Shown piece by piece: positions 1 through 64,000 of a stretch of 64,000 bases of DNA. Both the position numbers and the translations under genes were made by a program. The notes beneath the pieces are model-generated. The model ran no database searches and had not been told where the DNA came from. It worked only from the letters and a program-made list of their open reading frames with translations. Each line of letters starts with the position of its first letter. The first letter of the stretch is position 1. The stretch is from Chthoniobacteraceae bacterium (GTDB lineage Bacteria; Verrucomicrobiota; Verrucomicrobiia; Chthoniobacterales; Chthoniobacteraceae), in the NCBI GenBank assembly GCA_031409655.1, contig JANNXQ010000194.1:15192-79191 (forward strand), written 5' to 3'.

Positions 1-739
1 GCGGATGCGTGGCGAGGACGAGGCGCACGGCGTAGTCGCGGAGCGGGTCTGCGACGACAACTTTTTCGAGCACCGTGCGCAGTGCCATGATGCGGTCGCC
101 GTCCATGATTTTCGCGACTTCGGTGTGATGCGTGAGCGTGGTGCGGCGGACGACTTCGTTGAGTTCGGCGCGATTCAAAAACGGGACGACGAGCTTGAAC
201 ATGAAGCGGTCGAGTTGCGCTTCGGGGAGCGGGTAGGTGCCTTCCTGTTCGAGCGGGTTTTGCGTCGCGAGGACGAAAAACGGCTGCTTCAAATGATGCG
301 TCGTCCCCGCCGCGGTGATCGACCCTTCCTGCATCGTCTCCAGCAGCGCGGACTGCGTTTTCGGCGTGGCGCGATTGATTTCATCCGCGAGCAAAAGCTG
401 CGTGAAGAGCGGGCCGCGGCGGAACTCGAACTGGTAGTTTCCATCCGGCCCGGTGCTCATGATGTTCGTGCCGACGATGTCCGCCGGCATGAGATCGGGC
501 GTGAATTGAATGCGGCGAAAATCCAGATCGAGCGCCCGCGCCAGCGTCTTCACCAGCTCCGTTTTCCCGAGGCCCGGCACGCCTTCGAGCAGCACATTCC
601 CACCCGCGACGATCGCCGTCAGCACGCCCTCCACCACACGCTGCTGACCGACGATGATTTGCCCAACCGCTTCGCGCAGGCGCTGAAAGTCATCGCGAAA
701 ACGCTGCGCTTCGGCCTGGAGTTCGGTGGGGTCGCTCAT
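1..739 (-). CDS. MoxR-family AAA+ ATPase (3' end runs off the window)
   Basis: Not in the ORF track; read manually from ATG at 739: MSDPTELQAEAQRFRDDFQRLREAVGQIIVGQQRVVEGVLTAIVAGGNVLLEGVPGLGKT, then RIQFTPDLMPADIIG, LLADEINRATPKTQSALLETMQE, VLATQNPLEQEGTYPLPEAQLDRF. Confidence 0.93.
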   Translation of the reverse strand, partial: MSDPTELQAEAQRFRDDFQRLREAVGQIIVGQQRVVEGVLTAIVAGGNVLLEGVPGLGKTELVKTLARALDLDFRRIQFTPDLMPADIVGTNIMSTGPDGNYQFEFRRGPLFTQLLLADEINRATPKTQSALLETMQEGSITAAGTTHHLKQPFFVLATQNPLEQEGTYPLPEAQLDRFMFKLVVPFLNRAELNEVVRRTTLTHHTEVAKIMDGDRIMALRTVLEKVVVADPLRDYAVRLVLATHP

Positions 740-840
740 GCGTGGAACCTTGGGCGATCCAGAGGGCGCAGTCGATGATGAAGCGTGAGACGAACCGTGA
801 AAACTAAGCGCAAAAAACACCTTGCGCGCCGATAATGTAT

Positions 841-857
841 ATGAGACTCACTCGCAT
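841..857. promoter_or_regulatory. Putative Fur-type operator (imperfect palindrome ATGAGACTCACTCGCAT)
   Basis: 7-1-7 imperfect inverted repeat TGAGACT-C-ACTCGCA in an AT-rich patch preceded by GATAATG, about 45 nt upstream of the beta-barrel gene. Confidence 0.4.
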
Positions 858-902
858 TAAAGGCATTTGCCGACCTCCTCTCACATCAAACACCCAACCA
901 AC

Positions 903-1664
903 ATGTCCCGATTCACCTCCTGTCTCACTGCCACCGCCCTCGCCATTCTCGCCACACCTTCCTCGGAGGCAGGCCAGCGGCGCTACGTTTACAGCTACGA
1001 AACTCTCACCGCACCCAAGGGCAGTTTGGAATTTGAGCAGTGGGTCACTTGGAAACACCGAGATGTCACGGGAGGCGACGATCGCGACCGCTGGGAATTC
1101 CGGCACGAGATCGAGTTCGGCGTTACCGACAAGCTGCAACTCGCCATTTACGTCGCCGACTGGCAATACGACGAAGACGATTCGGAAGGCCACAAGGCGC
1201 GCTACAAGGGCACGGGTTTCGAGGCGATTTACAATCTCACGAATCCGAACACGGCATTTCTCGGAAGCGCGATTTACGGTGAAGTCGTGGTCGGCGAGGA
1301 ATTGCTGAAACTCGAAGGCAAGCTGCTGCTCGAAAAGCGGTTTGGGCCCTTGAGCGTCGTTTACAACGCGGTGATCGAAGCGGAATGGGAGGGCGAGGAT
1401 TTGGACGAAAGGACGGGCGAATTCAAACAGACCGTCGGCGTGAGCTACGACATCTCGAAGAGTTTCTCCGCCGGCGTCGAGGCATTCCACGAGATCGAGA
1501 TGCCGGACTGGTCCGAGGCGGAAAGCGGCCGCTTCTTCGTGGGCCCGAATGTGTCGGTGCGCAGTGGGCGTTTCTTCGGCACGCTGGCGTGGCTGTGGCA
1601 AACCACCCACAGCGAAGGCGAGCCCGACTTCCAGACGCGCCTGATCTTCGGCGTGGATTTCTGA
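903..1664 (+). CDS. Exported outer-membrane beta-barrel protein (DUF6662-like)
   Basis: Signal peptide MSRFTSCLTATALAILATPSSEA, alternating amphipathic beta-strands, C-terminal Phe (LIFGVDF). Confidence 0.7.
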   Translation: MSRFTSCLTATALAILATPSSEAGQRRYVYSYETLTAPKGSLEFEQWVTWKHRDVTGGDDRDRWEFRHEIEFGVTDKLQLAIYVADWQYDEDDSEGHKARYKGTGFEAIYNLTNPNTAFLGSAIYGEVVVGEELLKLEGKLLLEKRFGPLSVVYNAVIEAEWEGEDLDERTGEFKQTVGVSYDISKSFSAGVEAFHEIEMPDWSEAESGRFFVGPNVSVRSGRFFGTLAWLWQTTHSEGEPDFQTRLIFGVDF

Positions 1665-1675
1665 GCCGCACCGGC

Positions 1676-1993
1676 GTGAAGCCGTCGCCTTTCCATCTGC
1701 TCGTCGCCGCCGTGCTGGCGGGCTGCGCCATGCCGAATCTCGCCCCGCCGGTTTCGCCCGCGATGTCGGCCCGCGCCGGAAAGCCCGCGAGCACGCTGGA
1801 AGAAGGACGCCGACTCTACACGGGACGCTGCGCCACCTGCCACACGATTGATCCCGTGGAAAAATACAGCGCGTCCCGATGGCGCGAGATCATCGCCGAC
1901 ATGGCGGACGAAGCGAATCTGACGCCCACGGAGCGAGAAGCCGTGCTCGCCTACCTACTCGCCGCGCGCGAAGCTCCTCCACTCGGATCGTAA
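1676..1993 (+). CDS. Small monoheme cytochrome c lipoprotein
   Basis: GTG start 11 nt after the upstream stop; lipobox VLAGC; GRRLY-xx-RCATCH heme motif; W-x6-M distal Met. Confidence 0.8.
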   Translation: MKPSPFHLLVAAVLAGCAMPNLAPPVSPAMSARAGKPASTLEEGRRLYTGRCATCHTIDPVEKYSASRWREIIADMADEANLTPTEREAVLAYLLAAREAPPLGS

Positions 1994-2159
1994 GCCCGCC
2001 TGTCTGGAATGCGCGGCACAGTTGACGCGCCCGTGCGACGCAAGAAGACCGCTGAACAGAGCACATTTTTGCACCGCGTCTCATCACACCAAAGCGCAAC
2101 CACGCCCGAGTTTTTCGCTCGCCGCGGGTGAAGTCCGCGAGCAAACTGCGTGCGATCTC

Positions 2160-4571
2160 ATGAGCGGTTCCCCAAAACGTTTCCGCATCGCATTTTCTTT
2201 CGCGGGGGAAAAGCGCGACTTTGTGAAAGAGGTCGCCGACTTGCTTGCCGCACGTTTCACCGAGGCGGCGATCCTCTACGACAAATATCACGAAGCCGAG
2301 TTCGCCCGGAACGACCTCGCGATCTATCTGCCAAATCTCTACAACCGTGACTCGGACCTCGTCGCCGTGATCGTCTGCCCGGCCTATGACGTGAAGGAAT
2401 GGACCGGCTTGGAATGGCTCGCGATCCACAATCTCCTCCAGCAACGGTTCCGTGAAGAAGTGATGCTCTGCCGATTCGCCCGCGCGAACGTCGATGGCCT
2501 GTTCGGTGGTGCCGGATTCGTCGAACTCGACGACAAAACCCCCGCACAAGCCGCCACCCTCATCCTCGAACGTCTCGCCATCAACGAAGGCCAGCCCAAG
2601 GACCACTATCTGCCCCTTCGACATTCGTCATCCGTCATTCTGCATTCCTCCACCCCCAACAACCTCCCCCGCCTCCAGCCCTTCTTCGGCCGCGCCGCCG
2701 AACTCGCCACCATCCGCGAGGCCCTCGATCCCGACTCCCGCACCTGGGGCGCGCTCATCGATGGCCCGGGCGGCATGGGCAAGACCTCCCTCGCCGTCCG
2801 CGCCGCCTACGACTGCCCGCCCGGCCTCTTCCAGCGCATCGTCTTCGTCTCCGTGAAGGACCGCGAGATGGACGACGACGGCGAGCGCCCGCTCGGCAAC
2901 CTCCTCGTGCCGGGCTTTCTGGAGATGCTCAACGAACTCGCCCGCGAGCTGGGCCAGCCCGACATCGCCAAGTCCCCCGAGGACCAGCGCATCCGGCTCC
3001 TGCTCGACGCGCTCCGCCCCGCGCAGGCGCTGCTCATCCTCGATAATCTCGAATCCCTCCCCAAGACCGACCGCGACCAGCTTTTTACCTTCCTCAAACG
3101 CCTGCCGCCGGGCTGCAAGGCCATCCTCACCAGCCGCCGCCGCATCGGCTCCGGCTCCGAGGAACTCATCCTCGAAAAGCTCGACCAGGACGCCGCGCTC
3201 GCCACCCTCGCCGACCTCGCCCGGCGCCATCCGCTGCTCGCCCGGACCAGCGAAGCCGAGCGCATCGCCCTCTACACCCAGACCGCCGGCAAGCCGCTGC
3301 TCCTGCGCTGGGTGGCCGGCCAGCTCGGCCGCGGGAGCTGCCGCACCTTCGCCGACGCGCTCGCCTTCCTGCGAACCTGCCCGCCGGACAATGACCCGCT
3401 GGAATTCATCTTTGGCGACCTCGCGAAGGAATTCACCGCCGACGAGGAGAAAGTGCTCTGCGCCCTGAGCTATCTCAGCCTTCCGACGAAAGTGGAGCAC
3501 GTCGCAGAGATCGCGAGCGTCGAGGAAGCACCCACCGAGATCGCCCTGCGCGCTCTCGCGAACCGGTCCCTCGTCGTTCCCGATCAGGAGGGGAAACAAT
3601 ACTCCCTCGTGCCCATGTTCGCCGAATTCCTACGCAGGCACCGGCCGGAAGTTATCGCGGACACGGGCAGATGGCTGGAGCAGCGGGCCTATGCGCTCAT
3701 CGTGGAGAATGGTTACCCACATGCCGACTGCTCCCCGGTGCTCGATGCTGCCTGGCCCACGGTGGCGCCGGCATTGCCACTCTTCGTCGCCGGTCCGAAT
3801 ACCCCCCTTCAGACTGTGTGTATCGCGCTCCAGCATTTCTTAAACTTTACTGGGCGCTGGGATGAATGGCTTTCCCTGAATCGACAGGGAGAAACCAAGG
3901 CGGTTGCAGCGAATGAGCAATACGATGCCGGTTGGAGGGCTTATCAGTCGGGAATGATTCACCATCTGCGCAGACACGCAGACGGGGTATTGGCCTGCGC
4001 CGAACGTGCCATGGTCTATTGGCGAGAGGCAAAAGCCGGTGCTCGGGAACGTGCGTTCGCTCTCCAACTGCGTGGCCTCGGTTACGGATTGAAGAAGGAC
4101 TACTCAGCCGCGGCTCGAGCACATCGTGAGGCGCTCGATCTTCATCTCACGGTCTCCGCCACGAGTCGGGAAGTGGCTACTGCGCTTAGCGATCTTTCGG
4201 ATGTTCAAAGTTGGGCGGGAGATTTCGATGCTGCGGAGCAGGGTTTTCGCGAGGCGCTGCGAGTTGCGCGCATCATTGGTGATGTCGAGTTGATCGCTGG
4301 AATTTGCGGCAACTTGGCGGGGCTACTTTTGGACCGGATGGATTGGCTCGCGGGCGAAAATCTGAGCCGCGAGGCTTTGGCTCTGGCTGAGGGCGTAGGT
4401 CGTGACGAGCTGATAGCAGCCGACTGCCGGCGCGTCGCGTGGGCCTTGGTGCGGCAGGGGAATGCCACCGAAGCATTGCCTTACGCGCGGCGCGCGGTGG
4501 ACATCTTTACCCGCATTCGCTCGGCCGACCTCGAAGCCGCCCGCGCGACGCTACGAGAGTGTGAGGGCTGA
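2160..4571 (+). CDS. TIR - NB-ARC (STAND NTPase) - TPR protein, NLR-like
   Basis: N-terminal TIR (FRIAFSFAGEKRDFV...LYDKY...KEWTGLEW with the catalytic WxxxE), Walker A GPGGMGKTS, Walker B LLILDNLE, ILTSRR sensor, C-terminal helical repeats (HREALDL, FREALRVAR, SREALALAE, ARRAVDIF). Confidence 0.88.
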   Translation: MSGSPKRFRIAFSFAGEKRDFVKEVADLLAARFTEAAILYDKYHEAEFARNDLAIYLPNLYNRDSDLVAVIVCPAYDVKEWTGLEWLAIHNLLQQRFREEVMLCRFARANVDGLFGGAGFVELDDKTPAQAATLILERLAINEGQPKDHYLPLRHSSSVILHSSTPNNLPRLQPFFGRAAELATIREALDPDSRTWGALIDGPGGMGKTSLAVRAAYDCPPGLFQRIVFVSVKDREMDDDGERPLGNLLVPGFLEMLNELARELGQPDIAKSPEDQRIRLLLDALRPAQALLILDNLESLPKTDRDQLFTFLKRLPPGCKAILTSRRRIGSGSEELILEKLDQDAALATLADLARRHPLLARTSEAERIALYTQTAGKPLLLRWVAGQLGRGSCRTFADALAFLRTCPPDNDPLEFIFGDLAKEFTADEEKVLCALSYLSLPTKVEHVAEIASVEEAPTEIALRALANRSLVVPDQEGKQYSLVPMFAEFLRRHRPEVIADTGRWLEQRAYALIVENGYPHADCSPVLDAAWPTVAPALPLFVAGPNTPLQTVCIALQHFLNFTGRWDEWLSLNRQGETKAVAANEQYDAGWRAYQSGMIHHLRRHADGVLACAERAMVYWREAKAGARERAFALQLRGLGYGLKKDYSAAARAHREALDLHLTVSATSREVATALSDLSDVQSWAGDFDAAEQGFREALRVARIIGDVELIAGICGNLAGLLLDRMDWLAGENLSREALALAEGVGRDELIAADCRRVAWALVRQGNATEALPYARRAVDIFTRIRSADLEAARATLRECEG

Positions 4572-4678
4572 TTTGTTGTGCTATGTGAGACGCTGTTTCA
4601 ACTATACGCCCCCTCGCGCAATCGACATGGAAAGGGGGGCGTTGACGCCGAGGGAGATCCCGATGGACTAAGCGGACA

Positions 4679-5719
4679 TTACGCAAAAGTGAGCTTGAGC
4701 AGGTGAACAAGATTGGCGATTACGGCGGGAGCCGGGTTGCCGAGTTCTTGAAATTGATCCTCGGTCAAATGACGTGAAGCGGGATTGCGAGACCAATCTT
4801 TCAAGGTGGCAAAGTAAAACTTGTAGGCATCGTCGTGAGTGCCAAGCGGGCCGCCCGTGTCAGCGAGAGGGAAGACAGGTTTACCCTGTTGCAGTGCCCA
4901 CTCGCCAGTCTGGTACGTGCCGCCGAGTCCGCCAATGAGGATGACGGCATCGGTGCGCTCGATTGAACGACGCCAGGCTTCATCTTCCGATCCACCGCTT
5001 ACCAAGCGACCCGCGGGAAAATCCGGCGTGGCACCTTGTCGCATGACTTGCACGAGCCGACCGGAGAGCGATTGCTCGTTCTGTTGGATGCGTTCGACGA
5101 AAGAGCGGGCGACGTCGTGGTCAACGCCATTCCATCCGCCCGTGACGAGGCTGAATCCTGCGGTCGCCAATGCCGCACCCAACCGCTTGCTGACCTCGTC
5201 GATCTTCGCAGGTCGAGGCGTCACACCACCCGACCCGGCAACGAGAATCCACTTCGTGGCAGAGGGGGCCGCCGCGGGACGTTGCGTGCCGATGAGCGAA
5301 GGCTTTTCACCAGTAATTCCCCAGACTAGTCGCGCGATGTTTTCTTCCGAGAACCCGCCGCGTAGATCGACCCATGTGCGGTTCAGCAGAAATCCACTCA
5401 ATGTCGTTTCTGGAGGGCAATCTGGCAAAAAAACCGGGATTACCGGTCGCTTCAACGCGTGCGCGAGGTTGAACGCCGCCTGCGTTTCTTCGTCCTGCCA
5501 TGGACCCAAACCCGAGCCACCCACCGCGACGATCACACTGCCTGCCGCTTGCATGCCCTGTTCCAATAGAGGCTGCCACGCCAGTCCCGGGCGCAGTTCA
5601 TCTTCATCGAACCAAACCGTCAATTCACGCCTCGCAAGCACGCCCTTCAGTTCACGCGCGGCTGGCTTGTCTTTGGAGTTGTGGCTGAGGAATACATCGA
5701 AGTCGGCTCGAATCGACAT
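4679..5719 (-). CDS. TIR - SLOG fusion protein
   Basis: Start MSIRADFDVFLSHNSKDK (TIR, GPWQDEE catalytic Glu), followed by a SLOG/LOG-like Rossmann domain (ILVAGSGG, LVTGGWNGVD, DAVILIGGLGGT, GKPVFPLADTGG). Confidence 0.82.
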   Translation of the reverse strand: MSIRADFDVFLSHNSKDKPAARELKGVLARRELTVWFDEDELRPGLAWQPLLEQGMQAAGSVIVAVGGSGLGPWQDEETQAAFNLAHALKRPVIPVFLPDCPPETTLSGFLLNRTWVDLRGGFSEENIARLVWGITGEKPSLIGTQRPAAAPSATKWILVAGSGGVTPRPAKIDEVSKRLGAALATAGFSLVTGGWNGVDHDVARSFVERIQQNEQSLSGRLVQVMRQGATPDFPAGRLVSGGSEDEAWRRSIERTDAVILIGGLGGTYQTGEWALQQGKPVFPLADTGGPLGTHDDAYKFYFATLKDWSRNPASRHLTEDQFQELGNPAPAVIANLVHLLKLTFA

Positions 5720-5795
5720 GATCTTTCCTTGGATTTCAGAGGTCGCTAACGCAAGCGCGGACTCGGCGCAATGGAGGCGAGCAACAGGCACCGAG

Positions 5796-6563
5796 GTGGC
5801 GGTGACGGGCGACGTGGCGGAGGATTGCCAGAGCCTCTTCGACATCATCCGCGCGCATCTCACCGTGCTGCACGGCAAGGTGCCGGTGATCGAGGAAGTG
5901 CAGACGCACGACGCTCCGGAGAAGTGGGTGCCGATGACCGACCTGCGGGTGGCCGAACGCGAGCAGGAGCCGACGCTGCCGGTGACGGTGGGCACGGGCG
6001 CCGAGGCGAAGCGGGTGAAGCTGCCCGTGGCGGCGACGCTGAACACCGTGGAGAGCGAGGCCGCGCGCAAAGCCGCCGGACCGGAAGCGGAGCCGCGGAT
6101 GCAGCTCTTCATCAGCTACGCGCACCTGAACGAGAAAGAGCTGATCCCTTTCCGCCCGCATCTCACGCACTTGAGCCAGCAGGGTTACATCCAGGTGTGG
6201 AACGACCGCGACTTGGCGCCGGGCGAGCAGTGGGAAGCCGGCATCACCGACGCGCTCCAGCGCGCGGACATCGTGCTGCTCTTCTACACTACCGCCGCGC
6301 GGGTCTCGAAGTTCATCCAGGAAACCGAACTCACAACGGCGCTCAATCGCTCCGACGCAAAAGAATGCACGCTCATTTGGGTGCCTTTGGAACGGAACGA
6401 CCTGGAACCGGGACACCCGCTGGAGAAACGGCTGTCGAAGATCCAATGCACGACGCGCGACGCGCGGCCGATTTACGACTACGAAGTGCCGCAAAAAGGC
6501 TGGATGGAGGTGGAGCAAGCGATCCGACGGGCCGTTGAGGCAAGGCGGAAGCTCATACGGTAG
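5796..6563 (+). pseudogene. 5'-truncated ROCO-like remnant: C-terminal COR segment plus TIR (the TIR alone could be expressed from ATG 6099)
   Basis: VAVTGDVAEDCQSLFDIIRAHLTVLH...EEV...WVPMTDL...LPVAATLNTVE resembles the end of COR; then TIR QLFISYAH...VWNDRDLAPGEQWEAGI...ADIVLL...FIQETEL; no LRR or Roc upstream. Confidence 0.62.
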
Positions 6564-6564
6564 A

Positions 6565-7923
6565 TTAGTACCGTTCAAATCCCTGCTGGAGTTCCCAGTC
6601 GGTTACCACGCGGTCGTATTGGCCCTGCTCCCACTCGGCGGCGTGGACGTAGTGGTCCACGACATCGTCGCCGAAGGCCGCGCGGAGGACGGAAGATGAC
6701 TTCGCGGCGGCCGTCGCTTCGCGCAAGGTCTTTGGGATGCTGCGCAGCTTGGCATCCGTGTAGGCGTCGCCGACATAGGGAGCTTCGAGTTCGAGTTTTT
6801 GCTCGATGCCTGCGAGACCCGCAGCGAGGAGCGCGGCGAAGGCCAGGTAAGGATTGATGTCGGAGCCACCGATGCGGCATTCGGTGCGGATGCCACGCGT
6901 GCCGGCACCTACGAGACGAAAGCCGGCGGTGCGATTGTCCACGCTCCAGAGCGCCTTGGTCGGGGCGAAGGTGCCGGCTTGGAAGCGTTTGTAGGAATTG
7001 ATGTAGGGCGCGAGGAAGAGCGTGATCTCGGAAGCGAGGGCTAACTGGCCGGCCATGAAGTGCCGCATGAGATCGGTCATGCCGCGTTCCTTGCTCGCGT
7101 CGAAGAAGAGCGACTCGCCGGTGTCGCTGCGGCACAGGCTCTGATGGATGTGGCCGGAGCTGCCGGCGAGTTTGGCGTTCCACTTAGCCATGAAGGAAAT
7201 CGACTGCCCGTACTGGAAGGCGATTTCTTTGCAGCCGTTCTTGAGCACGACATGGCGGTCGGCCATCTCGAGCGCCTCGCAATAGCGCACATTGATTTCC
7301 TCCTGGCCGGGGCCCCACTCGCCCTTGGAGTTCTCCACCGGGATGCCGGCGGCGTTCAAACCGTTGCGGATCGCGCGCATCACCGCTTCCTCCTTGGTGG
7401 TTTGGAAGATGTGATAGTCCTCGATGTAGTAACCGGCCGTTTCGAGATTGCGGTAACCTTTGGTGTGCGCGGCGCGGTAGTCGTCGTTGAAAAGGTAGAA
7501 CTCCAGCTCCGAGGCAAACATGGCCTTCGCACCCATGCCTTCGACGCGGGCCAGTTGTTTCTTTAGAATGTTGCGCGGCGCATAGGGCACCGGTTCATGG
7601 CTGTGATGGTCGAGCACGTCGCAGAGCACGAGCGCCGTGCCGGGCAGCCACGGAATGCCCCGCAGGGTGGTGCGGTCCGGCTGCAGGGCGAAGTCGCCGT
7701 AGCCTTGCGCCCAGTTTGCGGATGCGTATCCGGGCACCGGCTCATTTTCGATGTCATCGGCGAGCAGGTAATTGCACGCATGGGTCTCACCAAAGTTCGA
7801 TTCCAGAAAAAACTGCGCGTGAAACCGCTTCCCGACCAAACGGCCCTGCATGTCCGCGATGCAGACCAGCACCGTATCGAGGGTGCCGTCTGCGACCTGC
7901 TGCTTGAATTGCTCGGTGTTCGT
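6565..7923 (-). CDS. Glutamine synthetase-like gamma-glutamylamine ligase (PuuA/GlnA-like); start codon uncertain
   Basis: DMQGRLVGKR, ASELEFYLF, EWGPGQEEIN, GSSGHIHQS, WSVDNRT, ECRIGGSDINPYLA. Confidence 0.9.
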   Translation of the reverse strand, partial: TNTEQFKQQVADGTLDTVLVCIADMQGRLVGKRFHAQFFLESNFGETHACNYLLADDIENEPVPGYASANWAQGYGDFALQPDRTTLRGIPWLPGTALVLCDVLDHHSHEPVPYAPRNILKKQLARVEGMGAKAMFASELEFYLFNDDYRAAHTKGYRNLETAGYYIEDYHIFQTTKEEAVMRAIRNGLNAAGIPVENSKGEWGPGQEEINVRYCEALEMADRHVVLKNGCKEIAFQYGQSISFMAKWNAKLAGSSGHIHQSLCRSDTGESLFFDASKERGMTDLMRHFMAGQLALASEITLFLAPYINSYKRFQAGTFAPTKALWSVDNRTAGFRLVGAGTRGIRTECRIGGSDINPYLAFAALLAAGLAGIEQKLELEAPYVGDAYTDAKLRSIPKTLREATAAAKSSSVLRAAFGDDVVDHYVHAAEWEQGQYDRVVTDWELQQGFERY

Positions 7924-7931
7924 AGTGGTAG

Positions 7932-9425
7932 TTACTTCAGAGTAATATCGCGCATGACGGGCGGTCCGCGGAAGGTCTTCTTGATGCCGAGCTGCCACGA
8001 AATGGCGAGGAACATGGCGGTGATCACGGTGACGGGCAGCGCCTTTTCATTCGGGGGCTGGATGCCTGCATAGATGAGTGCCAGCACGCCGAGGATCGCG
8101 ATCACACCGATGGCTTTGTAAACGGTCCCGCCGAGGTCAAAGGGACCCATCTTGGTCCAGGTTTTTCCATAAGCAAAGATACCCACGACCGTAGGCATGA
8201 CATAGGATATGTAGAGCAGGATGACGCACGCCACGGTGAGCGTGGTATAGGCCGGCGCGTAGAGTGTGCAAGCGACTGCCGCCACGGAGCCAACCCAGAT
8301 CCCGGCAACGGGTACGCGAAACTTCGGAGAGACCGCTTTCATGAAGTCCGGCAGTCCACCATCACGGGCGAACGCGTAAATCATGCGCGACATCGAGGTC
8401 ACGCAGGCGAGTCCGCAGAGGTAGTTTGAGAGCACGATGCCGATCTTAAGCGGGCTGCGTAGCCAGCCGGGGATGACGGTGTCCATGAGCCAGAAAAAAA
8501 TGTTGCCACCCTGCTTCGCGCCTTCCGCCACGCTGGGTAGCGCGATGACGAAGCTGGCGACCATGACGAAACCAAAGATGCCGGACAGATAGACCGAGCG
8601 CAGGATGCCCTTGGGCACATTGGTCGCGGCATTCACCGTCTCCTCGGAAGTGTGCGCCGAGGCGTCGAATCCGGTGATCGTGTAGATCGGCCAAAGTAAC
8701 GCGAGCAGCAGCATGAAGCCGCCGTTTTCACTCGCCGGCCAGACTCCGCCGCCGGCATCGCCACTCAGATTTCCGAAGCTGAAGAGCCGCCCGAAGTCGT
8801 GCGACGGCGCGAAGATCAGCATGCACGCGGTCAGGGTGAGCGAGACGGCAAAAATGAGGTAACCACTGAAGTCGGTGAGCACGGTAGTCACGTGGATGCC
8901 GAGGTGATTGAACAACGCGTGGGTGCCGGTGATGATGGCCACGCCGGTGATCTGATGGGTGACCGTGAGCTTGGTCGGATCGCCGCCGAGCATGGGCAGG
9001 ATCAAATTGATGAACAGCGTATAGGCGCCCACGTTCACCGCCGCCGTGACAAAGATGAGGCCGAGCAAATTGAACCACGCCGTGGCCCAGCCCCAGCCCT
9101 TGCCGCCGAGGATCGACGACCAGTGATAAAGCCCGCCTGCCGTCGGATACGCGCTGGCCACCTGCGCCATCGCCGCCGCGACGAGCAGCGCAAAGACGAC
9201 ACCGATGGGCCAGGCCACGCCCGCCGCCGCCCCACCGATGGCGCTGGTGCCAAGCTGGAGCGAGGTGATGCCGCCAGCGAGGATGCAGATGATCGAGAAG
9301 GAGATGGCAAAGTTCGAGAAGCCACTCATTCGTCGTTTGAGTTCCTGGACGTAGCCAAGGCTTTCCAGCAATTTGACGTCGGCGGAGATGTCCACCTGGT
9401 CCGGATCGTTTGGTGTTTTGTTCAT
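7932..9425 (-). CDS. APC-family amino acid/polyamine permease
   Basis: About 12 hydrophobic segments; LGYVQELKR, FSNFAISFS, SAYPTAGGLYHW, GFDASAHTSEET, SRMIYAFARDGGLP. Confidence 0.92.
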   Translation of the reverse strand: MNKTPNDPDQVDISADVKLLESLGYVQELKRRMSGFSNFAISFSIICILAGGITSLQLGTSAIGGAAAGVAWPIGVVFALLVAAAMAQVASAYPTAGGLYHWSSILGGKGWGWATAWFNLLGLIFVTAAVNVGAYTLFINLILPMLGGDPTKLTVTHQITGVAIITGTHALFNHLGIHVTTVLTDFSGYLIFAVSLTLTACMLIFAPSHDFGRLFSFGNLSGDAGGGVWPASENGGFMLLLALLWPIYTITGFDASAHTSEETVNAATNVPKGILRSVYLSGIFGFVMVASFVIALPSVAEGAKQGGNIFFWLMDTVIPGWLRSPLKIGIVLSNYLCGLACVTSMSRMIYAFARDGGLPDFMKAVSPKFRVPVAGIWVGSVAAVACTLYAPAYTTLTVACVILLYISYVMPTVVGIFAYGKTWTKMGPFDLGGTVYKAIGVIAILGVLALIYAGIQPPNEKALPVTVITAMFLAISWQLGIKKTFRGPPVMRDITLK

Positions 9426-9571
9426 AAAGTGGTTGGACTGAATGACGCCGACCTATCCTGAGGAAACACTACTTCTGCGACACTACAGCGCCTTCACCCT
9501 TCTGGTCACTAGGAAATTGTCGGCGAATGTTTCCACGAGGGAATTCATTCGGCGACTGTCGCGGGGCGGAC

Positions 9572-11905
9572 CTAACGTCGCTCGACGCCGAAGTGCGCAA
9601 GCACGTTCCGCAGGAGCCCGGCCATCTGGGGATCGACGGCAAGGACCCAGCCCGAGGCGATGGTGCCGGCATTGAAGACACGGCCACCGTCCGGGCGCTC
9701 CCAGTAGATCATCTCGCCACCTTGGTCCGTCTTCGGCGCGATCTTGCGGAAGAAGTAATCAAAGGCGGAGCCTCCTTTCTTCCAAAAGACTTCACCATTC
9801 GCGAGTAACTGCAGGCCGCCGGGGTCGGCGGGCACCTTGCCGCCTTCCGGTGATGGCTGCTCTTGCAGGCGCGCAAAGGTCGAGGGCCGGATGTCGAACT
9901 CGTGCGCATTGGCGAGGCGGATGCCGTCGCCGCCGGTGCCGATCCGATCGCCTTTCTTGAGCCCGAGGTTCTCGGGTTTCCGGAAGAGAAAATGGTCCGG
10001 GTCTTCGACGACGTAAGGGCCGAACTGCTCGGCTGCACCGGGGCTGTTAAAGCCGAGGCAATCGAGCGCGATGAGGTTCACGCCGGGCCAGCCGCATTCG
10101 CGGAGCATACCCCCGCGCAAGCCATCGTGACTGTGCCAGGCTTCGCCGCGCCTGTTTTTTGGCACGCGGTTTCCGGCGGCGTCGGCTTTGCGGCATTCCA
10201 TGACCGTCCCGTCGTCGTTGAAGGACACGCGCCAGAAGACGGCATTGCCGCTGAGCACCACGAGGTTGCCGCCCTTGCGAAGATAGGTCTCGGTGCCGCG
10301 ATACAGCGGCAGGGACCAATACTCGTTGTGCCCCACGACCAGCAAAGTCTTATAACCCTCCAGCACCGCGGGACTGCGGTGCAGGTCGAGGTCGCTGATG
10401 ACGTCGTAATCGTAGCCCTGCTCTTCGAGCCAGATCTGGGTGAAGCGATCGGCGCGGGTGAGGTGACTGTATTTCGTGGGGCCGCCGTAGAGCACGTAAG
10501 GGCTGGCGGCTGGCCAGGGCATCCGCAGGCCGACTTGATAGGTGCCCTGCCCAGTGGCGTGGTCGCGGTAGAAGTTGTATGCCGGCAGGCCGCGCGCGTC
10601 TTTTTCGATTCCTCCCGTGCCCCACACTTCGTGGAGCTTCGCGGTCGGCAGGGCGAAGGGCGAACCGCTGTAGGCACGCCAGGTATTCGTGGCGCAGACG
10701 AGGAGGATCGGGGCCTTCTTCCGCCGCGGCGCACGGCGGACGATGAAAGTGCAGTGGGCAAGGCGGGGCTCGCCTTTCCAGGAAAACTCGAAGCGGGCGA
10801 CGAAAATTCCGGACCGCACTTCAGCGGGGACTGGCCAGCGATGGGTGACGCTCCAGCGGCAGTCGTAGAGATCATCCGCGGCCAGGCGCAGCCCGTGGCC
10901 GCGCCGCGCGTCCTGCTCCGGATCGTAGGTGCCGAAGCGCGGCACATCGGCGGCGAAGCTTGGGCCGCCGATCATCCACGTTGCGTGATTGATGATGCGT
11001 CCGTGGCGAGCATGCGCCGACCCATCGGCCACCCGATCGCCGCGCTCTTCGGCGAACGGCCAGCAGGCCAGCACGCTTTTATCCTTCGCGGGCTGGAGGC
11101 CTTGTTGGGAGAAGCGTTCGCGAATTTCCGCCTCACTCAATGCGCGGTTATAGATCACCGGCAGCGCGAGATCGCCGTCGAGAAAGTGCTTGGCGCTGCC
11201 CGTCTGCGACATCGCTCCGAGGCGCAGCGCGTGCGGTCCCGGGAGCAGCGGCCCGGCAAAATCCCACGCGCCCACTTCCTGCGCATCCACATAGACCCGC
11301 TTGCGTTTTCCATCCCACACGGCGGCGAGGTGGTGCCAGCGGTCACGCACCACCACGCCCGGCGGCGTGCGATGCACGAGCGCTTCGTCCGGCGAAACGG
11401 CATCGCCGAGGTAGAAACCGACGTAGCCCTCTTTGCCGATGCCCAGAGCGAGCCCTTCCGAGGAGTCCTTGTCCTCCTGACTGATGAGCCCTTGCAGATC
11501 GGTCACGTTCCAAGGTCGCACCCAGCACTCGAGGGTGATCGCTTGCAGGGCTCCGGTGAGACGTTTCTCAATGTGAACGTAGGAACCGGGGTGGATTGGC
11601 TGCGGATTGGCGGGCGATTCATCGAAGCGCGCAAGCACGGTGTCGCCGACCGGATCGTCCACTTGCACCCCCAATCGGCAGATGGAAAGGCGATACGGGA
11701 CGCTGCTGCTCACGCAAAGCTCGAGCGTCTCGCCGGCGGCCACGGAGTGTTCCAGCGGGTAGGCGTGGACCCCCGGAACGTCGAGCGCGCGGTGTGGTGG
11801 GATGTCCCGGACCTCCGTGTCCGGCGCGGCGCCCGACCGAAGTTTCAGCGCGGCCACGGTCGCCCCGGTGCGCTTGAGAAATTCGCGGCGAGTCGTGGCG
11901 GGCAT
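9572..11905 (-). CDS. Tat-exported LamG / N,N-dimethylformamidase beta-subunit-like protein
   Basis: TTRREFLK Tat motif; LamG-like (TLECWV, WHHLAAVWDG, IYNRALSEAEI); ATNTWRAY, WLEEQGYDYDVISDLDL, GHNEYWS, GGRVFNAG. Confidence 0.75.
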   Translation of the reverse strand: MPATTRREFLKRTGATVAALKLRSGAAPDTEVRDIPPHRALDVPGVHAYPLEHSVAAGETLELCVSSSVPYRLSICRLGVQVDDPVGDTVLARFDESPANPQPIHPGSYVHIEKRLTGALQAITLECWVRPWNVTDLQGLISQEDKDSSEGLALGIGKEGYVGFYLGDAVSPDEALVHRTPPGVVVRDRWHHLAAVWDGKRKRVYVDAQEVGAWDFAGPLLPGPHALRLGAMSQTGSAKHFLDGDLALPVIYNRALSEAEIRERFSQQGLQPAKDKSVLACWPFAEERGDRVADGSAHARHGRIINHATWMIGGPSFAADVPRFGTYDPEQDARRGHGLRLAADDLYDCRWSVTHRWPVPAEVRSGIFVARFEFSWKGEPRLAHCTFIVRRAPRRKKAPILLVCATNTWRAYSGSPFALPTAKLHEVWGTGGIEKDARGLPAYNFYRDHATGQGTYQVGLRMPWPAASPYVLYGGPTKYSHLTRADRFTQIWLEEQGYDYDVISDLDLHRSPAVLEGYKTLLVVGHNEYWSLPLYRGTETYLRKGGNLVVLSGNAVFWRVSFNDDGTVMECRKADAAGNRVPKNRRGEAWHSHDGLRGGMLRECGWPGVNLIALDCLGFNSPGAAEQFGPYVVEDPDHFLFRKPENLGLKKGDRIGTGGDGIRLANAHEFDIRPSTFARLQEQPSPEGGKVPADPGGLQLLANGEVFWKKGGSAFDYFFRKIAPKTDQGGEMIYWERPDGGRVFNAGTIASGWVLAVDPQMAGLLRNVLAHFGVERR

Positions 11906-11914
11906 GAGCTGCCT

Positions 11915-13357
11915 CTACTGCCGCTCTTTCAAAGTCGCGAGCATGGCCAGCAGCCGGGCCGTGATTTTCTCCGCGGCGCTGACCTCGAGGTAGCTGCTGC
12001 GGGCGCGCCACGTCTCGTAACCGCCGAGGGCGTGCTGTTCCGCCGTCGGGAGGTAGCCGTTGTAGCCATTGGCCAGCGAAATGGTGAAATGCTGGGCAAA
12101 AGGCGTGCGCGCTTTCAGATCGAGGCCGATCTCCACGAAGACTTCGCACGGGATGGAGGCGATGCTCAGGTCGCCGACGCGCTGCACCTGGAGCTTCACG
12201 GGCACGGTGTCGGGATAAGGTGCGAGGAGCATGGTCTCCCGGGCGTAGATGGCGTCGCGCGCCGCGTATTGGCCGTCTTTGTCTTTCGGAGTGTTGGCGA
12301 GGATTTCCTCGGCTCTCTTGAGATCCTCGGCGGTGGGTTTGCGTACGCGGAGTGGGACGTCTTCCTCGACGCAATCGAGCGTCGCGTCCTTTTTGAACTG
12401 AACCTGCTCGTAAGCTTTCCGCGCCGCATCCGCGACACTCGCGGCGACTTTTTTGATCTGCGTGCCGGGCTCCCGTTTGGCCGGTGCTGGGGCGCCGTAG
12501 TTCACGTTGTTGATATTGCCGCTGGTGCCATTGGACATGATGCCGACGAAAGGCGGCTTGCCTTGGTAACGGGCGTCGTCCGTGTGCAGGCGTTCGGTCA
12601 TCGCGTTCGCGAAAGCGGCGAAGTAATCCGCGGAGATCGGCGGCAATCCACCGACGTAGTGCAGGCTGTAATTCGCCAGCAGGCCAATCGGGCGGTGATC
12701 ACTGGCGGAGCGCGCGACGAGCAGAAAGACCTCGGGATCGACGGGCCCGGTCGGCGTCGTGACCTTGCGATTTTGGTAGCCGGGATTCATCTGCGCGCGA
12801 TCCGTCGTGACGCCAAAGGGATTCGGATAGCTCTCGCCCTCGAGCACGAACCACCGGCGATTGAAGACCTGCGTCGGTTCGCTGCCTTTGCCGCTACCGA
12901 CCTCGGCGGGTTCGAGATTTTCGTGCGCCTTGATCAAACCCTGCGCGATCCGCGCCGGCACTGACGCCACGTATTCCCGATCCGGATCACTTTGAAAAAC
13001 CCCCGCCAGCGTCGCCGTCGAATGCGAGTGAGTGGCGGAGATCAGGATCTGGGACGCGGGCACTCCGGTCGCCTTGGCGGCGAGCTGTTTCGCCTCCTCG
13101 CAGACTGCGCGCGGGATCATGCAGGCATCCACCACGCAGAAGATCAGCTCCCTCTTTCCATCGTGCAACGCGAGGCAGCGCGCGTGCATCGGGTCGGTGA
13201 TGCCCTGGGCAAAGTTCCCCTTGGTGCTGCCATTGATCGGGGTCGGGAATTTCGTCGGCGAGATGTCCTGAGCGTGCGCGCCGGCGCGGAATTCGGCGAC
13301 GGCAGGCAGCGCCGACACGAACAGGATGGTGAGTGCGAGGAGAGGGGGGATTTTCAT
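11915..13357 (-). CDS. Exported neutral/alkaline ceramidase-like hydrolase
   Basis: Signal peptide MKIPPLLAL; DPMHARCL, ISATHSHS, NYSLHY, ISADYF, NGTSGN, PCEVFVEIG, LANGYNGYLPT, GGYET. Confidence 0.75.
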   Translation of the reverse strand: MKIPPLLALTILFVSALPAVAEFRAGAHAQDISPTKFPTPINGSTKGNFAQGITDPMHARCLALHDGKRELIFCVVDACMIPRAVCEEAKQLAAKATGVPASQILISATHSHSTATLAGVFQSDPDREYVASVPARIAQGLIKAHENLEPAEVGSGKGSEPTQVFNRRWFVLEGESYPNPFGVTTDRAQMNPGYQNRKVTTPTGPVDPEVFLLVARSASDHRPIGLLANYSLHYVGGLPPISADYFAAFANAMTERLHTDDARYQGKPPFVGIMSNGTSGNINNVNYGAPAPAKREPGTQIKKVAASVADAARKAYEQVQFKKDATLDCVEEDVPLRVRKPTAEDLKRAEEILANTPKDKDGQYAARDAIYARETMLLAPYPDTVPVKLQVQRVGDLSIASIPCEVFVEIGLDLKARTPFAQHFTISLANGYNGYLPTAEQHALGGYETWRARSSYLEVSAAEKITARLLAMLATLKERQ

Positions 13358-13414
13358 CGGCGGGTGGTTGGGTGGAAGCACTCAGACTATCCCGCAAGTC
13401 TGGCGAATCTTGGT

Positions 13415-14353
13415 CTATCCCGGCATCGGCACGGTCGTCCGCAGCACCTCTGTCCCGGGCTCGAGCGCGCGCAGTTCGCGGCCTGCCGCCGTCGCGGGCA
13501 GGAGGAAAAAGGAGCCCCGTGCGAAATGCTGGCCGCCGCATTTCACGCTGCCGGCGACGACGGTGAAGATCGCGAAGCCACGGCCCGAGTCGATGCGCGG
13601 CTGGTCGAGCGTCCACTTTTCCACGCGGAAAAATGCGCACGCGATGAGGGTGTCGCCGTCTGGCTCGGCGAAGTGCGGTTCGGGATCGGCGAAGTCGATG
13701 GACTCGAGTGATTCCGCGACGTGCAGGGCGCGCGGCTGACCGTCGAGGCCGAGCCGATTCCAATCGAAGACGCGATAAGTGGTGTCACTGTTCTGCTGCA
13801 CTTCCACGATGAGATTGCCGGCGCCGATGGCGTGGATGCGGCCGCTCGGGATGAAGATCGCGTCGCCAGCTTTGGTGGGGAGCGTGTGGATGGTCTCGGC
13901 CACGCGCCCGTCGCGCAGCGCCTCTTCAAAAGTTTCCCGCGTCACGCCGCGTTTCAGTCCGGCGTAGAGGTCACTTTCGAGCAAGGCATCGAGCAGGTAC
14001 CACATCTCCGTCTTCGGCTCACCCCCGAGCCGCGCGGCCACGGCGGCCGGTGGATGCACCTGCACGGAGAGGCGGTCTTGCGCGTCGAGGATCTTGCAGA
14101 GCAGGGGAAAGCGCGGCGTCTCCGGCAAGCCCGGGCCGAAGACGGCGGCACGATGTTGCGTCCAGAGTTCGTGCAGAGTACAGCCCCGCAGCGGGCCCTC
14201 GTGGACGACACTTTGCGCATCTTCCCGATCGACCAGTTCCCAAGATTCGCCGATCCGCGTACCCACCGGGAGTTGGCGCCCGAGCAGGGACTCGAGGCGG
14301 CGCCCGCCCCAGATGCGTTCCATGTAGAGAGGCTCGAAGACGATGGGCGGCAT
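13415..14353 (-). CDS. manA: Mannose-6-phosphate isomerase, class I
   Basis: ERIWGG, IGESWE, FPLLCKILDAQDRLSVQVHP, KTEMWY, GRIHAIGAG, EVQQNSDTTYRVFDW. Confidence 0.92.
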   Translation of the reverse strand: MPPIVFEPLYMERIWGGRRLESLLGRQLPVGTRIGESWELVDREDAQSVVHEGPLRGCTLHELWTQHRAAVFGPGLPETPRFPLLCKILDAQDRLSVQVHPPAAVAARLGGEPKTEMWYLLDALLESDLYAGLKRGVTRETFEEALRDGRVAETIHTLPTKAGDAIFIPSGRIHAIGAGNLIVEVQQNSDTTYRVFDWNRLGLDGQPRALHVAESLESIDFADPEPHFAEPDGDTLIACAFFRVEKWTLDQPRIDSGRGFAIFTVVAGSVKCGGQHFARGSFFLLPATAAGRELRALEPGTEVLRTTVPMPG

Positions 14354-14435
14354 GGGCGATTTTGAGGGCGGGATTTTGAATGCGGGATGCGCAAGACGAA
14401 AGGAGTGCGCAATGTCGTCAGGCGGCGCGCAACTC

Positions 14436-15041
14436 TCAATCCCCAACTCGCCGCCAGTCCTCCTCCTTATCCACGTCGCGGAGCATCGGGAGAAGGTGGA
14501 CGCGCAAGCCGGCCTCCGCGGCGCGAGCGAGTGTTTGCGCAAAGACGGCTGCGGTGCTCCAGGCGATGTCTGCGAAGAGCGCCGGGTTCGGGGCGCGCAG
14601 CGCGATCAGGTAGTAGCCGCCGTCCACGGTCGGGCCGAGCGCCGTGTCGTGGCTCGCGAGTGCCTGCCAGGCTTCGGTGAAATGCGCAGCGCCGAGGGCC
14701 ACGCAATCGCTGCCGATCGCCGCGACGGCCTCGTACCCTTCCGAAAAAGCTGCGGCAAAAGCCCGCTCCAGTCGCACGCCCAGGTCGCCGGTGGCCTGGG
14801 GGACAAAGCGGAGGGTCCGCCCTTTGCCGGGAGCATGCAGCCACGCGGCGATCTCCGCGCCTTTCTCTGGCGGGTCAAACAGCACGATGACGTCCTCACC
14901 CGGCGGGATCTGCCGGAGCACCGTCTCCGCGAGCTGGCGGTAAATCTCCGCCGCACGCTCCGGCCCGAGCGTCGCCGCGAGCCGCGTCTTCACTTTGCCG
15001 GGCTCAGGGTATTTTGCGAAAAAAAGGACGCACCGGCGCAT
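14436..15041 (-). CDS. TIGR04282/DUF2064-family glycosyltransferase-like protein
   Basis: FAKYPEPGKVKTRLA, QATGDLGVRL, IGSDC, LGPTVDGGYYLI, IAWST, LRDVD. Confidence 0.85.
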   Translation of the reverse strand: MRRCVLFFAKYPEPGKVKTRLAATLGPERAAEIYRQLAETVLRQIPPGEDVIVLFDPPEKGAEIAAWLHAPGKGRTLRFVPQATGDLGVRLERAFAAAFSEGYEAVAAIGSDCVALGAAHFTEAWQALASHDTALGPTVDGGYYLIALRAPNPALFADIAWSTAAVFAQTLARAAEAGLRVHLLPMLRDVDKEEDWRRVGD

Positions 15042-15250
15042 CACGGCGCCTCCGGCAACGAAGCGACGAAGCGGGTGCCGCCCGCCAGTGCGAGCAGACA
15101 AATGATGACACGCAGCGTCGGAAAAGGGGTCACGGGGCGGAGAGTAGCCACCGTCGGGAGCGAGACAAGCCCGCGGCCTTTCCGGTGGGTGCAGCTTTCG
15201 CTTTCGCAGGTTGAAAGCCCTTTCAATCCCACTACTATCGCCGCTCCGAA

Positions 15251-17815
15251 ATGGCCCGCCTCAAAGCCAATCACTCCATCGAAGAAGTTCTCAGCCTCGC
15301 CCTCCTCGGCGCCGGCACCCTGCTCTTTCTCTCGCTCATCTCCTACACCCCAGCGGACGTGCCGAGCTGGTTTCCACTCAGTTCCGTGGCAGCGAGCCGC
15401 GGTCCGGCGCTGAATTTCATCGGGCGGCTCGGAGCCATCGTGGCCTGTTGCAGCTACGCTTTTTTGGGAGCGGCCTCCTTCCTCCTCGCGGCCCTGCTCC
15501 TTGGCTATGGCGGGGTCAAATTGATGCGGCCCGAGCTGCGGCTCACCAAGCGGCTGCCGTGGGCGCTCATTTTCCTCCTGGCGGGCGCCTGCCTCGCGCA
15601 TCTCACCCATTTCTCGCTGCTCGATCTCGTGCGGCTGAATATCGCCGGACCGGGCGGTTGGGTGGGAAAATGGATCGGCGATTTCGTCTTTCGGGCGCTG
15701 CTCGGCGTCGTCGGTTCGGTCATCGTGCTGCTGCTTTTGTATGTCTCCAGCCTCATCCTGATGACGGGCATCCACCCGCTGCGGGCGGCGCGGGAGCTGG
15801 CGGCCCTGCCGGCGACCTTCGCGGCGCGGCGCGGGGCAAAGCGGATCGCCGAGGAAAATGATCGGGAGCGCGCGGCGGCGGATGCCGTGCGGCAGGAGCG
15901 GGAGCGTCGGAGGCTCGAAAAACCGGCTGGAAAAAAGTCCGCGCCGGTGCCAGGCGAAGCCGAGGATCCGACGCTCGTCATCAAGGCGCCGCCGCGTGAA
16001 CCAGCGCCCCCGAGTGCGGCGGCTGCGGCCATTGCCGGGGATCTTTTCGGCGCCGAGGTGGAGGCACCGCGGCCGGTGCCGCAGATCATCGACAGCGCGG
16101 TGCTGCCGCCGCCGCGGAAGCGCGAGGTGAAAAAGGATAAATTTTCCCCGCTCACCTCGCTCTCCTGCGAAAACTACGAGCTGCCGTCGCTCTCCCTGCT
16201 CGATCCGATCGACGTCACGGATCGCACCGCTGCAGACCCCGGCGAGTTGCTCGCCATCCAGGATACGATCATCGACACGCTTGCGCAGTTCGGGATCTCC
16301 GTCTCGCGCGGCGACATCACTCGCGGGCCGACGATCACGCGCTACGAGGTCTATCCGGCGAATGGCGTGCGGGTGGACAAGATCGTGAGCCTGGAGCGCG
16401 ACATCGCTCGCTCCACGCGTGCGGAGCGGATCAACATCCTCGCGCCGATCCCCGGCAAGGACACCGTGGGCATCGAAATCGCGAATCTGAAGAAGCAGAA
16501 GGTGACCCTGCGCGAGTTGCTCGAGAGCGACGACTTTCAACACACCAAGGCGAAGATCCCCATCGCGCTCGGCAAGGACGTGTATGGCAAGACGATCATC
16601 GCCGACCTCGCCGCGATGCCGCACGGGCTCGTCGCCGGCACCACCGGCTCGGGCAAGAGCGTCTGCATCAATGCGATCATCGCCTCGATCCTCTACCGCT
16701 TCACGCCCGAGGATCTGCGTTTCATCATGATCGATCCGAAGGTCGTGGAAATGCAGATCTACAACACCCTGCCGCACCTCGTGGTGCCCGTGGTCACGGA
16801 TCCGAAGAAGGTGCTGCTCGCGCTGCGCTGGGCCATCGATGAGATGGAGAAACGCTACGAGATTTTCGCCAAGACCAACGTGCGCAACATCGGGAGCTTC
16901 AATGCCCGGCCGAAGCTCAAGAGCCAGGCCGAGATCGACGCGGAAGCCGACGCGAAGTCCGACGCCGAAGACGCCGCCGCACTGGCCAATGCGGCGGCGG
17001 CCCCTGCGCTCGAAGTCGTGGAGCCGCCCGCCGAGGAAGTGGTCCCGCCGGTGATCGACTTCGAAAACATCAGCGACCAGGACCTTTTCAAAGTGACGCC
17101 GCAGCGCGCCGCCCCGGTGGCCGTGCATCGCGACAGCGAAACGATCATCCCGGAGCGGATGCCCTACATCGTGATCATCGTGGACGAGCTCGCGGACCTC
17201 ATGCAGACCGCACCGGCGGATGTGGAAAGCGCCATCGCCCGCATCACTCAGAAAGCCCGCGCTGCCGGCATCCACATGATCATCGCCACGCAGACCCCGC
17301 GGGCCGACGTCATCACTGGTGTGATCAAGGCGAATGTGCCGTGCCGCATCGCTTTCCAGGTGGCTTCGGCGCTGGATTCGCGGGTCATCCTCGATGAAAA
17401 CGGCGCGGAACGTCTGCTCGGCCAGGGCGACACTTTGTACCGCCCCCCTGGCACCTCGCGGCTCATCCGCGCGCAGGGCGTGCTGGTCACAGATGAAGAG
17501 ATCAAGCTCGTCGTTGACCACGCGTCGAAGCAGAGCGAGCCGAACTTTGAAGCCGCCATCCACGACCGACTGAAGGGCGGGGGAGCCGAGGAGGAGGACG
17601 TGAGCGACGAGGACGAGGAACTCGTGGAGCAGTGCATCGAAGTGATGCGCCAGGAAAAGAAGGCGAGCACCTCGCTTTTCCAGCGCCGGCTGCGGCTCGG
17701 CTACACGCGGGCGGCGCGGATACTGGACATCCTGGAGGCGCGCGGCTACGTAGGAGCGGGCGAAGGGGCGAAACCGCGGGAAATCCTCGTCGATCTCGAC
17801 GCCTTCACTCCGTAA
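15251..17815 (+). CDS. ftsK: DNA translocase FtsK
   Basis: N-terminal TM segments; GPTITRYE, APIPGKDTVGIE, AGTTGSGKS, IDPKVVE, IIVDELADLM, ATQTPR, gamma domain ASTSLFQRRLRLGYTRAARI. Confidence 0.97.
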   Translation: MARLKANHSIEEVLSLALLGAGTLLFLSLISYTPADVPSWFPLSSVAASRGPALNFIGRLGAIVACCSYAFLGAASFLLAALLLGYGGVKLMRPELRLTKRLPWALIFLLAGACLAHLTHFSLLDLVRLNIAGPGGWVGKWIGDFVFRALLGVVGSVIVLLLLYVSSLILMTGIHPLRAARELAALPATFAARRGAKRIAEENDRERAAADAVRQERERRRLEKPAGKKSAPVPGEAEDPTLVIKAPPREPAPPSAAAAAIAGDLFGAEVEAPRPVPQIIDSAVLPPPRKREVKKDKFSPLTSLSCENYELPSLSLLDPIDVTDRTAADPGELLAIQDTIIDTLAQFGISVSRGDITRGPTITRYEVYPANGVRVDKIVSLERDIARSTRAERINILAPIPGKDTVGIEIANLKKQKVTLRELLESDDFQHTKAKIPIALGKDVYGKTIIADLAAMPHGLVAGTTGSGKSVCINAIIASILYRFTPEDLRFIMIDPKVVEMQIYNTLPHLVVPVVTDPKKVLLALRWAIDEMEKRYEIFAKTNVRNIGSFNARPKLKSQAEIDAEADAKSDAEDAAALANAAAAPALEVVEPPAEEVVPPVIDFENISDQDLFKVTPQRAAPVAVHRDSETIIPERMPYIVIIVDELADLMQTAPADVESAIARITQKARAAGIHMIIATQTPRADVITGVIKANVPCRIAFQVASALDSRVILDENGAERLLGQGDTLYRPPGTSRLIRAQGVLVTDEEIKLVVDHASKQSEPNFEAAIHDRLKGGGAEEEDVSDEDEELVEQCIEVMRQEKKASTSLFQRRLRLGYTRAARILDILEARGYVGAGEGAKPREILVDLDAFTP

Positions 17816-17817
17816 AA

Positions 17818-17838
17818 GGCCGCCCGCTTTGGGCGGCC
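17818..17838. terminator. GC-rich hairpin after ftsK
   Basis: GGCCGCCC-gcttt-GGGCGGCC directly after the stop; no + strand U-tract. Confidence 0.4.
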
Positions 17839-17922
17839 CGAACGCTGCTTATCTTCCCTCGCGCTTTAGTCATCCTTGGAATCCCCCAGGCTGGGATGGC
17901 CGGAGCGTGACCCTTGAACACA

Positions 17923-18885
17923 ATGTCCGAATCCATCGGGAAAAAACTCAGCCAGACCCGCATCCAGCGTGGCCTTTCACTCGACGAAGCTGCCCACGCG
18001 ACAAAACTGCGCCCGGACAAGATCCTCGCCCTCGAAGCGTGCGACTACGCCAGCTTTCCGAGTAACTCCTACGCCCGCGGTTTCCTGCTCATCTATGGAC
18101 GGTTCCTAAAGGTCGATGTCTCGGAGGATGCCGCGGCGCTCGACACCGTGAATCGGCTCAGCGTCGAGGACTATCAATACCTGAGCAACGCCAACGAACC
18201 GCGCCCCGAGCCAAAGAACTATCTGCCAGACCTGAGCCGGCGGAAAAAGCCCTCGCTCGTGCCGTTGTTTGCCTTCTTCGGGGCGATCATCGTGCTCTTT
18301 TTCGGCTTCACCGCTTATGTGAACTGGCAGCGCATCCGCGGGGAGGTTTCGAGCAAGGAAAAGGCCGCCCAAACGGCCATCGTGGAGACCCAGCCCGAAC
18401 CCCTGCCGGAACCGGTTCGCGATCCGGTGCCCGCACCGGAAACGCCGGTCGCCGTCGCGCCCGAGACGCCACCAGTGGAAGAGGCGGCGGCACCTCCCGA
18501 ACCGATCGCGATGCCGCCAAAGCCAGGGGTTTCAGATCGTGAATTCATCGGCGCCTCACCAGCTCTCCTGGCGGAAATGGCCTCGAACGTTCCCGCTGGG
18601 GAAGTGACGCCGCCCGTGCCCAATCCCGACCGCGACCTGATCACGGCCACGCCCGTGCAGATGAACGAAGTCGAGATCGCCGTGGCCAAGACGACGTGGG
18701 TGAAGATCCGCAAGGACGACCCGAGCTCGAAGCCGATCTTCGAGGACTACCTCTACCCGCACACCCGCGGCCTGAAGCTCAAAGGCACCCGCTTTTTCAT
18801 CGAGGCGCGGGACTCCGGCTCTGTGGAGATCCGGAAGAATGGCGACCCGATCGCCTATCAGTCGCCCGGCGTGACGATTCAGTAG
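17923..18885 (+). CDS. rodZ: RodZ-like HTH membrane protein
   Basis: SIGKKLSQTRIQRGLSLDEAAHATKL...YARGFLLIYGRFL, one TM helix, Pro-rich linker, C-terminal beta domain; directly downstream of ftsK. Confidence 0.75.
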   Translation: MSESIGKKLSQTRIQRGLSLDEAAHATKLRPDKILALEACDYASFPSNSYARGFLLIYGRFLKVDVSEDAAALDTVNRLSVEDYQYLSNANEPRPEPKNYLPDLSRRKKPSLVPLFAFFGAIIVLFFGFTAYVNWQRIRGEVSSKEKAAQTAIVETQPEPLPEPVRDPVPAPETPVAVAPETPPVEEAAAPPEPIAMPPKPGVSDREFIGASPALLAEMASNVPAGEVTPPVPNPDRDLITATPVQMNEVEIAVAKTTWVKIRKDDPSSKPIFEDYLYPHTRGLKLKGTRFFIEARDSGSVEIRKNGDPIAYQSPGVTIQ

Positions 18886-18943
18886 GCAGCGGTCCGTCGG
18901 CGCGGGATTGTCGAACGCTGACCACCGCGACTACGCTCCCCGG

Positions 18944-19897
18944 ATGTCCGCCCCCAGCCCGACGCTCAGCGTCCTGATGCCCGTCTTTGACGCCGAACGC
19001 TACCTCGCGGGGGCGATCGAGAGCGTCCTGGCGCAGACCGAGCGGGGCTTTCAATTTGTGATCGTCGATGATGGCTCGCGCGATCAATCGCCAGCGATCA
19101 TCGCGCGTTTCGCCCAGCAGGACCGGCGTATCCAGGTCGTCACGCAGGCAAACACCGGGGTCGCCGGTTCGCTGAATGCCGGCCTCGCCCAATGCACCGG
19201 CGAACTGGTCTTCCGGATGGATGCGGACGATCTCTCGCTGCCCACGCGTTTCGCGGTGCAGGTGGCCGAGATGCAGCGGCGGCCCGAGATCGTCGCCCTC
19301 GGGACCGCCGTCATTTTCACCGACTCCGAAGCGCGTCCGCTGAAGGTCTATCGGCCTCCGCTCGAGCCGGCCGTGATCGAGGCGGAGTTGACGGATGGAA
19401 ATGGCGGCGCGCTGGTGCATCCGACGGTGGTCTTTCGCCGGGCGGCGCTGCTCGCCTGCGGCGGGTATCGGACAAAGTACGACTTCATCGAGGACCTCGA
19501 CCTCTACGTGCGGCTGCTCGGCCACGGCCCGCTCGCGAATCTCGCCGAGCCACTCTTCCACTACCGGCAGCACGCCCAGAGCGTGAACCATCGGCTCGGC
19601 CATCGCGACGCGATGACGGCCGAGATCGTCGCCCCGCTGCGCGCCCGGAAAGGGCTGCCGCCCTGGCCGGGCCGGGGCATGAACGGCCTGCCGGGAGGGC
19701 TGAGCGAGGATGCTTGCCGGAGGAAATGGGCGCTCGATGCCGCCGAGGGCGGCAACTTTGCCACCGCCCGCGCCAATGCCCTCGCTGCGGTCCTCAACAA
19801 ACCGTGGAACCGCAAAAACTGGGCGTGCCTCCGCTATGTCCGCAGCCTGCGGGCCGGGACAACCGGAGACGGCGCCAGGCGCGAGGGGCTGCGGTAG
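18944..19897 (+). CDS. Family 2 glycosyltransferase
   Basis: SVLMPVFD, IVDDGSRD, RMDADD, HPTVVFR, EDLDL. Confidence 0.92.
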   Translation: MSAPSPTLSVLMPVFDAERYLAGAIESVLAQTERGFQFVIVDDGSRDQSPAIIARFAQQDRRIQVVTQANTGVAGSLNAGLAQCTGELVFRMDADDLSLPTRFAVQVAEMQRRPEIVALGTAVIFTDSEARPLKVYRPPLEPAVIEAELTDGNGGALVHPTVVFRRAALLACGGYRTKYDFIEDLDLYVRLLGHGPLANLAEPLFHYRQHAQSVNHRLGHRDAMTAEIVAPLRARKGLPPWPGRGMNGLPGGLSEDACRRKWALDAAEGGNFATARANALAAVLNKPWNRKNWACLRYVRSLRAGTTGDGARREGLR

Positions 19898-19963
19898 CCC
19901 GGCTCGGGCCGCCTTTTTGCTCGCGTTCCCCAGCGGGCGGCGCTTCTTTGACTGCCTTTTCCC

Positions 19964-21643
19964 ATGGAGACTAATTCTGACGCGGACGCACCGCCCCCTG
20001 CCACGCCCGACCAACTCCCCGCTGCCGAACTCCCCTCGGAGGCGCCGCTCGATCCCGAGGTCGAACCGGGGGAAGCCGCCGAGGAGGAAGTCGCCGGTGG
20101 GCCCGCGACCGCCCTCTCGGAACTCGTCGCCTCGGCCGCTCGCGGGCGCCTTTCAGGGGCTGAAGAGGAACGGGGCACCGGGCTCCTCAAAGAGTTGCTG
20201 CAAGGGGGTCGCTCTGGCGTCGCCCTGGCCGTGGCCGCGCTGCCGCAGCTTCCGTGGCTCGTCGGCATCCGCGCGGTCGAGACGGTCTGGCCGGAACTCA
20301 CCGCCGGCTTCCGCACCCAGCTCGTCTCGGGACTTGCGAAAGATGAGACCGACGCCGCGCGCCGCATGCGCCTGAGCCTCGCGCGCGCGCTTTTCAAACT
20401 CGACCCGCCAGTCGGGCTGAAGATCGCCGTGAGTGTCGCGAAAGAAATGCGCGACAAGGAATCCGGCCTGGTCGCGCCGAGGGATGCGCAGATGTTTTCC
20501 AATGTGTTCATCGGCCGCGCGCGCCCGTGGGTGGCGCTGCTGCCGCTCGCGGAATTGAAGCCCGCAGAGGGCGACTTGCTCACCCACGTCGCGCTGCTCG
20601 TCGCTTTCAGCCTGCCGCATCCGCCGGTCACGCAACTCGGGGTGCTGAAGTGGGTCCACGAGAGCGGTCGTCTCAGCAAGCTGCCCGAGGCCGCGCTTGC
20701 CGCGGTGATCGCCGGGGTGGGCCGGTGGAATGCGAAATGGCAGAACGTCCTGCGCAAGGAAGTCGCGGAGCTGCCCGAGGAAATCCTCGCCGCGCTGCGT
20801 CCGCCGACCGCCGATGAGCCGGAAGCCGCGAGTGACGAGCCGTCTGAAAATGCGACCACGGACGATGCGCCCGTCGGCGAGGAAGGTGCCGACGCGCCGC
20901 CCCGCCGCGCGCGCCCCGTGTATGTCTCCCGGCAGGAGGAAGCGCGCCGGAAGGCGATCGCCGAAGGGACGCTGCCACCCGATGCGGAGCTGCCGGCCAC
21001 CTTGGCCGAGCCCTTGGCGCGGGAGGAGGAAGATGAGGACGAGGAAGATGACGAGGAGGAGGAGGAAGCGGCCGAGCCGAAGCCGGCGCGCGGGGGCCGT
21101 GATTTTCGCGAGCCCCGCGAAGGCCGCGAATCCCGCCAGGCGCAGGGTGGCCGGGGTCAGCAATTCAACCTCCCGCAGATGCTCCGGCAGATCGAGTCGC
21201 ACGTCAGTTCGCTGAAGGCGGAGATCGAGAACGCAAAGTCCAAGCTGCGCAACCGTGACCACGAGGCCGAGCGCGCCGCGCGCCGCAAGCCCGACGTGCC
21301 GGTGATTGCCGGGGAGCCGACGCCCGAAGAACTCGCCCGCCTGAACCGCCAGCTCGAACTGCGCAACGACGAACTCCAGAGCCGCATCGGCGAACTCACC
21401 CAGCACGCCGAGGACATGGCCGCCGCCTCCGGCGCCCTGAGCGATCAACCCGTCACCGATCCCGACGCCCAGCTCCGCGCCCTGCTCGCGCTCAAGCTCC
21501 AGGAGGACTACGAAGATTTCTGCGCGCTGGAAAAGGAAGGCAACGACGTCGTGGTCCAGCAACACTACCGCACGCTCATCGGCCACCTTTTCGAAGTCCT
21601 CCTCGCCAACGGCGTCCCACTCAAGGCTGGCGAAGGACAGTGA
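19964..21643 (+). CDS. Hypothetical protein: helical N-terminus, acidic linker, C-terminal coiled coil
   Basis: 559-aa ORF with native codon bias; poly-E/D tract; heptad pattern LRQIESHVSSLKAEIENAKSKL. Confidence 0.75.
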   Translation: METNSDADAPPPATPDQLPAAELPSEAPLDPEVEPGEAAEEEVAGGPATALSELVASAARGRLSGAEEERGTGLLKELLQGGRSGVALAVAALPQLPWLVGIRAVETVWPELTAGFRTQLVSGLAKDETDAARRMRLSLARALFKLDPPVGLKIAVSVAKEMRDKESGLVAPRDAQMFSNVFIGRARPWVALLPLAELKPAEGDLLTHVALLVAFSLPHPPVTQLGVLKWVHESGRLSKLPEAALAAVIAGVGRWNAKWQNVLRKEVAELPEEILAALRPPTADEPEAASDEPSENATTDDAPVGEEGADAPPRRARPVYVSRQEEARRKAIAEGTLPPDAELPATLAEPLAREEEDEDEEDDEEEEEAAEPKPARGGRDFREPREGRESRQAQGGRGQQFNLPQMLRQIESHVSSLKAEIENAKSKLRNRDHEAERAARRKPDVPVIAGEPTPEELARLNRQLELRNDELQSRIGELTQHAEDMAAASGALSDQPVTDPDAQLRALLALKLQEDYEDFCALEKEGNDVVVQQHYRTLIGHLFEVLLANGVPLKAGEGQ

Positions 21644-21907
21644 AGAAGGGGGCAGGGGGCAGGGATATTTTTCAAGAATGGGGCTCGAACCAGCCCGAAC
21701 AAGTCAACTATAGTTGTTATATTAATATCGGCGATCGTCCTACGCTGCCTCGGTCCAGCGACCGGAAGCCGTTTTTGCCGCTTTTCAAAGTAAGTCTGCG
21801 CTTCCGTCGCGAGCGGGTGGCGCGGCAGCCAATAGGCCGCGGAACCGCTCGCCCCAGGCTCCCGTCTTCTTTATCAAGCGAGCCCCCCTCCCTCGCGTCG
21901 TGAACTT

Positions 21908-22038
21908 GAACCTATCCCAAAACGATGGTGTGTGCGCCTGCTTCTCCTTCTTCCACTCTTTCTGCTTAGGACACGCCTTGGAAGAAAAGGAAGGAAAAGA
22001 AGGAGCAGGAGAGTCGCCGCCGGTTTCGGGATTGGTTC
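21908..22038. repeat. 131-bp MITE-like palindromic element
   Basis: Ends GAACCTATCCCAAAAC / GTTTCGGGATTGGTTC (inverted, 2 mismatches); inner pyrimidine arm CCTGCTTCTCCTTCTTCC is loosely complementary to purine arm GGAAAAGAAGGAGCAGG. Confidence 0.6.
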
Positions 22039-22153
22039 CGATGTTTCGGCGATCGGGAGACACTGCCGCCGCGCCGCACCGACAGTTTCCTTGCGCGAGG
22101 CGGCCCGCACTTTCTGACTTCCCAGCACCGCGCGGATGCGGAAGATCGTCGGC

Positions 22154-23371
22154 ATGTTCCGACGCTCTTTTCTTCACCTCGGGCTTGCCGCTTTCACATC
22201 GCTATCCGTCGCCACGCTCGCCGCCGATTGGCCGTACTGGCGCGGCCCGCAGCGCAACGGCGTCTCGGAAGAGAAGGGCTTCGTCACCGCCTGGCCGTCC
22301 GGCGAGCCGCCGATCGCCTGGCGCGCGAAAGTCGGGCTCGGGATGTCGTCGATCGCCGTCGGGGGCGGGCGGGCTTTCACCGCCGGGCACGAGGGGAAAC
22401 AGGACACCGTCTTCTGCTTCGACGCGGTCAGCGGTAAAGAGGTTTGGAAACACAGTTACGCCGCCGAGCTGGGCGACGTTTATTACGAAGGTGGCACCAC
22501 CGGCACGCCGACCCTCGACGGCGACCGCCTCTACTGGCTGAGCCGCTGGGGCGACGCCTTTTGCTTCGAGGCCGCGACCGGAAAGATCGTGTGGTCGAAA
22601 AACGTGCAGAAGGAAAGCGGCGCTCCTGTACCGGATTGGGGTTTCACCGGCGCGCCGCTGGTCCAGGGCGATCTGCTCATCTGCAATGTCGGCGATGCTG
22701 GCCTCGCGCTCGAAAAGTCCACCGGCAAAGTCGTCTGGAAATCCGCGGAGAAAGATTGCGGCTACTCGACGCCGCTCCCCTTCGAGCGCGATGGCAGGAA
22801 GCTCGTGGTCCTGGCCTCCGCGCAAAGCTACGTCGCCGTGAACCCACGCGACGGTAAGGAAGCGTGGCGCGTCCGCCACCTCACCCAATACAACGTCAAC
22901 GCCGCCGATCCGGTGATCGACGGCGACCGCGTCTTCCTCTCCACCGGCTACGGCAAAGGCTCCGCGCTCTTCCGCATCGGCTCCGGCGAACCCGAGCAAC
23001 TCTGGAAGTCGAAGGCGCTGCGGACGCAAATGAACGCCGCCGTCCTTTCCGAAGGCCACCTGTTCGGAGCCGACGGCGACACCACCGAGAAAGCCGCGCT
23101 CAAGTGCCTCGACTTCGCCACCGGCCAGGAAAAGTGGGCGCAGCCGAACTTCGGCAGCGGCGCCGTGATCATCGCCGACGGCCAACTCATCGCTCTCAGC
23201 GGAATCGGCGAATTACTGATCGCCCCAGCCTCCCCCGAAGCCTTCAAACCCACGACCCGTGCCCAAGTCCTAGGCGGCAAATGCTGGACTGCTCCCGTCC
23301 TCGCCAACGGCCTCATCTACTGCCGCAACTCCCGGGGCGAGATCGCGGCGGTCGATGCGCGGAAGAAATGA
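22154..23371 (+). CDS. PQQ-like beta-propeller (BamB-like) exported protein
   Basis: Signal peptide; ADWPYWRGPQRNG; repeated CFDAVSGKEVW / CFEAATGKIVW / CLDFATGQEKW blades. Confidence 0.88.
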   Translation: MFRRSFLHLGLAAFTSLSVATLAADWPYWRGPQRNGVSEEKGFVTAWPSGEPPIAWRAKVGLGMSSIAVGGGRAFTAGHEGKQDTVFCFDAVSGKEVWKHSYAAELGDVYYEGGTTGTPTLDGDRLYWLSRWGDAFCFEAATGKIVWSKNVQKESGAPVPDWGFTGAPLVQGDLLICNVGDAGLALEKSTGKVVWKSAEKDCGYSTPLPFERDGRKLVVLASAQSYVAVNPRDGKEAWRVRHLTQYNVNAADPVIDGDRVFLSTGYGKGSALFRIGSGEPEQLWKSKALRTQMNAAVLSEGHLFGADGDTTEKAALKCLDFATGQEKWAQPNFGSGAVIIADGQLIALSGIGELLIAPASPEAFKPTTRAQVLGGKCWTAPVLANGLIYCRNSRGEIAAVDARKK

Positions 23372-23442
23372 TTACCCGTTCATCGAAAGGAAGAACCGCG
23401 AAGTCGATTGAAACGCGTGAACCAATTCCCATAGAGAGATGA

Positions 23443-23898
23443 TTGGCGGTAGATATCAAATGGCGCCCCGAAACACTGCCACTGCAAATACGAAACATGG
23501 CCCTCGACCCATACGAAGTTCTTTACGGATCCAAGGCAACGGAAGACTCGCTGCCTCCTGAAATCCACAATCCTCCCGACTCTAACGTTGGAGAGTTTGC
23601 GTCGGGATTTTCTCGCGGAATAGATTCAGTTCAGAAAATGTGGTTCAAAGGAGGTGAGTTTGTTTCTACCTCTATGGGTTGGGAGGCGGAGAAAAACTAC
23701 TTCCAAGGGAAGGTTCGGCTAAATGCGGTTGAGATTACCAACGAACCCAGTGGCGTTCCTACACTGCAAGATATTACTGGGCCATTTTCGCTTTCGCACT
23801 ATTGCGCGAGCCAACTCGGTCAAGGACTCCCTCTAATTCTACTGGCCGTTACTTTCACGCTTCTCTATTTCCGTCTTCTCAACCGTCGCGCAAAATAG
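23443..23898 (+). CDS. Hypothetical protein with C-terminal TM helix, AT-rich
   Basis: Open frame in a visibly AT-rich patch; ends LPLILLAVTFTLLYFRLLNRRAK; start uncertain. Confidence 0.5.
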   Translation: MAVDIKWRPETLPLQIRNMALDPYEVLYGSKATEDSLPPEIHNPPDSNVGEFASGFSRGIDSVQKMWFKGGEFVSTSMGWEAEKNYFQGKVRLNAVEITNEPSGVPTLQDITGPFSLSHYCASQLGQGLPLILLAVTFTLLYFRLLNRRAK

Positions 23899-23960
23899 AC
23901 AGCGCCCCTTGTCTCCGCCGCGACCTTGGCGGCTTTCGCTACGTCGGGTAGTCTCCCCCC

Positions 23961-24002
23961 ATGAATCTCCTCGAACGCATCACCGTCGAGACCGGGAAAT
24001 GA
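23961..24002 (+). pseudogene. DUF433-family antitoxin N-terminal remnant
   Basis: MNLLERITVETGK* matches the usual DUF433 start (...RIT.xPGKCGGRPCIRG), then similarity stops. Confidence 0.55.
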
Positions 24003-24106
24003 AAGGAACACGAGGGGTCAAGGCTTACAAATCGAAACTCGCCCGTTTTGGCACGTAAAGTCTGCGAAAGTGACGGAGAGATGGAACCACTCGCGTGCGG
24101 CAGCGA

Positions 24107-24565
24107 TCAAAGCAGCCGCGGATCGAAGGTGAAAGGTTCCGGCTTTCCGATGACGATCTTCCGGAAGTCGGAATGAGCCGCGTTGAGCAGGTAGTTCGAT
24201 TCGCCGGGGATGATCGCGCTGGGGAGTTCCAGGACGGCGGAGCGGGCCTGTTTCACCCATTGATCGCCAATGGCCTTGGTCGATGGCGGCGGTGGTTCGT
24301 CTTTCCAATCGGACGGCAGTGCGGTAGTGCGGATGGTTTCGACGCGCGCGTCATCGAAGGTGATGGAGAAGGCGAGATACCGAAAGAGCACCGGGGGATT
24401 CAAGTGGACGAGGGTTTCGAGGGCAGCGAGCGACTGGGTGTCACTGGCATACACGACCCAGGTGCCGCGGGAGTTCCATCGACCGCCGACTCGCGACGCG
24501 CCTTTGCCGGTGAAGGCGCTGGCGGCGTGTCGCGCTTTCACGATGCGCCACGCGTGCCGCTTCAC
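24107..24565 (-). CDS. RES-domain toxin
   Basis: GTG overlaps the antitoxin stop; AWRIVK, GGRWNSRG, VVYAS, SLAALETLVH, LELPSAIIPGESNYLLNAAH. Confidence 0.92.
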   Translation of the reverse strand: MKRHAWRIVKARHAASAFTGKGASRVGGRWNSRGTWVVYASDTQSLAALETLVHLNPPVLFRYLAFSITFDDARVETIRTTALPSDWKDEPPPPSTKAIGDQWVKQARSAVLELPSAIIPGESNYLLNAAHSDFRKIVIGKPEPFTFDPRLL

Positions 24566-25005
24566 GAATAGACGCCGTATTCGATGCGCCCGAGCAGATC
24601 CTCCACTTCCCGGGCGCCCACTTCGGTCTCCGCGTATTCCAGGGGAATGGCGCCGCCAAGTCCGATTTGGGGAGCGTTCAGCCATTGGCGGGCGGCTTCC
24701 ACGGAATCGAGCACTTCGATGGCCCGGCCCATGAGGCGCGAGTAACGCACGACACGATCCGACTCGGCGGGGTCCAGCCGGCCAGCGGCCTTGCGCCGGT
24801 GCAGGGTCGCCTTGGAGATGCCGAGCATCGGAAGGAGGCGTTCCATGGGCAGGGCGAGACTGGCCTGCAATGCTTCAAGCTCGCGGAATGGCAGTCCAGC
24901 CTTGAGCGACGCAATGAGCTTCGCGGTGGTCGGTGCAACCTTGCGGCGCAAGGCCGCAGTCGGAGTGCTGCGCCCAGCTTCGGGTTTGGTGGATGCCTTG
25001 ATCAT
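24562..25005 (-). CDS. Xre/MbcA/ParS-type antitoxin (TIGR02293-like)
   Basis: GLPF, LGISKATLHRRK, ESDRVVR, WLNAPQIGLGGAIPL, LLGRIEYGVYS; coupled to the RES gene. Confidence 0.92.
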   Translation of the reverse strand: MIKASTKPEAGRSTPTAALRRKVAPTTAKLIASLKAGLPFRELEALQASLALPMERLLPMLGISKATLHRRKAAGRLDPAESDRVVRYSRLMGRAIEVLDSVEAARQWLNAPQIGLGGAIPLEYAETEVGAREVEDLLGRIEYGVYS

Positions 25006-25116
25006 TCGAGACTTCTAATCGTCTCATTTGCATTTCGCGTCAACGGCCGCCTGGGTTGACGGACTCGCGGAGTGGCGGATTGCTCACCCGACGTTCGGCA
25101 AGATATGGGTTTCCCC

Positions 25117-26439
25117 ATGAATCCCTCTCGTCGCACCTTTCTCCAAACCTCCATCGCAGCGGGCGCCGCCTTCACCGCCGCACCTTTCATTCGGGCGGCC
25201 GAGCCGGCGAAAAAATATCGCACGGCGCTGATAGGCTCGGGGTGGTGGGGAAAGAATATCCTCAAGGAGGCGCTGGCTTCGGGGCGGTGCAAGGCGGTGG
25301 CGCTCGCGGATGTGGATGCCACGGTGCTCGAACTTTCCGCCGAGCAGGTGAACGACTGGAGTGGCGATACGCCGAAGACTTACCCCGACTACCGCGAACT
25401 ACTGGCGAAGGAGAAACCGGACATCGTGATCATCGCCACGCCGGATCATTGGCACGCGCTGAATACCATTGAGGCGCTGAAGAGTGGCGCGCATGTCTTT
25501 GTCGAGAAGCCGACGGGACACACGGTGAATGAAAGTCGCGCGATGCTCCGGGCGGCGCGGGAGAGCGGGAAGATGGTGCAGGTGGGGATGCACCGGCGGA
25601 TCGGGCCACATCATCTGAGCGGGATGAAGTTTCTCAAATCGGGCGCGGTCGGCGATGTGGGCATGGTCCGGCTTTTTGCGCATGGCGGTGGCGATGTGGA
25701 GAAACCGGCGCCGAATGAAAAGACGCCCGATGGCCTGGATTGGAACTTCTGGTGCGGGCCGGCGCCGCTGCGGCCTTTTAACAAGAAGCTGCACCCCGGC
25801 GGCTGGCGGAACTTCCTCGATTACGCCAATGGCACGCTCGGCGATTGGGGGCCGCATTGGCTCGACCAGGTCCTGTGGTGGAGTGGGGAGCAGTATCCGA
25901 AGCGCGTCTTCTGCGCGGGCGGAAGGAACATCCGCGGAGCGGCGGTGAATGACGCCAGCGGCCAGACCAGCGATGCGCCGGATCATCAGGTGGCCACTTA
26001 CGAATTTGAAAAGTTCACCTGCGTCTGGGAGCACCGGCGCTTTGGCGATAACAACAACGAGAAGCATAAGATCGGGGCTTACTTTTACGGCACCAAAGGC
26101 GTGCTGCACATCGGCTGGCGCGATGGCTGGACCTTCTACCCGGCGGCGAAAGGCGGGAAGACCGAGCATGAGGATTCGCAGCTTCAGGAGCCGGATGGAC
26201 ATAACATCGCGCTGCTCTGGGCGGACTTCATCGCGGCGCTCGATCAGCGCCGCGCACCGGTCGCGAGCATCGAGCTGGCGCACAAGGCGAGTGTGCTGCC
26301 GCTCCTCGGGATGATCTCGTGGCGCACTGGGCGCAGTCTCCAATGGGATGGCGCGAAGGAGGAGATCGTCGGTGATGCGGAGGCGAGTCAGTTACTCAGC
26401 CGGCCTTATCGCGCGCCGTGGATTTATCCGACGGTGTAG
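25117..26439 (+). CDS. Tat-exported Gfo/Idh/MocA oxidoreductase
   Basis: SRRTFL Tat motif; IGSGWWG, ATPDHWH, VEKP, LDWNFWCGPAP, DWGPHWLD. Confidence 0.9.
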   Translation: MNPSRRTFLQTSIAAGAAFTAAPFIRAAEPAKKYRTALIGSGWWGKNILKEALASGRCKAVALADVDATVLELSAEQVNDWSGDTPKTYPDYRELLAKEKPDIVIIATPDHWHALNTIEALKSGAHVFVEKPTGHTVNESRAMLRAARESGKMVQVGMHRRIGPHHLSGMKFLKSGAVGDVGMVRLFAHGGGDVEKPAPNEKTPDGLDWNFWCGPAPLRPFNKKLHPGGWRNFLDYANGTLGDWGPHWLDQVLWWSGEQYPKRVFCAGGRNIRGAAVNDASGQTSDAPDHQVATYEFEKFTCVWEHRRFGDNNNEKHKIGAYFYGTKGVLHIGWRDGWTFYPAAKGGKTEHEDSQLQEPDGHNIALLWADFIAALDQRRAPVASIELAHKASVLPLLGMISWRTGRSLQWDGAKEEIVGDAEASQLLSRPYRAPWIYPTV

Positions 26440-26442
26440 GCG

Positions 26443-27435
26443 TCAGCGGGCGGCGGCTTCCGCCTCCAGCGCGAGGCGGGAGGCGCGGAGGCAATCGGCG
26501 GTGCGGAGTTCCGCGAGTTCCGGCTGTTGGCGGATTTCGTTCAGAAAATCGGAGAGATAAGGGCGCGTCTGCGCGGGTGCGGCGGGACGCTGCTGCGGGG
26601 CGGTGTCGGTGTCGGTGATGACGGTGACTTCCTTCGCCATGAGATGTGTCTCGGCCAGGCCGCGGGTACCGTGAACGGTGAGGCGCCAGTAGTAGGGGAG
26701 TGTGTAGCCGAGCTTGTCGGGCGCGAGGTAGGAGAGGTCGGCGGTGACGCCGGCGCCGTTGTCGAGTTCGGCGAGGAATTGCGCGCAGTCATGGAAGTGC
26801 GGGAACTCGCGCGGCTTCGCATTCCAGGTGCGCGCGCCGACGATCCGACGCCAGCCAAGGCCGGTCATCCACGGGATGAAGTCGAAGGCGTGGATGGCGA
26901 TGTCGTTGATGGTGCCGCCGTGTTTGCCGGGCTCGAAGTACCAGCCGGGCCGCGTGCCGAGGAGGAGCGGGTGCTGGCCGTCGATGCGGATGGTGGCGAT
27001 GTCGCCGAGTTCACCGGCGCGGATGATTTCGCGGAGCTTGAGGAAGGCGCCGTAGCCGCGACTGTCGAGTTGCAGGAAGACGCTGAGGCCGCGCTCGCTC
27101 GCGAGGCGTTCGATGGTGGCCTGTTCTTCCGGCGTGGTGCAGAGAGGTTTGTCGCCGAGGACATGCTTGCCCGCTTCGAGCGCGGCGATGACCAGCGCAC
27201 CGCGCTTTGCGTAGTAGTCGCCGATCGCGATGGCGTCGCACTCCACCTCGCGGAGCATCGTGGCGAAATCCGTGTGGGTGATCTGCACGCGACCGGCGGC
27301 GGCGAGCGACTCGCGGGCGGCGGCATCTTCCTCGCAGCAGGCGACCACTTCGGTGTCATCGCGCTCTTCGGCACCGGTGAGAAGGTCGAGAACGTGGCCG
27401 TGGCGAAAGCCAGCGAAGGCGAAGCGGGTTTTCAT
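26443..27435 (-). CDS. Gfo/Idh/MocA oxidoreductase
   Basis: AGFRHGH, GKHVLGDKP, GGTINDIAIHAFD. Confidence 0.88.
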   Translation of the reverse strand: MKTRFAFAGFRHGHVLDLLTGAEERDDTEVVACCEEDAAARESLAAAGRVQITHTDFATMLREVECDAIAIGDYYAKRGALVIAALEAGKHVLGDKPLCTTPEEQATIERLASERGLSVFLQLDSRGYGAFLKLREIIRAGELGDIATIRIDGQHPLLLGTRPGWYFEPGKHGGTINDIAIHAFDFIPWMTGLGWRRIVGARTWNAKPREFPHFHDCAQFLAELDNGAGVTADLSYLAPDKLGYTLPYYWRLTVHGTRGLAETHLMAKEVTVITDTDTAPQQRPAAPAQTRPYLSDFLNEIRQQPELAELRTADCLRASRLALEAEAAAR

Positions 27436-27448
27436 AGGCGGGACGTGT

Positions 27449-28495
27449 TCATCCCAAGCGCGCAGAACGTCCGGTGCGGGCGGATTCGTAGATCGCGAGG
27501 ATGAGGGAAACGGAACGGCGGGCGTCGGCGCCGGGGATCATCGGCGGACGGCCGTCGCGCAAGGCGCGGGCGAGATCTTCGACGAGCAGGCGGTGGCCTT
27601 CGTTGCTCATCGCGCGCGGATCGCCGGCTCCGGTCTTGATCACCGCTCCGGGTTCTTCGCGCATCGCGTCGTCGTCGCCGTCCTGCTTCTCGGCGAAATC
27701 CCAGCGGACGATCTTGTCATTCGTGAGCGCGGCGCTGCCCCGGTCGCCCATGATCTCGATGCGAAAATCGGTGCCGGGCCATGCGGAGGTCGCGGCTTCG
27801 ACGACGCCGAGAGCGCCGCTCGGATAGCGCAAGGCGGCAGCGACGGTGTCCTCGGCCTCCATGCCCGGATGAGCGAGCGTGGCGGCGAAGGCGGACACTT
27901 CTTCCGGAAGCCCGACGAGCCACTGGAGAAGATCCACGGCGTGAATGCCTTGATTGATGAGCGCGCCGCCACCGTCGAGCTTCCAGGTCCCTTTCCAATT
28001 CGAAGACTGGTAGTATTCCTGCGAGCGCCACCATTTGACGTAAGCGCTGCACAGGGTAAGGCGGCCAAACCGCCCGGCGTCGATCGCGGCCTTGAGCCGC
28101 CGCGCGCCGCGGCCGAAACGCATCTGGAAGACGCCGGCGAGGACTCCACCTCCGCGTTCAGCGGCGGCGAGGATACGATCGAGAGCAGCGAGGCTCACTT
28201 CCATCGGCTTCTCGACGAGCACCGCTTTGCCCGCTTCGAGCAAGGGCACCGCGGCTTCCGCGTGCGCGCCGCTCGGCGTGGTGATGCAGACGGCGCGGAT
28301 CTCGGGATCAGCGACGATCTCCGCGACGCTCGCGACGGCGCGGCAGCCGTGTTTTTCCGCAAAGGCGCGGCGTCCTTCTTCGCCCCGCGCATAAACGGCC
28401 ACGAGGCGCGCTTCCGGCACCGCGGCGACGGCGAGGGCGTGAATGTCGGCGATCATGCCCGCGCCGACGATGGCGAATCCGATGCGCTCACTCAT
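27449..28495 (-). CDS. Gfo/Idh/MocA oxidoreductase
   Basis: VGAGMIA, TPSGAH, VLVEKP, GGGALINQGIHAVD. Confidence 0.92.
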   Translation of the reverse strand: MSERIGFAIVGAGMIADIHALAVAAVPEARLVAVYARGEEGRRAFAEKHGCRAVASVAEIVADPEIRAVCITTPSGAHAEAAVPLLEAGKAVLVEKPMEVSLAALDRILAAAERGGGVLAGVFQMRFGRGARRLKAAIDAGRFGRLTLCSAYVKWWRSQEYYQSSNWKGTWKLDGGGALINQGIHAVDLLQWLVGLPEEVSAFAATLAHPGMEAEDTVAAALRYPSGALGVVEAATSAWPGTDFRIEIMGDRGSAALTNDKIVRWDFAEKQDGDDDAMREEPGAVIKTGAGDPRAMSNEGHRLLVEDLARALRDGRPPMIPGADARRSVSLILAIYESARTGRSARLG

Positions 28496-28502
28496 GGGCG
28501 TT

Positions 28503-28564
28503 CAAGGAGTCGGGGCGCCCTCGCCCCGCGGATCATCTGGGGGCGGGGGCGCCCCTGCTCCTTG
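28503..28564. repeat. REP-like intergenic hairpin
   Basis: CAAGGAGTCGGGGCGCCCTCGCCCC ... GGGGCGGGGGCGCCCCTGCTCCTTG. Confidence 0.55.
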
Positions 28565-28580
28565 GTTTCGCGGCGACGCC

Positions 28581-29348
28581 TCATGCGAGTTTGCTCGCGG
28601 CGGCGGCGTCGATGTGGAGCACGGCGTTCGGGTGCTGACGCAGGATGGACGCCGGGCACGCGGTCTCGACGGGACCGAGGAGCGTGGCGTGCACGGCCTG
28701 CGCCTTGCGTTCGCCAGGGACGACGCAGGAGATCGCACGCGCTCCGAACAAGGCCGGCAGCGTGAGCGTGAGCGCGTGCGTGGGCACGGCGGTCATCTTC
28801 GCGAAGCAGCCATCGTTCACCTGCTGCTGCCGGCAGGTGTCGTCGAGTTCCACGACCTTGATGATCTCGCGATCCTCGAAGTCCGCGACGGGTGGATCGT
28901 TGAAAGCGAGGTGGCCGTTTTCGCCGATGCCCATGCAGACGAGGTCGATCGGCTTGGCGCGCAGGAGCTGCGCATAGCGCTCGCACTCCTGCGGGAGCGA
29001 GGGCGCTTCGCCGCGGATGGCGTGAAAGGCCTTGGGCCGCGGGATGGCGTCCAGCAGATGGCCGCGCAGGTAATGGCGGAAACTTTGCTCGTGGCTGGCG
29101 CTGAGGCCCACGTATTCATCCATGTGAAAAGCGACGACCTGCGGCCAGGCGACCGCGGGCGGCTGCGCGACGAGGGCCGCGAGGAATTCATTCTGCGAAG
29201 GCGCGCAGGCAAAGATGACTCGCGCCTCACCGCGCGCGGCGATGGCGGCGGCGATGACCTCCCGCACGTGCTCCGCGGCAGCCTGGCCCAGCGACTCGCG
29301 GTCGGGATACTGCTGGACGCGGAGGTGATCGTAGGTGGCCGATTTCAT
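28581..29348 (-). CDS. nagB: Glucosamine-6-phosphate deaminase
   Basis: AFHMDEYVG, GIGENGHLAFNDP, CRQQQVNDG, ACPASILRQH; coupled to nagA. Confidence 0.88.
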   Translation of the reverse strand: MKSATYDHLRVQQYPDRESLGQAAAEHVREVIAAAIAARGEARVIFACAPSQNEFLAALVAQPPAVAWPQVVAFHMDEYVGLSASHEQSFRHYLRGHLLDAIPRPKAFHAIRGEAPSLPQECERYAQLLRAKPIDLVCMGIGENGHLAFNDPPVADFEDREIIKVVELDDTCRQQQVNDGCFAKMTAVPTHALTLTLPALFGARAISCVVPGERKAQAVHATLLGPVETACPASILRQHPNAVLHIDAAAASKLA

Positions 29349-30289
29349 GGCAAAGGGTTCGGGAGCGTGGGGAGGTCGATGCGGAAACACCGGGCGACTT
29401 CGGTGGAGAGCAGAGCGCGGGCTTCCCCGGGTGGCAAGCCCAGCCAGCGCGCGGCATTGCGCACGCCATCGTCGGGCGCGAGACAGGATCCGGCGAAATT
29501 TTCCGCACCTGGTTTGCGGACCACTCCGCCGCGGGATTCCACCTCGAGTGCGCCGACGCGGTAGCGGCCCTCGGGGGCGCCGGCGGCGGCCATCGCGTCG
29601 GTGGTGAGGAGGACTTTGCCGCGGGGCTTTGCGCGGAAAAAATTGCGCAGCGTGAAAGGCGGGAGATGCACGCCATCGGGGATGAAGCAGGCGGTGAGTT
29701 CATCGCGCGCGAGCAGGCGTTGCATGACGTTGTCGTGGCGTGGGAGATTTGCGGGCACGCCATTGCCGACGTGGGTGCAAAGCGTGGCCCCGGCGCGGAT
29801 AGCCGCGTCGATCTGCGGCTCGGAGGCATCGGTGTGGCCGAGGGAAATGACGACGCCTTGCGCCACTGCGGCGGCGATGAATTCCACGCTGCCAGGCCAC
29901 TCCGGGGCGATCGTCACGAGGCGGATGTTTCCGCCCGCGGCGTCCTGCAGCCGCGCCAGGTCGCCGAGCGAAGGGGGGCACATTTTGTCCGCCGGATGCG
30001 CGCCGCAGAAACCGGGCAGCGCGCTGAGCCACGGGCCTTCGAGGTGATAGCCGCAGACCGTCTCCGCGACGATGGGATCCGCGCGGCGGAACTCTTCGAT
30101 GCGGGAAAATTTTACGCACAGCGCGTCGATGTCGTCCGTGATGAGCGTGAGCAGAATGCGCAGCGTCTCATGCGCACGGAGGCCATCGATGGCGCGACGC
30201 AAGTCCGCCTGCGCGAGATCCGGCTGCTGGAAATCCACGCCGGCGAATCCATTGACCTGAAGGTCGAAGAGCGAGGGCTGGGAGGACAT
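29345..30289 (-). CDS. nagA: N-acetylglucosamine-6-phosphate deacetylase
   Basis: DLQVNGFAGVDF, HLEGPW, TIAPE, SLGHT, THVGNG, PDGVH, TDAMAAAG. Confidence 0.9.
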   Translation of the reverse strand: MSSQPSLFDLQVNGFAGVDFQQPDLAQADLRRAIDGLRAHETLRILLTLITDDIDALCVKFSRIEEFRRADPIVAETVCGYHLEGPWLSALPGFCGAHPADKMCPPSLGDLARLQDAAGGNIRLVTIAPEWPGSVEFIAAAVAQGVVISLGHTDASEPQIDAAIRAGATLCTHVGNGVPANLPRHDNVMQRLLARDELTACFIPDGVHLPPFTLRNFFRAKPRGKVLLTTDAMAAAGAPEGRYRVGALEVESRGGVVRKPGAENFAGSCLAPDDGVRNAARWLGLPPGEARALLSTEVARCFRIDLPTLPNPLP

Positions 30290-30350
30290 CGGAGTCGGAC
30301 AGGAGACTCGCCGAGATGGAGCTTCGTCAAGCCAGGACGGGAAGCGCGCC

Positions 30351-30884
30351 TCAGAAGCAGCACTTCACCCACCCCGGATCGACCTTCACCAGCACCAGCC
30401 CATCTCTGCTGTGTGCGAACCACGCTTTGGCTCCCATTCGTCCATGGCACATCCCTCCAGTTTCGAAATAGACCTCGTATCCCGTTTCACTTCGTCTGCA
30501 AAGCAATCTCACGGTAAGAAATTGCTTCGTCCTACGACTTCCATCCCGGATCCCGTAACCACACTCAAATTCGTGCTCGGTGCTCTGCGTTTCCGTCAGT
30601 TGGCGCGTTGCAATCTCATAGAGGAACCGCCGAACGCCTGTTTTCTCGTCACTACAGAACACCCACACCATTCCATCGGATTCCGCAGTTATCCGCCGGA
30701 GTGCCTTTTCGGACCAAAACCCACGATCGCGTTGCAATCTGCGAACAACCGTTTTCTCCGGTAACTCCGAATGATAAATCCAGTTCAGGATTGGTTTGAC
30801 CATCCGCTCCGATTCAACGCTCCCATCTTCACCGAAACCCGGCACAACGGGAAAAGGAAGAAGGCAAACGATGAGAACGCGCAT
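30351..30884 (-). CDS. Hypothetical protein, AT-richer, possibly exported
   Basis: Hydrophobic N-terminus MRVLIVCLLPFPVVPG; fills the gap between gltA and nagA. Confidence 0.45.
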   Translation of the reverse strand: MRVLIVCLLPFPVVPGFGEDGSVESERMVKPILNWIYHSELPEKTVVRRLQRDRGFWSEKALRRITAESDGMVWVFCSDEKTGVRRFLYEIATRQLTETQSTEHEFECGYGIRDGSRRTKQFLTVRLLCRRSETGYEVYFETGGMCHGRMGAKAWFAHSRDGLVLVKVDPGWVKCCF

Positions 30885-31053
30885 CCCGAGGCCTTCTCCC
30901 ATGCGCGCCCGATAGCGCCCGAGTTTCGAAGGGCGCTTTGATCGATCTGTTTCACACGGAAAGCTGGGGAGAGATCCCATACGCTGTGTAGAGCTTTAAG
31001 TGTGCGCGTTCTCGAACCTCCGCCCGCTTCCCTCTGGACCCACCCACCACGAG

Positions 31054-32178
31054 CTACCGCTCGTCGATGTGCAGCACTTTCTTCCCGACCTCGTGGCCGA
31101 CGTACTGGCTGAGCGGGCGGAAGAGGCGGTTGTCGGCGAGCTGCTCGAGGACGTGAGCGGTCCAGCCGCTCATGCGTGAGATGGCGAAGATCGGCGTGAA
31201 CAAATCCGTGGGGATGCCGAGCGAGTAATAGACGGTGGCGCTGTAGAAATCGACGTTCGCATTCAGCCCCTTCTTTTCCTTCATGATCGCGGCAATGCGC
31301 TCGCTCATCTGGATCCATTTCGCTTCCCCGAGCTGGTTGCTGAGCTTGATGGCCATCGCCTTGAGATGCGGCGCGCGCGGATCGAGCACTTTGTACACGC
31401 GGTGGCCGATGCCCATGATCTTCTTCTTCTGCGCCAGCGCGTCGGCAAGCCACGCATCCACATTTTCCGGCGCGCCGATTTCTTCGAGCATGTGGATCAC
31501 GCCTTCATTCGCCCCACCGTGGAGCGGGCCTTTCAGCGCCCCGATGCCGGCGCTGATCGCGGAGTACATGTCGCTCAGCGTGCTGGCGACAACGCGGCAG
31601 GTGAAAGTGCTGGCATTGAAGCCGTGCTCGGCGTGGAGCACGTAGGCGACGTCCAGCGTCTGGACGGCGTCGGCGTGCGGCTCTTCGCCGGTCATGAGCC
31701 AGAGAAAGTGCGCGGCTTCGCTGAGATCGGTGCGGATCGGCGGCAATGGCTGGCCGGTGCGCGCGCGATGGAAATAGGCCGCGATCACACCGATCTGGGC
31801 GACGAGCTTGATCGCGATCTGATTATTCTCCGGCATGTCGAGCCCAGGCCGGATGGTGCGGAAGCAGCCCAGCATCGAGACGGCGGTGCGCATGACGTCG
31901 ATCGGCACGGCATCCTTCGGCGCGCTGGTGATGAAGTCGATAACGCCCTTTGGCAACTGCCGCTCGGCGCGCAATGCAGTGGTCAGTTGCTTGAGCTCGC
32001 TGCTGGAGGGCAGCCGATTGTGCCAGAGCAGATGCACGACCTCTTCGTAGCTCACCTTGCCGGCCAGTTCGTTAATGTCGTAGCCGCAGTAAATGAGCTG
32101 GCCGATGTCGCCGCGCACGTCTCCGATTCGGGTTTCCGCGGCGATGATTCCTTCGAGACCTCTGGCGATGACAGGCAT
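31054..32178 (-). CDS. gltA: Citrate synthase
   Basis: GLEGI, LHAEHGFNASTF, GPLHGGANE, MGIGHRVYK, NVDFYS, SRMSGWTAH. Confidence 0.95.
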   Translation of the reverse strand: MPVIARGLEGIIAAETRIGDVRGDIGQLIYCGYDINELAGKVSYEEVVHLLWHNRLPSSSELKQLTTALRAERQLPKGVIDFITSAPKDAVPIDVMRTAVSMLGCFRTIRPGLDMPENNQIAIKLVAQIGVIAAYFHRARTGQPLPPIRTDLSEAAHFLWLMTGEEPHADAVQTLDVAYVLHAEHGFNASTFTCRVVASTLSDMYSAISAGIGALKGPLHGGANEGVIHMLEEIGAPENVDAWLADALAQKKKIMGIGHRVYKVLDPRAPHLKAMAIKLSNQLGEAKWIQMSERIAAIMKEKKGLNANVDFYSATVYYSLGIPTDLFTPIFAISRMSGWTAHVLEQLADNRLFRPLSQYVGHEVGKKVLHIDER

Positions 32179-32184
32179 GGGTGG

Positions 32185-32226
32185 TTCGGATTTCAGATTG
32201 TGGATTTCAGATTTCAGAATTCAGAA
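32185..32226. repeat. Six tandem heptamers (TTCAGAT-like)
   Basis: ttcggat ttcagat tgtggat ttcagat ttcagaa ttcagaa, just upstream of the gltA start. Confidence 0.8.
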
Positions 32227-32268
32227 AGATAACGCTCGCGCAAGTGCCTGGACGCTGGTGAGCCAGCT

Positions 32269-33180
32269 TCATTTACCCCAGTGCTTGAGCAAAGTCTCCG
32301 CCATCACGGATGGCGTGGGCGCGACGGCGATGCCGGCGGCCTTGAGCGCGTCGATCTTGCCCTGCGCCGTGCCTTTTCCTCCGCTGACGATGGCGCCCGC
32401 GTGGCCCATGCGGCGCCCCGGCGGCGCGGTGGCCCCGGCGATGAAGGCGGCGATGGGCTTCTTGCAATGCTTCGCGGCCCACGCTGCGGCTTGCTCTTCC
32501 GCTTCGCCGCCGATCTCGCCGATCATGATGATGGCCTCGGTCGCCGGGTCGTCGTTAAAGATTTGCAGCACATCGAGGTGCGAGGTGCCATTCACCGGAT
32601 CGCCGCCGATGCCGACGCAGGTCGATTGCCCGTAGCCGCGCGAAGTGAGCTGCCAAACGGCTTCATAAGTCAGCGTGCCGCTGCGCGAGACGACGCCCAC
32701 ATTGCCCTGCTGGTGAATGTAACCGGGCGCGATGCCAATGCGGCAGCCGCCATGCGATTTGTCGCCCGTGCCGGGAGTCACCACGCCTGGGCAGTTCGGT
32801 CCGATGAGCCGCGTCTTGCCGCCGCCGGTCTTCAGCGCGTGCTTCACTTTCACCATGTCGTTGACCGGGATTCCTTCGGTGATCGCGACCACGAGTTCGA
32901 GGCCGGCGTCCACCCCTTCGAGGATCGCATCCGCGGCAAAGGGCGGCGGCACAAAGACCGCGCTGGCTTGCGCGCCGGTCTCTTTCACAGCTTCGCCCAC
33001 GGTGTCGAAGATCGGCACCCGCACGCCCGCGTGCTCAAAAAATTGTCCGCCCTTGCCCGGCGTGACACCGGCCACGATCGCGGTCCCGTATTCGATGGAA
33101 AGCTGCGCATGCTTCGCACCGAAGCTGCCGGTGATGCCTTGAATGACGACGCGGGTGGATGGAGTGACGAGGATAGCCAT
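32269..33180 (-). CDS. sucD: Succinyl-CoA synthetase alpha subunit
   Basis: [49 protein letters not shown]. Confidence 0.97.
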
Positions 33181-33194
33181 GGAAAAAAGTGGGC

Positions 33195-33572
33195 CTAGTG
33201 GTGGCCGGGGTTGCGCTGGTGGATGCAGAGCGTATTGCCCTCGGGGTCGAGGATGAATGCCATGCGGCAAACTGGGGTGGGGAAAGGCTCCATCTTAAAG
33301 GTCACGCCCCGCGCCTTGAGCTCCGTGATCGCCGCGTCGAAGTCTTCCATTTCAAAAGCGATGCTCGCGCCGTCCGCGCTCGGATTCCAACCGGGCGCTT
33401 TGCCGAGCGAAAACGCACCGCCACCGAGCTCGTATTCCGTCCAGGCAGAACCCTCCGGGGACTCGTGAACCATGGTCGGCACCAGCCCGATCACCTTCTC
33501 GTAAAACTCCCGCGCCCGCGCCATCTCCTGCACGGGATAGCAAGTGAATGCGAATTCGGTGACTTTGATCAT
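33195..33572 (-). CDS. VOC/glyoxalase family protein
   Basis: [30 protein letters not shown]. Confidence 0.88.
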
Positions 33573-33590
33573 GGAAGGAGGTGGGATTGG

Positions 33591-33887
33591 CTATGCTCGC
33601 CGCTGCCAGCGCGAGGGGTGACGCGCGCCGTGAACAAGGGCCGCGACACAGACTTCTTCGCCGTTCACGCGATAGAAGATCAAGTAAGGGAATCGATCGA
33701 GCTTTAATCGACGCAAGCCGCGATAGACCACGCGTTGCCTCACGGGTGCCGCCAGGATTTCCTCGAGGCACGCGATCACGGCATCGTGGAACTCCGCCCC
33801 GAGCCCGGCTCGCTGATTCTCATACCAGTCGCGGGCGAATTGCGCATCGATCTCCGCACCGGGACGTAGAACCAGCCGACCGCTCAT
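33591..33887 (-). CDS. RelE/ParE-family toxin
   Basis: AEIDAQFARDWYENQRAGLGAEF, RRLKLDRFPYLIFYRV, LVHGARHP; ATGA overlap with the antitoxin. Confidence 0.88.
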   Translation of the reverse strand: MSGRLVLRPGAEIDAQFARDWYENQRAGLGAEFHDAVIACLEEILAAPVRQRVVYRGLRRLKLDRFPYLIFYRVNGEEVCVAALVHGARHPSRWQRRA

Positions 33888-34111
33888 TCCGTCCGTTTGA
33901 ACCGCCGCTTGAACTCCTCGAACGAAATGCCCGCCCCAGGATTGCGCTCCATTTCGTCGATGCGCTCGTCGAGCATCACCTTCAACTCGTCGGACAATTC
34001 CTCGTCGTCTCCCGGAAGCAGCGACTCCCAAAGTCTCTCGGCCAATTCCGCCCGCTCCGGCGGAGGGAGCTGTTCGGCTTTGCGGAGGAGGTCGGTGGCT
34101 TCGGCAGTCAT
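33884..34111 (-). CDS. Addiction-module antitoxin (TIGR02574-like)
   Basis: LPPPERAELAERLWESL...LDERI...GISFEE. Confidence 0.88.
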   Translation of the reverse strand: MTAEATDLLRKAEQLPPPERAELAERLWESLLPGDDEELSDELKVMLDERIDEMERNPGAGISFEEFKRRFKRTE

Positions 34112-34121
34112 GGCAGGTATT

Positions 34122-35306
34122 CTATGCGGCTTTCACCGCCGCGACAATCTTCTCCGCAGCGTCCGCGAGGTCGCTCGCACCGATGACGGCGAGACCGCTC
34201 GTGGCCAGGGTTTTCTTGCCCGCTTCGACGTTGTTGCCTTCGAGGCGCACTACGAGCGGGATGTTGAGGTGCGTTTCGCGGGCGGCCGCGAGGATGCCGT
34301 TGGCGATCACGTCGCAATCCATGATGCCGCCGAAGATGTTCACGAGGATGCCTTTCACGTTGGCGTCGCCGAGGATGATTTTGAAAGCCGCCGCGACCTG
34401 CTCCCTGGTGGCGCCGCCGCCGACGTCGAGGAAGTTCGCCGGCCGGCCGCCCGCATACTGGATGATGTCCATGGTGGACATGGCGAGGCCGGCGCCATTG
34501 ACGAGACAGGCGATGTCGCCATCGAGCCCGATGTAGTTGAGCGAAAATTCCGACGCGGCGACTTCCCGCGGATCTTCTTCACTCTTGTCGCGCAGGGCCA
34601 CGATGGTGGGCTGCCGGTAGAGCGCGTTGTCGTCGAAGTTAAACTTTGCATCGAGCGCGAGCAGGCGGCCATCGGGCGTGACGACGAGCGGGTTCACTTC
34701 GATCTGCGCACAATCGCGGGCGATGAAGAGCTGGTACATCGCGCTGAAAAGTTTGCCAGCTTGGCCGAGCAGCGGGCCGCTCAGACCGAGCGCCTTCGCG
34801 AGCTTGCGCGTCTGGAAGGCTTGCAAGCCGAGCAATGGATGCACGGGCTCGCGCATGATTTTTTCCGGCGTGTGTTCGGCCACTTCCTCGATATCCATGC
34901 CGCCCGCGGTGCTCGCGATGACGACTGGCGCGGAGCTGTTCCGATCGAGCAGGATGGCAAAGTAAAGTTCGCGGGTGATATCCACGGCCTCGGCGATGAG
35001 CACCTTGCTCACGAGTTTGCCGTCCGGTCCGGTCTGATGCGTGACGAGCGTCTGCCCGAGCATTTTCGCCGCAAAATCGCGCGCCTGCTCGGCGGTGTCG
35101 CAGATATGCACGCCGCCTTTGAAGCCGTTCTTAAAGGTGCCTTTGCCGCGTCCACCGGCGTGGATCTGCGCCTTCACCGCAATCTGGCCCGGGATGCCGC
35201 GGGCGATTTCAAAGGCTTCGTCCGCCGTGTTGGCGACGCGCCCTTTCGAGGTGGCGACGCCGAATTGCTCGAAGAGTTCGCGGGCCTGGTATTCGTGGAT
35301 GTTCAT
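34122..35306 (-). CDS. sucC: Succinyl-CoA synthetase beta subunit
   Basis: [61 protein letters not shown]. Confidence 0.97.
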
Positions 35307-35310
35307 GGAA

Positions 35311-35409
35311 GAAGTTGAAAGTCGTTGGTGGGGCGTGGAGAGCGGCCGTTGGTTGCCAAGAGCGCTCGGCAACGCGAGGAGCGGCTCTTGACCATCCACT
35401 CTCAACTTC
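35311..35409. repeat. Imperfect intergenic palindrome upstream of sucC
   Basis: GAAGTTGAAAGT ... ACTCTCAACTTC arms with an inner TTGCC...GGCAA hairpin. Confidence 0.45.
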
Positions 35410-35413
35410 CCGG

Positions 35414-35959
35414 CTACCCGCCGCCGCTGCCGACGTATTCCGCGGAGTAAGTTTCAAACTTCGCGGTCGAGCCCACAGCGGGCGGGCTCTGGACGTCGTA
35501 AACGTTGTTGCCGACAACTTCGCCGGATTGGGTGTCGTAAATCATCACGGCCTTCTTGGCCTTCGGAGAAGTCTTCTCGTTCTTGACCGTGTCCACGGCG
35601 ATGTAGCGCGGCTTCTTTTTTGCCGCAGTCCTTTTGCTGCCACTACTGCCCGAGGGGCGCCGGGCGATCCGCGCCGAGGCGATTCGACCGCGCTGAGCGG
35701 CGACCTCCCGCTGCCGCGCATCGGCTTGATGCTTGGCGATGATGTAGGTCGTGATGGCCACCACCGCACCGACGGCCGCGCCCGTGGCGATGGATTCACC
35801 GGTGCTCATGCCCGCGTGGCGGGCGATGCTGCCCGCGAGGATGCCGGCTCCGCTGCCAAAGACGGCGGCGTTTTCACCCGGCGTCATATTAGCGCAGCCA
35901 GAGGCGGCGAGGGAAACGACGGTGAGCAGAGCGGCGGATTTGAGCGTGCCAGTTTTCAT
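35414..35959 (-). CDS. Glycine-zipper lipoprotein
   Basis: Lipobox [14 protein letters not shown]...GAAVGAVV. Confidence 0.75.
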
Positions 35960-36064
35960 AGATGAGGAAGAACCTGATCTCTAGCCGCAGAGCCCCGACG
36001 GGCGCAAGAAAATGTCAGGAAAGAGTCCGCCGCTTCCCGTGCATCCTCTCCTTTTTTTGATCGA

Positions 36065-37780
36065 TCAAAAGGACGGCGGCGCTGGAGCGGCACTCGCAGC
36101 TTTCGGCGAGACGGGCACCGCCCGCGCTTTGGCCAGGAGTTCATCGAGTTGCTGCGCGCGAGCGAGTGTCGGCTCATTGGCCCGCCGCCGCGCCGCACAC
36201 GCGACCTGCACCGGGCCGAGCGCGTCGGCGAGATCTTCGGAAAACGTCTCGATCGTCCTGCGCAAGTGTTCCTCGACCTCGATCACCAAGGCCTCGCGCC
36301 GCGTGGTCGCGAAGCGGCGGAAATCCGCGAGGATCCGCCATTGCCAGAGAAAGTGCGCGATGATCGCCAGGCCGGCGATAAACGCGGTGCCGGCCAAGAC
36401 CCGGCCAAAGACGGGCAGCTCCGCGGCGGCGGAAAACGCCGTGAGCAGCACTCCGACGGCGATCGCAAATAGCGCCACCCGCAGCGTCGCGCCCGCGAGA
36501 AAGAAAAGCGCGTGCAGATGGCGATCCGTGCCCGCGTCGAGCGCGTGCCGCGCGAGCACCGACTGGAGATCGTCCCGCAAGTTCTGGCGGACGCCTTTGA
36601 AATCCGGCGGCTGCGGTCGCGGGCAATCCGCGATGGTCCGGCGGCGCTGCGTCTCGAGCTGCTCCCAGGCGAGCCGCTGCTCGGCTTCGATCGCCGCGAG
36701 CGTGGTGTCGGTCTCCGCCAGCACCGTTTCCCGCAAGGGTGTCTCCACGGTGTGCTCGAGATGCCCGCGCCACGCGCCTCCAGCGTTTAAGATCCCGGAC
36801 AGCGAGAGGTGCGGACGGAAGATTTCCTCGCCGCGTTTCTGCGCGGTCTCGAGCGTCTTCGAGAGCGACCAAAGGATGCCGCCCATTTGCCGCAGCGATT
36901 GCTCTTTGCGGTCTTCGATCAACTCATGCATCCCGGCGAGCAGCTTCCCGTCACGCGTGGCGGATTGCACGGCCTCGCGCGAGACCCCGCTGATCTCCTT
37001 CAAGATTTCCCGAGCCCGGCCGCGCGCGAAGTCCACCGGCGCCCGGCGCGAGAGGCCCTCGGCGACTTCGCGGTCGATGTATTGCTCGAGCTTTTCGATC
37101 CCCGAGGCGGCGAGGGCGGTAGGTTCACCGACGATCCGCGCGGCGAGGGCACCGCGAGTGTCGATGGGGAAGATGGGACACGCCACGCCGGGACGTTTGA
37201 GCATCGCCTGCCGCAAGGTTTTCGCGGCTTCCTCGAGCGAGCCGCCGCCGCTCCCATCGGCGATCAGCACCACGCGCTTGAGTTGCGACGGCTCGAAGCG
37301 GGCGAGGAGTTTCCACGAGCGAGCCGCATCTGGCTGGGCAGCGGAGAAGACGAAAAGGAGGAGATCCGCCGCCGTCACATACGGCGCGAGTTCCGGCGTG
37401 ATCTCGGAACGCAGGCCGATGCCGGGCGTATCCACCAGCGTGAAGTCCCGCAGGAAAAGATGCGCGTGCTGACGCTCGATCACCCCGGGCCGCAACTCGG
37501 TCCGCTGCGCATCGGTGCCGTGCCGATAGACCGTGATTTTTTCCGTCGCCGCCGGAGCATCCGTGAAATCGCGTCCAAAGAGCGCATTCAAGAGCGAAGA
37601 TTTTCCCGGCCGCCCGTCGCCCAGCGCGACGAAAAGGAACGGCTCACGCAGCCCATCTTGCAGCTCCTGCAATTCGGCGAGCGTCTCCGGCGCGGCTTGG
37701 CTCTCCTCCGCCAGACGGACGAGCGAGAAGAGCGCAGTGCCAACTTGCGCACGCAGCCGGATGTAGGCGTCGCCGAACAT
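36065..37780 (-). CDS. Bacterial dynamin-like GTPase
   Basis: FVALGDGRPGKSSLLNALFG (G1), LVDTPG (G3), helical stalk, paired hydrophobic segments near the C-terminus. Confidence 0.72.
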   Translation of the reverse strand: MFGDAYIRLRAQVGTALFSLVRLAEESQAAPETLAELQELQDGLREPFLFVALGDGRPGKSSLLNALFGRDFTDAPAATEKITVYRHGTDAQRTELRPGVIERQHAHLFLRDFTLVDTPGIGLRSEITPELAPYVTAADLLLFVFSAAQPDAARSWKLLARFEPSQLKRVVLIADGSGGGSLEEAAKTLRQAMLKRPGVACPIFPIDTRGALAARIVGEPTALAASGIEKLEQYIDREVAEGLSRRAPVDFARGRAREILKEISGVSREAVQSATRDGKLLAGMHELIEDRKEQSLRQMGGILWSLSKTLETAQKRGEEIFRPHLSLSGILNAGGAWRGHLEHTVETPLRETVLAETDTTLAAIEAEQRLAWEQLETQRRRTIADCPRPQPPDFKGVRQNLRDDLQSVLARHALDAGTDRHLHALFFLAGATLRVALFAIAVGVLLTAFSAAAELPVFGRVLAGTAFIAGLAIIAHFLWQWRILADFRRFATTRREALVIEVEEHLRRTIETFSEDLADALGPVQVACAARRRANEPTLARAQQLDELLAKARAVPVSPKAASAAPAPPSF

Positions 37781-37844
37781 GTAGGACAGTGGCTGACGTT
37801 AAAGCAGCGCACCGGGTTGCTTGTCCACGGAAGAAGTGCGGCCG

Positions 37845-38771
37845 CTACTCGGCCCGCTCCACAAAGAGCCGGCCCGCACGCCGCCGCGCGTGCGCACCGC
37901 CGGGCAGATTCACTTTCGCCCGCGCACCATCGAGCAGCGCCCGGACGCGCTCCACTTCTTCAAACCCGACATTCGGCACCGCCCGCGTGCGCAGCCAGGC
38001 GTGCAAGGTGCGGCGTTGCAGCGCGAGGGGCAGCGCCCGGAGCAGCGGCACGGCGAGTTCCGCATTGAGCGGCGGGAGCAACGCGTCGAGCGCATCGCTT
38101 TCGGCCCGCAGGATTTCCGCCGCCCGCCACACCGCGCCGCGCACTTCCCGGCCAAAGGCGCGTTCGAGTTCCGGGAGGATTTCGTGCCGGATGCGATTGC
38201 GGGTGTGGCGCGGGTTGGCGTTGGAAAGGTCCTCGTAATACGCGAGCCCATGGGCCGCGATGTAAGCGTCGATCTCGCTCCGCCAGACGCCGAGGAGCGG
38301 GCGAAAAATCTCCAACTCCACGCCCTCAATCGCGCGCTCGGAGTGCGCCGCCATTCCACCGAGTCCCGCCGAGCCCGAGCCGCGCAAGAGATTAAAAAGA
38401 AACGTCTCCACCTGATCGTCCGCATGGTGCGCCAGGAGCAGCCGCGGGCAGTGCTGCTCGGCTGCCGTGCGCGCAAAAAATGCGTAGCGCGCCTCCCGCG
38501 CCGCGGTCTCGATCGACTGCTTCCGCCGCTTCGCCCGCGCCGCCACATTCTCCCGCTTCACGACGAAAGGCAGCTTCCAGCGCTTTGCGAGCGCGCGCAC
38601 AAATTTCGCCTCCACCACGCTCTCCGCGCGCAAGCCGTGATCGAGATGGCAGACGATCAACTCCCGGTGGCCCTGCGCGACTAGCGCGTGGAGCAGCGCC
38701 ACGGAGTCACGCCCGCCGGAGACGCCGATGAGCGCGGGCTCGTCCGGGGCAGGGAGACCTACGAGCTGCAC
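37845..38771 (-). CDS. tilS: tRNA(Ile)-lysidine synthetase
   Basis: GVSGGRDS, DHGLR, AREARY, AHHADDQVET, RPLL, DLSN, RNRIR. Confidence 0.95.
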   Translation of the reverse strand: MQLVGLPAPDEPALIGVSGGRDSVALLHALVAQGHRELIVCHLDHGLRAESVVEAKFVRALAKRWKLPFVVKRENVAARAKRRKQSIETAAREARYAFFARTAAEQHCPRLLLAHHADDQVETFLFNLLRGSGSAGLGGMAAHSERAIEGVELEIFRPLLGVWRSEIDAYIAAHGLAYYEDLSNANPRHTRNRIRHEILPELERAFGREVRGAVWRAAEILRAESDALDALLPPLNAELAVPLLRALPLALQRRTLHAWLRTRAVPNVGFEEVERVRALLDGARAKVNLPGGAHARRRAGRLFVERAE

Positions 38772-38783
38772 GGGATGGCCCTG

Positions 38784-38877
38784 GTTCGATGTTCAGTGTT
38801 CGACGTTCGATGTTCGATGTTCCGAACCGAAATTGCGGAAACATCGAACGTCGAACATCGAACATCGAACATCGAAC
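38784..38877. repeat. Inverted heptamer array (GTTCGAT)x6 / (ATCGAAC)x5
   Basis: Two tandem heptamer arms in opposite orientation around a short spacer, between serS and tilS. Confidence 0.9.
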
Positions 38878-38901
38878 GAGCCTCCAGAAAGCGCGGGTCC
38901 G

Positions 38902-40173
38902 TCACCCGATCCGATCCATCCCGAAGGCCGCACGGAGCGGCTCTGGGATGAGCACGCTGCCATCCTCCTGCTGATAGGTCTCCAGCAGCGCCACGTAGAG
39001 CCGCGGCAGGGCGGTGCCCGAACCATTCAGGGTGTGGCAGAATTGATTTTTCCCGTCCTCGCCTTTGAAGCGCATCGCCATCCGGCGCGCTTGGAAGTCG
39101 CCGAAGTTTGAGCAGCTCGAGACTTCGAGATACGCATTCTGGCCGGGCGCCCAGACCTCGATGTCATAGGTCTTTGTCGCACCAAAGCCGAGGTCGCCGG
39201 TGCATAGCTCGATGACGCGATAGTGCAGCCCGAGGAGTTGCAGCACTTTCTCCGCATCGGCAGTCAGCGCGTCGAGTTCCGCGAAGCTGGTTTCCGGCGT
39301 CGTGATTTTCACGAGCTCCACTTTGTCGAACTGATGCGTGCGGATGAGCCCGCGCGTGCCGAGGCCGGCGGCGCCCGCTTCGCGCCGGAAGCACGGCGTG
39401 TAAGCGGTGTAGCGGATCGGGAGCTGCTCGAGCCGCAGGATTTCCTCGCGGTGCAAATTCGTCACCGGCACCTCGGCCGTCGGCACGAGGTAGAGATCGT
39501 CGTCTTTGCAGCGATACTGCTGCTCTTCAAATTTCGGGAGCTGCGTGGTGCCGACGAGCGACTCGGATTTCACGAGCAGTGGCGGGCTGACCTCGGCGTA
39601 GCCGTGTTCGCGGGTGTGCAGATCGAGGAGGAAATTGATGAGCGTCCGCAGGAGTCGCGCGCCGGCGCCGGTGTAGAGCGCAAAGGCGCTACCGGTGATC
39701 TTCGTCGCCCGCTCAAAGTCAAAGAGGCCGAGCTTTTCGCCCAGCTCGATGTGGCTCTTCGGCGCAAAGGTGAACGCCGGCTTTTCGCCCCAGGTCCGGA
39801 GCACTGGATTATCCTCCGCCGACGTGCCCACCGGGCAGCCCTCATGCGGCAGATTTGGCACATTGAGCAAGAGCGTGCGCTGGCCGGCCTCGAGCTGCCG
39901 CGCCGCATCTTCGAGCACCGCGAGCTGCTCGCCGAACGAACGCACCTCGGCCTCAATCGCCGCCGTGTCCTCGCCCTTGCCCTTTTTTGCCCCGATCTCC
40001 TTGCTGATGCGTTTGCGATCCGCCTGGAGCTGCTGAAACTGCGTCTCCGCCGCGCGCCGCTTCGTGTCACAGGCGAGGATTTCATCGACCGCCGACGCCA
40101 GCTTCGGGTCCCGTGTGGCGAGACGCTGTTTCACGAGGTCGGGATTTTCGCGGATGAGCCGGATGTCAAGCAT
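38902..40173 (-). CDS. serS: Serine--tRNA ligase
   Basis: [55 protein letters not shown]. Confidence 0.97.
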
Positions 40174-40313
40174 GGGGCGGGGAGACTAGTGGCCGGGCGC
40201 ACGCCGGGCAAGCAGAGCCATCAAGGCCGTCAATTTACCGACCAGCATACCCACCGCAGCGCTACCTATACCTCCCGTCATCCGCACCATCCAAGCCGAT
40301 CAAGATACATGGG

Positions 40314-41492
40314 TCACTTCACCACCTCGCTCTGCCGCAACGCGGCGCGGAATTGTTTGTAGAGCGCGTCGAGGCTGGGGCGGATTTGGTGGGTGCGTTG
40401 GGACCACTCCAGTTTCGGCTTGGCAGCCATCACGGCGGCGCTGTTGTTTGCCTGGCTCTTGAGTTCGGCGCGCTGGGATTCTTCGCGGGCAAATTGTGGC
40501 CAGCTCATCTTGTAGTTGCGCCGGGCTTCCAGCGCCTGGCTGGTCACGCCGGTGCGCGCCTGCGCCTCCACGGCGCGGAAACCGGCCCGCGCCAGCGTCC
40601 GGTCGCGTTCATCCAGCGCGGCGATCATCGTGTTGCAGAGTTGCTCGCCGATCTTGTAAGCCTCCGGGCTCGCCTTGGGTTTCTTCGCCGCCTCGTCCAG
40701 CAGGTCTTCGCGCAGGTAAGTCACATTCTGCCGGATGTCCGGCGGCACCCCCGCATCCAACGGCGCCAGCACTCACGCGCTCGCGTTCGGGGCCTGCTGC
40801 GAGAGGGTTTCGAGGAGGGGCTGGTTGGGATTAATAGGAACAGCGGACGGTGTTGACGGGTTCGCAGTGACCGACTGTTGCTGAGGCCCGATTTCCTTGA
40901 TGCGGACGTTGCGGAACTGGACCGCTCCTTTCCAATGGCATTGAAAACCAACGTAACCGCGGGTGTTGCCACTCCCCGCGAATGTATTTACCAATTGGTC
41001 GTTGAGTCGCACCGAGTATTCTTGGCCGACGACGGTTATTTCGAGGTCATTCCAATCACCAAGGCGCTGCGGAACACTCGAAGGATCCTTTTTTCCGTAA
41101 ATGGCGCCTGTCGGTCTATCGTCCGTCTGTTTCCCGTAGATCTGCACCTTGTAGCTACCGCGTTCGACAGCAACGGGATCGTTTTCCAACGCAGGAATGC
41201 GCAAGTATATGCCTGATTTCGATGGCGCTTCACCATGCTTGAATTCGAGTTTGAGAACGAAGTCTGCAAATTCTTTTTTTCCATACCAATAAACTGCAGC
41301 AGGTTTATCAGGAGCGTATGTAGTCGCAATGCCACCGCTAATGTTCATGCCGCCGTTGCCACATTGCTTCCAACCGTCAGTGTGTTCTCGATCCAACAAA
41401 GGAATGAACCCCGGCTCGACGGCACTCGAATCAGGGAGCAGCGCAGTGCAGCAAAGTGTGGCGAGGAGGAGATGGCGAACGATGGGTGTCAT
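40314..41492 (-). CDS. Exported DUF1080 (3-keto-disaccharide hydrolase-like) domain + shared C-terminal domain X; in-frame TGA at 40773-40775; frame is open upstream to ATG 41870
   Basis: Signal MTPIVRHLLLATLCC; GFIPLLD...GW, FADFVLKLEFK, SGIYLR, TGAIYG, GDWNDLEI, GYVGFQCH, VQFRNVRIKE; then NASA*VLAPLD...REDLLDE...SWPQFARE. Confidence 0.78.
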
Positions 41493-41609
41493 GGGAGTTG
41501 GTAGTAAGGTCGAGCGCGTAACGGAATTCACACTTCTGGCGATGGCCCTCAAAACGGTGGTCAGGCCAACACCAATCTTCGATCCCCATCCGCCCTTGCG
41601 CTGAATGCA

Positions 41610-41831
41610 AACGCCAACGGCGTTCCATCTTCCAGCCCAGGGTTGCGAGGCACGAGCTACCCTGGGTTCCCATCCGCGCGCGGGGCCAACTCTGAAGGAG
41701 TTGCAGCCAGCACGGCGTACTGTGGCAGATGAAACCCTTTCAGGGTTTGCCGGGTTTGTCGGAGGGCACCCAGGGTAGGCGCTCGTGCCTCGCGCCAACC
41801 CTGGGCTGATGGATGGAACGCCGTTGGCGTT
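41610..41831. repeat. 222-bp REPIN-like palindromic element, copy 1
   Basis: AACGCCAACGGCGTTCCATC..CAGCCCAGGGTTG ... CAACCCTGGGCTG..GATGGAACGCCGTTGGCGTT with nested inner hairpins (AACCCTTTCAGGGTT). Confidence 0.9.
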
Positions 41832-41893
41832 CACGGCCGGATCAACAATGGCAGACTGGAAGGAGTTCATGGGAATCGTTTGGCTTTGGGCGT

Positions 41894-43204
41894 TCACTTT
41901 GTCGGCGCGCCTTGCCGGAGGGCTTCGCGGAATTGGGCGTAGAGGGTGTCGAGGGTTTTGCGGAGGGTGGCGGTGCGCTGGGACCATTCGAGTTTGGGGC
42001 GTTCGGCCATCACGTTGGCGCCGGCGATTGCCTGGCTCTTGAGTTCGGCGCGCTGGGATTCTTCGCGGGCAAATTGCGGCCAACTCATCTTGTTGTTGCG
42101 CCGGGCTTCCAGCGCCTGGCTGGTCACGCCGGTGCGCGCCTGCGCCTCCACGGCGCGGAAGCCGGCGCGGGCGAGGGTTTGGTTGCGTTCTTCGAGGGCG
42201 GCCAGGACGGTCTGGCAGAGCTGGGCGGCGAGGGTGTAGGCGGCGGCGCTGGCCTTGGGTTGCTGTTTGCCTTCGTCCAGCAAGTCCTCGCGGAGGAAGG
42301 TCAGGTTCTGCCGGATGTCGCCCGGCACCGCCTGCTCCAGCGGAGCCAGCGTCCACTCGATGGCATTCGGCGCCTGGTCTTTGAGGACTTCGATGCGGGG
42401 TTGGTTGGGGTCGGTTTGGATGGTGGTTGGACCGGCAGTCGATAATGATGCAGCGGTGGTAGCAGTCGAACTCTGCGTAATTCGCTCCATACGTGTTCCG
42501 GTTATTCGTTCTTTGCTGTCCCAGCTTTTGGCACCCACGAAGGACGAAAATGTCTGATCAAATGTTAGGACCGTCTTGAGTTTCTTGTTCGCGAACTCTT
42601 CGAGAGTGACTTTGTTCGGCCCGGTGATTCGCGAAGCTGATGCGGCCGGCTCGCCATCCACCGTGATAACTGTGGCCATACCGTCGCTGAACCGGACTTC
42701 TTTCCACTTTGGCTTGTCGGGATTGCTCCATGACCATTTGTAGCCGAACAACGCCTCCTGCAAGGTCCGGGGATTCTGCGCGCAAGCCCGTTGCGTCGGA
42801 CCAATAATCGCGAAGAGCGCCAGGAAAATAAAGTGACGGATGACTGATCCCGAGTCGGCACCGCAAATGAAGCGAACGCCAACGGCGTTGCATCGACCAG
42901 CCCAGGGTTGCGAGGCACGAGCTACCCTGGGTTTCCGTTCATGAAAGGAATCAACCCTGAAAGGGTTGCAGCCAAGGCGCTCCGAGTTGGTTGATGAAAC
43001 CCTTTCAGGGTTTGCGGATGGTTTCGGAGCGGACCCAGGGTAGGCGCTCGTGCCTCGCGCCAACCCTGGGCTGGTCGATGGAACGCCGTTGGCGTTCGCT
43101 GCGCGTCTCGAACTCCCGTCGTTCGATGCGTTCCACGACTTCTCTTGGTCGGTTGCGTTGTCTGTATGCGCTGCGTTCTCAAAGGCGAATCGATACGGGT
43201 TCAT
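41894..43204 (-). CDS. Membrane-anchored/exported protein: REPIN-derived leader, hydrophobic segment, small beta-rich domain, shared C-terminal domain X
   Basis: 436-aa open frame; RHFIFLALFAIIG hydrophobic stretch; Thr/Ser linker; NAIEWTLAPLE...[16 protein letters not shown]...SWPQFARE...LYAQFR. Confidence 0.78.
   Translation of the reverse strand: MNPYRFAFENAAHTDNATDQEKSWNASNDGSSRRAANANGVPSTSPGLARGTSAYPGSAPKPSANPERVSSTNSERLGCNPFRVDSFHERKPRVARASQPWAGRCNAVGVRFICGADSGSVIRHFIFLALFAIIGPTQRACAQNPRTLQEALFGYKWSWSNPDKPKWKEVRFSDGMATVITVDGEPAASASRITGPNKVTLEEFANKKLKTVLTFDQTFSSFVGAKSWDSKERITGTRMERITQSSTATTAASLSTAGPTTIQTDPNQPRIEVLKDQAPNAIEWTLAPLEQAVPGDIRQNLTFLREDLLDEGKQQPKASAAAYTLAAQLCQTVLAALEERNQTLARAGFRAVEAQARTGVTSQALEARRNNKMSWPQFAREESQRAELKSQAIAGANVMAERPKLEWSQRTATLRKTLDTLYAQFREALRQGAPTK
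42875..43096. repeat. 222-bp REPIN-like palindromic element, copy 2
   Basis: Same arms and length as copy 1; terminal inverted repeat extends to 40 bp (42871-42910 / 43061-43100) with one mismatch. Confidence 0.9.
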
Positions 43205-43226
43205 AGAATGGTGTGGGTCGGAGTCC

Positions 43227-45095
43227 TTACTTTGATGCGGGATTTTGCCGCATTGCGGCGCGGAATTGGGCGTAGAGGTTGTCGAGGCCTTTGCTGAGCT
43301 GGCTGGTGCGCTGGGACCATTCGAGTTTCGGGCGTTCGGCCATGATGGCGGCGTTGTGGATGGCCTGGCTTTTGAGTTCGGCGCGCTGGGAAGTTTCGCG
43401 GGCGTATTGGGGCCAGCTCATCATGTAGTTGCGGCGGGCTTCGAGGGACTGGCTGGTGACGCCGGTGCGCGCCGCGGCCTTCACTCCGCGGAAGCCGGCG
43501 CGGGCTTGGGTCTGCGTGCGTTCGTCGAGGATGGCGAGGAGGTTTTGGCAGAGCTGCGCGCCGAGACGGTAGGCGTCGGCGCTGGCGGCGGGCTGACGCC
43601 GCGACTCATCGGCGAGGTCTTCGCGCAGGAAGGTGAGGTTTTGGCGGATGTCGGCGGGGACGCTCTGGTCGAGTGGGGCGAGGACCCAGGCGGTGATGTT
43701 CGGGATCTGTCGGGAGAAGGTGGGGAGCAGGCTCGGCGCGGGGGCGGGGGTCGCGGGTGGCAGGATTGAGGGCGGAGCTGGGGCCTGGACGACGGGCATC
43801 GGCGCAACAAGCGGCGGGATCGGAGTCGGGGTGGCAGCCGGTGGCGGAGCTACGGGAGGAGCAGAAGTTTGGGTGACGCCAGGATTCGGGGCAGCAAGCG
43901 GGAGGAGCGGTGTCTGGGCGCTGGCGATGGTAACGGGCGTGGGCTTTGGCTCTGGACGCGGTTCCGGGGAGGTAGGAGTTGGTTGCAACAGTGTGCCGCT
44001 CTCCGCTTCAAAGTCCGGCGGTTCAACCATGCTCTTTTTCAAGAGGACGCCACCTTCAAATACGACAAGGAGCACAACCGCGGTGACGACGACGGTGATA
44101 ACAATGGCAATGCTTGGCGAGAGGCGCGGCGCCAAGGACGGGGTGCCGAGCGGCCCACCTTCGCCCCCGGATGTTTGGGGCACGACGGAGCGTGTCCCTC
44201 CTGGCGGGGTGTTGCGGATGCGGTCCACATCGGTCTTCATCTCGCTGACGCGCTGGTAGCGGCGGGCGGGCTCCTGCTGGAGCGCGCGCACGACGACTTC
44301 GTCGATGCGGGCATCGACGGGCACTTTCTCCGAGGGCAGCGCGAAGATGCCCTGCGGGCGCTGGCCGGTGAGCATTTCGTAGAGCATGACTCCGAGGGCG
44401 TAGATGTCGGCGCGCTGGTCGGCTTCGCCGGTGCGCTGCTCGGGGGCCATGTAGTCGGGCGTGCCCATGACCATCGCGGTCTGGGTGAGGCCGCCGGTGT
44501 GGCCGTGTGCGGGGCGGGCGAGGCCGAAGTCGGCGAGCTTGGCGCGGCCGTCCTTGGTGAGGAGGATATTGGCGGGCTTGATGTCGCGGTGGATGACGCC
44601 CTGGCTGTGGGCAAAAGCTAGGGCGTCGCAGATCTGGCCGGTGATGGCGAGGGCTTGCTTCGGATTGAGGCCGGGGCCGTGCAGGACGCGGCTGAGGTCG
44701 GTGCCGGCGACGTATTCCATGACGAAGAAGAAGTGGCCTTCGCTGGTCTGGCCGAAGTCATAGACGGCGACGATGCCGGGATGCTGGAGCTGGGCGAGGG
44801 TGCGCGCTTCGCGTTGGAAGCGGGCGATGAAATCCTCGTCGGCGGCGATCTCGGCGGGGAGGAGCTTGATGGCGACGGGGCGATCGAGCGTGGACTGTCA
44901 GCCTTTGTACACCGCGCCCATGCCGCCGTGGCCGAGCAGGCTCTCAATCCGGTATTGCGGGAGCAACGCAGCGAGCACGTCGGGCGCGGGCGGCGTCCAG
45001 GCGGCGGCGCCGACGGAGGGCTGCGCGGTGTTCAAGGCGCGGGCGAGGAGTTCGCCGGGGTCGAGGCCGTGGAGTTCGGGATCAGGGTCGGGCAT
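43227..45095 (-). CDS. Membrane Ser/Thr (Hanks-type) protein kinase with extracytoplasmic domain X; in-frame TGA at 44898-44900
   Basis: [25 protein letters not shown]...RFQREA...HPGIV...[40 protein letters not shown] helix; Pro-rich linker; AWVLAPLD...domain X. Confidence 0.88.
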
Positions 45096-45174
45096 GGCGC
45101 GGATTTGTTTCACCCATTGCTAGGGAATCCGGAGGCGGAGGTTGCAATTGAGCGCACATTTTTTCCGCGCCGGC

Positions 45175-45903
45175 TCAGACGCAGCCGAGCAGTTCGGCGA
45201 GTTCGCCTTTGATTTCCTCGGGCGAATCGTCGGCGATCGTGGCGGAGACCTGCTCGAAGATGATCTCGCGCCACCGCTTGCGGAGGCGAAAGACGTCACT
45301 TTTCACCGTGCCGAGCGGACGAGCGAGCGTGGCGGCGACTTCCTCGTAGCGCCGCTCCGCATCGGGGCCGAAGCCGAGGAACGGGCGCAGCGCGGTGAAG
45401 GTGTCCGCTTTTCCCTGCGCGCCGTATTCCGCGCCGAGGAGCGTGAGCGCGTGATCGAGGATGGTGAGCGCCCAGCGCCGCTGGAAGAGACGATCTGGCG
45501 AGAGGTCGTCGCGCGGCTCGGCGGCATACCGCTGCTCGGCCTGCGCGGAATCGAAGCTCGTGAGCACGGCGGCACCGCGCTTTTGCGCCATGGCGCGATC
45601 ATGCTCGTCGCTGAGAAATCGGCGCGCGCAGGTGAGCAGGAAGGTGCGCAGTTTGCCCTTGCCGGCATCGGCCTTGGCGAGCGTCTGCTTTTCGAGTAGC
45701 CACGCGAAGAAGCCCTGCGTGAGATCTTCAGCATCGTGCGGCGCGCGGCCCGACCGCCGGATGTAGGCGTAGATCGGATACCAGTACGCTTCGCACAGCG
45801 CGGTGAGCGCGGTCATCGCCGCGGTGTCGTCGGCGCCGATGGCCCGCTGCACGAGGCTCCATCGCGTGGTCTGGAAGGAATGCGGAGCGGGAGGCGGGGG
45901 CAT
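45175..45903 (-). CDS. ECF RNA polymerase sigma factor (PVC kinase-associated type)
   Basis: FQTTRWSLV, LCEAYWYPIYAYIRR, DAEDLTQGFF, KGKLRTFLL, region-4 YEEVAATL..PLGTVKSDVFRLR. Confidence 0.92.
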   Translation of the reverse strand: MPPPPAPHSFQTTRWSLVQRAIGADDTAAMTALTALCEAYWYPIYAYIRRSGRAPHDAEDLTQGFFAWLLEKQTLAKADAGKGKLRTFLLTCARRFLSDEHDRAMAQKRGAAVLTSFDSAQAEQRYAAEPRDDLSPDRLFQRRWALTILDHALTLLGAEYGAQGKADTFTALRPFLGFGPDAERRYEEVAATLARPLGTVKSDVFRLRKRWREIIFEQVSATIADDSPEEIKGELAELLGCV

Positions 45904-46016
45904 TTGGGTAACGCGGGGAGTTCCGATGTACGCGAAGCGTGGGGAGTATGGATCGGGAAAGCGAGCCCCGGATTGGAGCTTGGAGTCTCCGCAGTCGGTT
46001 CGTGTAGGGTTGCTGG

Positions 46017-46991
46017 ATGCCGCAGCCTTCCACTTCCCGCCCGAAGATCGTCGTCCTCGATGGCTACACGCTGAACCCCGGGGATCTCGACTGGCGCGGG
46101 CTGGAGGCGATCGGCGAGGTCACGGTGCATGAGCGCACGCCGCTGGAGACCACGGTCGCGCGGGCGGCGGGGGCGGCCATCGTGCTGACGAACAAGGCGC
46201 CCGTGAATGCCGAGGCCATCGCAGCACTTCCCGACCTGCGCTACATCGGCGTGCTCGCGACGGGGTACAATGTCGTGGATGGCGCGGCGGCGAAGGCGCG
46301 CGGGATCGTGGTCGCCAATGTGCCGGGCTACGGCACGCCGGCCGTGGCGCAGCACGTCTTTGCACTCATCCTGGAGCTGGCGCAGCGGGCGGGGCATCAC
46401 GCGGAAACGGTGCGCGCCGGGCGCTGGGTGGCGAGTGCGGACTTTTGCTACTGGGACTTCCCGCTGGTGGAGCTGGCGGGACGGACGCTCGGGATCGTGG
46501 GCTTCGGGGCGATCGGCCAGGCCGTGGCGCGGATCGGGCTGGCCTTTGGGATGAAAGTGATCGCCAGCACCCGCACGCCGCGGACGGTGGAGGGCGTGGA
46601 ATTCATCTCGATGGACGAGGTCTTCCGCCGGGCCGATGTGGTGACTTTACACTGCCCGCTCACGCCGGAGACGCAGGGCCTCGTGAATGCCGCCCGGCTC
46701 GCGCAAATGAAGCCGGGGGCTTTCCTGATAAACACGGGCCGCGGCCCGCTCGTGGTCGAGTGCGATCTCGCGGCAGCGCTCGAGGCCGGGCGCATCGCGG
46801 GTGCCGGGCTGGACGTGCTTTCCGTCGAGCCGCCGCAGGCCGACAATCCGCTCCTGACGGCCAGGAATTGTCTCATCACCCCGCACATCGCCTGGGCCAT
46901 GCAGGCCGCGCGGGCGCGGCTCATGGAGATCGCGGTGGCGAATGTGCGGGCCTTCCTGGCAGGCACCCCGGTCCATGTGGTCAATGGGTGA
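46017..46991 (+). CDS. D-2-hydroxyacid (glycerate-type) dehydrogenase
   Basis: LDGYTLNPGDL, LATGYNVVD, GFGAIG, LHCPLT, INTGRG, LDVLSVEPP, TPHIAW. Confidence 0.93.
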   Translation: MPQPSTSRPKIVVLDGYTLNPGDLDWRGLEAIGEVTVHERTPLETTVARAAGAAIVLTNKAPVNAEAIAALPDLRYIGVLATGYNVVDGAAAKARGIVVANVPGYGTPAVAQHVFALILELAQRAGHHAETVRAGRWVASADFCYWDFPLVELAGRTLGIVGFGAIGQAVARIGLAFGMKVIASTRTPRTVEGVEFISMDEVFRRADVVTLHCPLTPETQGLVNAARLAQMKPGAFLINTGRGPLVVECDLAAALEAGRIAGAGLDVLSVEPPQADNPLLTARNCLITPHIAWAMQAARARLMEIAVANVRAFLAGTPVHVVNG

Positions 46992-47002
46992 CTTGGAGCC
47001 GG

Positions 47003-47018
47003 TGGCACGCGATTCGCT
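47003..47018 (+). promoter_or_regulatory. Candidate sigma-54 (-24/-12) promoter
   Basis: TGGCACGCGATTCGCT: GG-N10-GC spacing with a TGGCACG core, intergenic, about 110 nt before the 47127 start. Confidence 0.5.
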
Positions 47019-47126
47019 AGCCCCGCTGAAAAAATATCGGGCATTCGGCATCGTCGAGGCTACCTTGTGCTGCCAAATCAACAGCGCTGCCTCCCCAGCG
47101 GCAGCGCCAAACCAAAAACCCGGTCT

Positions 47127-47969
47127 ATGATTCGCAAGAGACTTCTCCGCTCGTCGGCGATCCTCGCTTGTACCATCGCTAGCGTCGCCTCCCCAGACAC
47201 CGCCCGCTCCCAGTCCGAACTCGCCTCCATCTCGTATGGCGATATGCGGACGTTGCGGCTGGATGTGGGCCGCTACCCTTGGAAGCGCGCAATCGTGACG
47301 ACGACATTCTGGGTGGGCGAGGAGCCGACGGCGAACAACCCGATGCCGAATCACTTCAGCGCCTGGGATAAAAACTGGCGCCGGAACTACGGCGGCACCG
47401 ACCACCCGTCGGAGCGCGCGAATCTTCTCCCCGCGAAATTCACCCCGAAGCAAAACCCTTTCTACATCGCGCTGCCATATAACGATTGCACCATCGAAGG
47501 CTACAAACCGGAGGCTGCGAGCGTGATCCCCTGGTTCAAGGATGGACCGCTGGCGGGCTCGAAACGGTCCGTGCTCAAGGGCCGCTGGGTGGCCATCCGC
47601 AGTCGGCATCGCGTGGCCTATGCGCAGTGGGAAGATGCAGGCCCTTTCCGCACGGATCACTGGCAGTACGTTTTTGGAAATGAACGCCCGAAGCCGAACC
47701 TGAACAAAGGCGCCGGCCTCGATATCTCGCCCGCGGTGCGCGATTTCCTCGGCGTCGGCGATACTTCCGTGACCGATTGGCGATTCGTGGATTTCGCGGA
47801 CGTGCCGCCCGGACCGTGGTCGGATCACGGGGACAACAACACCTTCGTGCAGCAGAAACGCGGCAGCGCCAACGCGCGCAATCACCTCACGGTGCTGGCG
47901 GAAAGGTATCTCCCGGTGATCATGGATTTGGGACGCGGCGGGCTGCCGTTGGGTTCCGGCGGGCAGTGA
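47127..47969 (+). CDS. Exported conserved protein, probable RlpA/expansin-like double-psi beta-barrel
   Basis: Signal peptide; AQWEDAGPF ... GLDISPAVRDFLG parallels the RlpA motifs INDRGPF ... IDLSxxAAxxLG. Confidence 0.6.
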   Translation: MIRKRLLRSSAILACTIASVASPDTARSQSELASISYGDMRTLRLDVGRYPWKRAIVTTTFWVGEEPTANNPMPNHFSAWDKNWRRNYGGTDHPSERANLLPAKFTPKQNPFYIALPYNDCTIEGYKPEAASVIPWFKDGPLAGSKRSVLKGRWVAIRSRHRVAYAQWEDAGPFRTDHWQYVFGNERPKPNLNKGAGLDISPAVRDFLGVGDTSVTDWRFVDFADVPPGPWSDHGDNNTFVQQKRGSANARNHLTVLAERYLPVIMDLGRGGLPLGSGGQ

Positions 47970-48740
47970 ATGCGGATGCGCTTCTTGTTCCCCGCAGCAT
48001 TGCTGCTCGCGCTCCGCGGAGCTTCCGCTGCGGAGCCGCAGACTGCTGAAAGCCTTGGCTTCCGGCTCGTCTGGTCGGAGGAATTCACCGGCCTCACGCT
48101 CGACGCCACCCGCTGGAGTCCCGCCTTCGCGCCAGGCGTGCATCCGCTGGGCTGCAATGGGGAGCGGCAAAGTTACGCGCCTGAGAGTGCCTTCATCCGG
48201 GATGGTCTGCTCGTCCTCCGAGCGGAGCGAAAGGCGCGGGAAGGTGTGCCTTTCACGAGCGGGATGGTGGCGTCGCACGGGAAATTTAGCCAGCGCTACG
48301 GGTGCTTCGAGGCGCGGGTGAAATTGCCGCGAGGGCGCGGGCTGTGGCCGGCGTTTTGGCTGCTGCCGGAGAACCGTGTGTGGCCGCCGGAGATCGACAT
48401 CATGGAGCACAAGGGCCGGCTGCCCAACCACGTCTGGCTCACGCTCCACCTGCCGCAAGCTGGCACCTGGCAACCGAAGTCCGACTCGAAGGAATGGATC
48501 GGCCCTGATTTCACCGCCGACTTTCACACCTTTGCCGTCGAGTGGCGGCCCGGCAAGATGCGCTGGTTTGTGGATGGCGTGGAACGTCACGCCTTCCTCC
48601 ACCCCACGCCGGATCTGCCGATGTACCTCATCCTGAATCTCGCCGTGGGCGGACACTTCGATGGCGACCCGGACGCAGCGACGCCCTTCCCGAGCGAGAT
48701 GCTGGTCGATTGGGTGCGCGTTTACACGCCCGCCAAGTAG
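47970..48740 (+). CDS. Glycoside hydrolase family 16
   Basis: LVWSEEF, GLWPAFWLL, EIDIME catalytic motif, FHTFAVEW, ILNLAVGG, VDWVRVY. Confidence 0.93.
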   Translation: MRMRFLFPAALLLALRGASAAEPQTAESLGFRLVWSEEFTGLTLDATRWSPAFAPGVHPLGCNGERQSYAPESAFIRDGLLVLRAERKAREGVPFTSGMVASHGKFSQRYGCFEARVKLPRGRGLWPAFWLLPENRVWPPEIDIMEHKGRLPNHVWLTLHLPQAGTWQPKSDSKEWIGPDFTADFHTFAVEWRPGKMRWFVDGVERHAFLHPTPDLPMYLILNLAVGGHFDGDPDAATPFPSEMLVDWVRVYTPAK

Positions 48741-48788
48741 CCTCTGCCGGAGTGCTGGCCCCGCATCTGCTGATTCACGGGGTTCACC

Positions 48789-49277
48789 GTGTCCACCACT
48801 TCACCCATGACCGCGCTCGCGGGCATCCACATCTTCGCCGGTCTGCGCGACGAGGTGCTTGCCTCGCTCGCCCTGCGCTGCACGGAAATCCGCGCCGAGC
48901 AGGGCGACATGATCGTCGAGGAAAACGTGGTGGGCCGGGAAATCTACCTCATCGCCGAAGGCAGCGTGCGCATCGTGAGCCAGCTCGGGCTGCCGGGGGA
49001 AACGGTCCTGGCGGAACTTGGGGCGGGGGAGTTTTTCGGGGAGATGTCCGTCATCGAATGTTCGCGCCGCTCGGCCTCCGGCATCGCGACGGAGCCAAGC
49101 GTCCTCTACGCGCTTTCCAACACCGAGATCCACGCACTCTTCAAGCGCTGGCCGGATCAATTTTCCATCCTCATCCTGAATATCTCGCGCGACCTCTGCC
49201 GCCGACTGCGCGCGATGAACAAGCTCTTCGCCGCGGGGCAGGGCGCGAATTTGCTGGGCTGCGGCCCGAGCGTCTAG
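48789..49277 (+). CDS. Stand-alone cyclic nucleotide-binding domain protein
   Basis: IYLIAEGSVRI, GEFFGEMS, RRSAS. Confidence 0.85.
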   Translation: MSTTSPMTALAGIHIFAGLRDEVLASLALRCTEIRAEQGDMIVEENVVGREIYLIAEGSVRIVSQLGLPGETVLAELGAGEFFGEMSVIECSRRSASGIATEPSVLYALSNTEIHALFKRWPDQFSILILNISRDLCRRLRAMNKLFAAGQGANLLGCGPSV

Positions 49278-49361
49278 CGGGGAGCGTCGCCGACTGCGGG
49301 GCGTAAAATCGGACGGTGACGGCTAAGAGCCGAGTGGATACACGGATTCTCCCCGCACTCC

Positions 49362-52300
49362 ATGAAGCCCACACCCGCCCTCGCTTTCGCCCTCGCTGCC
49401 TGCGCTGCCCTCCAACCGCTGACCGTCATGGCCGAGCCAGAGTGGCTCTGGATTTCCAAGACCGGGCAAAAGGACGAGCGCGTGACTTTCCGGAAGAAGT
49501 TCGCGCTCCCGGCGGGCGAACTGAAGACCGCAACGTTCCAATACACCTGCGACAACGGTGCGGAGGCCTTCCTCAACGGCAAAGCGCTGCCGGCGAATCC
49601 CGACTGGCAGAAACCCACCACCGCGGAGGTGAAAAAGCAGCTCCTCGGCGGCGGCAATGAACTGGTCATCAAAGCGACGAACAAGTCGGGCTCCGCCGGG
49701 CTCGTCGCGAAGCTCGTCGTCGAGACCGCGGACCTGAAGCGCGTGATCGTCGAGACGGATGCGACGTGGGAGGTGACACCAACGGGCGCCGAAACCTGGA
49801 AGCCCGCGGTGAGTGTCGGCAAGTATGGCGGTGCGCCTTGGGGGAAGGCGCTCGACGGCGGAAAGACGGCGGCGAAGGCGGGCGGAAAGCCCAAGCGCGA
49901 AGTCTCGGAGGTGGCCATCGACGGCCAGGACATCGTCACCTTGCCCGGCTTCCAGGTCGAGCGGCTCTACGTGGTGCCGAAGGACACGCAAGGCTCCTGG
50001 GTCGCACTCACGCCGGATGCAAAAGGGCGCATCATCGCGTGCGATCAATACGGCGGGCTCTATCGGCTCTCCGTCCCGCCTGCGGGCACGAAAGGGGTGG
50101 CGCAGGTCGAGAAGCTGAAGACGGAAATCGCCGGTGCGCACGGGCTGCTCTACGCCTTCGACAGCCTCTACTTCATGAAAAACGAGCAGGCCGGCACGCA
50201 CGGGCTCTACCGCCTGCGCGACACGGATGGGGACGATCAATTCGACGAAGTGAAACTGCTCCGCGAGATCAAGGGCGGCGGTGAGCACGGGCCGCACTCC
50301 ATCACCCTGAGCCCCGACGGGAAGAGCCTCTTCATTAACTGCGGAAATCACACCCAACTCCCGGAAAACATGGAGGTGAGCCGCGCCGCCCGGGCGTGGG
50401 GCGAAGATCACGTCATCGAGCGCATGTGGGACGCAAATGGCCACGCCCGCGGCATCCTCGCGCCCGGCGGTTACATCTGCAAAACGGACCCGGAGGGCAA
50501 AAAGTTTGAGCTCTTCTGCTCCGGCTTCCGCAATCAGTTCGACGCCGCCTTCAACGACCTCGGCGACCTCTTTACTTACGACTCCGACATGGAGTGGGAC
50601 ATCGGTTCACCGTGGTATCGCCCCACGCGGATCGACCATTGCGTGAGCGGCGGCGATTACGGCTGGCGCTCCGGCGCTGGCATGTGGCCTCCCTATTTTC
50701 CGGACTGCCTGCCTTCCGCGCTCGACATCGGTCCCGGTAGTCCGACCGGCGTGGGCAGCGGCGTGGGCGCGAAGTTCCCCGAGAAATATCAGCGCGCGAT
50801 TTTCGCCGCGGACTGGACCTACGGCACGATGTACGCGATCCACGCCGAGCCCGTCGGTGCGACCTACAAAGTCACGAAGGAGGAATTCGTGAGTGGCCGC
50901 CCGCTGCCGCTCACTGACCTTTTCATTCATCCGAAAGACGGCGCGATGTACTTCGCCATCGGCGGCCGCCGCAATCAATCCGCGCTCTATCGCGTGACCT
51001 ACACCGGCACGGAATCCACCGCGCCTGCGGCGAAACGCGAACCCACTGTCGAGGCCAAGCTGCGGATCGAACTGGAAGCCCTGCACCTCGAAGGCACCGG
51101 CCCGGAAGCCATCGACAAAGCGCTGCCCAAGCTTGGGCACCCCGACCGTTTCGTCCGCTACGCCGCGCGCGTGGCTCTGGAGCGCCAGCCCGCCGCGCAG
51201 TGGGCGGAGAAAGCGCTCGCGATGCGCGACCCGAACGCGACCATCGAGACCGTGGTCGGCCTTGCCCGCGTCGGCGATCCCGCGCTGCGCGATCGGCTTC
51301 TCGAAAAGCTCGGGGAAATCGCCGAAGCGAATCTGACCCGCGATCAGGCGCTCGGCGCCGTGCGCGCGTTGCAGCTCATCATCACGCGCCTCGGCAAACC
51401 CGAAGGCGAAATGCTCACCGGCGTACTCACACATCTCGACCAAGTCTATCCCACGCCCGATCAGACGATGAACCGCGAGCTTTGCCAGACCCTCGTCGCC
51501 CTCGGCTCCACGAGCGTGGTCTCGAAGACCGTGCAGCTCATGGCCACCGCCGCGGATGACTTTGAAGACATCGCCACCGACAGCCTGCTCAAACGCAACG
51601 ACCGCTACGCCTCGGCGGTGAATGCAGCCACCGCGAGCCGCCCGAATCGCCAGCAAATCTGGCTCGCCTACTGCCTGCGCGAAGCCACCGTTGGCTGGAC
51701 GCCCGAGCTCCACCGGAGCTTCTTCTCGTGGTTCCCGCGCACCGGAAAATGGAAGGGCGGAAACAGCTTCCGCGGCTTCCTCAACAACATCCGCAAGGAG
51801 GCGCTGGAAAATGTGGCCGACACCACGGAACGCACCGCACTCGATACGCTGAGCGCGCAACTCGACGTGGCGCCGATCGCCAACGCCCGCCCCGCCCAAG
51901 GCCCCGGTCGCAACTGGTCAGTGGACGAGGTAGTCGCGCTGACGAAGGACGGCTTCCACGGCCGCGACTTCGAGAACGGCAAGGCCATGTATGCCACGAC
52001 GATGTGCGCGACGTGCCACCGCTTTGCCGGCGACGGCGGCAGCATCGGCCCCGATCTCACGGGCTCCGGCGCGCGCTATACCATGCGCGATTTCATGGAA
52101 AACATCGTCACCCCGAGCAAGGTCATCTCGGATCAATACGAGTCGCACGAGATCACGAAAAAGGACGGCAGCACCGTGATCGGCCGCGTGATTGTCGAAG
52201 AGAACGGGAAAGTCTTCGTCGCGATCAACCCCTTCGCCCCGCAGGACACCCTGGCGATCGACGAGAAAGAGATCGCGAGCCGCAAGCCTTACGCCATCTC

Positions 52301-52406
52301 GATGATGCCACCCGGGATGATCAATGCCCTGAACCCGCAAGAACTCCTCGACCTGCTCGCCTACGTGATGACCGGCGGCAATGCGCAGGATCAGGCGTTC
52401 AAGTAA
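49362..52406 (+). CDS. PVC-type heme-binding glucose/sorbosone dehydrogenase-like protein
   Basis: Signal peptide, carbohydrate-binding-like N-terminus, propeller (RDTDGDD, GEHGPH, GFRN, GGDYGW), HEAT-like repeats, C-terminal CATCH...GPDLT...SMMP. Confidence 0.88.
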   Translation: MKPTPALAFALAACAALQPLTVMAEPEWLWISKTGQKDERVTFRKKFALPAGELKTATFQYTCDNGAEAFLNGKALPANPDWQKPTTAEVKKQLLGGGNELVIKATNKSGSAGLVAKLVVETADLKRVIVETDATWEVTPTGAETWKPAVSVGKYGGAPWGKALDGGKTAAKAGGKPKREVSEVAIDGQDIVTLPGFQVERLYVVPKDTQGSWVALTPDAKGRIIACDQYGGLYRLSVPPAGTKGVAQVEKLKTEIAGAHGLLYAFDSLYFMKNEQAGTHGLYRLRDTDGDDQFDEVKLLREIKGGGEHGPHSITLSPDGKSLFINCGNHTQLPENMEVSRAARAWGEDHVIERMWDANGHARGILAPGGYICKTDPEGKKFELFCSGFRNQFDAAFNDLGDLFTYDSDMEWDIGSPWYRPTRIDHCVSGGDYGWRSGAGMWPPYFPDCLPSALDIGPGSPTGVGSGVGAKFPEKYQRAIFAADWTYGTMYAIHAEPVGATYKVTKEEFVSGRPLPLTDLFIHPKDGAMYFAIGGRRNQSALYRVTYTGTESTAPAAKREPTVEAKLRIELEALHLEGTGPEAIDKALPKLGHPDRFVRYAARVALERQPAAQWAEKALAMRDPNATIETVVGLARVGDPALRDRLLEKLGEIAEANLTRDQALGAVRALQLIITRLGKPEGEMLTGVLTHLDQVYPTPDQTMNRELCQTLVALGSTSVVSKTVQLMATAADDFEDIATDSLLKRNDRYASAVNAATASRPNRQQIWLAYCLREATVGWTPELHRSFFSWFPRTGKWKGGNSFRGFLNNIRKEALENVADTTERTALDTLSAQLDVAPIANARPAQGPGRNWSVDEVVALTKDGFHGRDFENGKAMYATTMCATCHRFAGDGGSIGPDLTGSGARYTMRDFMENIVTPSKVISDQYESHEITKKDGSTVIGRVIVEENGKVFVAINPFAPQDTLAIDEKEIASRKPYAISMMPPGMINALNPQELLDLLAYVMTGGNAQDQAFK

Positions 52407-52424
52407 GGGTGGAGGGCGCGCGCT

Positions 52425-53693
52425 TCAGCGCCGCGCCTTTTCGTAGTGCTCGCGCAAGCCTTCCGCCAGCGCATCGGCGTATTCGCGGTAGATGCTCTTG
52501 CGGAGCGCTCCGGCGCTGAGCTTCCAGCCCTCGTAATCCCCGGCCTGCACGCGTTCCCACACCTCCTGGCTATTCATCACGTAAGGCTCCAGAAAGAGCA
52601 CCGGCGCCCGGTAGAGCCGGTTCGCGAGAAGATTCCGCGCCCACACGTAGGGCGTCGCTCCGACCCGCACGGCATTGGGCGTAGTGTAGGCATACGGGGG
52701 TAAGTGCGTGGCCCCGGCCAGCACCGTGGCCACGGTTTCGGAGGCGGCAAGTTCCTCGGGATAGCTGCGACTGAGCAGCTTCAGCAGCATCTCGAAGCGC
52801 ACATCATCGTTGCGCAATTCGCCCGCTGAGTACGAGCCGTTCACCAGCAGATGCAGATGATTCCGCGGCACAAATTTCGGCTTCGCCGGGTCCCCACCCC
52901 AATCCTCGGCATTGAAGTGCAGGCACAGCACCAGGTCCGGCCGCAGTTTTTCATTCACGATCTGGGCGCGGCGGCGGATTTCGCTGATGCGGTAGAAGAG
53001 AATCTCGCTCTGCCACTGGACGCTTGCGCCGCGGGTCGGGTCGTCGATCTGCTCCGGATTGTAAGTCTCGTGCGGCGCGGCCACCCCGAGCCGGATGAGT
53101 TCCTCGCGTGCGGCCTCGCGCAAGGTCTCAGGCCGATCCGGCGTCGTCGGCTCCAGGGAAGTGCGCAGGAGCGTGACCTCGGCACCGAGTTTCTTGAGCT
53201 GGGGCGCGAGGAGTTCGGCCACCCGCAAAGTCATGTCGCCCTCCTTCACCGGTGCGGAATTCCCGATCTGGAAAAAACGCTCCTCCATCCGCGCCCACGC
53301 GCCGCCGAGATGTCCGGGATCAATCGCGATTTTCATCCCCGCGAGCGCCTTCCCCTTTGGCGCGCGGCCCAGCGCGGAAGCCGGACGCCACGCGCGCGGC
53401 ACCTTTTTCGCCGAAGGCGTGTCCTCCGCAAAACGCAGCAGGAAATCCGTGGGCGGGGTGAGCGCCACCTTGATCCGCGCCCCATCCGGCTCCACGTCCA
53501 CGAGCCCTTTCGCCGCCTCGCCCGGCGCGTAATGCGTCTCCAGCAGCCGGGCGAATTCCCCGCGCGTGATGGTCTCCTGAAAGGCCTCCAGCTGCACCCA
53601 ATCCGGTCGCTCCCCCAGAACGCTGAGGCGCTGCGCCGGGGCCGGGCACACTGCGCAAAGGAGGACGATCAGGACGGATAGGAAGCGGTTCAT
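52425..53693 (-). CDS. N-acetylmuramoyl-L-alanine amidase (Amidase_3-like)
   Basis: Signal peptide; IAIDPGHLGG, KEGDMTL, LCLHFNA, LFLEPYVMN. Confidence 0.75.
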   Translation of the reverse strand: MNRFLSVLIVLLCAVCPAPAQRLSVLGERPDWVQLEAFQETITRGEFARLLETHYAPGEAAKGLVDVEPDGARIKVALTPPTDFLLRFAEDTPSAKKVPRAWRPASALGRAPKGKALAGMKIAIDPGHLGGAWARMEERFFQIGNSAPVKEGDMTLRVAELLAPQLKKLGAEVTLLRTSLEPTTPDRPETLREAAREELIRLGVAAPHETYNPEQIDDPTRGASVQWQSEILFYRISEIRRRAQIVNEKLRPDLVLCLHFNAEDWGGDPAKPKFVPRNHLHLLVNGSYSAGELRNDDVRFEMLLKLLSRSYPEELAASETVATVLAGATHLPPYAYTTPNAVRVGATPYVWARNLLANRLYRAPVLFLEPYVMNSQEVWERVQAGDYEGWKLSAGALRKSIYREYADALAEGLREHYEKARR

Positions 53694-53748
53694 GAGGGTG
53701 CTCACGGAGATACACGGAAGCTGGCGGAATGCCGCGCAGAATCGCCGC

Positions 53749-53871
53749 CCGGGAGCGCCGCCGTCCCGTGCGGCCTCGGGCCAGCCCGCGCAGCGCCATC
53801 TTTTCCGCCCCAGAAGTGGCTTGGCGCTGCGCGCAGGGGCACGAAGCCGCACGGGACGGCAGCGCTCCCGG
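53749..53871. repeat. REP-like palindrome, family GGGAGCGCCGCCGTC, copy 1
   Basis: CCGGGAGCGCCGCCGTCCCGTGCGGC ... GCCGCACGGGACGGCAGCGCTCCCGG. Confidence 0.85.
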
Positions 53872-53918
53872 ACACGCTTCGTGGTGACAACCACCGGGGA
53901 ATCCGCAATCGTCCGCGG

Positions 53919-54713
53919 ATGTTGAAACTCCTTTTTCTCGGCGACGTCGTGGGCGAGCCGGGACGCAAGGCGGTCATCGACATGGTGCCGAAGTTCAAAG
54001 CCGAGCGGGGCGTGGACTTCGTGGTGATCAATGGCGAGAACTCCGCCAACGGGCGCGGCATCACGCCGAAGATCACCATCGACCTGCTCCGCGCCGGCGC
54101 CGCCGTCATCACGAGCGGCGATCATATTTGGGATCAAAAGGAGATCGTTCATTTCATGCCCACAGAGCCGCGGCTGTTGCGACCGATCAACTATCCGGCA
54201 GGCACGCCGGGTCAGGGCTCCATCGTCCTCGAGACCCCGAAAGGCAAAGTGGGCGTGATCAATGTGCAGGCGCGCACCTTCATGAATCCGCCGCTCGATA
54301 ATCCCTTCCTCGTCATCGAAGAGGAGGTCGAGCGGATGCGCGCGGAGACGCCGGTGATCTTCGTCGATGTGCATGGTGAGACGACCAGCGAGCGGATCGC
54401 CATGGGCCGCTTTCTGGACGGACGCGTCTCCGCCGTCGTCGGCACGCACACCCACACGCAGACCGCCGATGAGCAGATCTTCCCCGGCGGCACCGCTTTC
54501 CTCTGCGACGCCGGCATGTGCGGCCCGAGCGAGAGCATCCTCGGCCGCGAGATCGCCCCGATCATCGACCGCTTCCTGACCAGCCGGCCCGTCGCCTTTC
54601 CAGTGGCGCGCGGCCCGGTGAAAATCCACGGCGCGCTTATCGAGATCGACGAGACGACCGGGCGCGCGTTGAAGATCGAGCGCGTCGCGGAGTTCCACCA
54701 ACCAGCCGTCTGA
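53919..54713 (+). CDS. YmdB/TIGR00282 metallophosphoesterase
   Basis: LFLGDVVGEPGR, NGENSANG, TSGDHIWD, RPINY, DVHGETTSE, GTHTHTQTAD, DAGMCGP. Confidence 0.93.
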   Translation: MLKLLFLGDVVGEPGRKAVIDMVPKFKAERGVDFVVINGENSANGRGITPKITIDLLRAGAAVITSGDHIWDQKEIVHFMPTEPRLLRPINYPAGTPGQGSIVLETPKGKVGVINVQARTFMNPPLDNPFLVIEEEVERMRAETPVIFVDVHGETTSERIAMGRFLDGRVSAVVGTHTHTQTADEQIFPGGTAFLCDAGMCGPSESILGREIAPIIDRFLTSRPVAFPVARGPVKIHGALIEIDETTGRALKIERVAEFHQPAV

Positions 54714-54717
54714 CCTG

Positions 54718-56226
54718 ATGTCCCTCCCCCTCCCAGGCTCGGACACCCTCCTCGTCGAGGCGATCGCCATCCCCGTCGTTTACCTCGTGGTCGTGGCCTT
54801 CGGGCGCTGGCTGAAGCGCCACCAGCGCGTGCCGCTCGGCTTCGGCTTTCAGCTTTTCGCCATCGCTCTCGCCCTCTGGCTCCCGCTCTACCTCACGGGT
54901 TTCGATTTTCCAAATCGCCCCGCGGTCATGCGCGCCCTCAGTGCGGCCGTCGGGTTGCTCGGCGCGCTTTTCGGCATCGCGCTGCTGGAGCGTTACTTCT
55001 GGGAAGGCTGGTTCCCGCGCAAACAACAGGTGCCGGCGCCGAAGTTTCTCCGCCAGATTGTTGCCCTCGTTTTCTTCGTCATCGTCGCGCTCGGCGTCCT
55101 CCAGTTCATTTTGCAAAAGGACATCTCCGCCGCGCTCACGGCCTCCGGCGTGGTCGCGGTGGTCCTCGGCTTTGCGATGCAGGAAACGCTCGCCAATATC
55201 ATCTCCGGCATCGCCCTCGAGATCGGCAAACCCTTCAAGACCGGCGACTGGCTGATCGTCGAAGGCCAGCATGCCGAGGTCATCGAAGTCAACTGGCGCT
55301 CCACCCGCCTGCGGACCAACGACGACATCTACCTCGACATCCCGAACAAGACGATCGTCGGCACCACGATCACGAATCTGACCTACCCGACGAGGCAGCA
55401 CGCCATCCGGATCCTCGTCGGCTTCGACTACAATACCCCGCCAAATTTCGTGAAGGACTGCATGGTGCGCGCCGCGAGCAACGCCTCCGGCGTCCTCCAG
55501 CAACCGCCGCCAAAGGTCTTTCTGAAAGACTTCGGCGAGTCCGCGATCACGTACGAAATCAAGTTCACGATGGAGGACGAGGCGCGCTTCAACGAAATCA
55601 CCGACTCGATCCGCACCAACGTCTGGTACGAAGCGCAGCGGCACGGCATCCGCATCCCTTTCCCCATCCGCACCCTGCACATCGAGCGCCCAAAGGCGAA
55701 ACCCGAAGACGCGCTCAGTGCCGCGCGCCACAGCGTGCGCCGACAGCCGATCCTGCAATTGCTCGACGAAGCCCAACTCGACAAACTCTTCGTCCACGCG
55801 CGGCTCCAGCAGTTTGGCCGCGGGGAGAAAGTCATCGAACAAGGCTCCCAAGGCGACTCCATGTTCATCCTGCTCACCGGCGAAGCCGACGTCTGCGTGC
55901 AGACGAATGCGGTCGAAACCCGCGTGGCCACGCTCCATGCCGGCGACGCCTTTGGCGAGATGTCGCTCCTCACTGGCGAGCCCCGCAGCGCCACCGTGAT
56001 CGCGCGCCGCGACTGCGAGCTGTGGGAAATCGACAAGGCCACGCTCGGCGAAATCCTTCAGGAAAACGAAGCCCTGGTGCAGCGCCTCGGCGAAATGCTC
56101 GCCCAACGCACCCTCGAAAACGAAGGCGCACGGGCCTCCGCCGCGAACCCCCAGGAGATGCAGACCAAGCAGCGCGAGTACACGCAAGGTTTCCTGCGCA
56201 AGCTCTCGGCGTTCTTTGAGCTGTGA
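54718..56226 (+). CDS. MscS-family mechanosensitive channel with C-terminal cNMP-binding domain
   Basis: GFAMQETLANIISG, PFKTGDW, WRSTRLRT, IPFP; then QGSQGDSMF...FGEMSLLTGEPRSAT. Confidence 0.92.
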   Translation: MSLPLPGSDTLLVEAIAIPVVYLVVVAFGRWLKRHQRVPLGFGFQLFAIALALWLPLYLTGFDFPNRPAVMRALSAAVGLLGALFGIALLERYFWEGWFPRKQQVPAPKFLRQIVALVFFVIVALGVLQFILQKDISAALTASGVVAVVLGFAMQETLANIISGIALEIGKPFKTGDWLIVEGQHAEVIEVNWRSTRLRTNDDIYLDIPNKTIVGTTITNLTYPTRQHAIRILVGFDYNTPPNFVKDCMVRAASNASGVLQQPPPKVFLKDFGESAITYEIKFTMEDEARFNEITDSIRTNVWYEAQRHGIRIPFPIRTLHIERPKAKPEDALSAARHSVRRQPILQLLDEAQLDKLFVHARLQQFGRGEKVIEQGSQGDSMFILLTGEADVCVQTNAVETRVATLHAGDAFGEMSLLTGEPRSATVIARRDCELWEIDKATLGEILQENEALVQRLGEMLAQRTLENEGARASAANPQEMQTKQREYTQGFLRKLSAFFEL

Positions 56227-56236
56227 TTTGATCGCC

Positions 56237-56362
56237 GGGAGCGCCGCCGTCTCGTGCGGCATCATATTCCTCGCGCGCAGCGCCGCACCCCTCCACCTGG
56301 GTCCGAAGAGGTGCGCGCAGAGCGCGGTTGGGCAGGGTGCCGCACGGGACGGCGGCGCTCCC
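56237..56362. repeat. REP-like palindrome, family GGGAGCGCCGCCGTC, copy 2
   Basis: GGGAGCGCCGCCGTCTCGTGCGGCA ... TGCCGCACGGGACGGCGGCGCTCCC between convergent genes. Confidence 0.85.
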
Positions 56363-56373
56363 AGGCTCGGCCC

Positions 56374-57459
56374 TCAAAGCACCCCGCCCCCCGTTTGGCG
56401 GGCCGGTGGCCGGCGGAGGTTTTGCCAGGCAACCTGCGCGCTGAGCAGGGCGACGGCGATGTCGTCGAGGTTGCCGACGAAGGGGGTGGAATCGGGGATG
56501 AGATCGATGGGGGAAAGGATCCAGGCGAGGGCGATGGCGGCGAGGAGCAGGAGCTTCGGCACGCCAGCGATGAGCGCGAAGGTGTCGGCGGATTCGGGGC
56601 CGGTGCGGGCGGCGAGGGCTTTTCCGTCGGGGTCGGAGTAGAGTGCGGCGAGAGCGTCGCGGCGGACGAGCTGGCCGGCGACGCGGGCGAGGGCGTCGCG
56701 GGCGCGCGGGTCTTCGGGTTCGCAATGGAGCGCCGTGGCGACGGTGCCGAGGCATTCGCCTTCCGAGAGCGGCCGGCCCTCGGCGCGGAGGCGGCCCAGG
56801 AGCCGCACCTTGAGCTCGAGATCGCCGCGCACTGCGGAGTCGTGCTCACAGTGCTGGAAGACGCGCGTCCAGTAGTCGCGCTCCGCGGGATCGTCGTGCT
56901 GCGCCCAGAGCGCCAACGCCAGGCAGAGCGCACCGAGGAGCAGGGTGCCGGGGCGGGTGAAAGTGGGTGCGGTGACGCAGAGCGCGAGCGTGACGAAGGC
57001 GACGCCCACCAGCGTCGCCAGACCCGCCGGACGCGGCAGTGCGAGCGCGAGACAGACCGCGAGGAAGAGCAGGGCCACGCCTGGCGAGCTGATCGCGTCG
57101 AAGACCTGCGGCGGAATCCCACCAAGCAATCCGGCGCCCCATTTTGCGAGATCGCCGAGCTTGTCCAGCAGCGTCTCGCTCGCCGGATTCCGCGTGTAGA
57201 GGCGGCCGATGAGGAAGAAGACCGAGCAGAAAAACGCGCTATGTCCCGCGAGATCCACGGCGCGGCGCGGATCGCCGAAGAGCCGCCATTGCCAGCAGAG
57301 CGTGGTCGTGACGACGAAGGCAATAGCCAGAGCGGCGAGCGTCTGCGCCGGCACGAAGCGGCCCGCGAGACCCGTCTCCGCGAAGAAAAGGCAGGCGAGA
57401 AAGTGCAGGCCGAGCGCGGTCAGTGCCCGGGCTTTGCGAGTGAAGAAAAACGCGCTCAT
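56374..57459 (-). CDS. Multi-TM membrane protein with C-terminal DUF1232/YkvA domain
   Basis: Several TM helices; C-terminal ILSPIDLIPDSTPFVGNLDD. Confidence 0.78.
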   Translation of the reverse strand: MSAFFFTRKARALTALGLHFLACLFFAETGLAGRFVPAQTLAALAIAFVVTTTLCWQWRLFGDPRRAVDLAGHSAFFCSVFFLIGRLYTRNPASETLLDKLGDLAKWGAGLLGGIPPQVFDAISSPGVALLFLAVCLALALPRPAGLATLVGVAFVTLALCVTAPTFTRPGTLLLGALCLALALWAQHDDPAERDYWTRVFQHCEHDSAVRGDLELKVRLLGRLRAEGRPLSEGECLGTVATALHCEPEDPRARDALARVAGQLVRRDALAALYSDPDGKALAARTGPESADTFALIAGVPKLLLLAAIALAWILSPIDLIPDSTPFVGNLDDIAVALLSAQVAWQNLRRPPARQTGGGVL

Positions 57460-58598
57460 GGGGTGCGCTGGCGGGTGGCCAGTTCGGCGAGGGCGGCCTT
57501 CGCATCCGTGCGGCGATAGTCGCGATTTCCGATCGTCACGAAGTCGTCCTTCCAGCGCGTCGGCCATTTGCAAAAGCCCTCGATCGCCTGCCAGAAGACC
57601 CGCTGGAGCTGATCGAGATCGCCGCTGGGGCGGTCCCCTTCCAGCGTCTTCCACTGCGCCATGGCCTGCGCGAGCTGCGTCCACGTTTCGCGATTCACGG
57701 GATCGGTTTCATCGAAGGGCGCATAGGAGAGCCAGCGCACTTTCCGCGGCGTGATCTTGCGCAGCAGGGAGTAACTCTCGACGCGCGCGAGCTGCCGCTG
57801 CTGCTCGGGCGATTTCGCGAGTTCGGCAGGGAAGCTGTTGCGCAGCGCGGCGACGGCGGCGAGCAGTCCCTCTGGCGGGATCGCGGTCGGCTGGGCGATG
57901 AAAAGATCGCGGCTTCCGCCCGCCAGCTCAAACCGCGCGACGCCCGCGCTGTAGGCGACGATGTAGGGACGCCGCAACTCGGGCGGACCGAAGTCGCGGT
58001 CGAGTTTCACGATCGCCTCGTAGTGTCCGGAACGATGCCCGGCGCGCTCGGCGAGATGCATGTGCGCGGAGACCAGCACTTCGTGCAGCCAGGCGTTTGT
58101 CTTCGGATCGGCGCGCACGGCGGCCATGGCGCCGGCATCCCCACTCAAGCGCGTCGCTTGCTCCAGCACCGTCTGCCAGTTGAGCGGGGATTCGGTGAGC
58201 GCGGAATTGAGCGCGCGGATCTGCGTGGCGCTCGCGCTCGGCGGCGCATTCTGCGCGAGCGGCCGGATCGGCACCGTGCGCGCCGGATCGCTGCCTGCGG
58301 AGGGCGTGGAAAAGAGATGCTCGAGCTTCCAGTCGCGGCTCACGAGCAGCCCGGCGATGAGCGCGGCGAGGGTGAGCGGCAGAGCCAGGCGCGCCAGCCA
58401 TTCGCCGAAGTGGCGCGGGGAAAACTCGCGGCGCGTGCGCAGTCGCGCAGCGAGCGCGGGATTCGCGTCGAGAAATTGCGCGGTCGTCACCCGTCCTGCC
58501 CACTCGGGATTCGTGGCCCCGTAGATCGCGACCGCGCGTTCTGCGTCGGAAAGCGCGAGCGGCTCAGGGTTGCCGGGCGGTGCTGGGAGTTCGTCCAT
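57456..58598 (-). CDS. Hypothetical single-TM protein
   Basis: 380-aa ORF, TM LALPLTLAALIAGLLV, ATGA-coupled to the downstream gene. Confidence 0.7.
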   Translation of the reverse strand: MDELPAPPGNPEPLALSDAERAVAIYGATNPEWAGRVTTAQFLDANPALAARLRTRREFSPRHFGEWLARLALPLTLAALIAGLLVSRDWKLEHLFSTPSAGSDPARTVPIRPLAQNAPPSASATQIRALNSALTESPLNWQTVLEQATRLSGDAGAMAAVRADPKTNAWLHEVLVSAHMHLAERAGHRSGHYEAIVKLDRDFGPPELRRPYIVAYSAGVARFELAGGSRDLFIAQPTAIPPEGLLAAVAALRNSFPAELAKSPEQQRQLARVESYSLLRKITPRKVRWLSYAPFDETDPVNRETWTQLAQAMAQWKTLEGDRPSGDLDQLQRVFWQAIEGFCKWPTRWKDDFVTIGNRDYRRTDAKAALAELATRQRTP

Positions 58599-58712
58599 GC
58601 GAGTGAGGAAGAGATTTTTGCGCAGGCGCCCGGAGGCGTCCTTCGCTCATCCTCTTCAATCTCATCATCCTCCGCTTTTCCATCCGAAGGGAGGATGAAG
58701 ATGGGGCACGCC

Positions 58713-60422
58713 TCACCGGGCCTGCACCGCCGGAGCCTTCACCTGCGGCCCTGCCTTGACGTCGAAAAGCGCGAGGACATTCACCGCCGCCGCCTTCGGA
58801 TAGGTGGCGATCATCTTGCGCGCGAGCGCCACCGCATCGGCCTGCCGGTTTGCCGCTTTGTGTACGAAAATTTCGTGAATCGCCACCCGGCACGCATCCT
58901 CCGGATCCTTGTAGAGCGCGCGGGCTTCCTTGAAAAAACTCAGCGCATCCGCCTTCTCGCCAGCCGCCACTTTCAGCAAGCCGAGCCCTTCGTAGATGAT
59001 GCCGCTGCGCAGCTTCCTCGCCGAGGAACGCAACGCCGTTTCTCCCGCCGCGCGGTTTTTCCCAAACCAGAGCTTCGCCCCCTCGCGATACTCTGCCCAT
59101 TCACCGCTCGCGGGTTTTTCCTCCAGCAAACCGCCGCCGCGGAAGGGCCGATAGATCGGATCGCCCACAAAGGTCGTCTGCCAGGACAGGAAGCGCTGCG
59201 CCATGTAGGCGCTCTCGGCAAAGGTGAAGCCGGCGCGCAGTCGCTCGTGGAAGACATCCAGATTGGGCGTCAGCGAAAGATACGGTTCATAGACATTTCC
59301 GAGAGTGGCCGCGGCGCCCAGATTGAGCAGCGGTCCCACCCACGCCGCGGTCTTCGAGCGCACCGTGCCGCCGCTGTAAGAATGAATGTGGACCGCCACC
59401 GCGCCGCGCTCGAAACGGAAGCCCGGCGAGGCCAGCGCCCCGATCACGTCGCCCGAATACCAGCCAAAGTAGAGCGCAGTCTCTTTCATCGGATAGCCGG
59501 AGGGGAAGAGGTCCGGGCCATTGTCGAGCACCACCGGGCTGCCGCGCTTGCGCGCCTCGGTCGCGATATTCCGCAGCCACTCATCGCCCTCCGCATAGCC
59601 GCCCTCGCCCGTGAGGCCCCGGGCATCGACGTAGGCAAAACCCGCGAGACCTTCCTTTTCCGCCGCGATGGAATCCGTGATCATCCGCCGGACGATTTCC
59701 GGCGTCGGGCCATCCAGCCGGCAGACCAGCAGCAGTTCCGGGATTTTGAATTCCGTGATGCTCGAGAAAGCGCGGAAGTAAGGATTCGTCACGATGCCGG
59801 AGATAAAACGTGAGCGCATCGCGAGCAGCGCCAGCTCGGAGTCCACCGCCGCCTCATTGTGCGTGGCCACGGATTCCGGCCCTGCCTGCCGGTCGCCCGG
59901 ATAGCCCACGGCCGGCGAGATCTTGAGCGGGATCCCGCGCATCAGGGCGACGTAGCGGATCATATTCCACTCCACCGGGCTCAGCGGGCTGCCGAGATCC
60001 CGCAGCTTCCAGAGATTGTTCACCGTCAGCGCGCGGCGCAGCGGATCGGCGATGGTCTGATCGTACTCGTCGCGATTGATCTCCTCGAAGGTCGAGCACT
60101 TCAGACCCACCATGTTGGCCTTCGGGATGCCGCGTTTTTCGACGTAGAACTCGGCGAGATCCTTCGAGTCGGCATCCGCGGTATTAAAGACGACCAGCGT
60201 CGCCGCCGCCTCCGGGCTCACTGCTCCAACGCCGGAGTTTGGAAAAAGTCCCTCTTGGGCGCGGGCGGAAGTCAGGGCGAGGACGAGTACCAGCAGGTGC
60301 GCAGGAAATCCGAAATCCGAAATCCGAAATCCGAAACAAATTTCAAAGGACGGAAATCTGGAAACGGCGGGGCGTCGACGCGGGGCGATGCGTTTTTCTG
60401 TTTTCAAAAATTTGGCTCCCAT
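58713..60422 (-). CDS. TIGR03790-family protein with C-terminal TPR-like helices
   Basis: LVVFN, GIPLKI, AAVDSEL, NPYF, LVCRLDGP, YFGWY, GAVAVHIHSYS, GNVYEPYL, LSWQTTFVGDPIYRPF; start uncertain. Confidence 0.88.
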   Translation of the reverse strand: MGAKFLKTEKRIAPRRRPAVSRFPSFEICFGFRISDFGFPAHLLVLVLALTSARAQEGLFPNSGVGAVSPEAAATLVVFNTADADSKDLAEFYVEKRGIPKANMVGLKCSTFEEINRDEYDQTIADPLRRALTVNNLWKLRDLGSPLSPVEWNMIRYVALMRGIPLKISPAVGYPGDRQAGPESVATHNEAAVDSELALLAMRSRFISGIVTNPYFRAFSSITEFKIPELLLVCRLDGPTPEIVRRMITDSIAAEKEGLAGFAYVDARGLTGEGGYAEGDEWLRNIATEARKRGSPVVLDNGPDLFPSGYPMKETALYFGWYSGDVIGALASPGFRFERGAVAVHIHSYSGGTVRSKTAAWVGPLLNLGAAATLGNVYEPYLSLTPNLDVFHERLRAGFTFAESAYMAQRFLSWQTTFVGDPIYRPFRGGGLLEEKPASGEWAEYREGAKLWFGKNRAAGETALRSSARKLRSGIIYEGLGLLKVAAGEKADALSFFKEARALYKDPEDACRVAIHEIFVHKAANRQADAVALARKMIATYPKAAAVNVLALFDVKAGPQVKAPAVQAR

Positions 60423-60450
60423 GGTTTCGGATTTCGAGCTTCGGACTTTC
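60305..60450. repeat. Inverted heptamer element (GAAATCC)n / (GGATTTC)n overlapping the TIGR03790 start
   Basis: (GAAATCC)x4 at 60305-60332 and a degenerate complementary arm at 60423-60450. Confidence 0.8.
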
Positions 60451-60454
60451 CCGA

Positions 60455-61234
60455 CTAAATTTCGATCTTCATCCCATCGAAGGCGATCCGCACCCCGGCC
60501 GGCAGCGCCGCTTCCGTCTCCGCATGCCCCAGCTCGTGACAAAGATGGGTGAACCACGTCTGCCCAGGCCGCACTTTTTTCGCCACTTCGAGCGCTTCGC
60601 TGACATTCATATGGGTCGGGTGATCACGGTGCCGGAGCGCATCCACGATGAGATGCCGCACGCCTCTGATCCGTTCAATCACCTCCCCGGGCACGCCGCT
60701 GCAGTCGCTCAGATAGGCCGCGAGTTTCACCCCGCCGCGGGAGAAAAGATAGCCGGTGACATTCGAGCGCCCATGCGGCACGTCCAGCGGCTCGATCTCC
60801 GTCCCGCCGAGCTGGAATGGGCCCTCGACCAGGCGCGGCTCAGGCCGGAGGTAACCTGGCCAGCGGTTCTCCCCGTTGAAGGCAAATTCATACACCCGCC
60901 GCAACGCGAGCATGGTCTCCGGCGAGGCATAGACCGGCAGATCCCGCGACCCGAAGCAGAACGGGCGCAGATCATCGAAGCCCATGATGTGATCCGTGTG
61001 CGCATGGGTGAAAATGACGGCGTCGAGCGTCTCGATCCCGGCCCGCAGACACTGCGTGCGGAAGTCCGGCCCCGTGTCCACCACCCACGACGCCTCCGGC
61101 GTCTGCACATGGATCGAAGCCCGCATCCGGCAGTCGCGCGGATCCTCTGAGCCGCAGACCGCGCAGCCGCAACCGATCACCGGCACCCCCATCGAGGTCC
61201 CAGTCCCGAGAAAGGTGAGCGTGAATTCTGGCAT
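60455..61234 (-). CDS. PhnP-like MBL-fold hydrolase
   Basis: FLGTGTSMGVP..GC.C.VC, VDTGPDFR, THAHTDHIMGFDDLR, YLSDC, HPTH, THLCH. Confidence 0.93.
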   Translation of the reverse strand: MPEFTLTFLGTGTSMGVPVIGCGCAVCGSEDPRDCRMRASIHVQTPEASWVVDTGPDFRTQCLRAGIETLDAVIFTHAHTDHIMGFDDLRPFCFGSRDLPVYASPETMLALRRVYEFAFNGENRWPGYLRPEPRLVEGPFQLGGTEIEPLDVPHGRSNVTGYLFSRGGVKLAAYLSDCSGVPGEVIERIRGVRHLIVDALRHRDHPTHMNVSEALEVAKKVRPGQTWFTHLCHELGHAETEAALPAGVRIAFDGMKIEI

Positions 61235-61294
61235 GCGCGGGCGGGACGGTAAGGGGGTGCCACGAGGTTGTCGAACGATTCGCTCCCCTCGTCC

Positions 61295-61381
61295 GTCGTG
61301 CTCTTGCTCGTAATCGTAATCGTCCTCGTCCTCGTCCTCGTCCTCGAAAATCCCTCGATCGAGGACGATTACGAGCACGAC
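61295..61381. repeat. Hexamer-based palindrome (CTCGTC/AATCGT units) between divergent genes
   Basis: GTCGTGCTC..CTCGTAATCGTAATCGTCCTCGTCCTCGTCCTCGTCCTCG ... CGAGGACGATTACGAGCACGAC. Confidence 0.8.
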
Positions 61382-61430
61382 TCCGCGGGCTCTTGCGCTG
61401 TCGCCAGACCTCCCTATCATCCGCGCCCCT

Positions 61431-63266
61431 ATGTCCACCACGACCGAAAAACACGACTTCCAAGCCGAGATCGGGCAACTGCTCGATATCGTCACCCACT
61501 CGCTCTACACGGACAAAGAGATCTTCGTCCGCGAGCTCATCTCGAATGCCGCCGATGCCTCCGAGAAGCTGAAGTTTCTCCAGACTTCCGGCGCCGAAAT
61601 CATCGAGCCGGAGACCCCGATTAAGATCAACGTCTCAACGGATGATCAGGCGAAAACCTTCACCATCACCGATGCCGGCATTGGCATGACCCACGATGAG
61701 CTGATCGAAAATCTCGGCACCATCGCGCACTCGGGCTCGAAGGCTTTTCTGGAGCAACTCAAGGCCAGCCAGGCCGACGCGAATCTCATCGGCCAGTTCG
61801 GCGTGGGCTTCTACGCCGCCTTCATGGTGGCGGAGAAAGTCACCGTTTACTCCCGGTCCTATAAGCCCGGCGAACCAGGCTGGATCTGGACGAGCGACGG
61901 ACGCACGGGCTACGAGATCGAGCCCGCGGGCGCGATCGATCGCGGCACGAAGATCGTCGTGCAACTTAAGGACACGGAGTTTGCCACGGCCTCACGCGTC
62001 GAGCAGATCATCCGGCATTACTCGAATTTCGTCCCGATCCCAATCGAGCTGAATGGCACCGCGGTGAACACCGTGCAGGCGCTCTGGACGAAGAATAAGA
62101 GCGAGGTGGGCGAGGCGGACTACGAGGAATTCTACAAGTACATCGGGCACGACACCGAGGCGCCCACTTATCGGCTGCACTTCAATGCGGACGCCCCGCT
62201 TTCGATCCGCACGCTGCTCTTCGTGCCGGCCAGGAACCACGAACTTTTCACCATGACGCGCGGCGAGCCCGAGGTGTCTCTTTACTGCCGGAAGATCCTC
62301 ATCCAACCAAAGGCCAAGGGCATCTTCCCCGAGTGGCTGCGCTTCCTGCGCGGCGTGGTGGATAGCGAAGATCTGCCGCTGAATATCTCGCGCGAGACGA
62401 TGCAGGATTCGGCGCTGCTCCGGAAGCTGAACGATGTGCTGACTAAGCGCGTGATCAAGTGGCTGGACGAAGAGGCCAAGGCTGACCCGGAAAAATATGA
62501 CCGCTTCTTTAAGGAGCACGGGCATTGCTTGAAGGAAGGCATCGGCTCGGATTGGTCGCACCGCGAAGCGCTCGGGAAGCTGCTGCGTTACGAGTCGTCC
62601 TTTACCGAAACCGGCAAGACCACCGGGCTCGCGGATTACGTGAGCCGGATGCCGGCGGAGCAGACGGAGATCTACTATCTCTCCGCGCCGAATCGGGAGG
62701 CTGCGCTCGCCAGCGCTTACTACGAAATCTTCCGGGCGAAGAAGTTCGAGGTGCTCTTCCTCGATCAACCGCACGATGAATTCGTGATGGAGCATCTGCG
62801 CACTTTTGATGGCAAGAAGCTGGTTGCGGCAGAGAAGTCCGATCTAAAGCTCGAGCAGGAATCGACCGCGCTGGGCGCGGACGAGGCGCGGCTGCTGGCC
62901 AATTTCATGAAAGAAACCCTCGGCAAGCGCGTCGGCGAAGTGCGCGTCTCGAAGCGGCTGGTGGGCAGCCCCGTCGTCGCGGTGGAAAGCGATGCGCAAC
63001 TCACCACCGGCATGCGGCGGGTGATGAAGATGATGGGCAAGGATCAGGGCGAGGAGTTCGACGCCAAGCCGGACCTCGAGATCAATCCGGATAACCCGCT
63101 GCTCGCGCAGCTCGATAAAGCGCGCGCCTCCGATCCCGCCATGGCGGGACTGATTGCCGAGCAGCTCTTTGATAGCGCCCTCATGGCCGCTGGCCTGCTG
63201 GAAGAACCGCGCGCGATGCTGGCGCGGGTCAATGCGCTCATGGAGAAGCTGCTAGCCAAAGGATGA
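61431..63266 (+). CDS. htpG: Molecular chaperone HtpG (Hsp90)
   Basis: FQAEI, HSLYTDKEIFVRELISNAADA, DAGIGMT, LGTIAHSG, IGQFGVGFY, DSEDLPLNISRE, LEINP. Confidence 0.97.
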   Translation: MSTTTEKHDFQAEIGQLLDIVTHSLYTDKEIFVRELISNAADASEKLKFLQTSGAEIIEPETPIKINVSTDDQAKTFTITDAGIGMTHDELIENLGTIAHSGSKAFLEQLKASQADANLIGQFGVGFYAAFMVAEKVTVYSRSYKPGEPGWIWTSDGRTGYEIEPAGAIDRGTKIVVQLKDTEFATASRVEQIIRHYSNFVPIPIELNGTAVNTVQALWTKNKSEVGEADYEEFYKYIGHDTEAPTYRLHFNADAPLSIRTLLFVPARNHELFTMTRGEPEVSLYCRKILIQPKAKGIFPEWLRFLRGVVDSEDLPLNISRETMQDSALLRKLNDVLTKRVIKWLDEEAKADPEKYDRFFKEHGHCLKEGIGSDWSHREALGKLLRYESSFTETGKTTGLADYVSRMPAEQTEIYYLSAPNREAALASAYYEIFRAKKFEVLFLDQPHDEFVMEHLRTFDGKKLVAAEKSDLKLEQESTALGADEARLLANFMKETLGKRVGEVRVSKRLVGSPVVAVESDAQLTTGMRRVMKMMGKDQGEEFDAKPDLEINPDNPLLAQLDKARASDPAMAGLIAEQLFDSALMAAGLLEEPRAMLARVNALMEKLLAKG

Positions 63267-63343
63267 GAAGACAGTCAAGGTAACCAACCTGCGATCCATT
63301 AACGGTCGCGCGACAACACCAAAACCAAACCAATCATACACCC

Positions 63344-63766
63344 ATGAAAATCCATCCCCTATTTGCCGCCGTGACCGCCGCAGCGTTGAGCCTCACCGCC
63401 TGCGAACAAAAAGTCGAAAAGGCTGCGGCTGACGCCAAAGCGAAAATCGAAGAGACGGCCACCACGGCCAAGGAAGGCGCGGAGAACGTCGCCAAGAAAG
63501 CCGCGGATGCCGCCGGCAAAGTCAGCAAGGAAGCCGGTGACGCGGTGAAGGCTGCCGGCGACAAGGCTGTCGGCGCGGCCAAGGAAGCGACCGACAAGGC
63601 CGCCGGTGCCGCCAAGGAAGCCGCGGACAAAGCCGTGGGCGCGATGAAGGAGACCGCAGACAAAGCCGCTGACGCCGCCAAGGAAGGCGCTGCCAAAGCC
63701 GCTGACGCGGTGAAGGACGCCGCGACCCCAGTCGTTCCTCCAGCACCCGAAGCACCGAAGCCGTAA
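63344..63766 (+). CDS. Ala/Lys-rich repetitive lipoprotein (LEA-like 11-mer repeats)
   Basis: Lipobox LTAC; repeats of the type AADKAVGAAKE. Confidence 0.85.
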   Translation: MKIHPLFAAVTAAALSLTACEQKVEKAAADAKAKIEETATTAKEGAENVAKKAADAAGKVSKEAGDAVKAAGDKAVGAAKEATDKAAGAAKEAADKAVGAMKETADKAADAAKEGAAKAADAVKDAATPVVPPAPEAPKP

Positions 63767-63790
63767 GCTCGTTTCCGCAAGACATTGAAG

Positions 63791-63821
63791 AGCCCCGGTC
63801 TCGCAAGAGGCCGGGGTTTTT
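63791..63821 (+). terminator. Rho-independent terminator
   Basis: AGCCCCGGTCTC-gcaa-GAGGCCGGGGTT followed by a T-run, 25 nt after the stop. Confidence 0.85.
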
Positions 63822-63828
63822 CGCGTTT

Positions 63829-63874
63829 TGGAAGCGCCGCCGTCCGCGTGGGGCACGAGACGGCGGCGCTCCCA
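63829..63874. repeat. REP-like palindrome, family GGGAGCGCCGCCGTC, minimal copy 3
   Basis: TGGAAGCGCCGCCGTC ... GACGGCGGCGCTCCCA. Confidence 0.75.
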
Positions 63875-64000
63875 GTCGGCTGACAGCCTGTTCCAAAACC
63901 TCTGGGGCCTCGGTGGATGGTGTCGCTCCGCGCGCCATGACTCGCTTCGCGCGCCGCGCCACTCTGAAAGATGGGCCTGCGGCCAGAGTTTGGCATGGCG

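Follow-up and report, generated by a model that had tools for sequence, protein, structure and literature searches.

A four-gene locus in the window, the 64,000-nucleotide stretch of Chthoniobacteraceae DNA analysed here, encodes a probable ECF sigma factor, a Hanks-type kinase and two further proteins, and we give roughly even chances to the interpretation that docking between copies of a shared domain, X, forms a split receptor feeding the sigma. According to this model, an ECF sigma would be accompanied by a Hanks kinase with one transmembrane (TM) helix and by one to six predicted exported proteins, kinase and exported proteins sharing X. Through X-to-X docking, a kinase that is itself bare would acquire interchangeable binding domains, ligand binding by the partner modules would cluster and thereby activate the kinases, and the kinase would phosphorylate the neighbouring sigma. 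The ligands may mostly be glycans or envelope material. We infer these steps with falling confidence, from a periplasmic location of X through X-X binding, ligand-driven clustering and activation, and sigma phosphorylation to glycan or envelope ligands. In favour of docking we counted the recurrence of the locus, the bare kinase receptor, the fused forms, the variety of partner modules, the matching of subtypes, purifying selection, the conservation of the tip of X and the precedents of PpkA/TagR and PknS/EcfK; against it, the occurrence of X without kinase-X, gene conversion as a source of the matching, the ranks in Prosthecobacter-type loci, coevolution that fits contacts within the chain, and the DAED motif kept by the sigma.

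As the preliminary description of this DNA had it, the four genes (sigma, Hanks kinase, gene 2 and gene 3) are co-oriented, on the minus strand at 40314-45903. The features are as follows.

45175..45903, minus strand: probable sigma factor of ECF type, 242 aa (Sigma70_r2 of Pfam, above the cut-off at E 2.8e-6)
43227..45095, minus strand: gene of the Hanks-type receptor kinase, disrupted by a nonsense codon; kinase domain followed by a single TM helix, a Pro-rich stalk and X
44898..44900, minus strand: kinase codon 66, TGA, upstream of the VAIK lysine
44037..44123, minus strand: predicted TM helix of the kinase, residues 325-353 (hydropathy scan)
43230..43736, minus strand: domain X, kinase copy, 169 aa with helix 1
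41894..43204, minus strand: gene 2 (palindromic element, hydrophobic export/anchor segment, beta-barrel, X), putative start
42871..43100, no strand: palindromic element of 230 bp, resembling a REPIN, within the 5' part of gene 2 and in its frame (z -17.3)
42470..42778, minus strand: unnamed 103-aa eight-stranded beta-barrel of gene 2, predicted fold (AF2 pLDDT 92.8)
41897..42403, minus strand: domain X, gene 2 copy
41607..41832, no strand: second copy of the palindromic element, upstream of the gene 3 ATG
40314..41492, minus strand: gene 3, disrupted by a nonsense codon; signal peptide followed by a DUF1080 domain and X
40896..41411, minus strand: DUF1080 / 3-keto-disaccharide hydrolase-like domain (PF06439) of gene 3 (E 1.5e-27; PDB 3h3l, 3s5q, 3imm)
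40773..40775, minus strand: TGA in gene 3, replacing the near-invariant Trp of X
40317..40823, minus strand: X copy of gene 3, which is interrupted following helix 1

Matches of the sigma to r4_2 and to NCBIfam sigma70-ECF (TIGR02937) fell below the cut-off. Its DAED motif is kept (HDAEDLTQGFF); among 13 homologous sigmas, exact DAED is present in eight and EAED or DAAE in two, and the motif has no match in three. No anti-sigma gene lies between sigma and kinase. The read-through sequence of the kinase matches Pkinase (E 1.7e-49), with GxGGMG, VAIK, HRDIKP and DFG all in place. A scan of the locus for sigma-70-type promoters, an Rfam search of 34000-52000 and a plasmid search yielded no match, and no RNA run was listed among the sequencing runs.

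Domain X and the partner modules

The three copies of X align over 153 columns with zero internal gaps, the gene 2 and gene 3 copies being 73% and 67% identical to that of the kinase, and tblastn of the copies against one another gave E-values of 1e-64 to 1e-70. Kinase, gene 2 and gene 3 thus end in one indel-free domain, as had been proposed, and the 462 nt given for the distance between Trp position and stop hold for each copy. The further proposal of a 153-aa domain opening on a Trp codon stands as regards the shared domain but not its limits: the conserved region includes helix 1 and begins approximately 14-16 residues before the Trp, so that X comprises about 165-169 aa, and in the third copy the supposed Trp codon is TGA. 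A search of the 6.85-Mb genome, broad profile included, returned only these three copies. The suspicion that X belongs to no named family proved right for Pfam, NCBIfam, PHROGs and PADLOC, which neither the window copies nor 24 diverse members matched at curated cut-offs. Sequence profiles gave nothing significant against the PDB, and in the literature covered, with few subscription journals among it, no paper on domain X or the operon was found.

X is predicted to form a four-helix bundle with helices 3 and 4 prolonged into a long hairpin, the tip of which is subtype-specific. The model folds with confidence, which is lowest at the tip, as a monomer. Within our subtype the tip is the most conserved part, differing between subtypes; it carries invariant polar residues, and X as a whole has residues that are invariant over 224 full-length copies. 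Across the superfamily, conservation falls mainly on the bundle core and on Arg/Trp/Tyr residues. An inter-chain disulfide through the invariant Cys was considered and set aside, the residue probably being buried, given its place in helix 3 on the hydrophobic heptad. Foldseek found no match in PDB or BFVD at E <= 0.001, the best VIA hits (Z 10.2) were generic bundles, and the ESM Atlas gave no usable match for X (best 0.78, for a stand-alone relative). The top coevolving pairs (422 sequences, Meff 228) fit contacts within the chain; alpha4-alpha4 pairs, which might be between chains, are weak (z < 4). A complex prediction for kinase X and gene 2 X, from 15- and 42-row alignments, scored 0.02 against a mark of 0.32 and, with unfolded controls, is uninformative either way.

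Both N-terminal modules anticipated for the partners, a small beta-rich domain and a DUF1080-like domain, were recovered as the AF2 barrel of gene 2 and the PF06439 match of gene 3. The barrel matches no Pfam family; it is predicted to have a lipocalin/streptavidin-like fold, its VIA comparison with TP0435 giving Z 9.3 and an rmsd of 2.6 over 87 residues, and relatives of it sit in the kinase ectodomains of other loci. Compared with 3h3l, the DUF1080 domain has K for E (YKVQ vs PEYQ) and CH for DH, at candidate catalytic positions, which vary among 32 partner domains.

As 43204 is the sole in-frame ATG upstream of the hydrophobic segment of gene 2, the 230-bp palindrome lies in frame within its N-terminus. 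The element at 42871..43100 is also present at the matching place in two related loci (L001, L002), and matches occur on 13 contigs of the genome. On contig C102, half-elements at 1551-1800 and 2328-2428 flank a Y1 transposase (PF01797, 1941-2282); the element is thus a dispersed palindrome with halves around a Y1 transposase gene, as expected of a REPIN of a RAYT.

Recurrence of kinase-X loci and subtypes of X

The layout of sigma, kinase-X and variable-module-X genes was found in some soil and freshwater Verrucomicrobia. Recurring loci of this kind had been named beforehand as support, and at least one adjacent partner-X gene indeed accompanies the kinase at 20 of 23 distinct kinase-X loci, with up to six in L012; the count excludes L091 (half domain) and the duplicates L178 and L193, and several loci are close kin. 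The loci with no adjacent partner are L015 and L080, which lie at contig ends, and L090. In 17 of 22 kinase-X proteins the segment between TM helix and X is only a stalk of 64-101 aa with 24-40% Pro, and the remainder have partner-type modules fused on. Fused forms comprise kinase-X-FGE (L022), a kinase with four barrels and the divergent X' (L127), a kinase with AbfB, barrel and X' (L126), and kinase-FGE-DUF1080-half X (L091). By contrast, of four further kinases of this genome that are linked to a sigma and were tested, three bear WD40, RCC1 or FGE-sulfatase domains themselves. The modules of the partners include DUF1080, FGE-sulfatase, LRR, laminin G, C-type lectin, CBM4/9, BNR, Kelch and barrel domains.

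Three divergent subtypes of X, 15-41% identical to ours, each occur on the kinase and partners of one genome. In G458, kinase X and partner X are 72% alike and reach 38-41% to ours, and in the operons of G453 and G441 the X' copies of kinase and partners share 63-75% with one another and 15-19% with ours (hhalign of X' against our X: probability 75%, E 2.5e-5). Across seven copies of X', seven columns are fixed by genome and none by role. In a quick tree with long branches, the kinase X of L022 is nested among partner copies, and kinase and partner clades stay separate across species. In Prosthecobacter-type loci the kinase X is approximately 50% identical to its own partners, which often score no higher than the partners of other genomes (ranks 2 to 39).

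X is not confined to these loci. Of the genomes sampled, 43 of 401 in the order, 20 of 151 in the family and none of three in the same genus carry it; among 240 proteins it is C-terminal in 169, N-terminal in 45, in the middle in six, and alone or a fragment in 20. Many stand-alone signal-peptide-X proteins occur across the order, and eight of ten genomes, picked because their loci lacked kinase-X, contain X without any kinase-X. The preliminary description had held that single occurrence of X elsewhere would speak against docking, and such cases exist, including a genome in one contig (G486/G552; listed completeness 96%) whose single X stands alone, with no kinase-X. These occurrences, together with fusion at either end, suit an alternative that we regard as possible though rather unlikely, namely that X serves all these proteins as an anchor or targeting domain by which each independently binds the same third component (an envelope polymer, a lipid or an outer-membrane protein), so that kinase and partners would be brought to one place with no X-X contact. 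The mainly bundle-core and Arg/Trp/Tyr conservation in the superfamily is consistent with it, as are partner modules from enzyme families, which could simply need anchoring. However, the kinase is already anchored in the membrane, and X is its only folded outer domain in the 17 of 22 bare proteins; moreover, three very different subtypes, each common to one genome's kinase and partners, are left unexplained unless by duplication alone.

Comparison with known signalling systems

By gene order the locus resembles ECF59, ECF61, ECF62 and ECF217, in which a Hanks kinase stands at +1 and, in the available part of PMC7826278, an anti-sigma is lacking; the kinases of ECF62 have a single TM helix, as has ours (PMC7826278), and all four groups keep a DAED-like motif, as does the sigma here (PMC8999054, in part). 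They are described there as 100% Planctomycetes, unlike our locus of Verrucomicrobia, and sensor domains such as WD40 are fused to their kinases, with no mention of a domain common to kinase and separate exported partners (PMC7826278, same part).

In ECF43 systems a receptor kinase likewise adjoins the ECF sigma (available parts of PMC13147305 and PMC8999054). PknS of Xanthomonas citri phosphorylates EcfK directly (PMC13147305), and EcfP/PknT of Vibrio parahaemolyticus is reported in PMC8999054, from other work, to be an ECF43 system with direct sigma phosphorylation. These sigmas are described in that portion of PMC8999054 as devoid of DAED and switched on by phosphorylation at that site, a Thr-containing motif, whereas our sigma has DAED; activation of the latter by phosphorylation would therefore be an analogy. 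PknS has periplasmic TPRs, with no X and no X-bearing partners in the text available (PMC13147305).

A further parallel is PpkA of the Pseudomonas aeruginosa H1-T6SS, a Hanks kinase that has a single TM helix and a disordered stalk and is activated by separate periplasmic TagR/TagQ; TagR is proposed to dimerise PpkA, and its FGE-sulfatase-like domain is one of the common modules of X partners (PMC13713981, in part). In contrast to the present loci, the accessible portion of PMC13713981 describes one fixed co-receptor bound via unlike domains, with no shared domain and no array of interchangeable partners, and an output to Fha1 and T6SS assembly rather than to a sigma.

TorS-TorT, LytS-XylFII and NarQ share with X a helical bundle outside the membrane, predicted in the case of X, which is a generic-bundle similarity. 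X matched TorS with Z 9.4 (rmsd 11.0, 160 aligned), NarQ with Z 8.3 (rmsd 3.5, 104), HK9 with Z 8.2 and LytS-N with Z 7.7, tied with unrelated bundles. The TorS and LytS structures matched are complexes with soluble binding proteins; however, these are histidine-kinase systems, and the soluble partner carries no copy of the receptor domain. In homotypic adaptor domains and cohesin-dockerin assemblies, a small module is reused to plug variable domains into a scaffold. Neither kind of family has a Pfam sequence match to X, and the parallel is an analogy.

The helical sensors among the fold matches, together with the invariant polar residues of the tip, raise the alternative that X itself is a four-helix sensor and that the partners are induced target genes or soluble decoys, which would compete for ligand or block dimerisation. 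In addition, the periplasmic region of PknS restrains autophosphorylation (PMC13147305, in part), and X partners could therefore be inhibitors. We consider this alternative improbable: Z-values of 7.7-9.4 are usual for any helical bundle and stand amid ion-channel helices and designed bundles, Foldseek had no match at its threshold, and kinases that gain partner modules as fusions and yet keep X are left unexplained.

Exchange of X DNA and the state of this copy

Purifying selection acts on X in the kinase as well as in the partners, with dN/dS of 0.15-0.31 in six orthologous comparisons (X' and the saturated DUF1080 comparison left out). Between genes 2 and 3, an identical tract of 66 nt and low synonymous divergence in the tip are a sign of gene conversion. 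Relative to L001, dS is 0.125 for kinase X and 0.16 for gene 2 X, as against 0.43 in the kinase domain and 0.72 in the sigma, and the N-terminal modules of gene 2 differ between the two loci. Conserved X DNA at the gene ends appears to act as a recombination anchor for module swaps. This exchange of X DNA as a unit, the patchy distribution in the family and genus, and broken copies at the window, L002, L044 and L045 would also be expected if X were a passive tail left by tandem duplication and gene conversion, its DNA a cassette junction with no functional link to the kinase. We hold this to be very unlikely in view of the purifying selection, the invariant residues, the confident fold and the persistence of kinase and partner clades across species. 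Within the docking model, we further propose, somewhat tentatively, that the input of the bare kinase is set by exported modules with a matching X, that subtype and tip act as an insulating address code, and that X DNA serves as the anchor for swaps that leave kinase and sigma untouched.

The stops in the kinase and gene 3 are both TGG-to-TGA changes. The site of kinase codon 66 is Trp in several close homologues (TGG in L002 and L004), and gene 3, with TGA in the place of its Trp codon, encodes X no further than the first helix. Both TGAs are present, with no differing letter at either place, in Logan contigs of runs X1, X2 and X3, which belong to one study and may include the source sample. 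Assembly error was rejected, given this recurrence in independent assemblies, and so was recoding of TGA to Trp (0/808 orthologue Trp codons). Since the TGAs recur and TGA is not recoded, the copy of the locus in this genome is likely inactive. The preliminary description had treated the kinase as needing repair, which agrees with the TGA at codon 66, and had mentioned neither the stop in gene 3 nor the likely inactivity of the copy. In homologous loci the kinase frames are open. That the TGAs are read as Trp, by recoding or programmed read-through, in an active copy is scarcely credible: each stop stands at a Trp codon position and recurs across assemblies, but the 808 Trp codons were drawn from 148 orthologues of a same-genus genome, TGA terminates 2520 of 4852 long ORFs, among them three genes out of the four at the locus, no TCA-anticodon tRNA was found in the genome, and a stop at that Trp of X occurs in no other genome (133 distinct X hits).

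Sensing by many ECF-linked Hanks kinases of PVC bacteria is largely untested, and these loci offer a small, defined case. If X-X docking is not what X does, X would still be an unnamed envelope domain. If docking holds true, the loci would represent a type of receptor whose specificity lies in separate genes that can be exchanged, and the divergent subtypes of X would be candidate orthogonal docking pairs.

Domain X and its distribution

The locus in the window is part of a 6.85-Mb genome and comprises four minus-strand genes encoding an ECF-type sigma factor, a Hanks kinase with one transmembrane segment, and two proteins (genes 2 and 3) with hydrophobic N-terminal segments. Judged by sequence, we take the flanking genes to be serS and a predicted dehydrogenase gene. 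The sequencing runs containing the stretch are freshwater sediment metagenomes from a single study. Alignment of the C-termini of the kinase and both downstream proteins confirmed the shared domain (X) of the preliminary description, with 67-73% identity and no internal gaps; however, homologues place its start about 15 residues before the Trp proposed there. A genome-wide profile search yielded only these three copies. Eight of 18 related sigmas in the host genome adjoin a kinase, and among these kinases only that of the window locus bears X, three of the four others tested having their own WD40, RCC1 or FGE domains.

As anticipated, X matched no named family in Pfam, NCBIfam, PHROGs, PADLOC or the PDB sequences. 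Its AF2 model (pLDDT 83.7) is entirely helical:

Residues 3-18, 30-47, 53-91, 95-99 and 108-163: helices of X

Coevolving pairs are consistent with a base of four helices and a long hairpin formed by helices 3 and 4, and the fold matches are generic bundles, some periplasmic sensor domains among them. A Cys and the SWPQ-motif Trp are conserved without exception across 224 full-length copies.

At 50% clustering 283 representatives match X, and all 28 genome loci with taxon-titled records belong to Verrucomicrobiota, the closest to that of the window being from Chthoniobacteraceae. The distribution of the system is patchy: it occurs in 20 of 151 family genomes, in none of the three same-genus genomes searched, and in 2 of 401 genomes phylum-wide. 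A broader profile detects relatives in 43/401 genomes of the order and 11/401 of the class, many of them small signal-peptide-X proteins, some missing the hairpin tip. The proteins encoded at L049/L091 and L076/L095 have X cut down to its first half, with another domain after it; one of these proteins is a kinase that bears FGE and DUF1080 domains. At L017 and L025, signal-peptide-X genes have neighbours that, judged by eye, resemble the cargo of mobile elements or prophages (restriction-like, ligase-like).

Kinases and their exported partners

In line with the recurrence expected earlier, at least one adjoining gene for an exported X protein (partner) was found at 20 of 23 distinct loci with an X-bearing kinase, which include kin and hence are not independent. 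The three without a partner are L015 and L080, at contig ends, and L090; L091 (half domain) and the duplicates L178 and L193 were left out of the count. The outer part of the kinase consists of a Pro-rich stalk and X alone in 17/22 proteins; the remaining five carry extra sequence, which at L022, L126 and L127 includes module types also found on partners. Partner modules include DUF1080, FGE-sulfatase, LRR, laminin G, C-type lectin, CBM4/9, BNR and Kelch, as well as PF06283, PF14100, PF01120 and PF00722, presumably ThuA, PmoA-like, fucosidase and GH16, respectively.

The module of gene 2 is predicted to be an unnamed eight-stranded barrel (pLDDT 92.8), with TP0435 as its best natural structure match (Z 9.3). 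The family (about 100 aa, WxW...F..DG...W...G.R; 74 matches among the sequences searched) has no match in Pfam, is common to partners and kinase ectodomains, and is repeated within some kinases. Complete operons with open frames for X', a divergent X subtype, are good experimental material.

Window 42470-42778: unnamed beta-barrel
L127 5992-7548: unnamed beta-barrel
L126 9790-10083: unnamed beta-barrel
L024 5505-5801: unnamed beta-barrel
L126 4596-12796 (genome G453): complete X' operon
L127 3917-9336 (genome G441): complete X' operon

At L134 (5172-8399, genome G528) an X'-type exported protein adjoins a kinase without X; this genome also has a window-type operon (L004).

State of the window copy

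The X locus of the window is likely a dead copy. Codon 66 of the kinase is TGA, where several close homologues have Trp, and in gene 3 TGA replaces the near-invariant Trp of X; contigs of the runs X1, X2 and X3 cover both sites with no differing letter. TGA is not read as Trp in the host: across 148 genes compared with their orthologues in a genome of the same genus (54,457 codons), none of the 808 Trp codons is TGA in the host. Recoding that keeps the copy active is highly improbable; stops of any kind occur in only two of these orthologues, both close to alignment starts. A product initiated at the following ATG (44720) would be missing the N-lobe of the kinase, and gene 3 would yield a DUF1080 protein minus most of X. 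Other broken X genes occur at L002, L044 and L045.

Two types of palindrome were observed:

Window 42871-43100: REPIN-like palindrome
Window 41607-41832: REPIN-like palindrome
L001 8568-8791: REPIN-like palindrome
L002 8603-8831: REPIN-like palindrome
Host contig C102:1551-2428: Y1 (RAYT-type) transposase gene, half-copies of the REPIN-like palindrome either side
Window 38786-38880: second, short palindrome of ACATCGA repeats

The REPIN-like palindromes lie within open frames, at the 5' end of a partner gene in each case. For gene 2 and the L001 and L002 counterparts, translation seems to run through the palindrome before it reaches the hydrophobic segment, possibly a case of a coding palindrome; copies on other contigs lie mostly outside long ORFs. 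The host genome has 13 PF01797 matches, some within ORFs of 934 and 1374 aa. The ACATCGA palindrome, with many matches in same-genus genomes, lies between what we take to be a tilS-like gene and serS.

Proposed docking and its alternatives

In the reading that we favour, with about an even chance of being correct, the partners would provide binding domains attached through X-X docking, and ligand-driven clustering would dimerise and activate the kinase, which would phosphorylate the sigma. This last step is suggested by analogy with PknS/EcfK, a precedent for a kinase phosphorylating an ECF sigma (PMC13147305), and with the ECF groups linked to kinases (PMC7826278).

Three subtypes of X each occur on the kinase and partners of one genome: that of the window; that of G458 (72% identity within, 38-41% to window X, spread over two contigs); and X' (15-19% to window X; profile match probability 75%), whose kinases in G453 and G441 are 69-75% identical to their own genome's partners versus 67% to each other. 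Such matching would be predicted by a matched docking pair and also by duplication and gene conversion. Gene conversion is visible in the X DNA: genes 2 and 3 share a 66-nt identical tract and dS against L001 is low in X (0.125-0.16; kinase domain 0.43; sigma 0.72). In Prosthecobacter-type loci, the X domains of kinases and of partners fall into distinct clades with about 50% identity between them, and no locus-specific matching was seen.

Since 8/10 genomes picked for X without an adjacent X-bearing kinase have none anywhere in the assembly (most assemblies incomplete; one a single contig, listed 96% complete), X has a use apart from the kinase; this would be compatible with self-association as well as with attachment to a shared envelope target. 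That X is a shared anchor is somewhat unlikely, and that it is the sensor itself, with partners as decoys or targets, rather more so. X is under purifying selection in kinase and partner roles alike; a passive cassette tail is improbable.

Sigma-kinase pairs are already known. The window sigma differs from ECF43 (PMC8999054): it keeps DAED and therefore is not ECF43-like. The closest known parallel for a kinase activator that is a distinct periplasmic protein is TagR-PpkA (PMC13713981). The literature covered, with most subscription journals outside it, held no unnamed domain common to a kinase and a variable array of exported partners with matched subtypes. X-X docking is a proposal that could equally prove right or wrong; the architecture of the loci that pair X-bearing kinases with X-bearing partners is solid.
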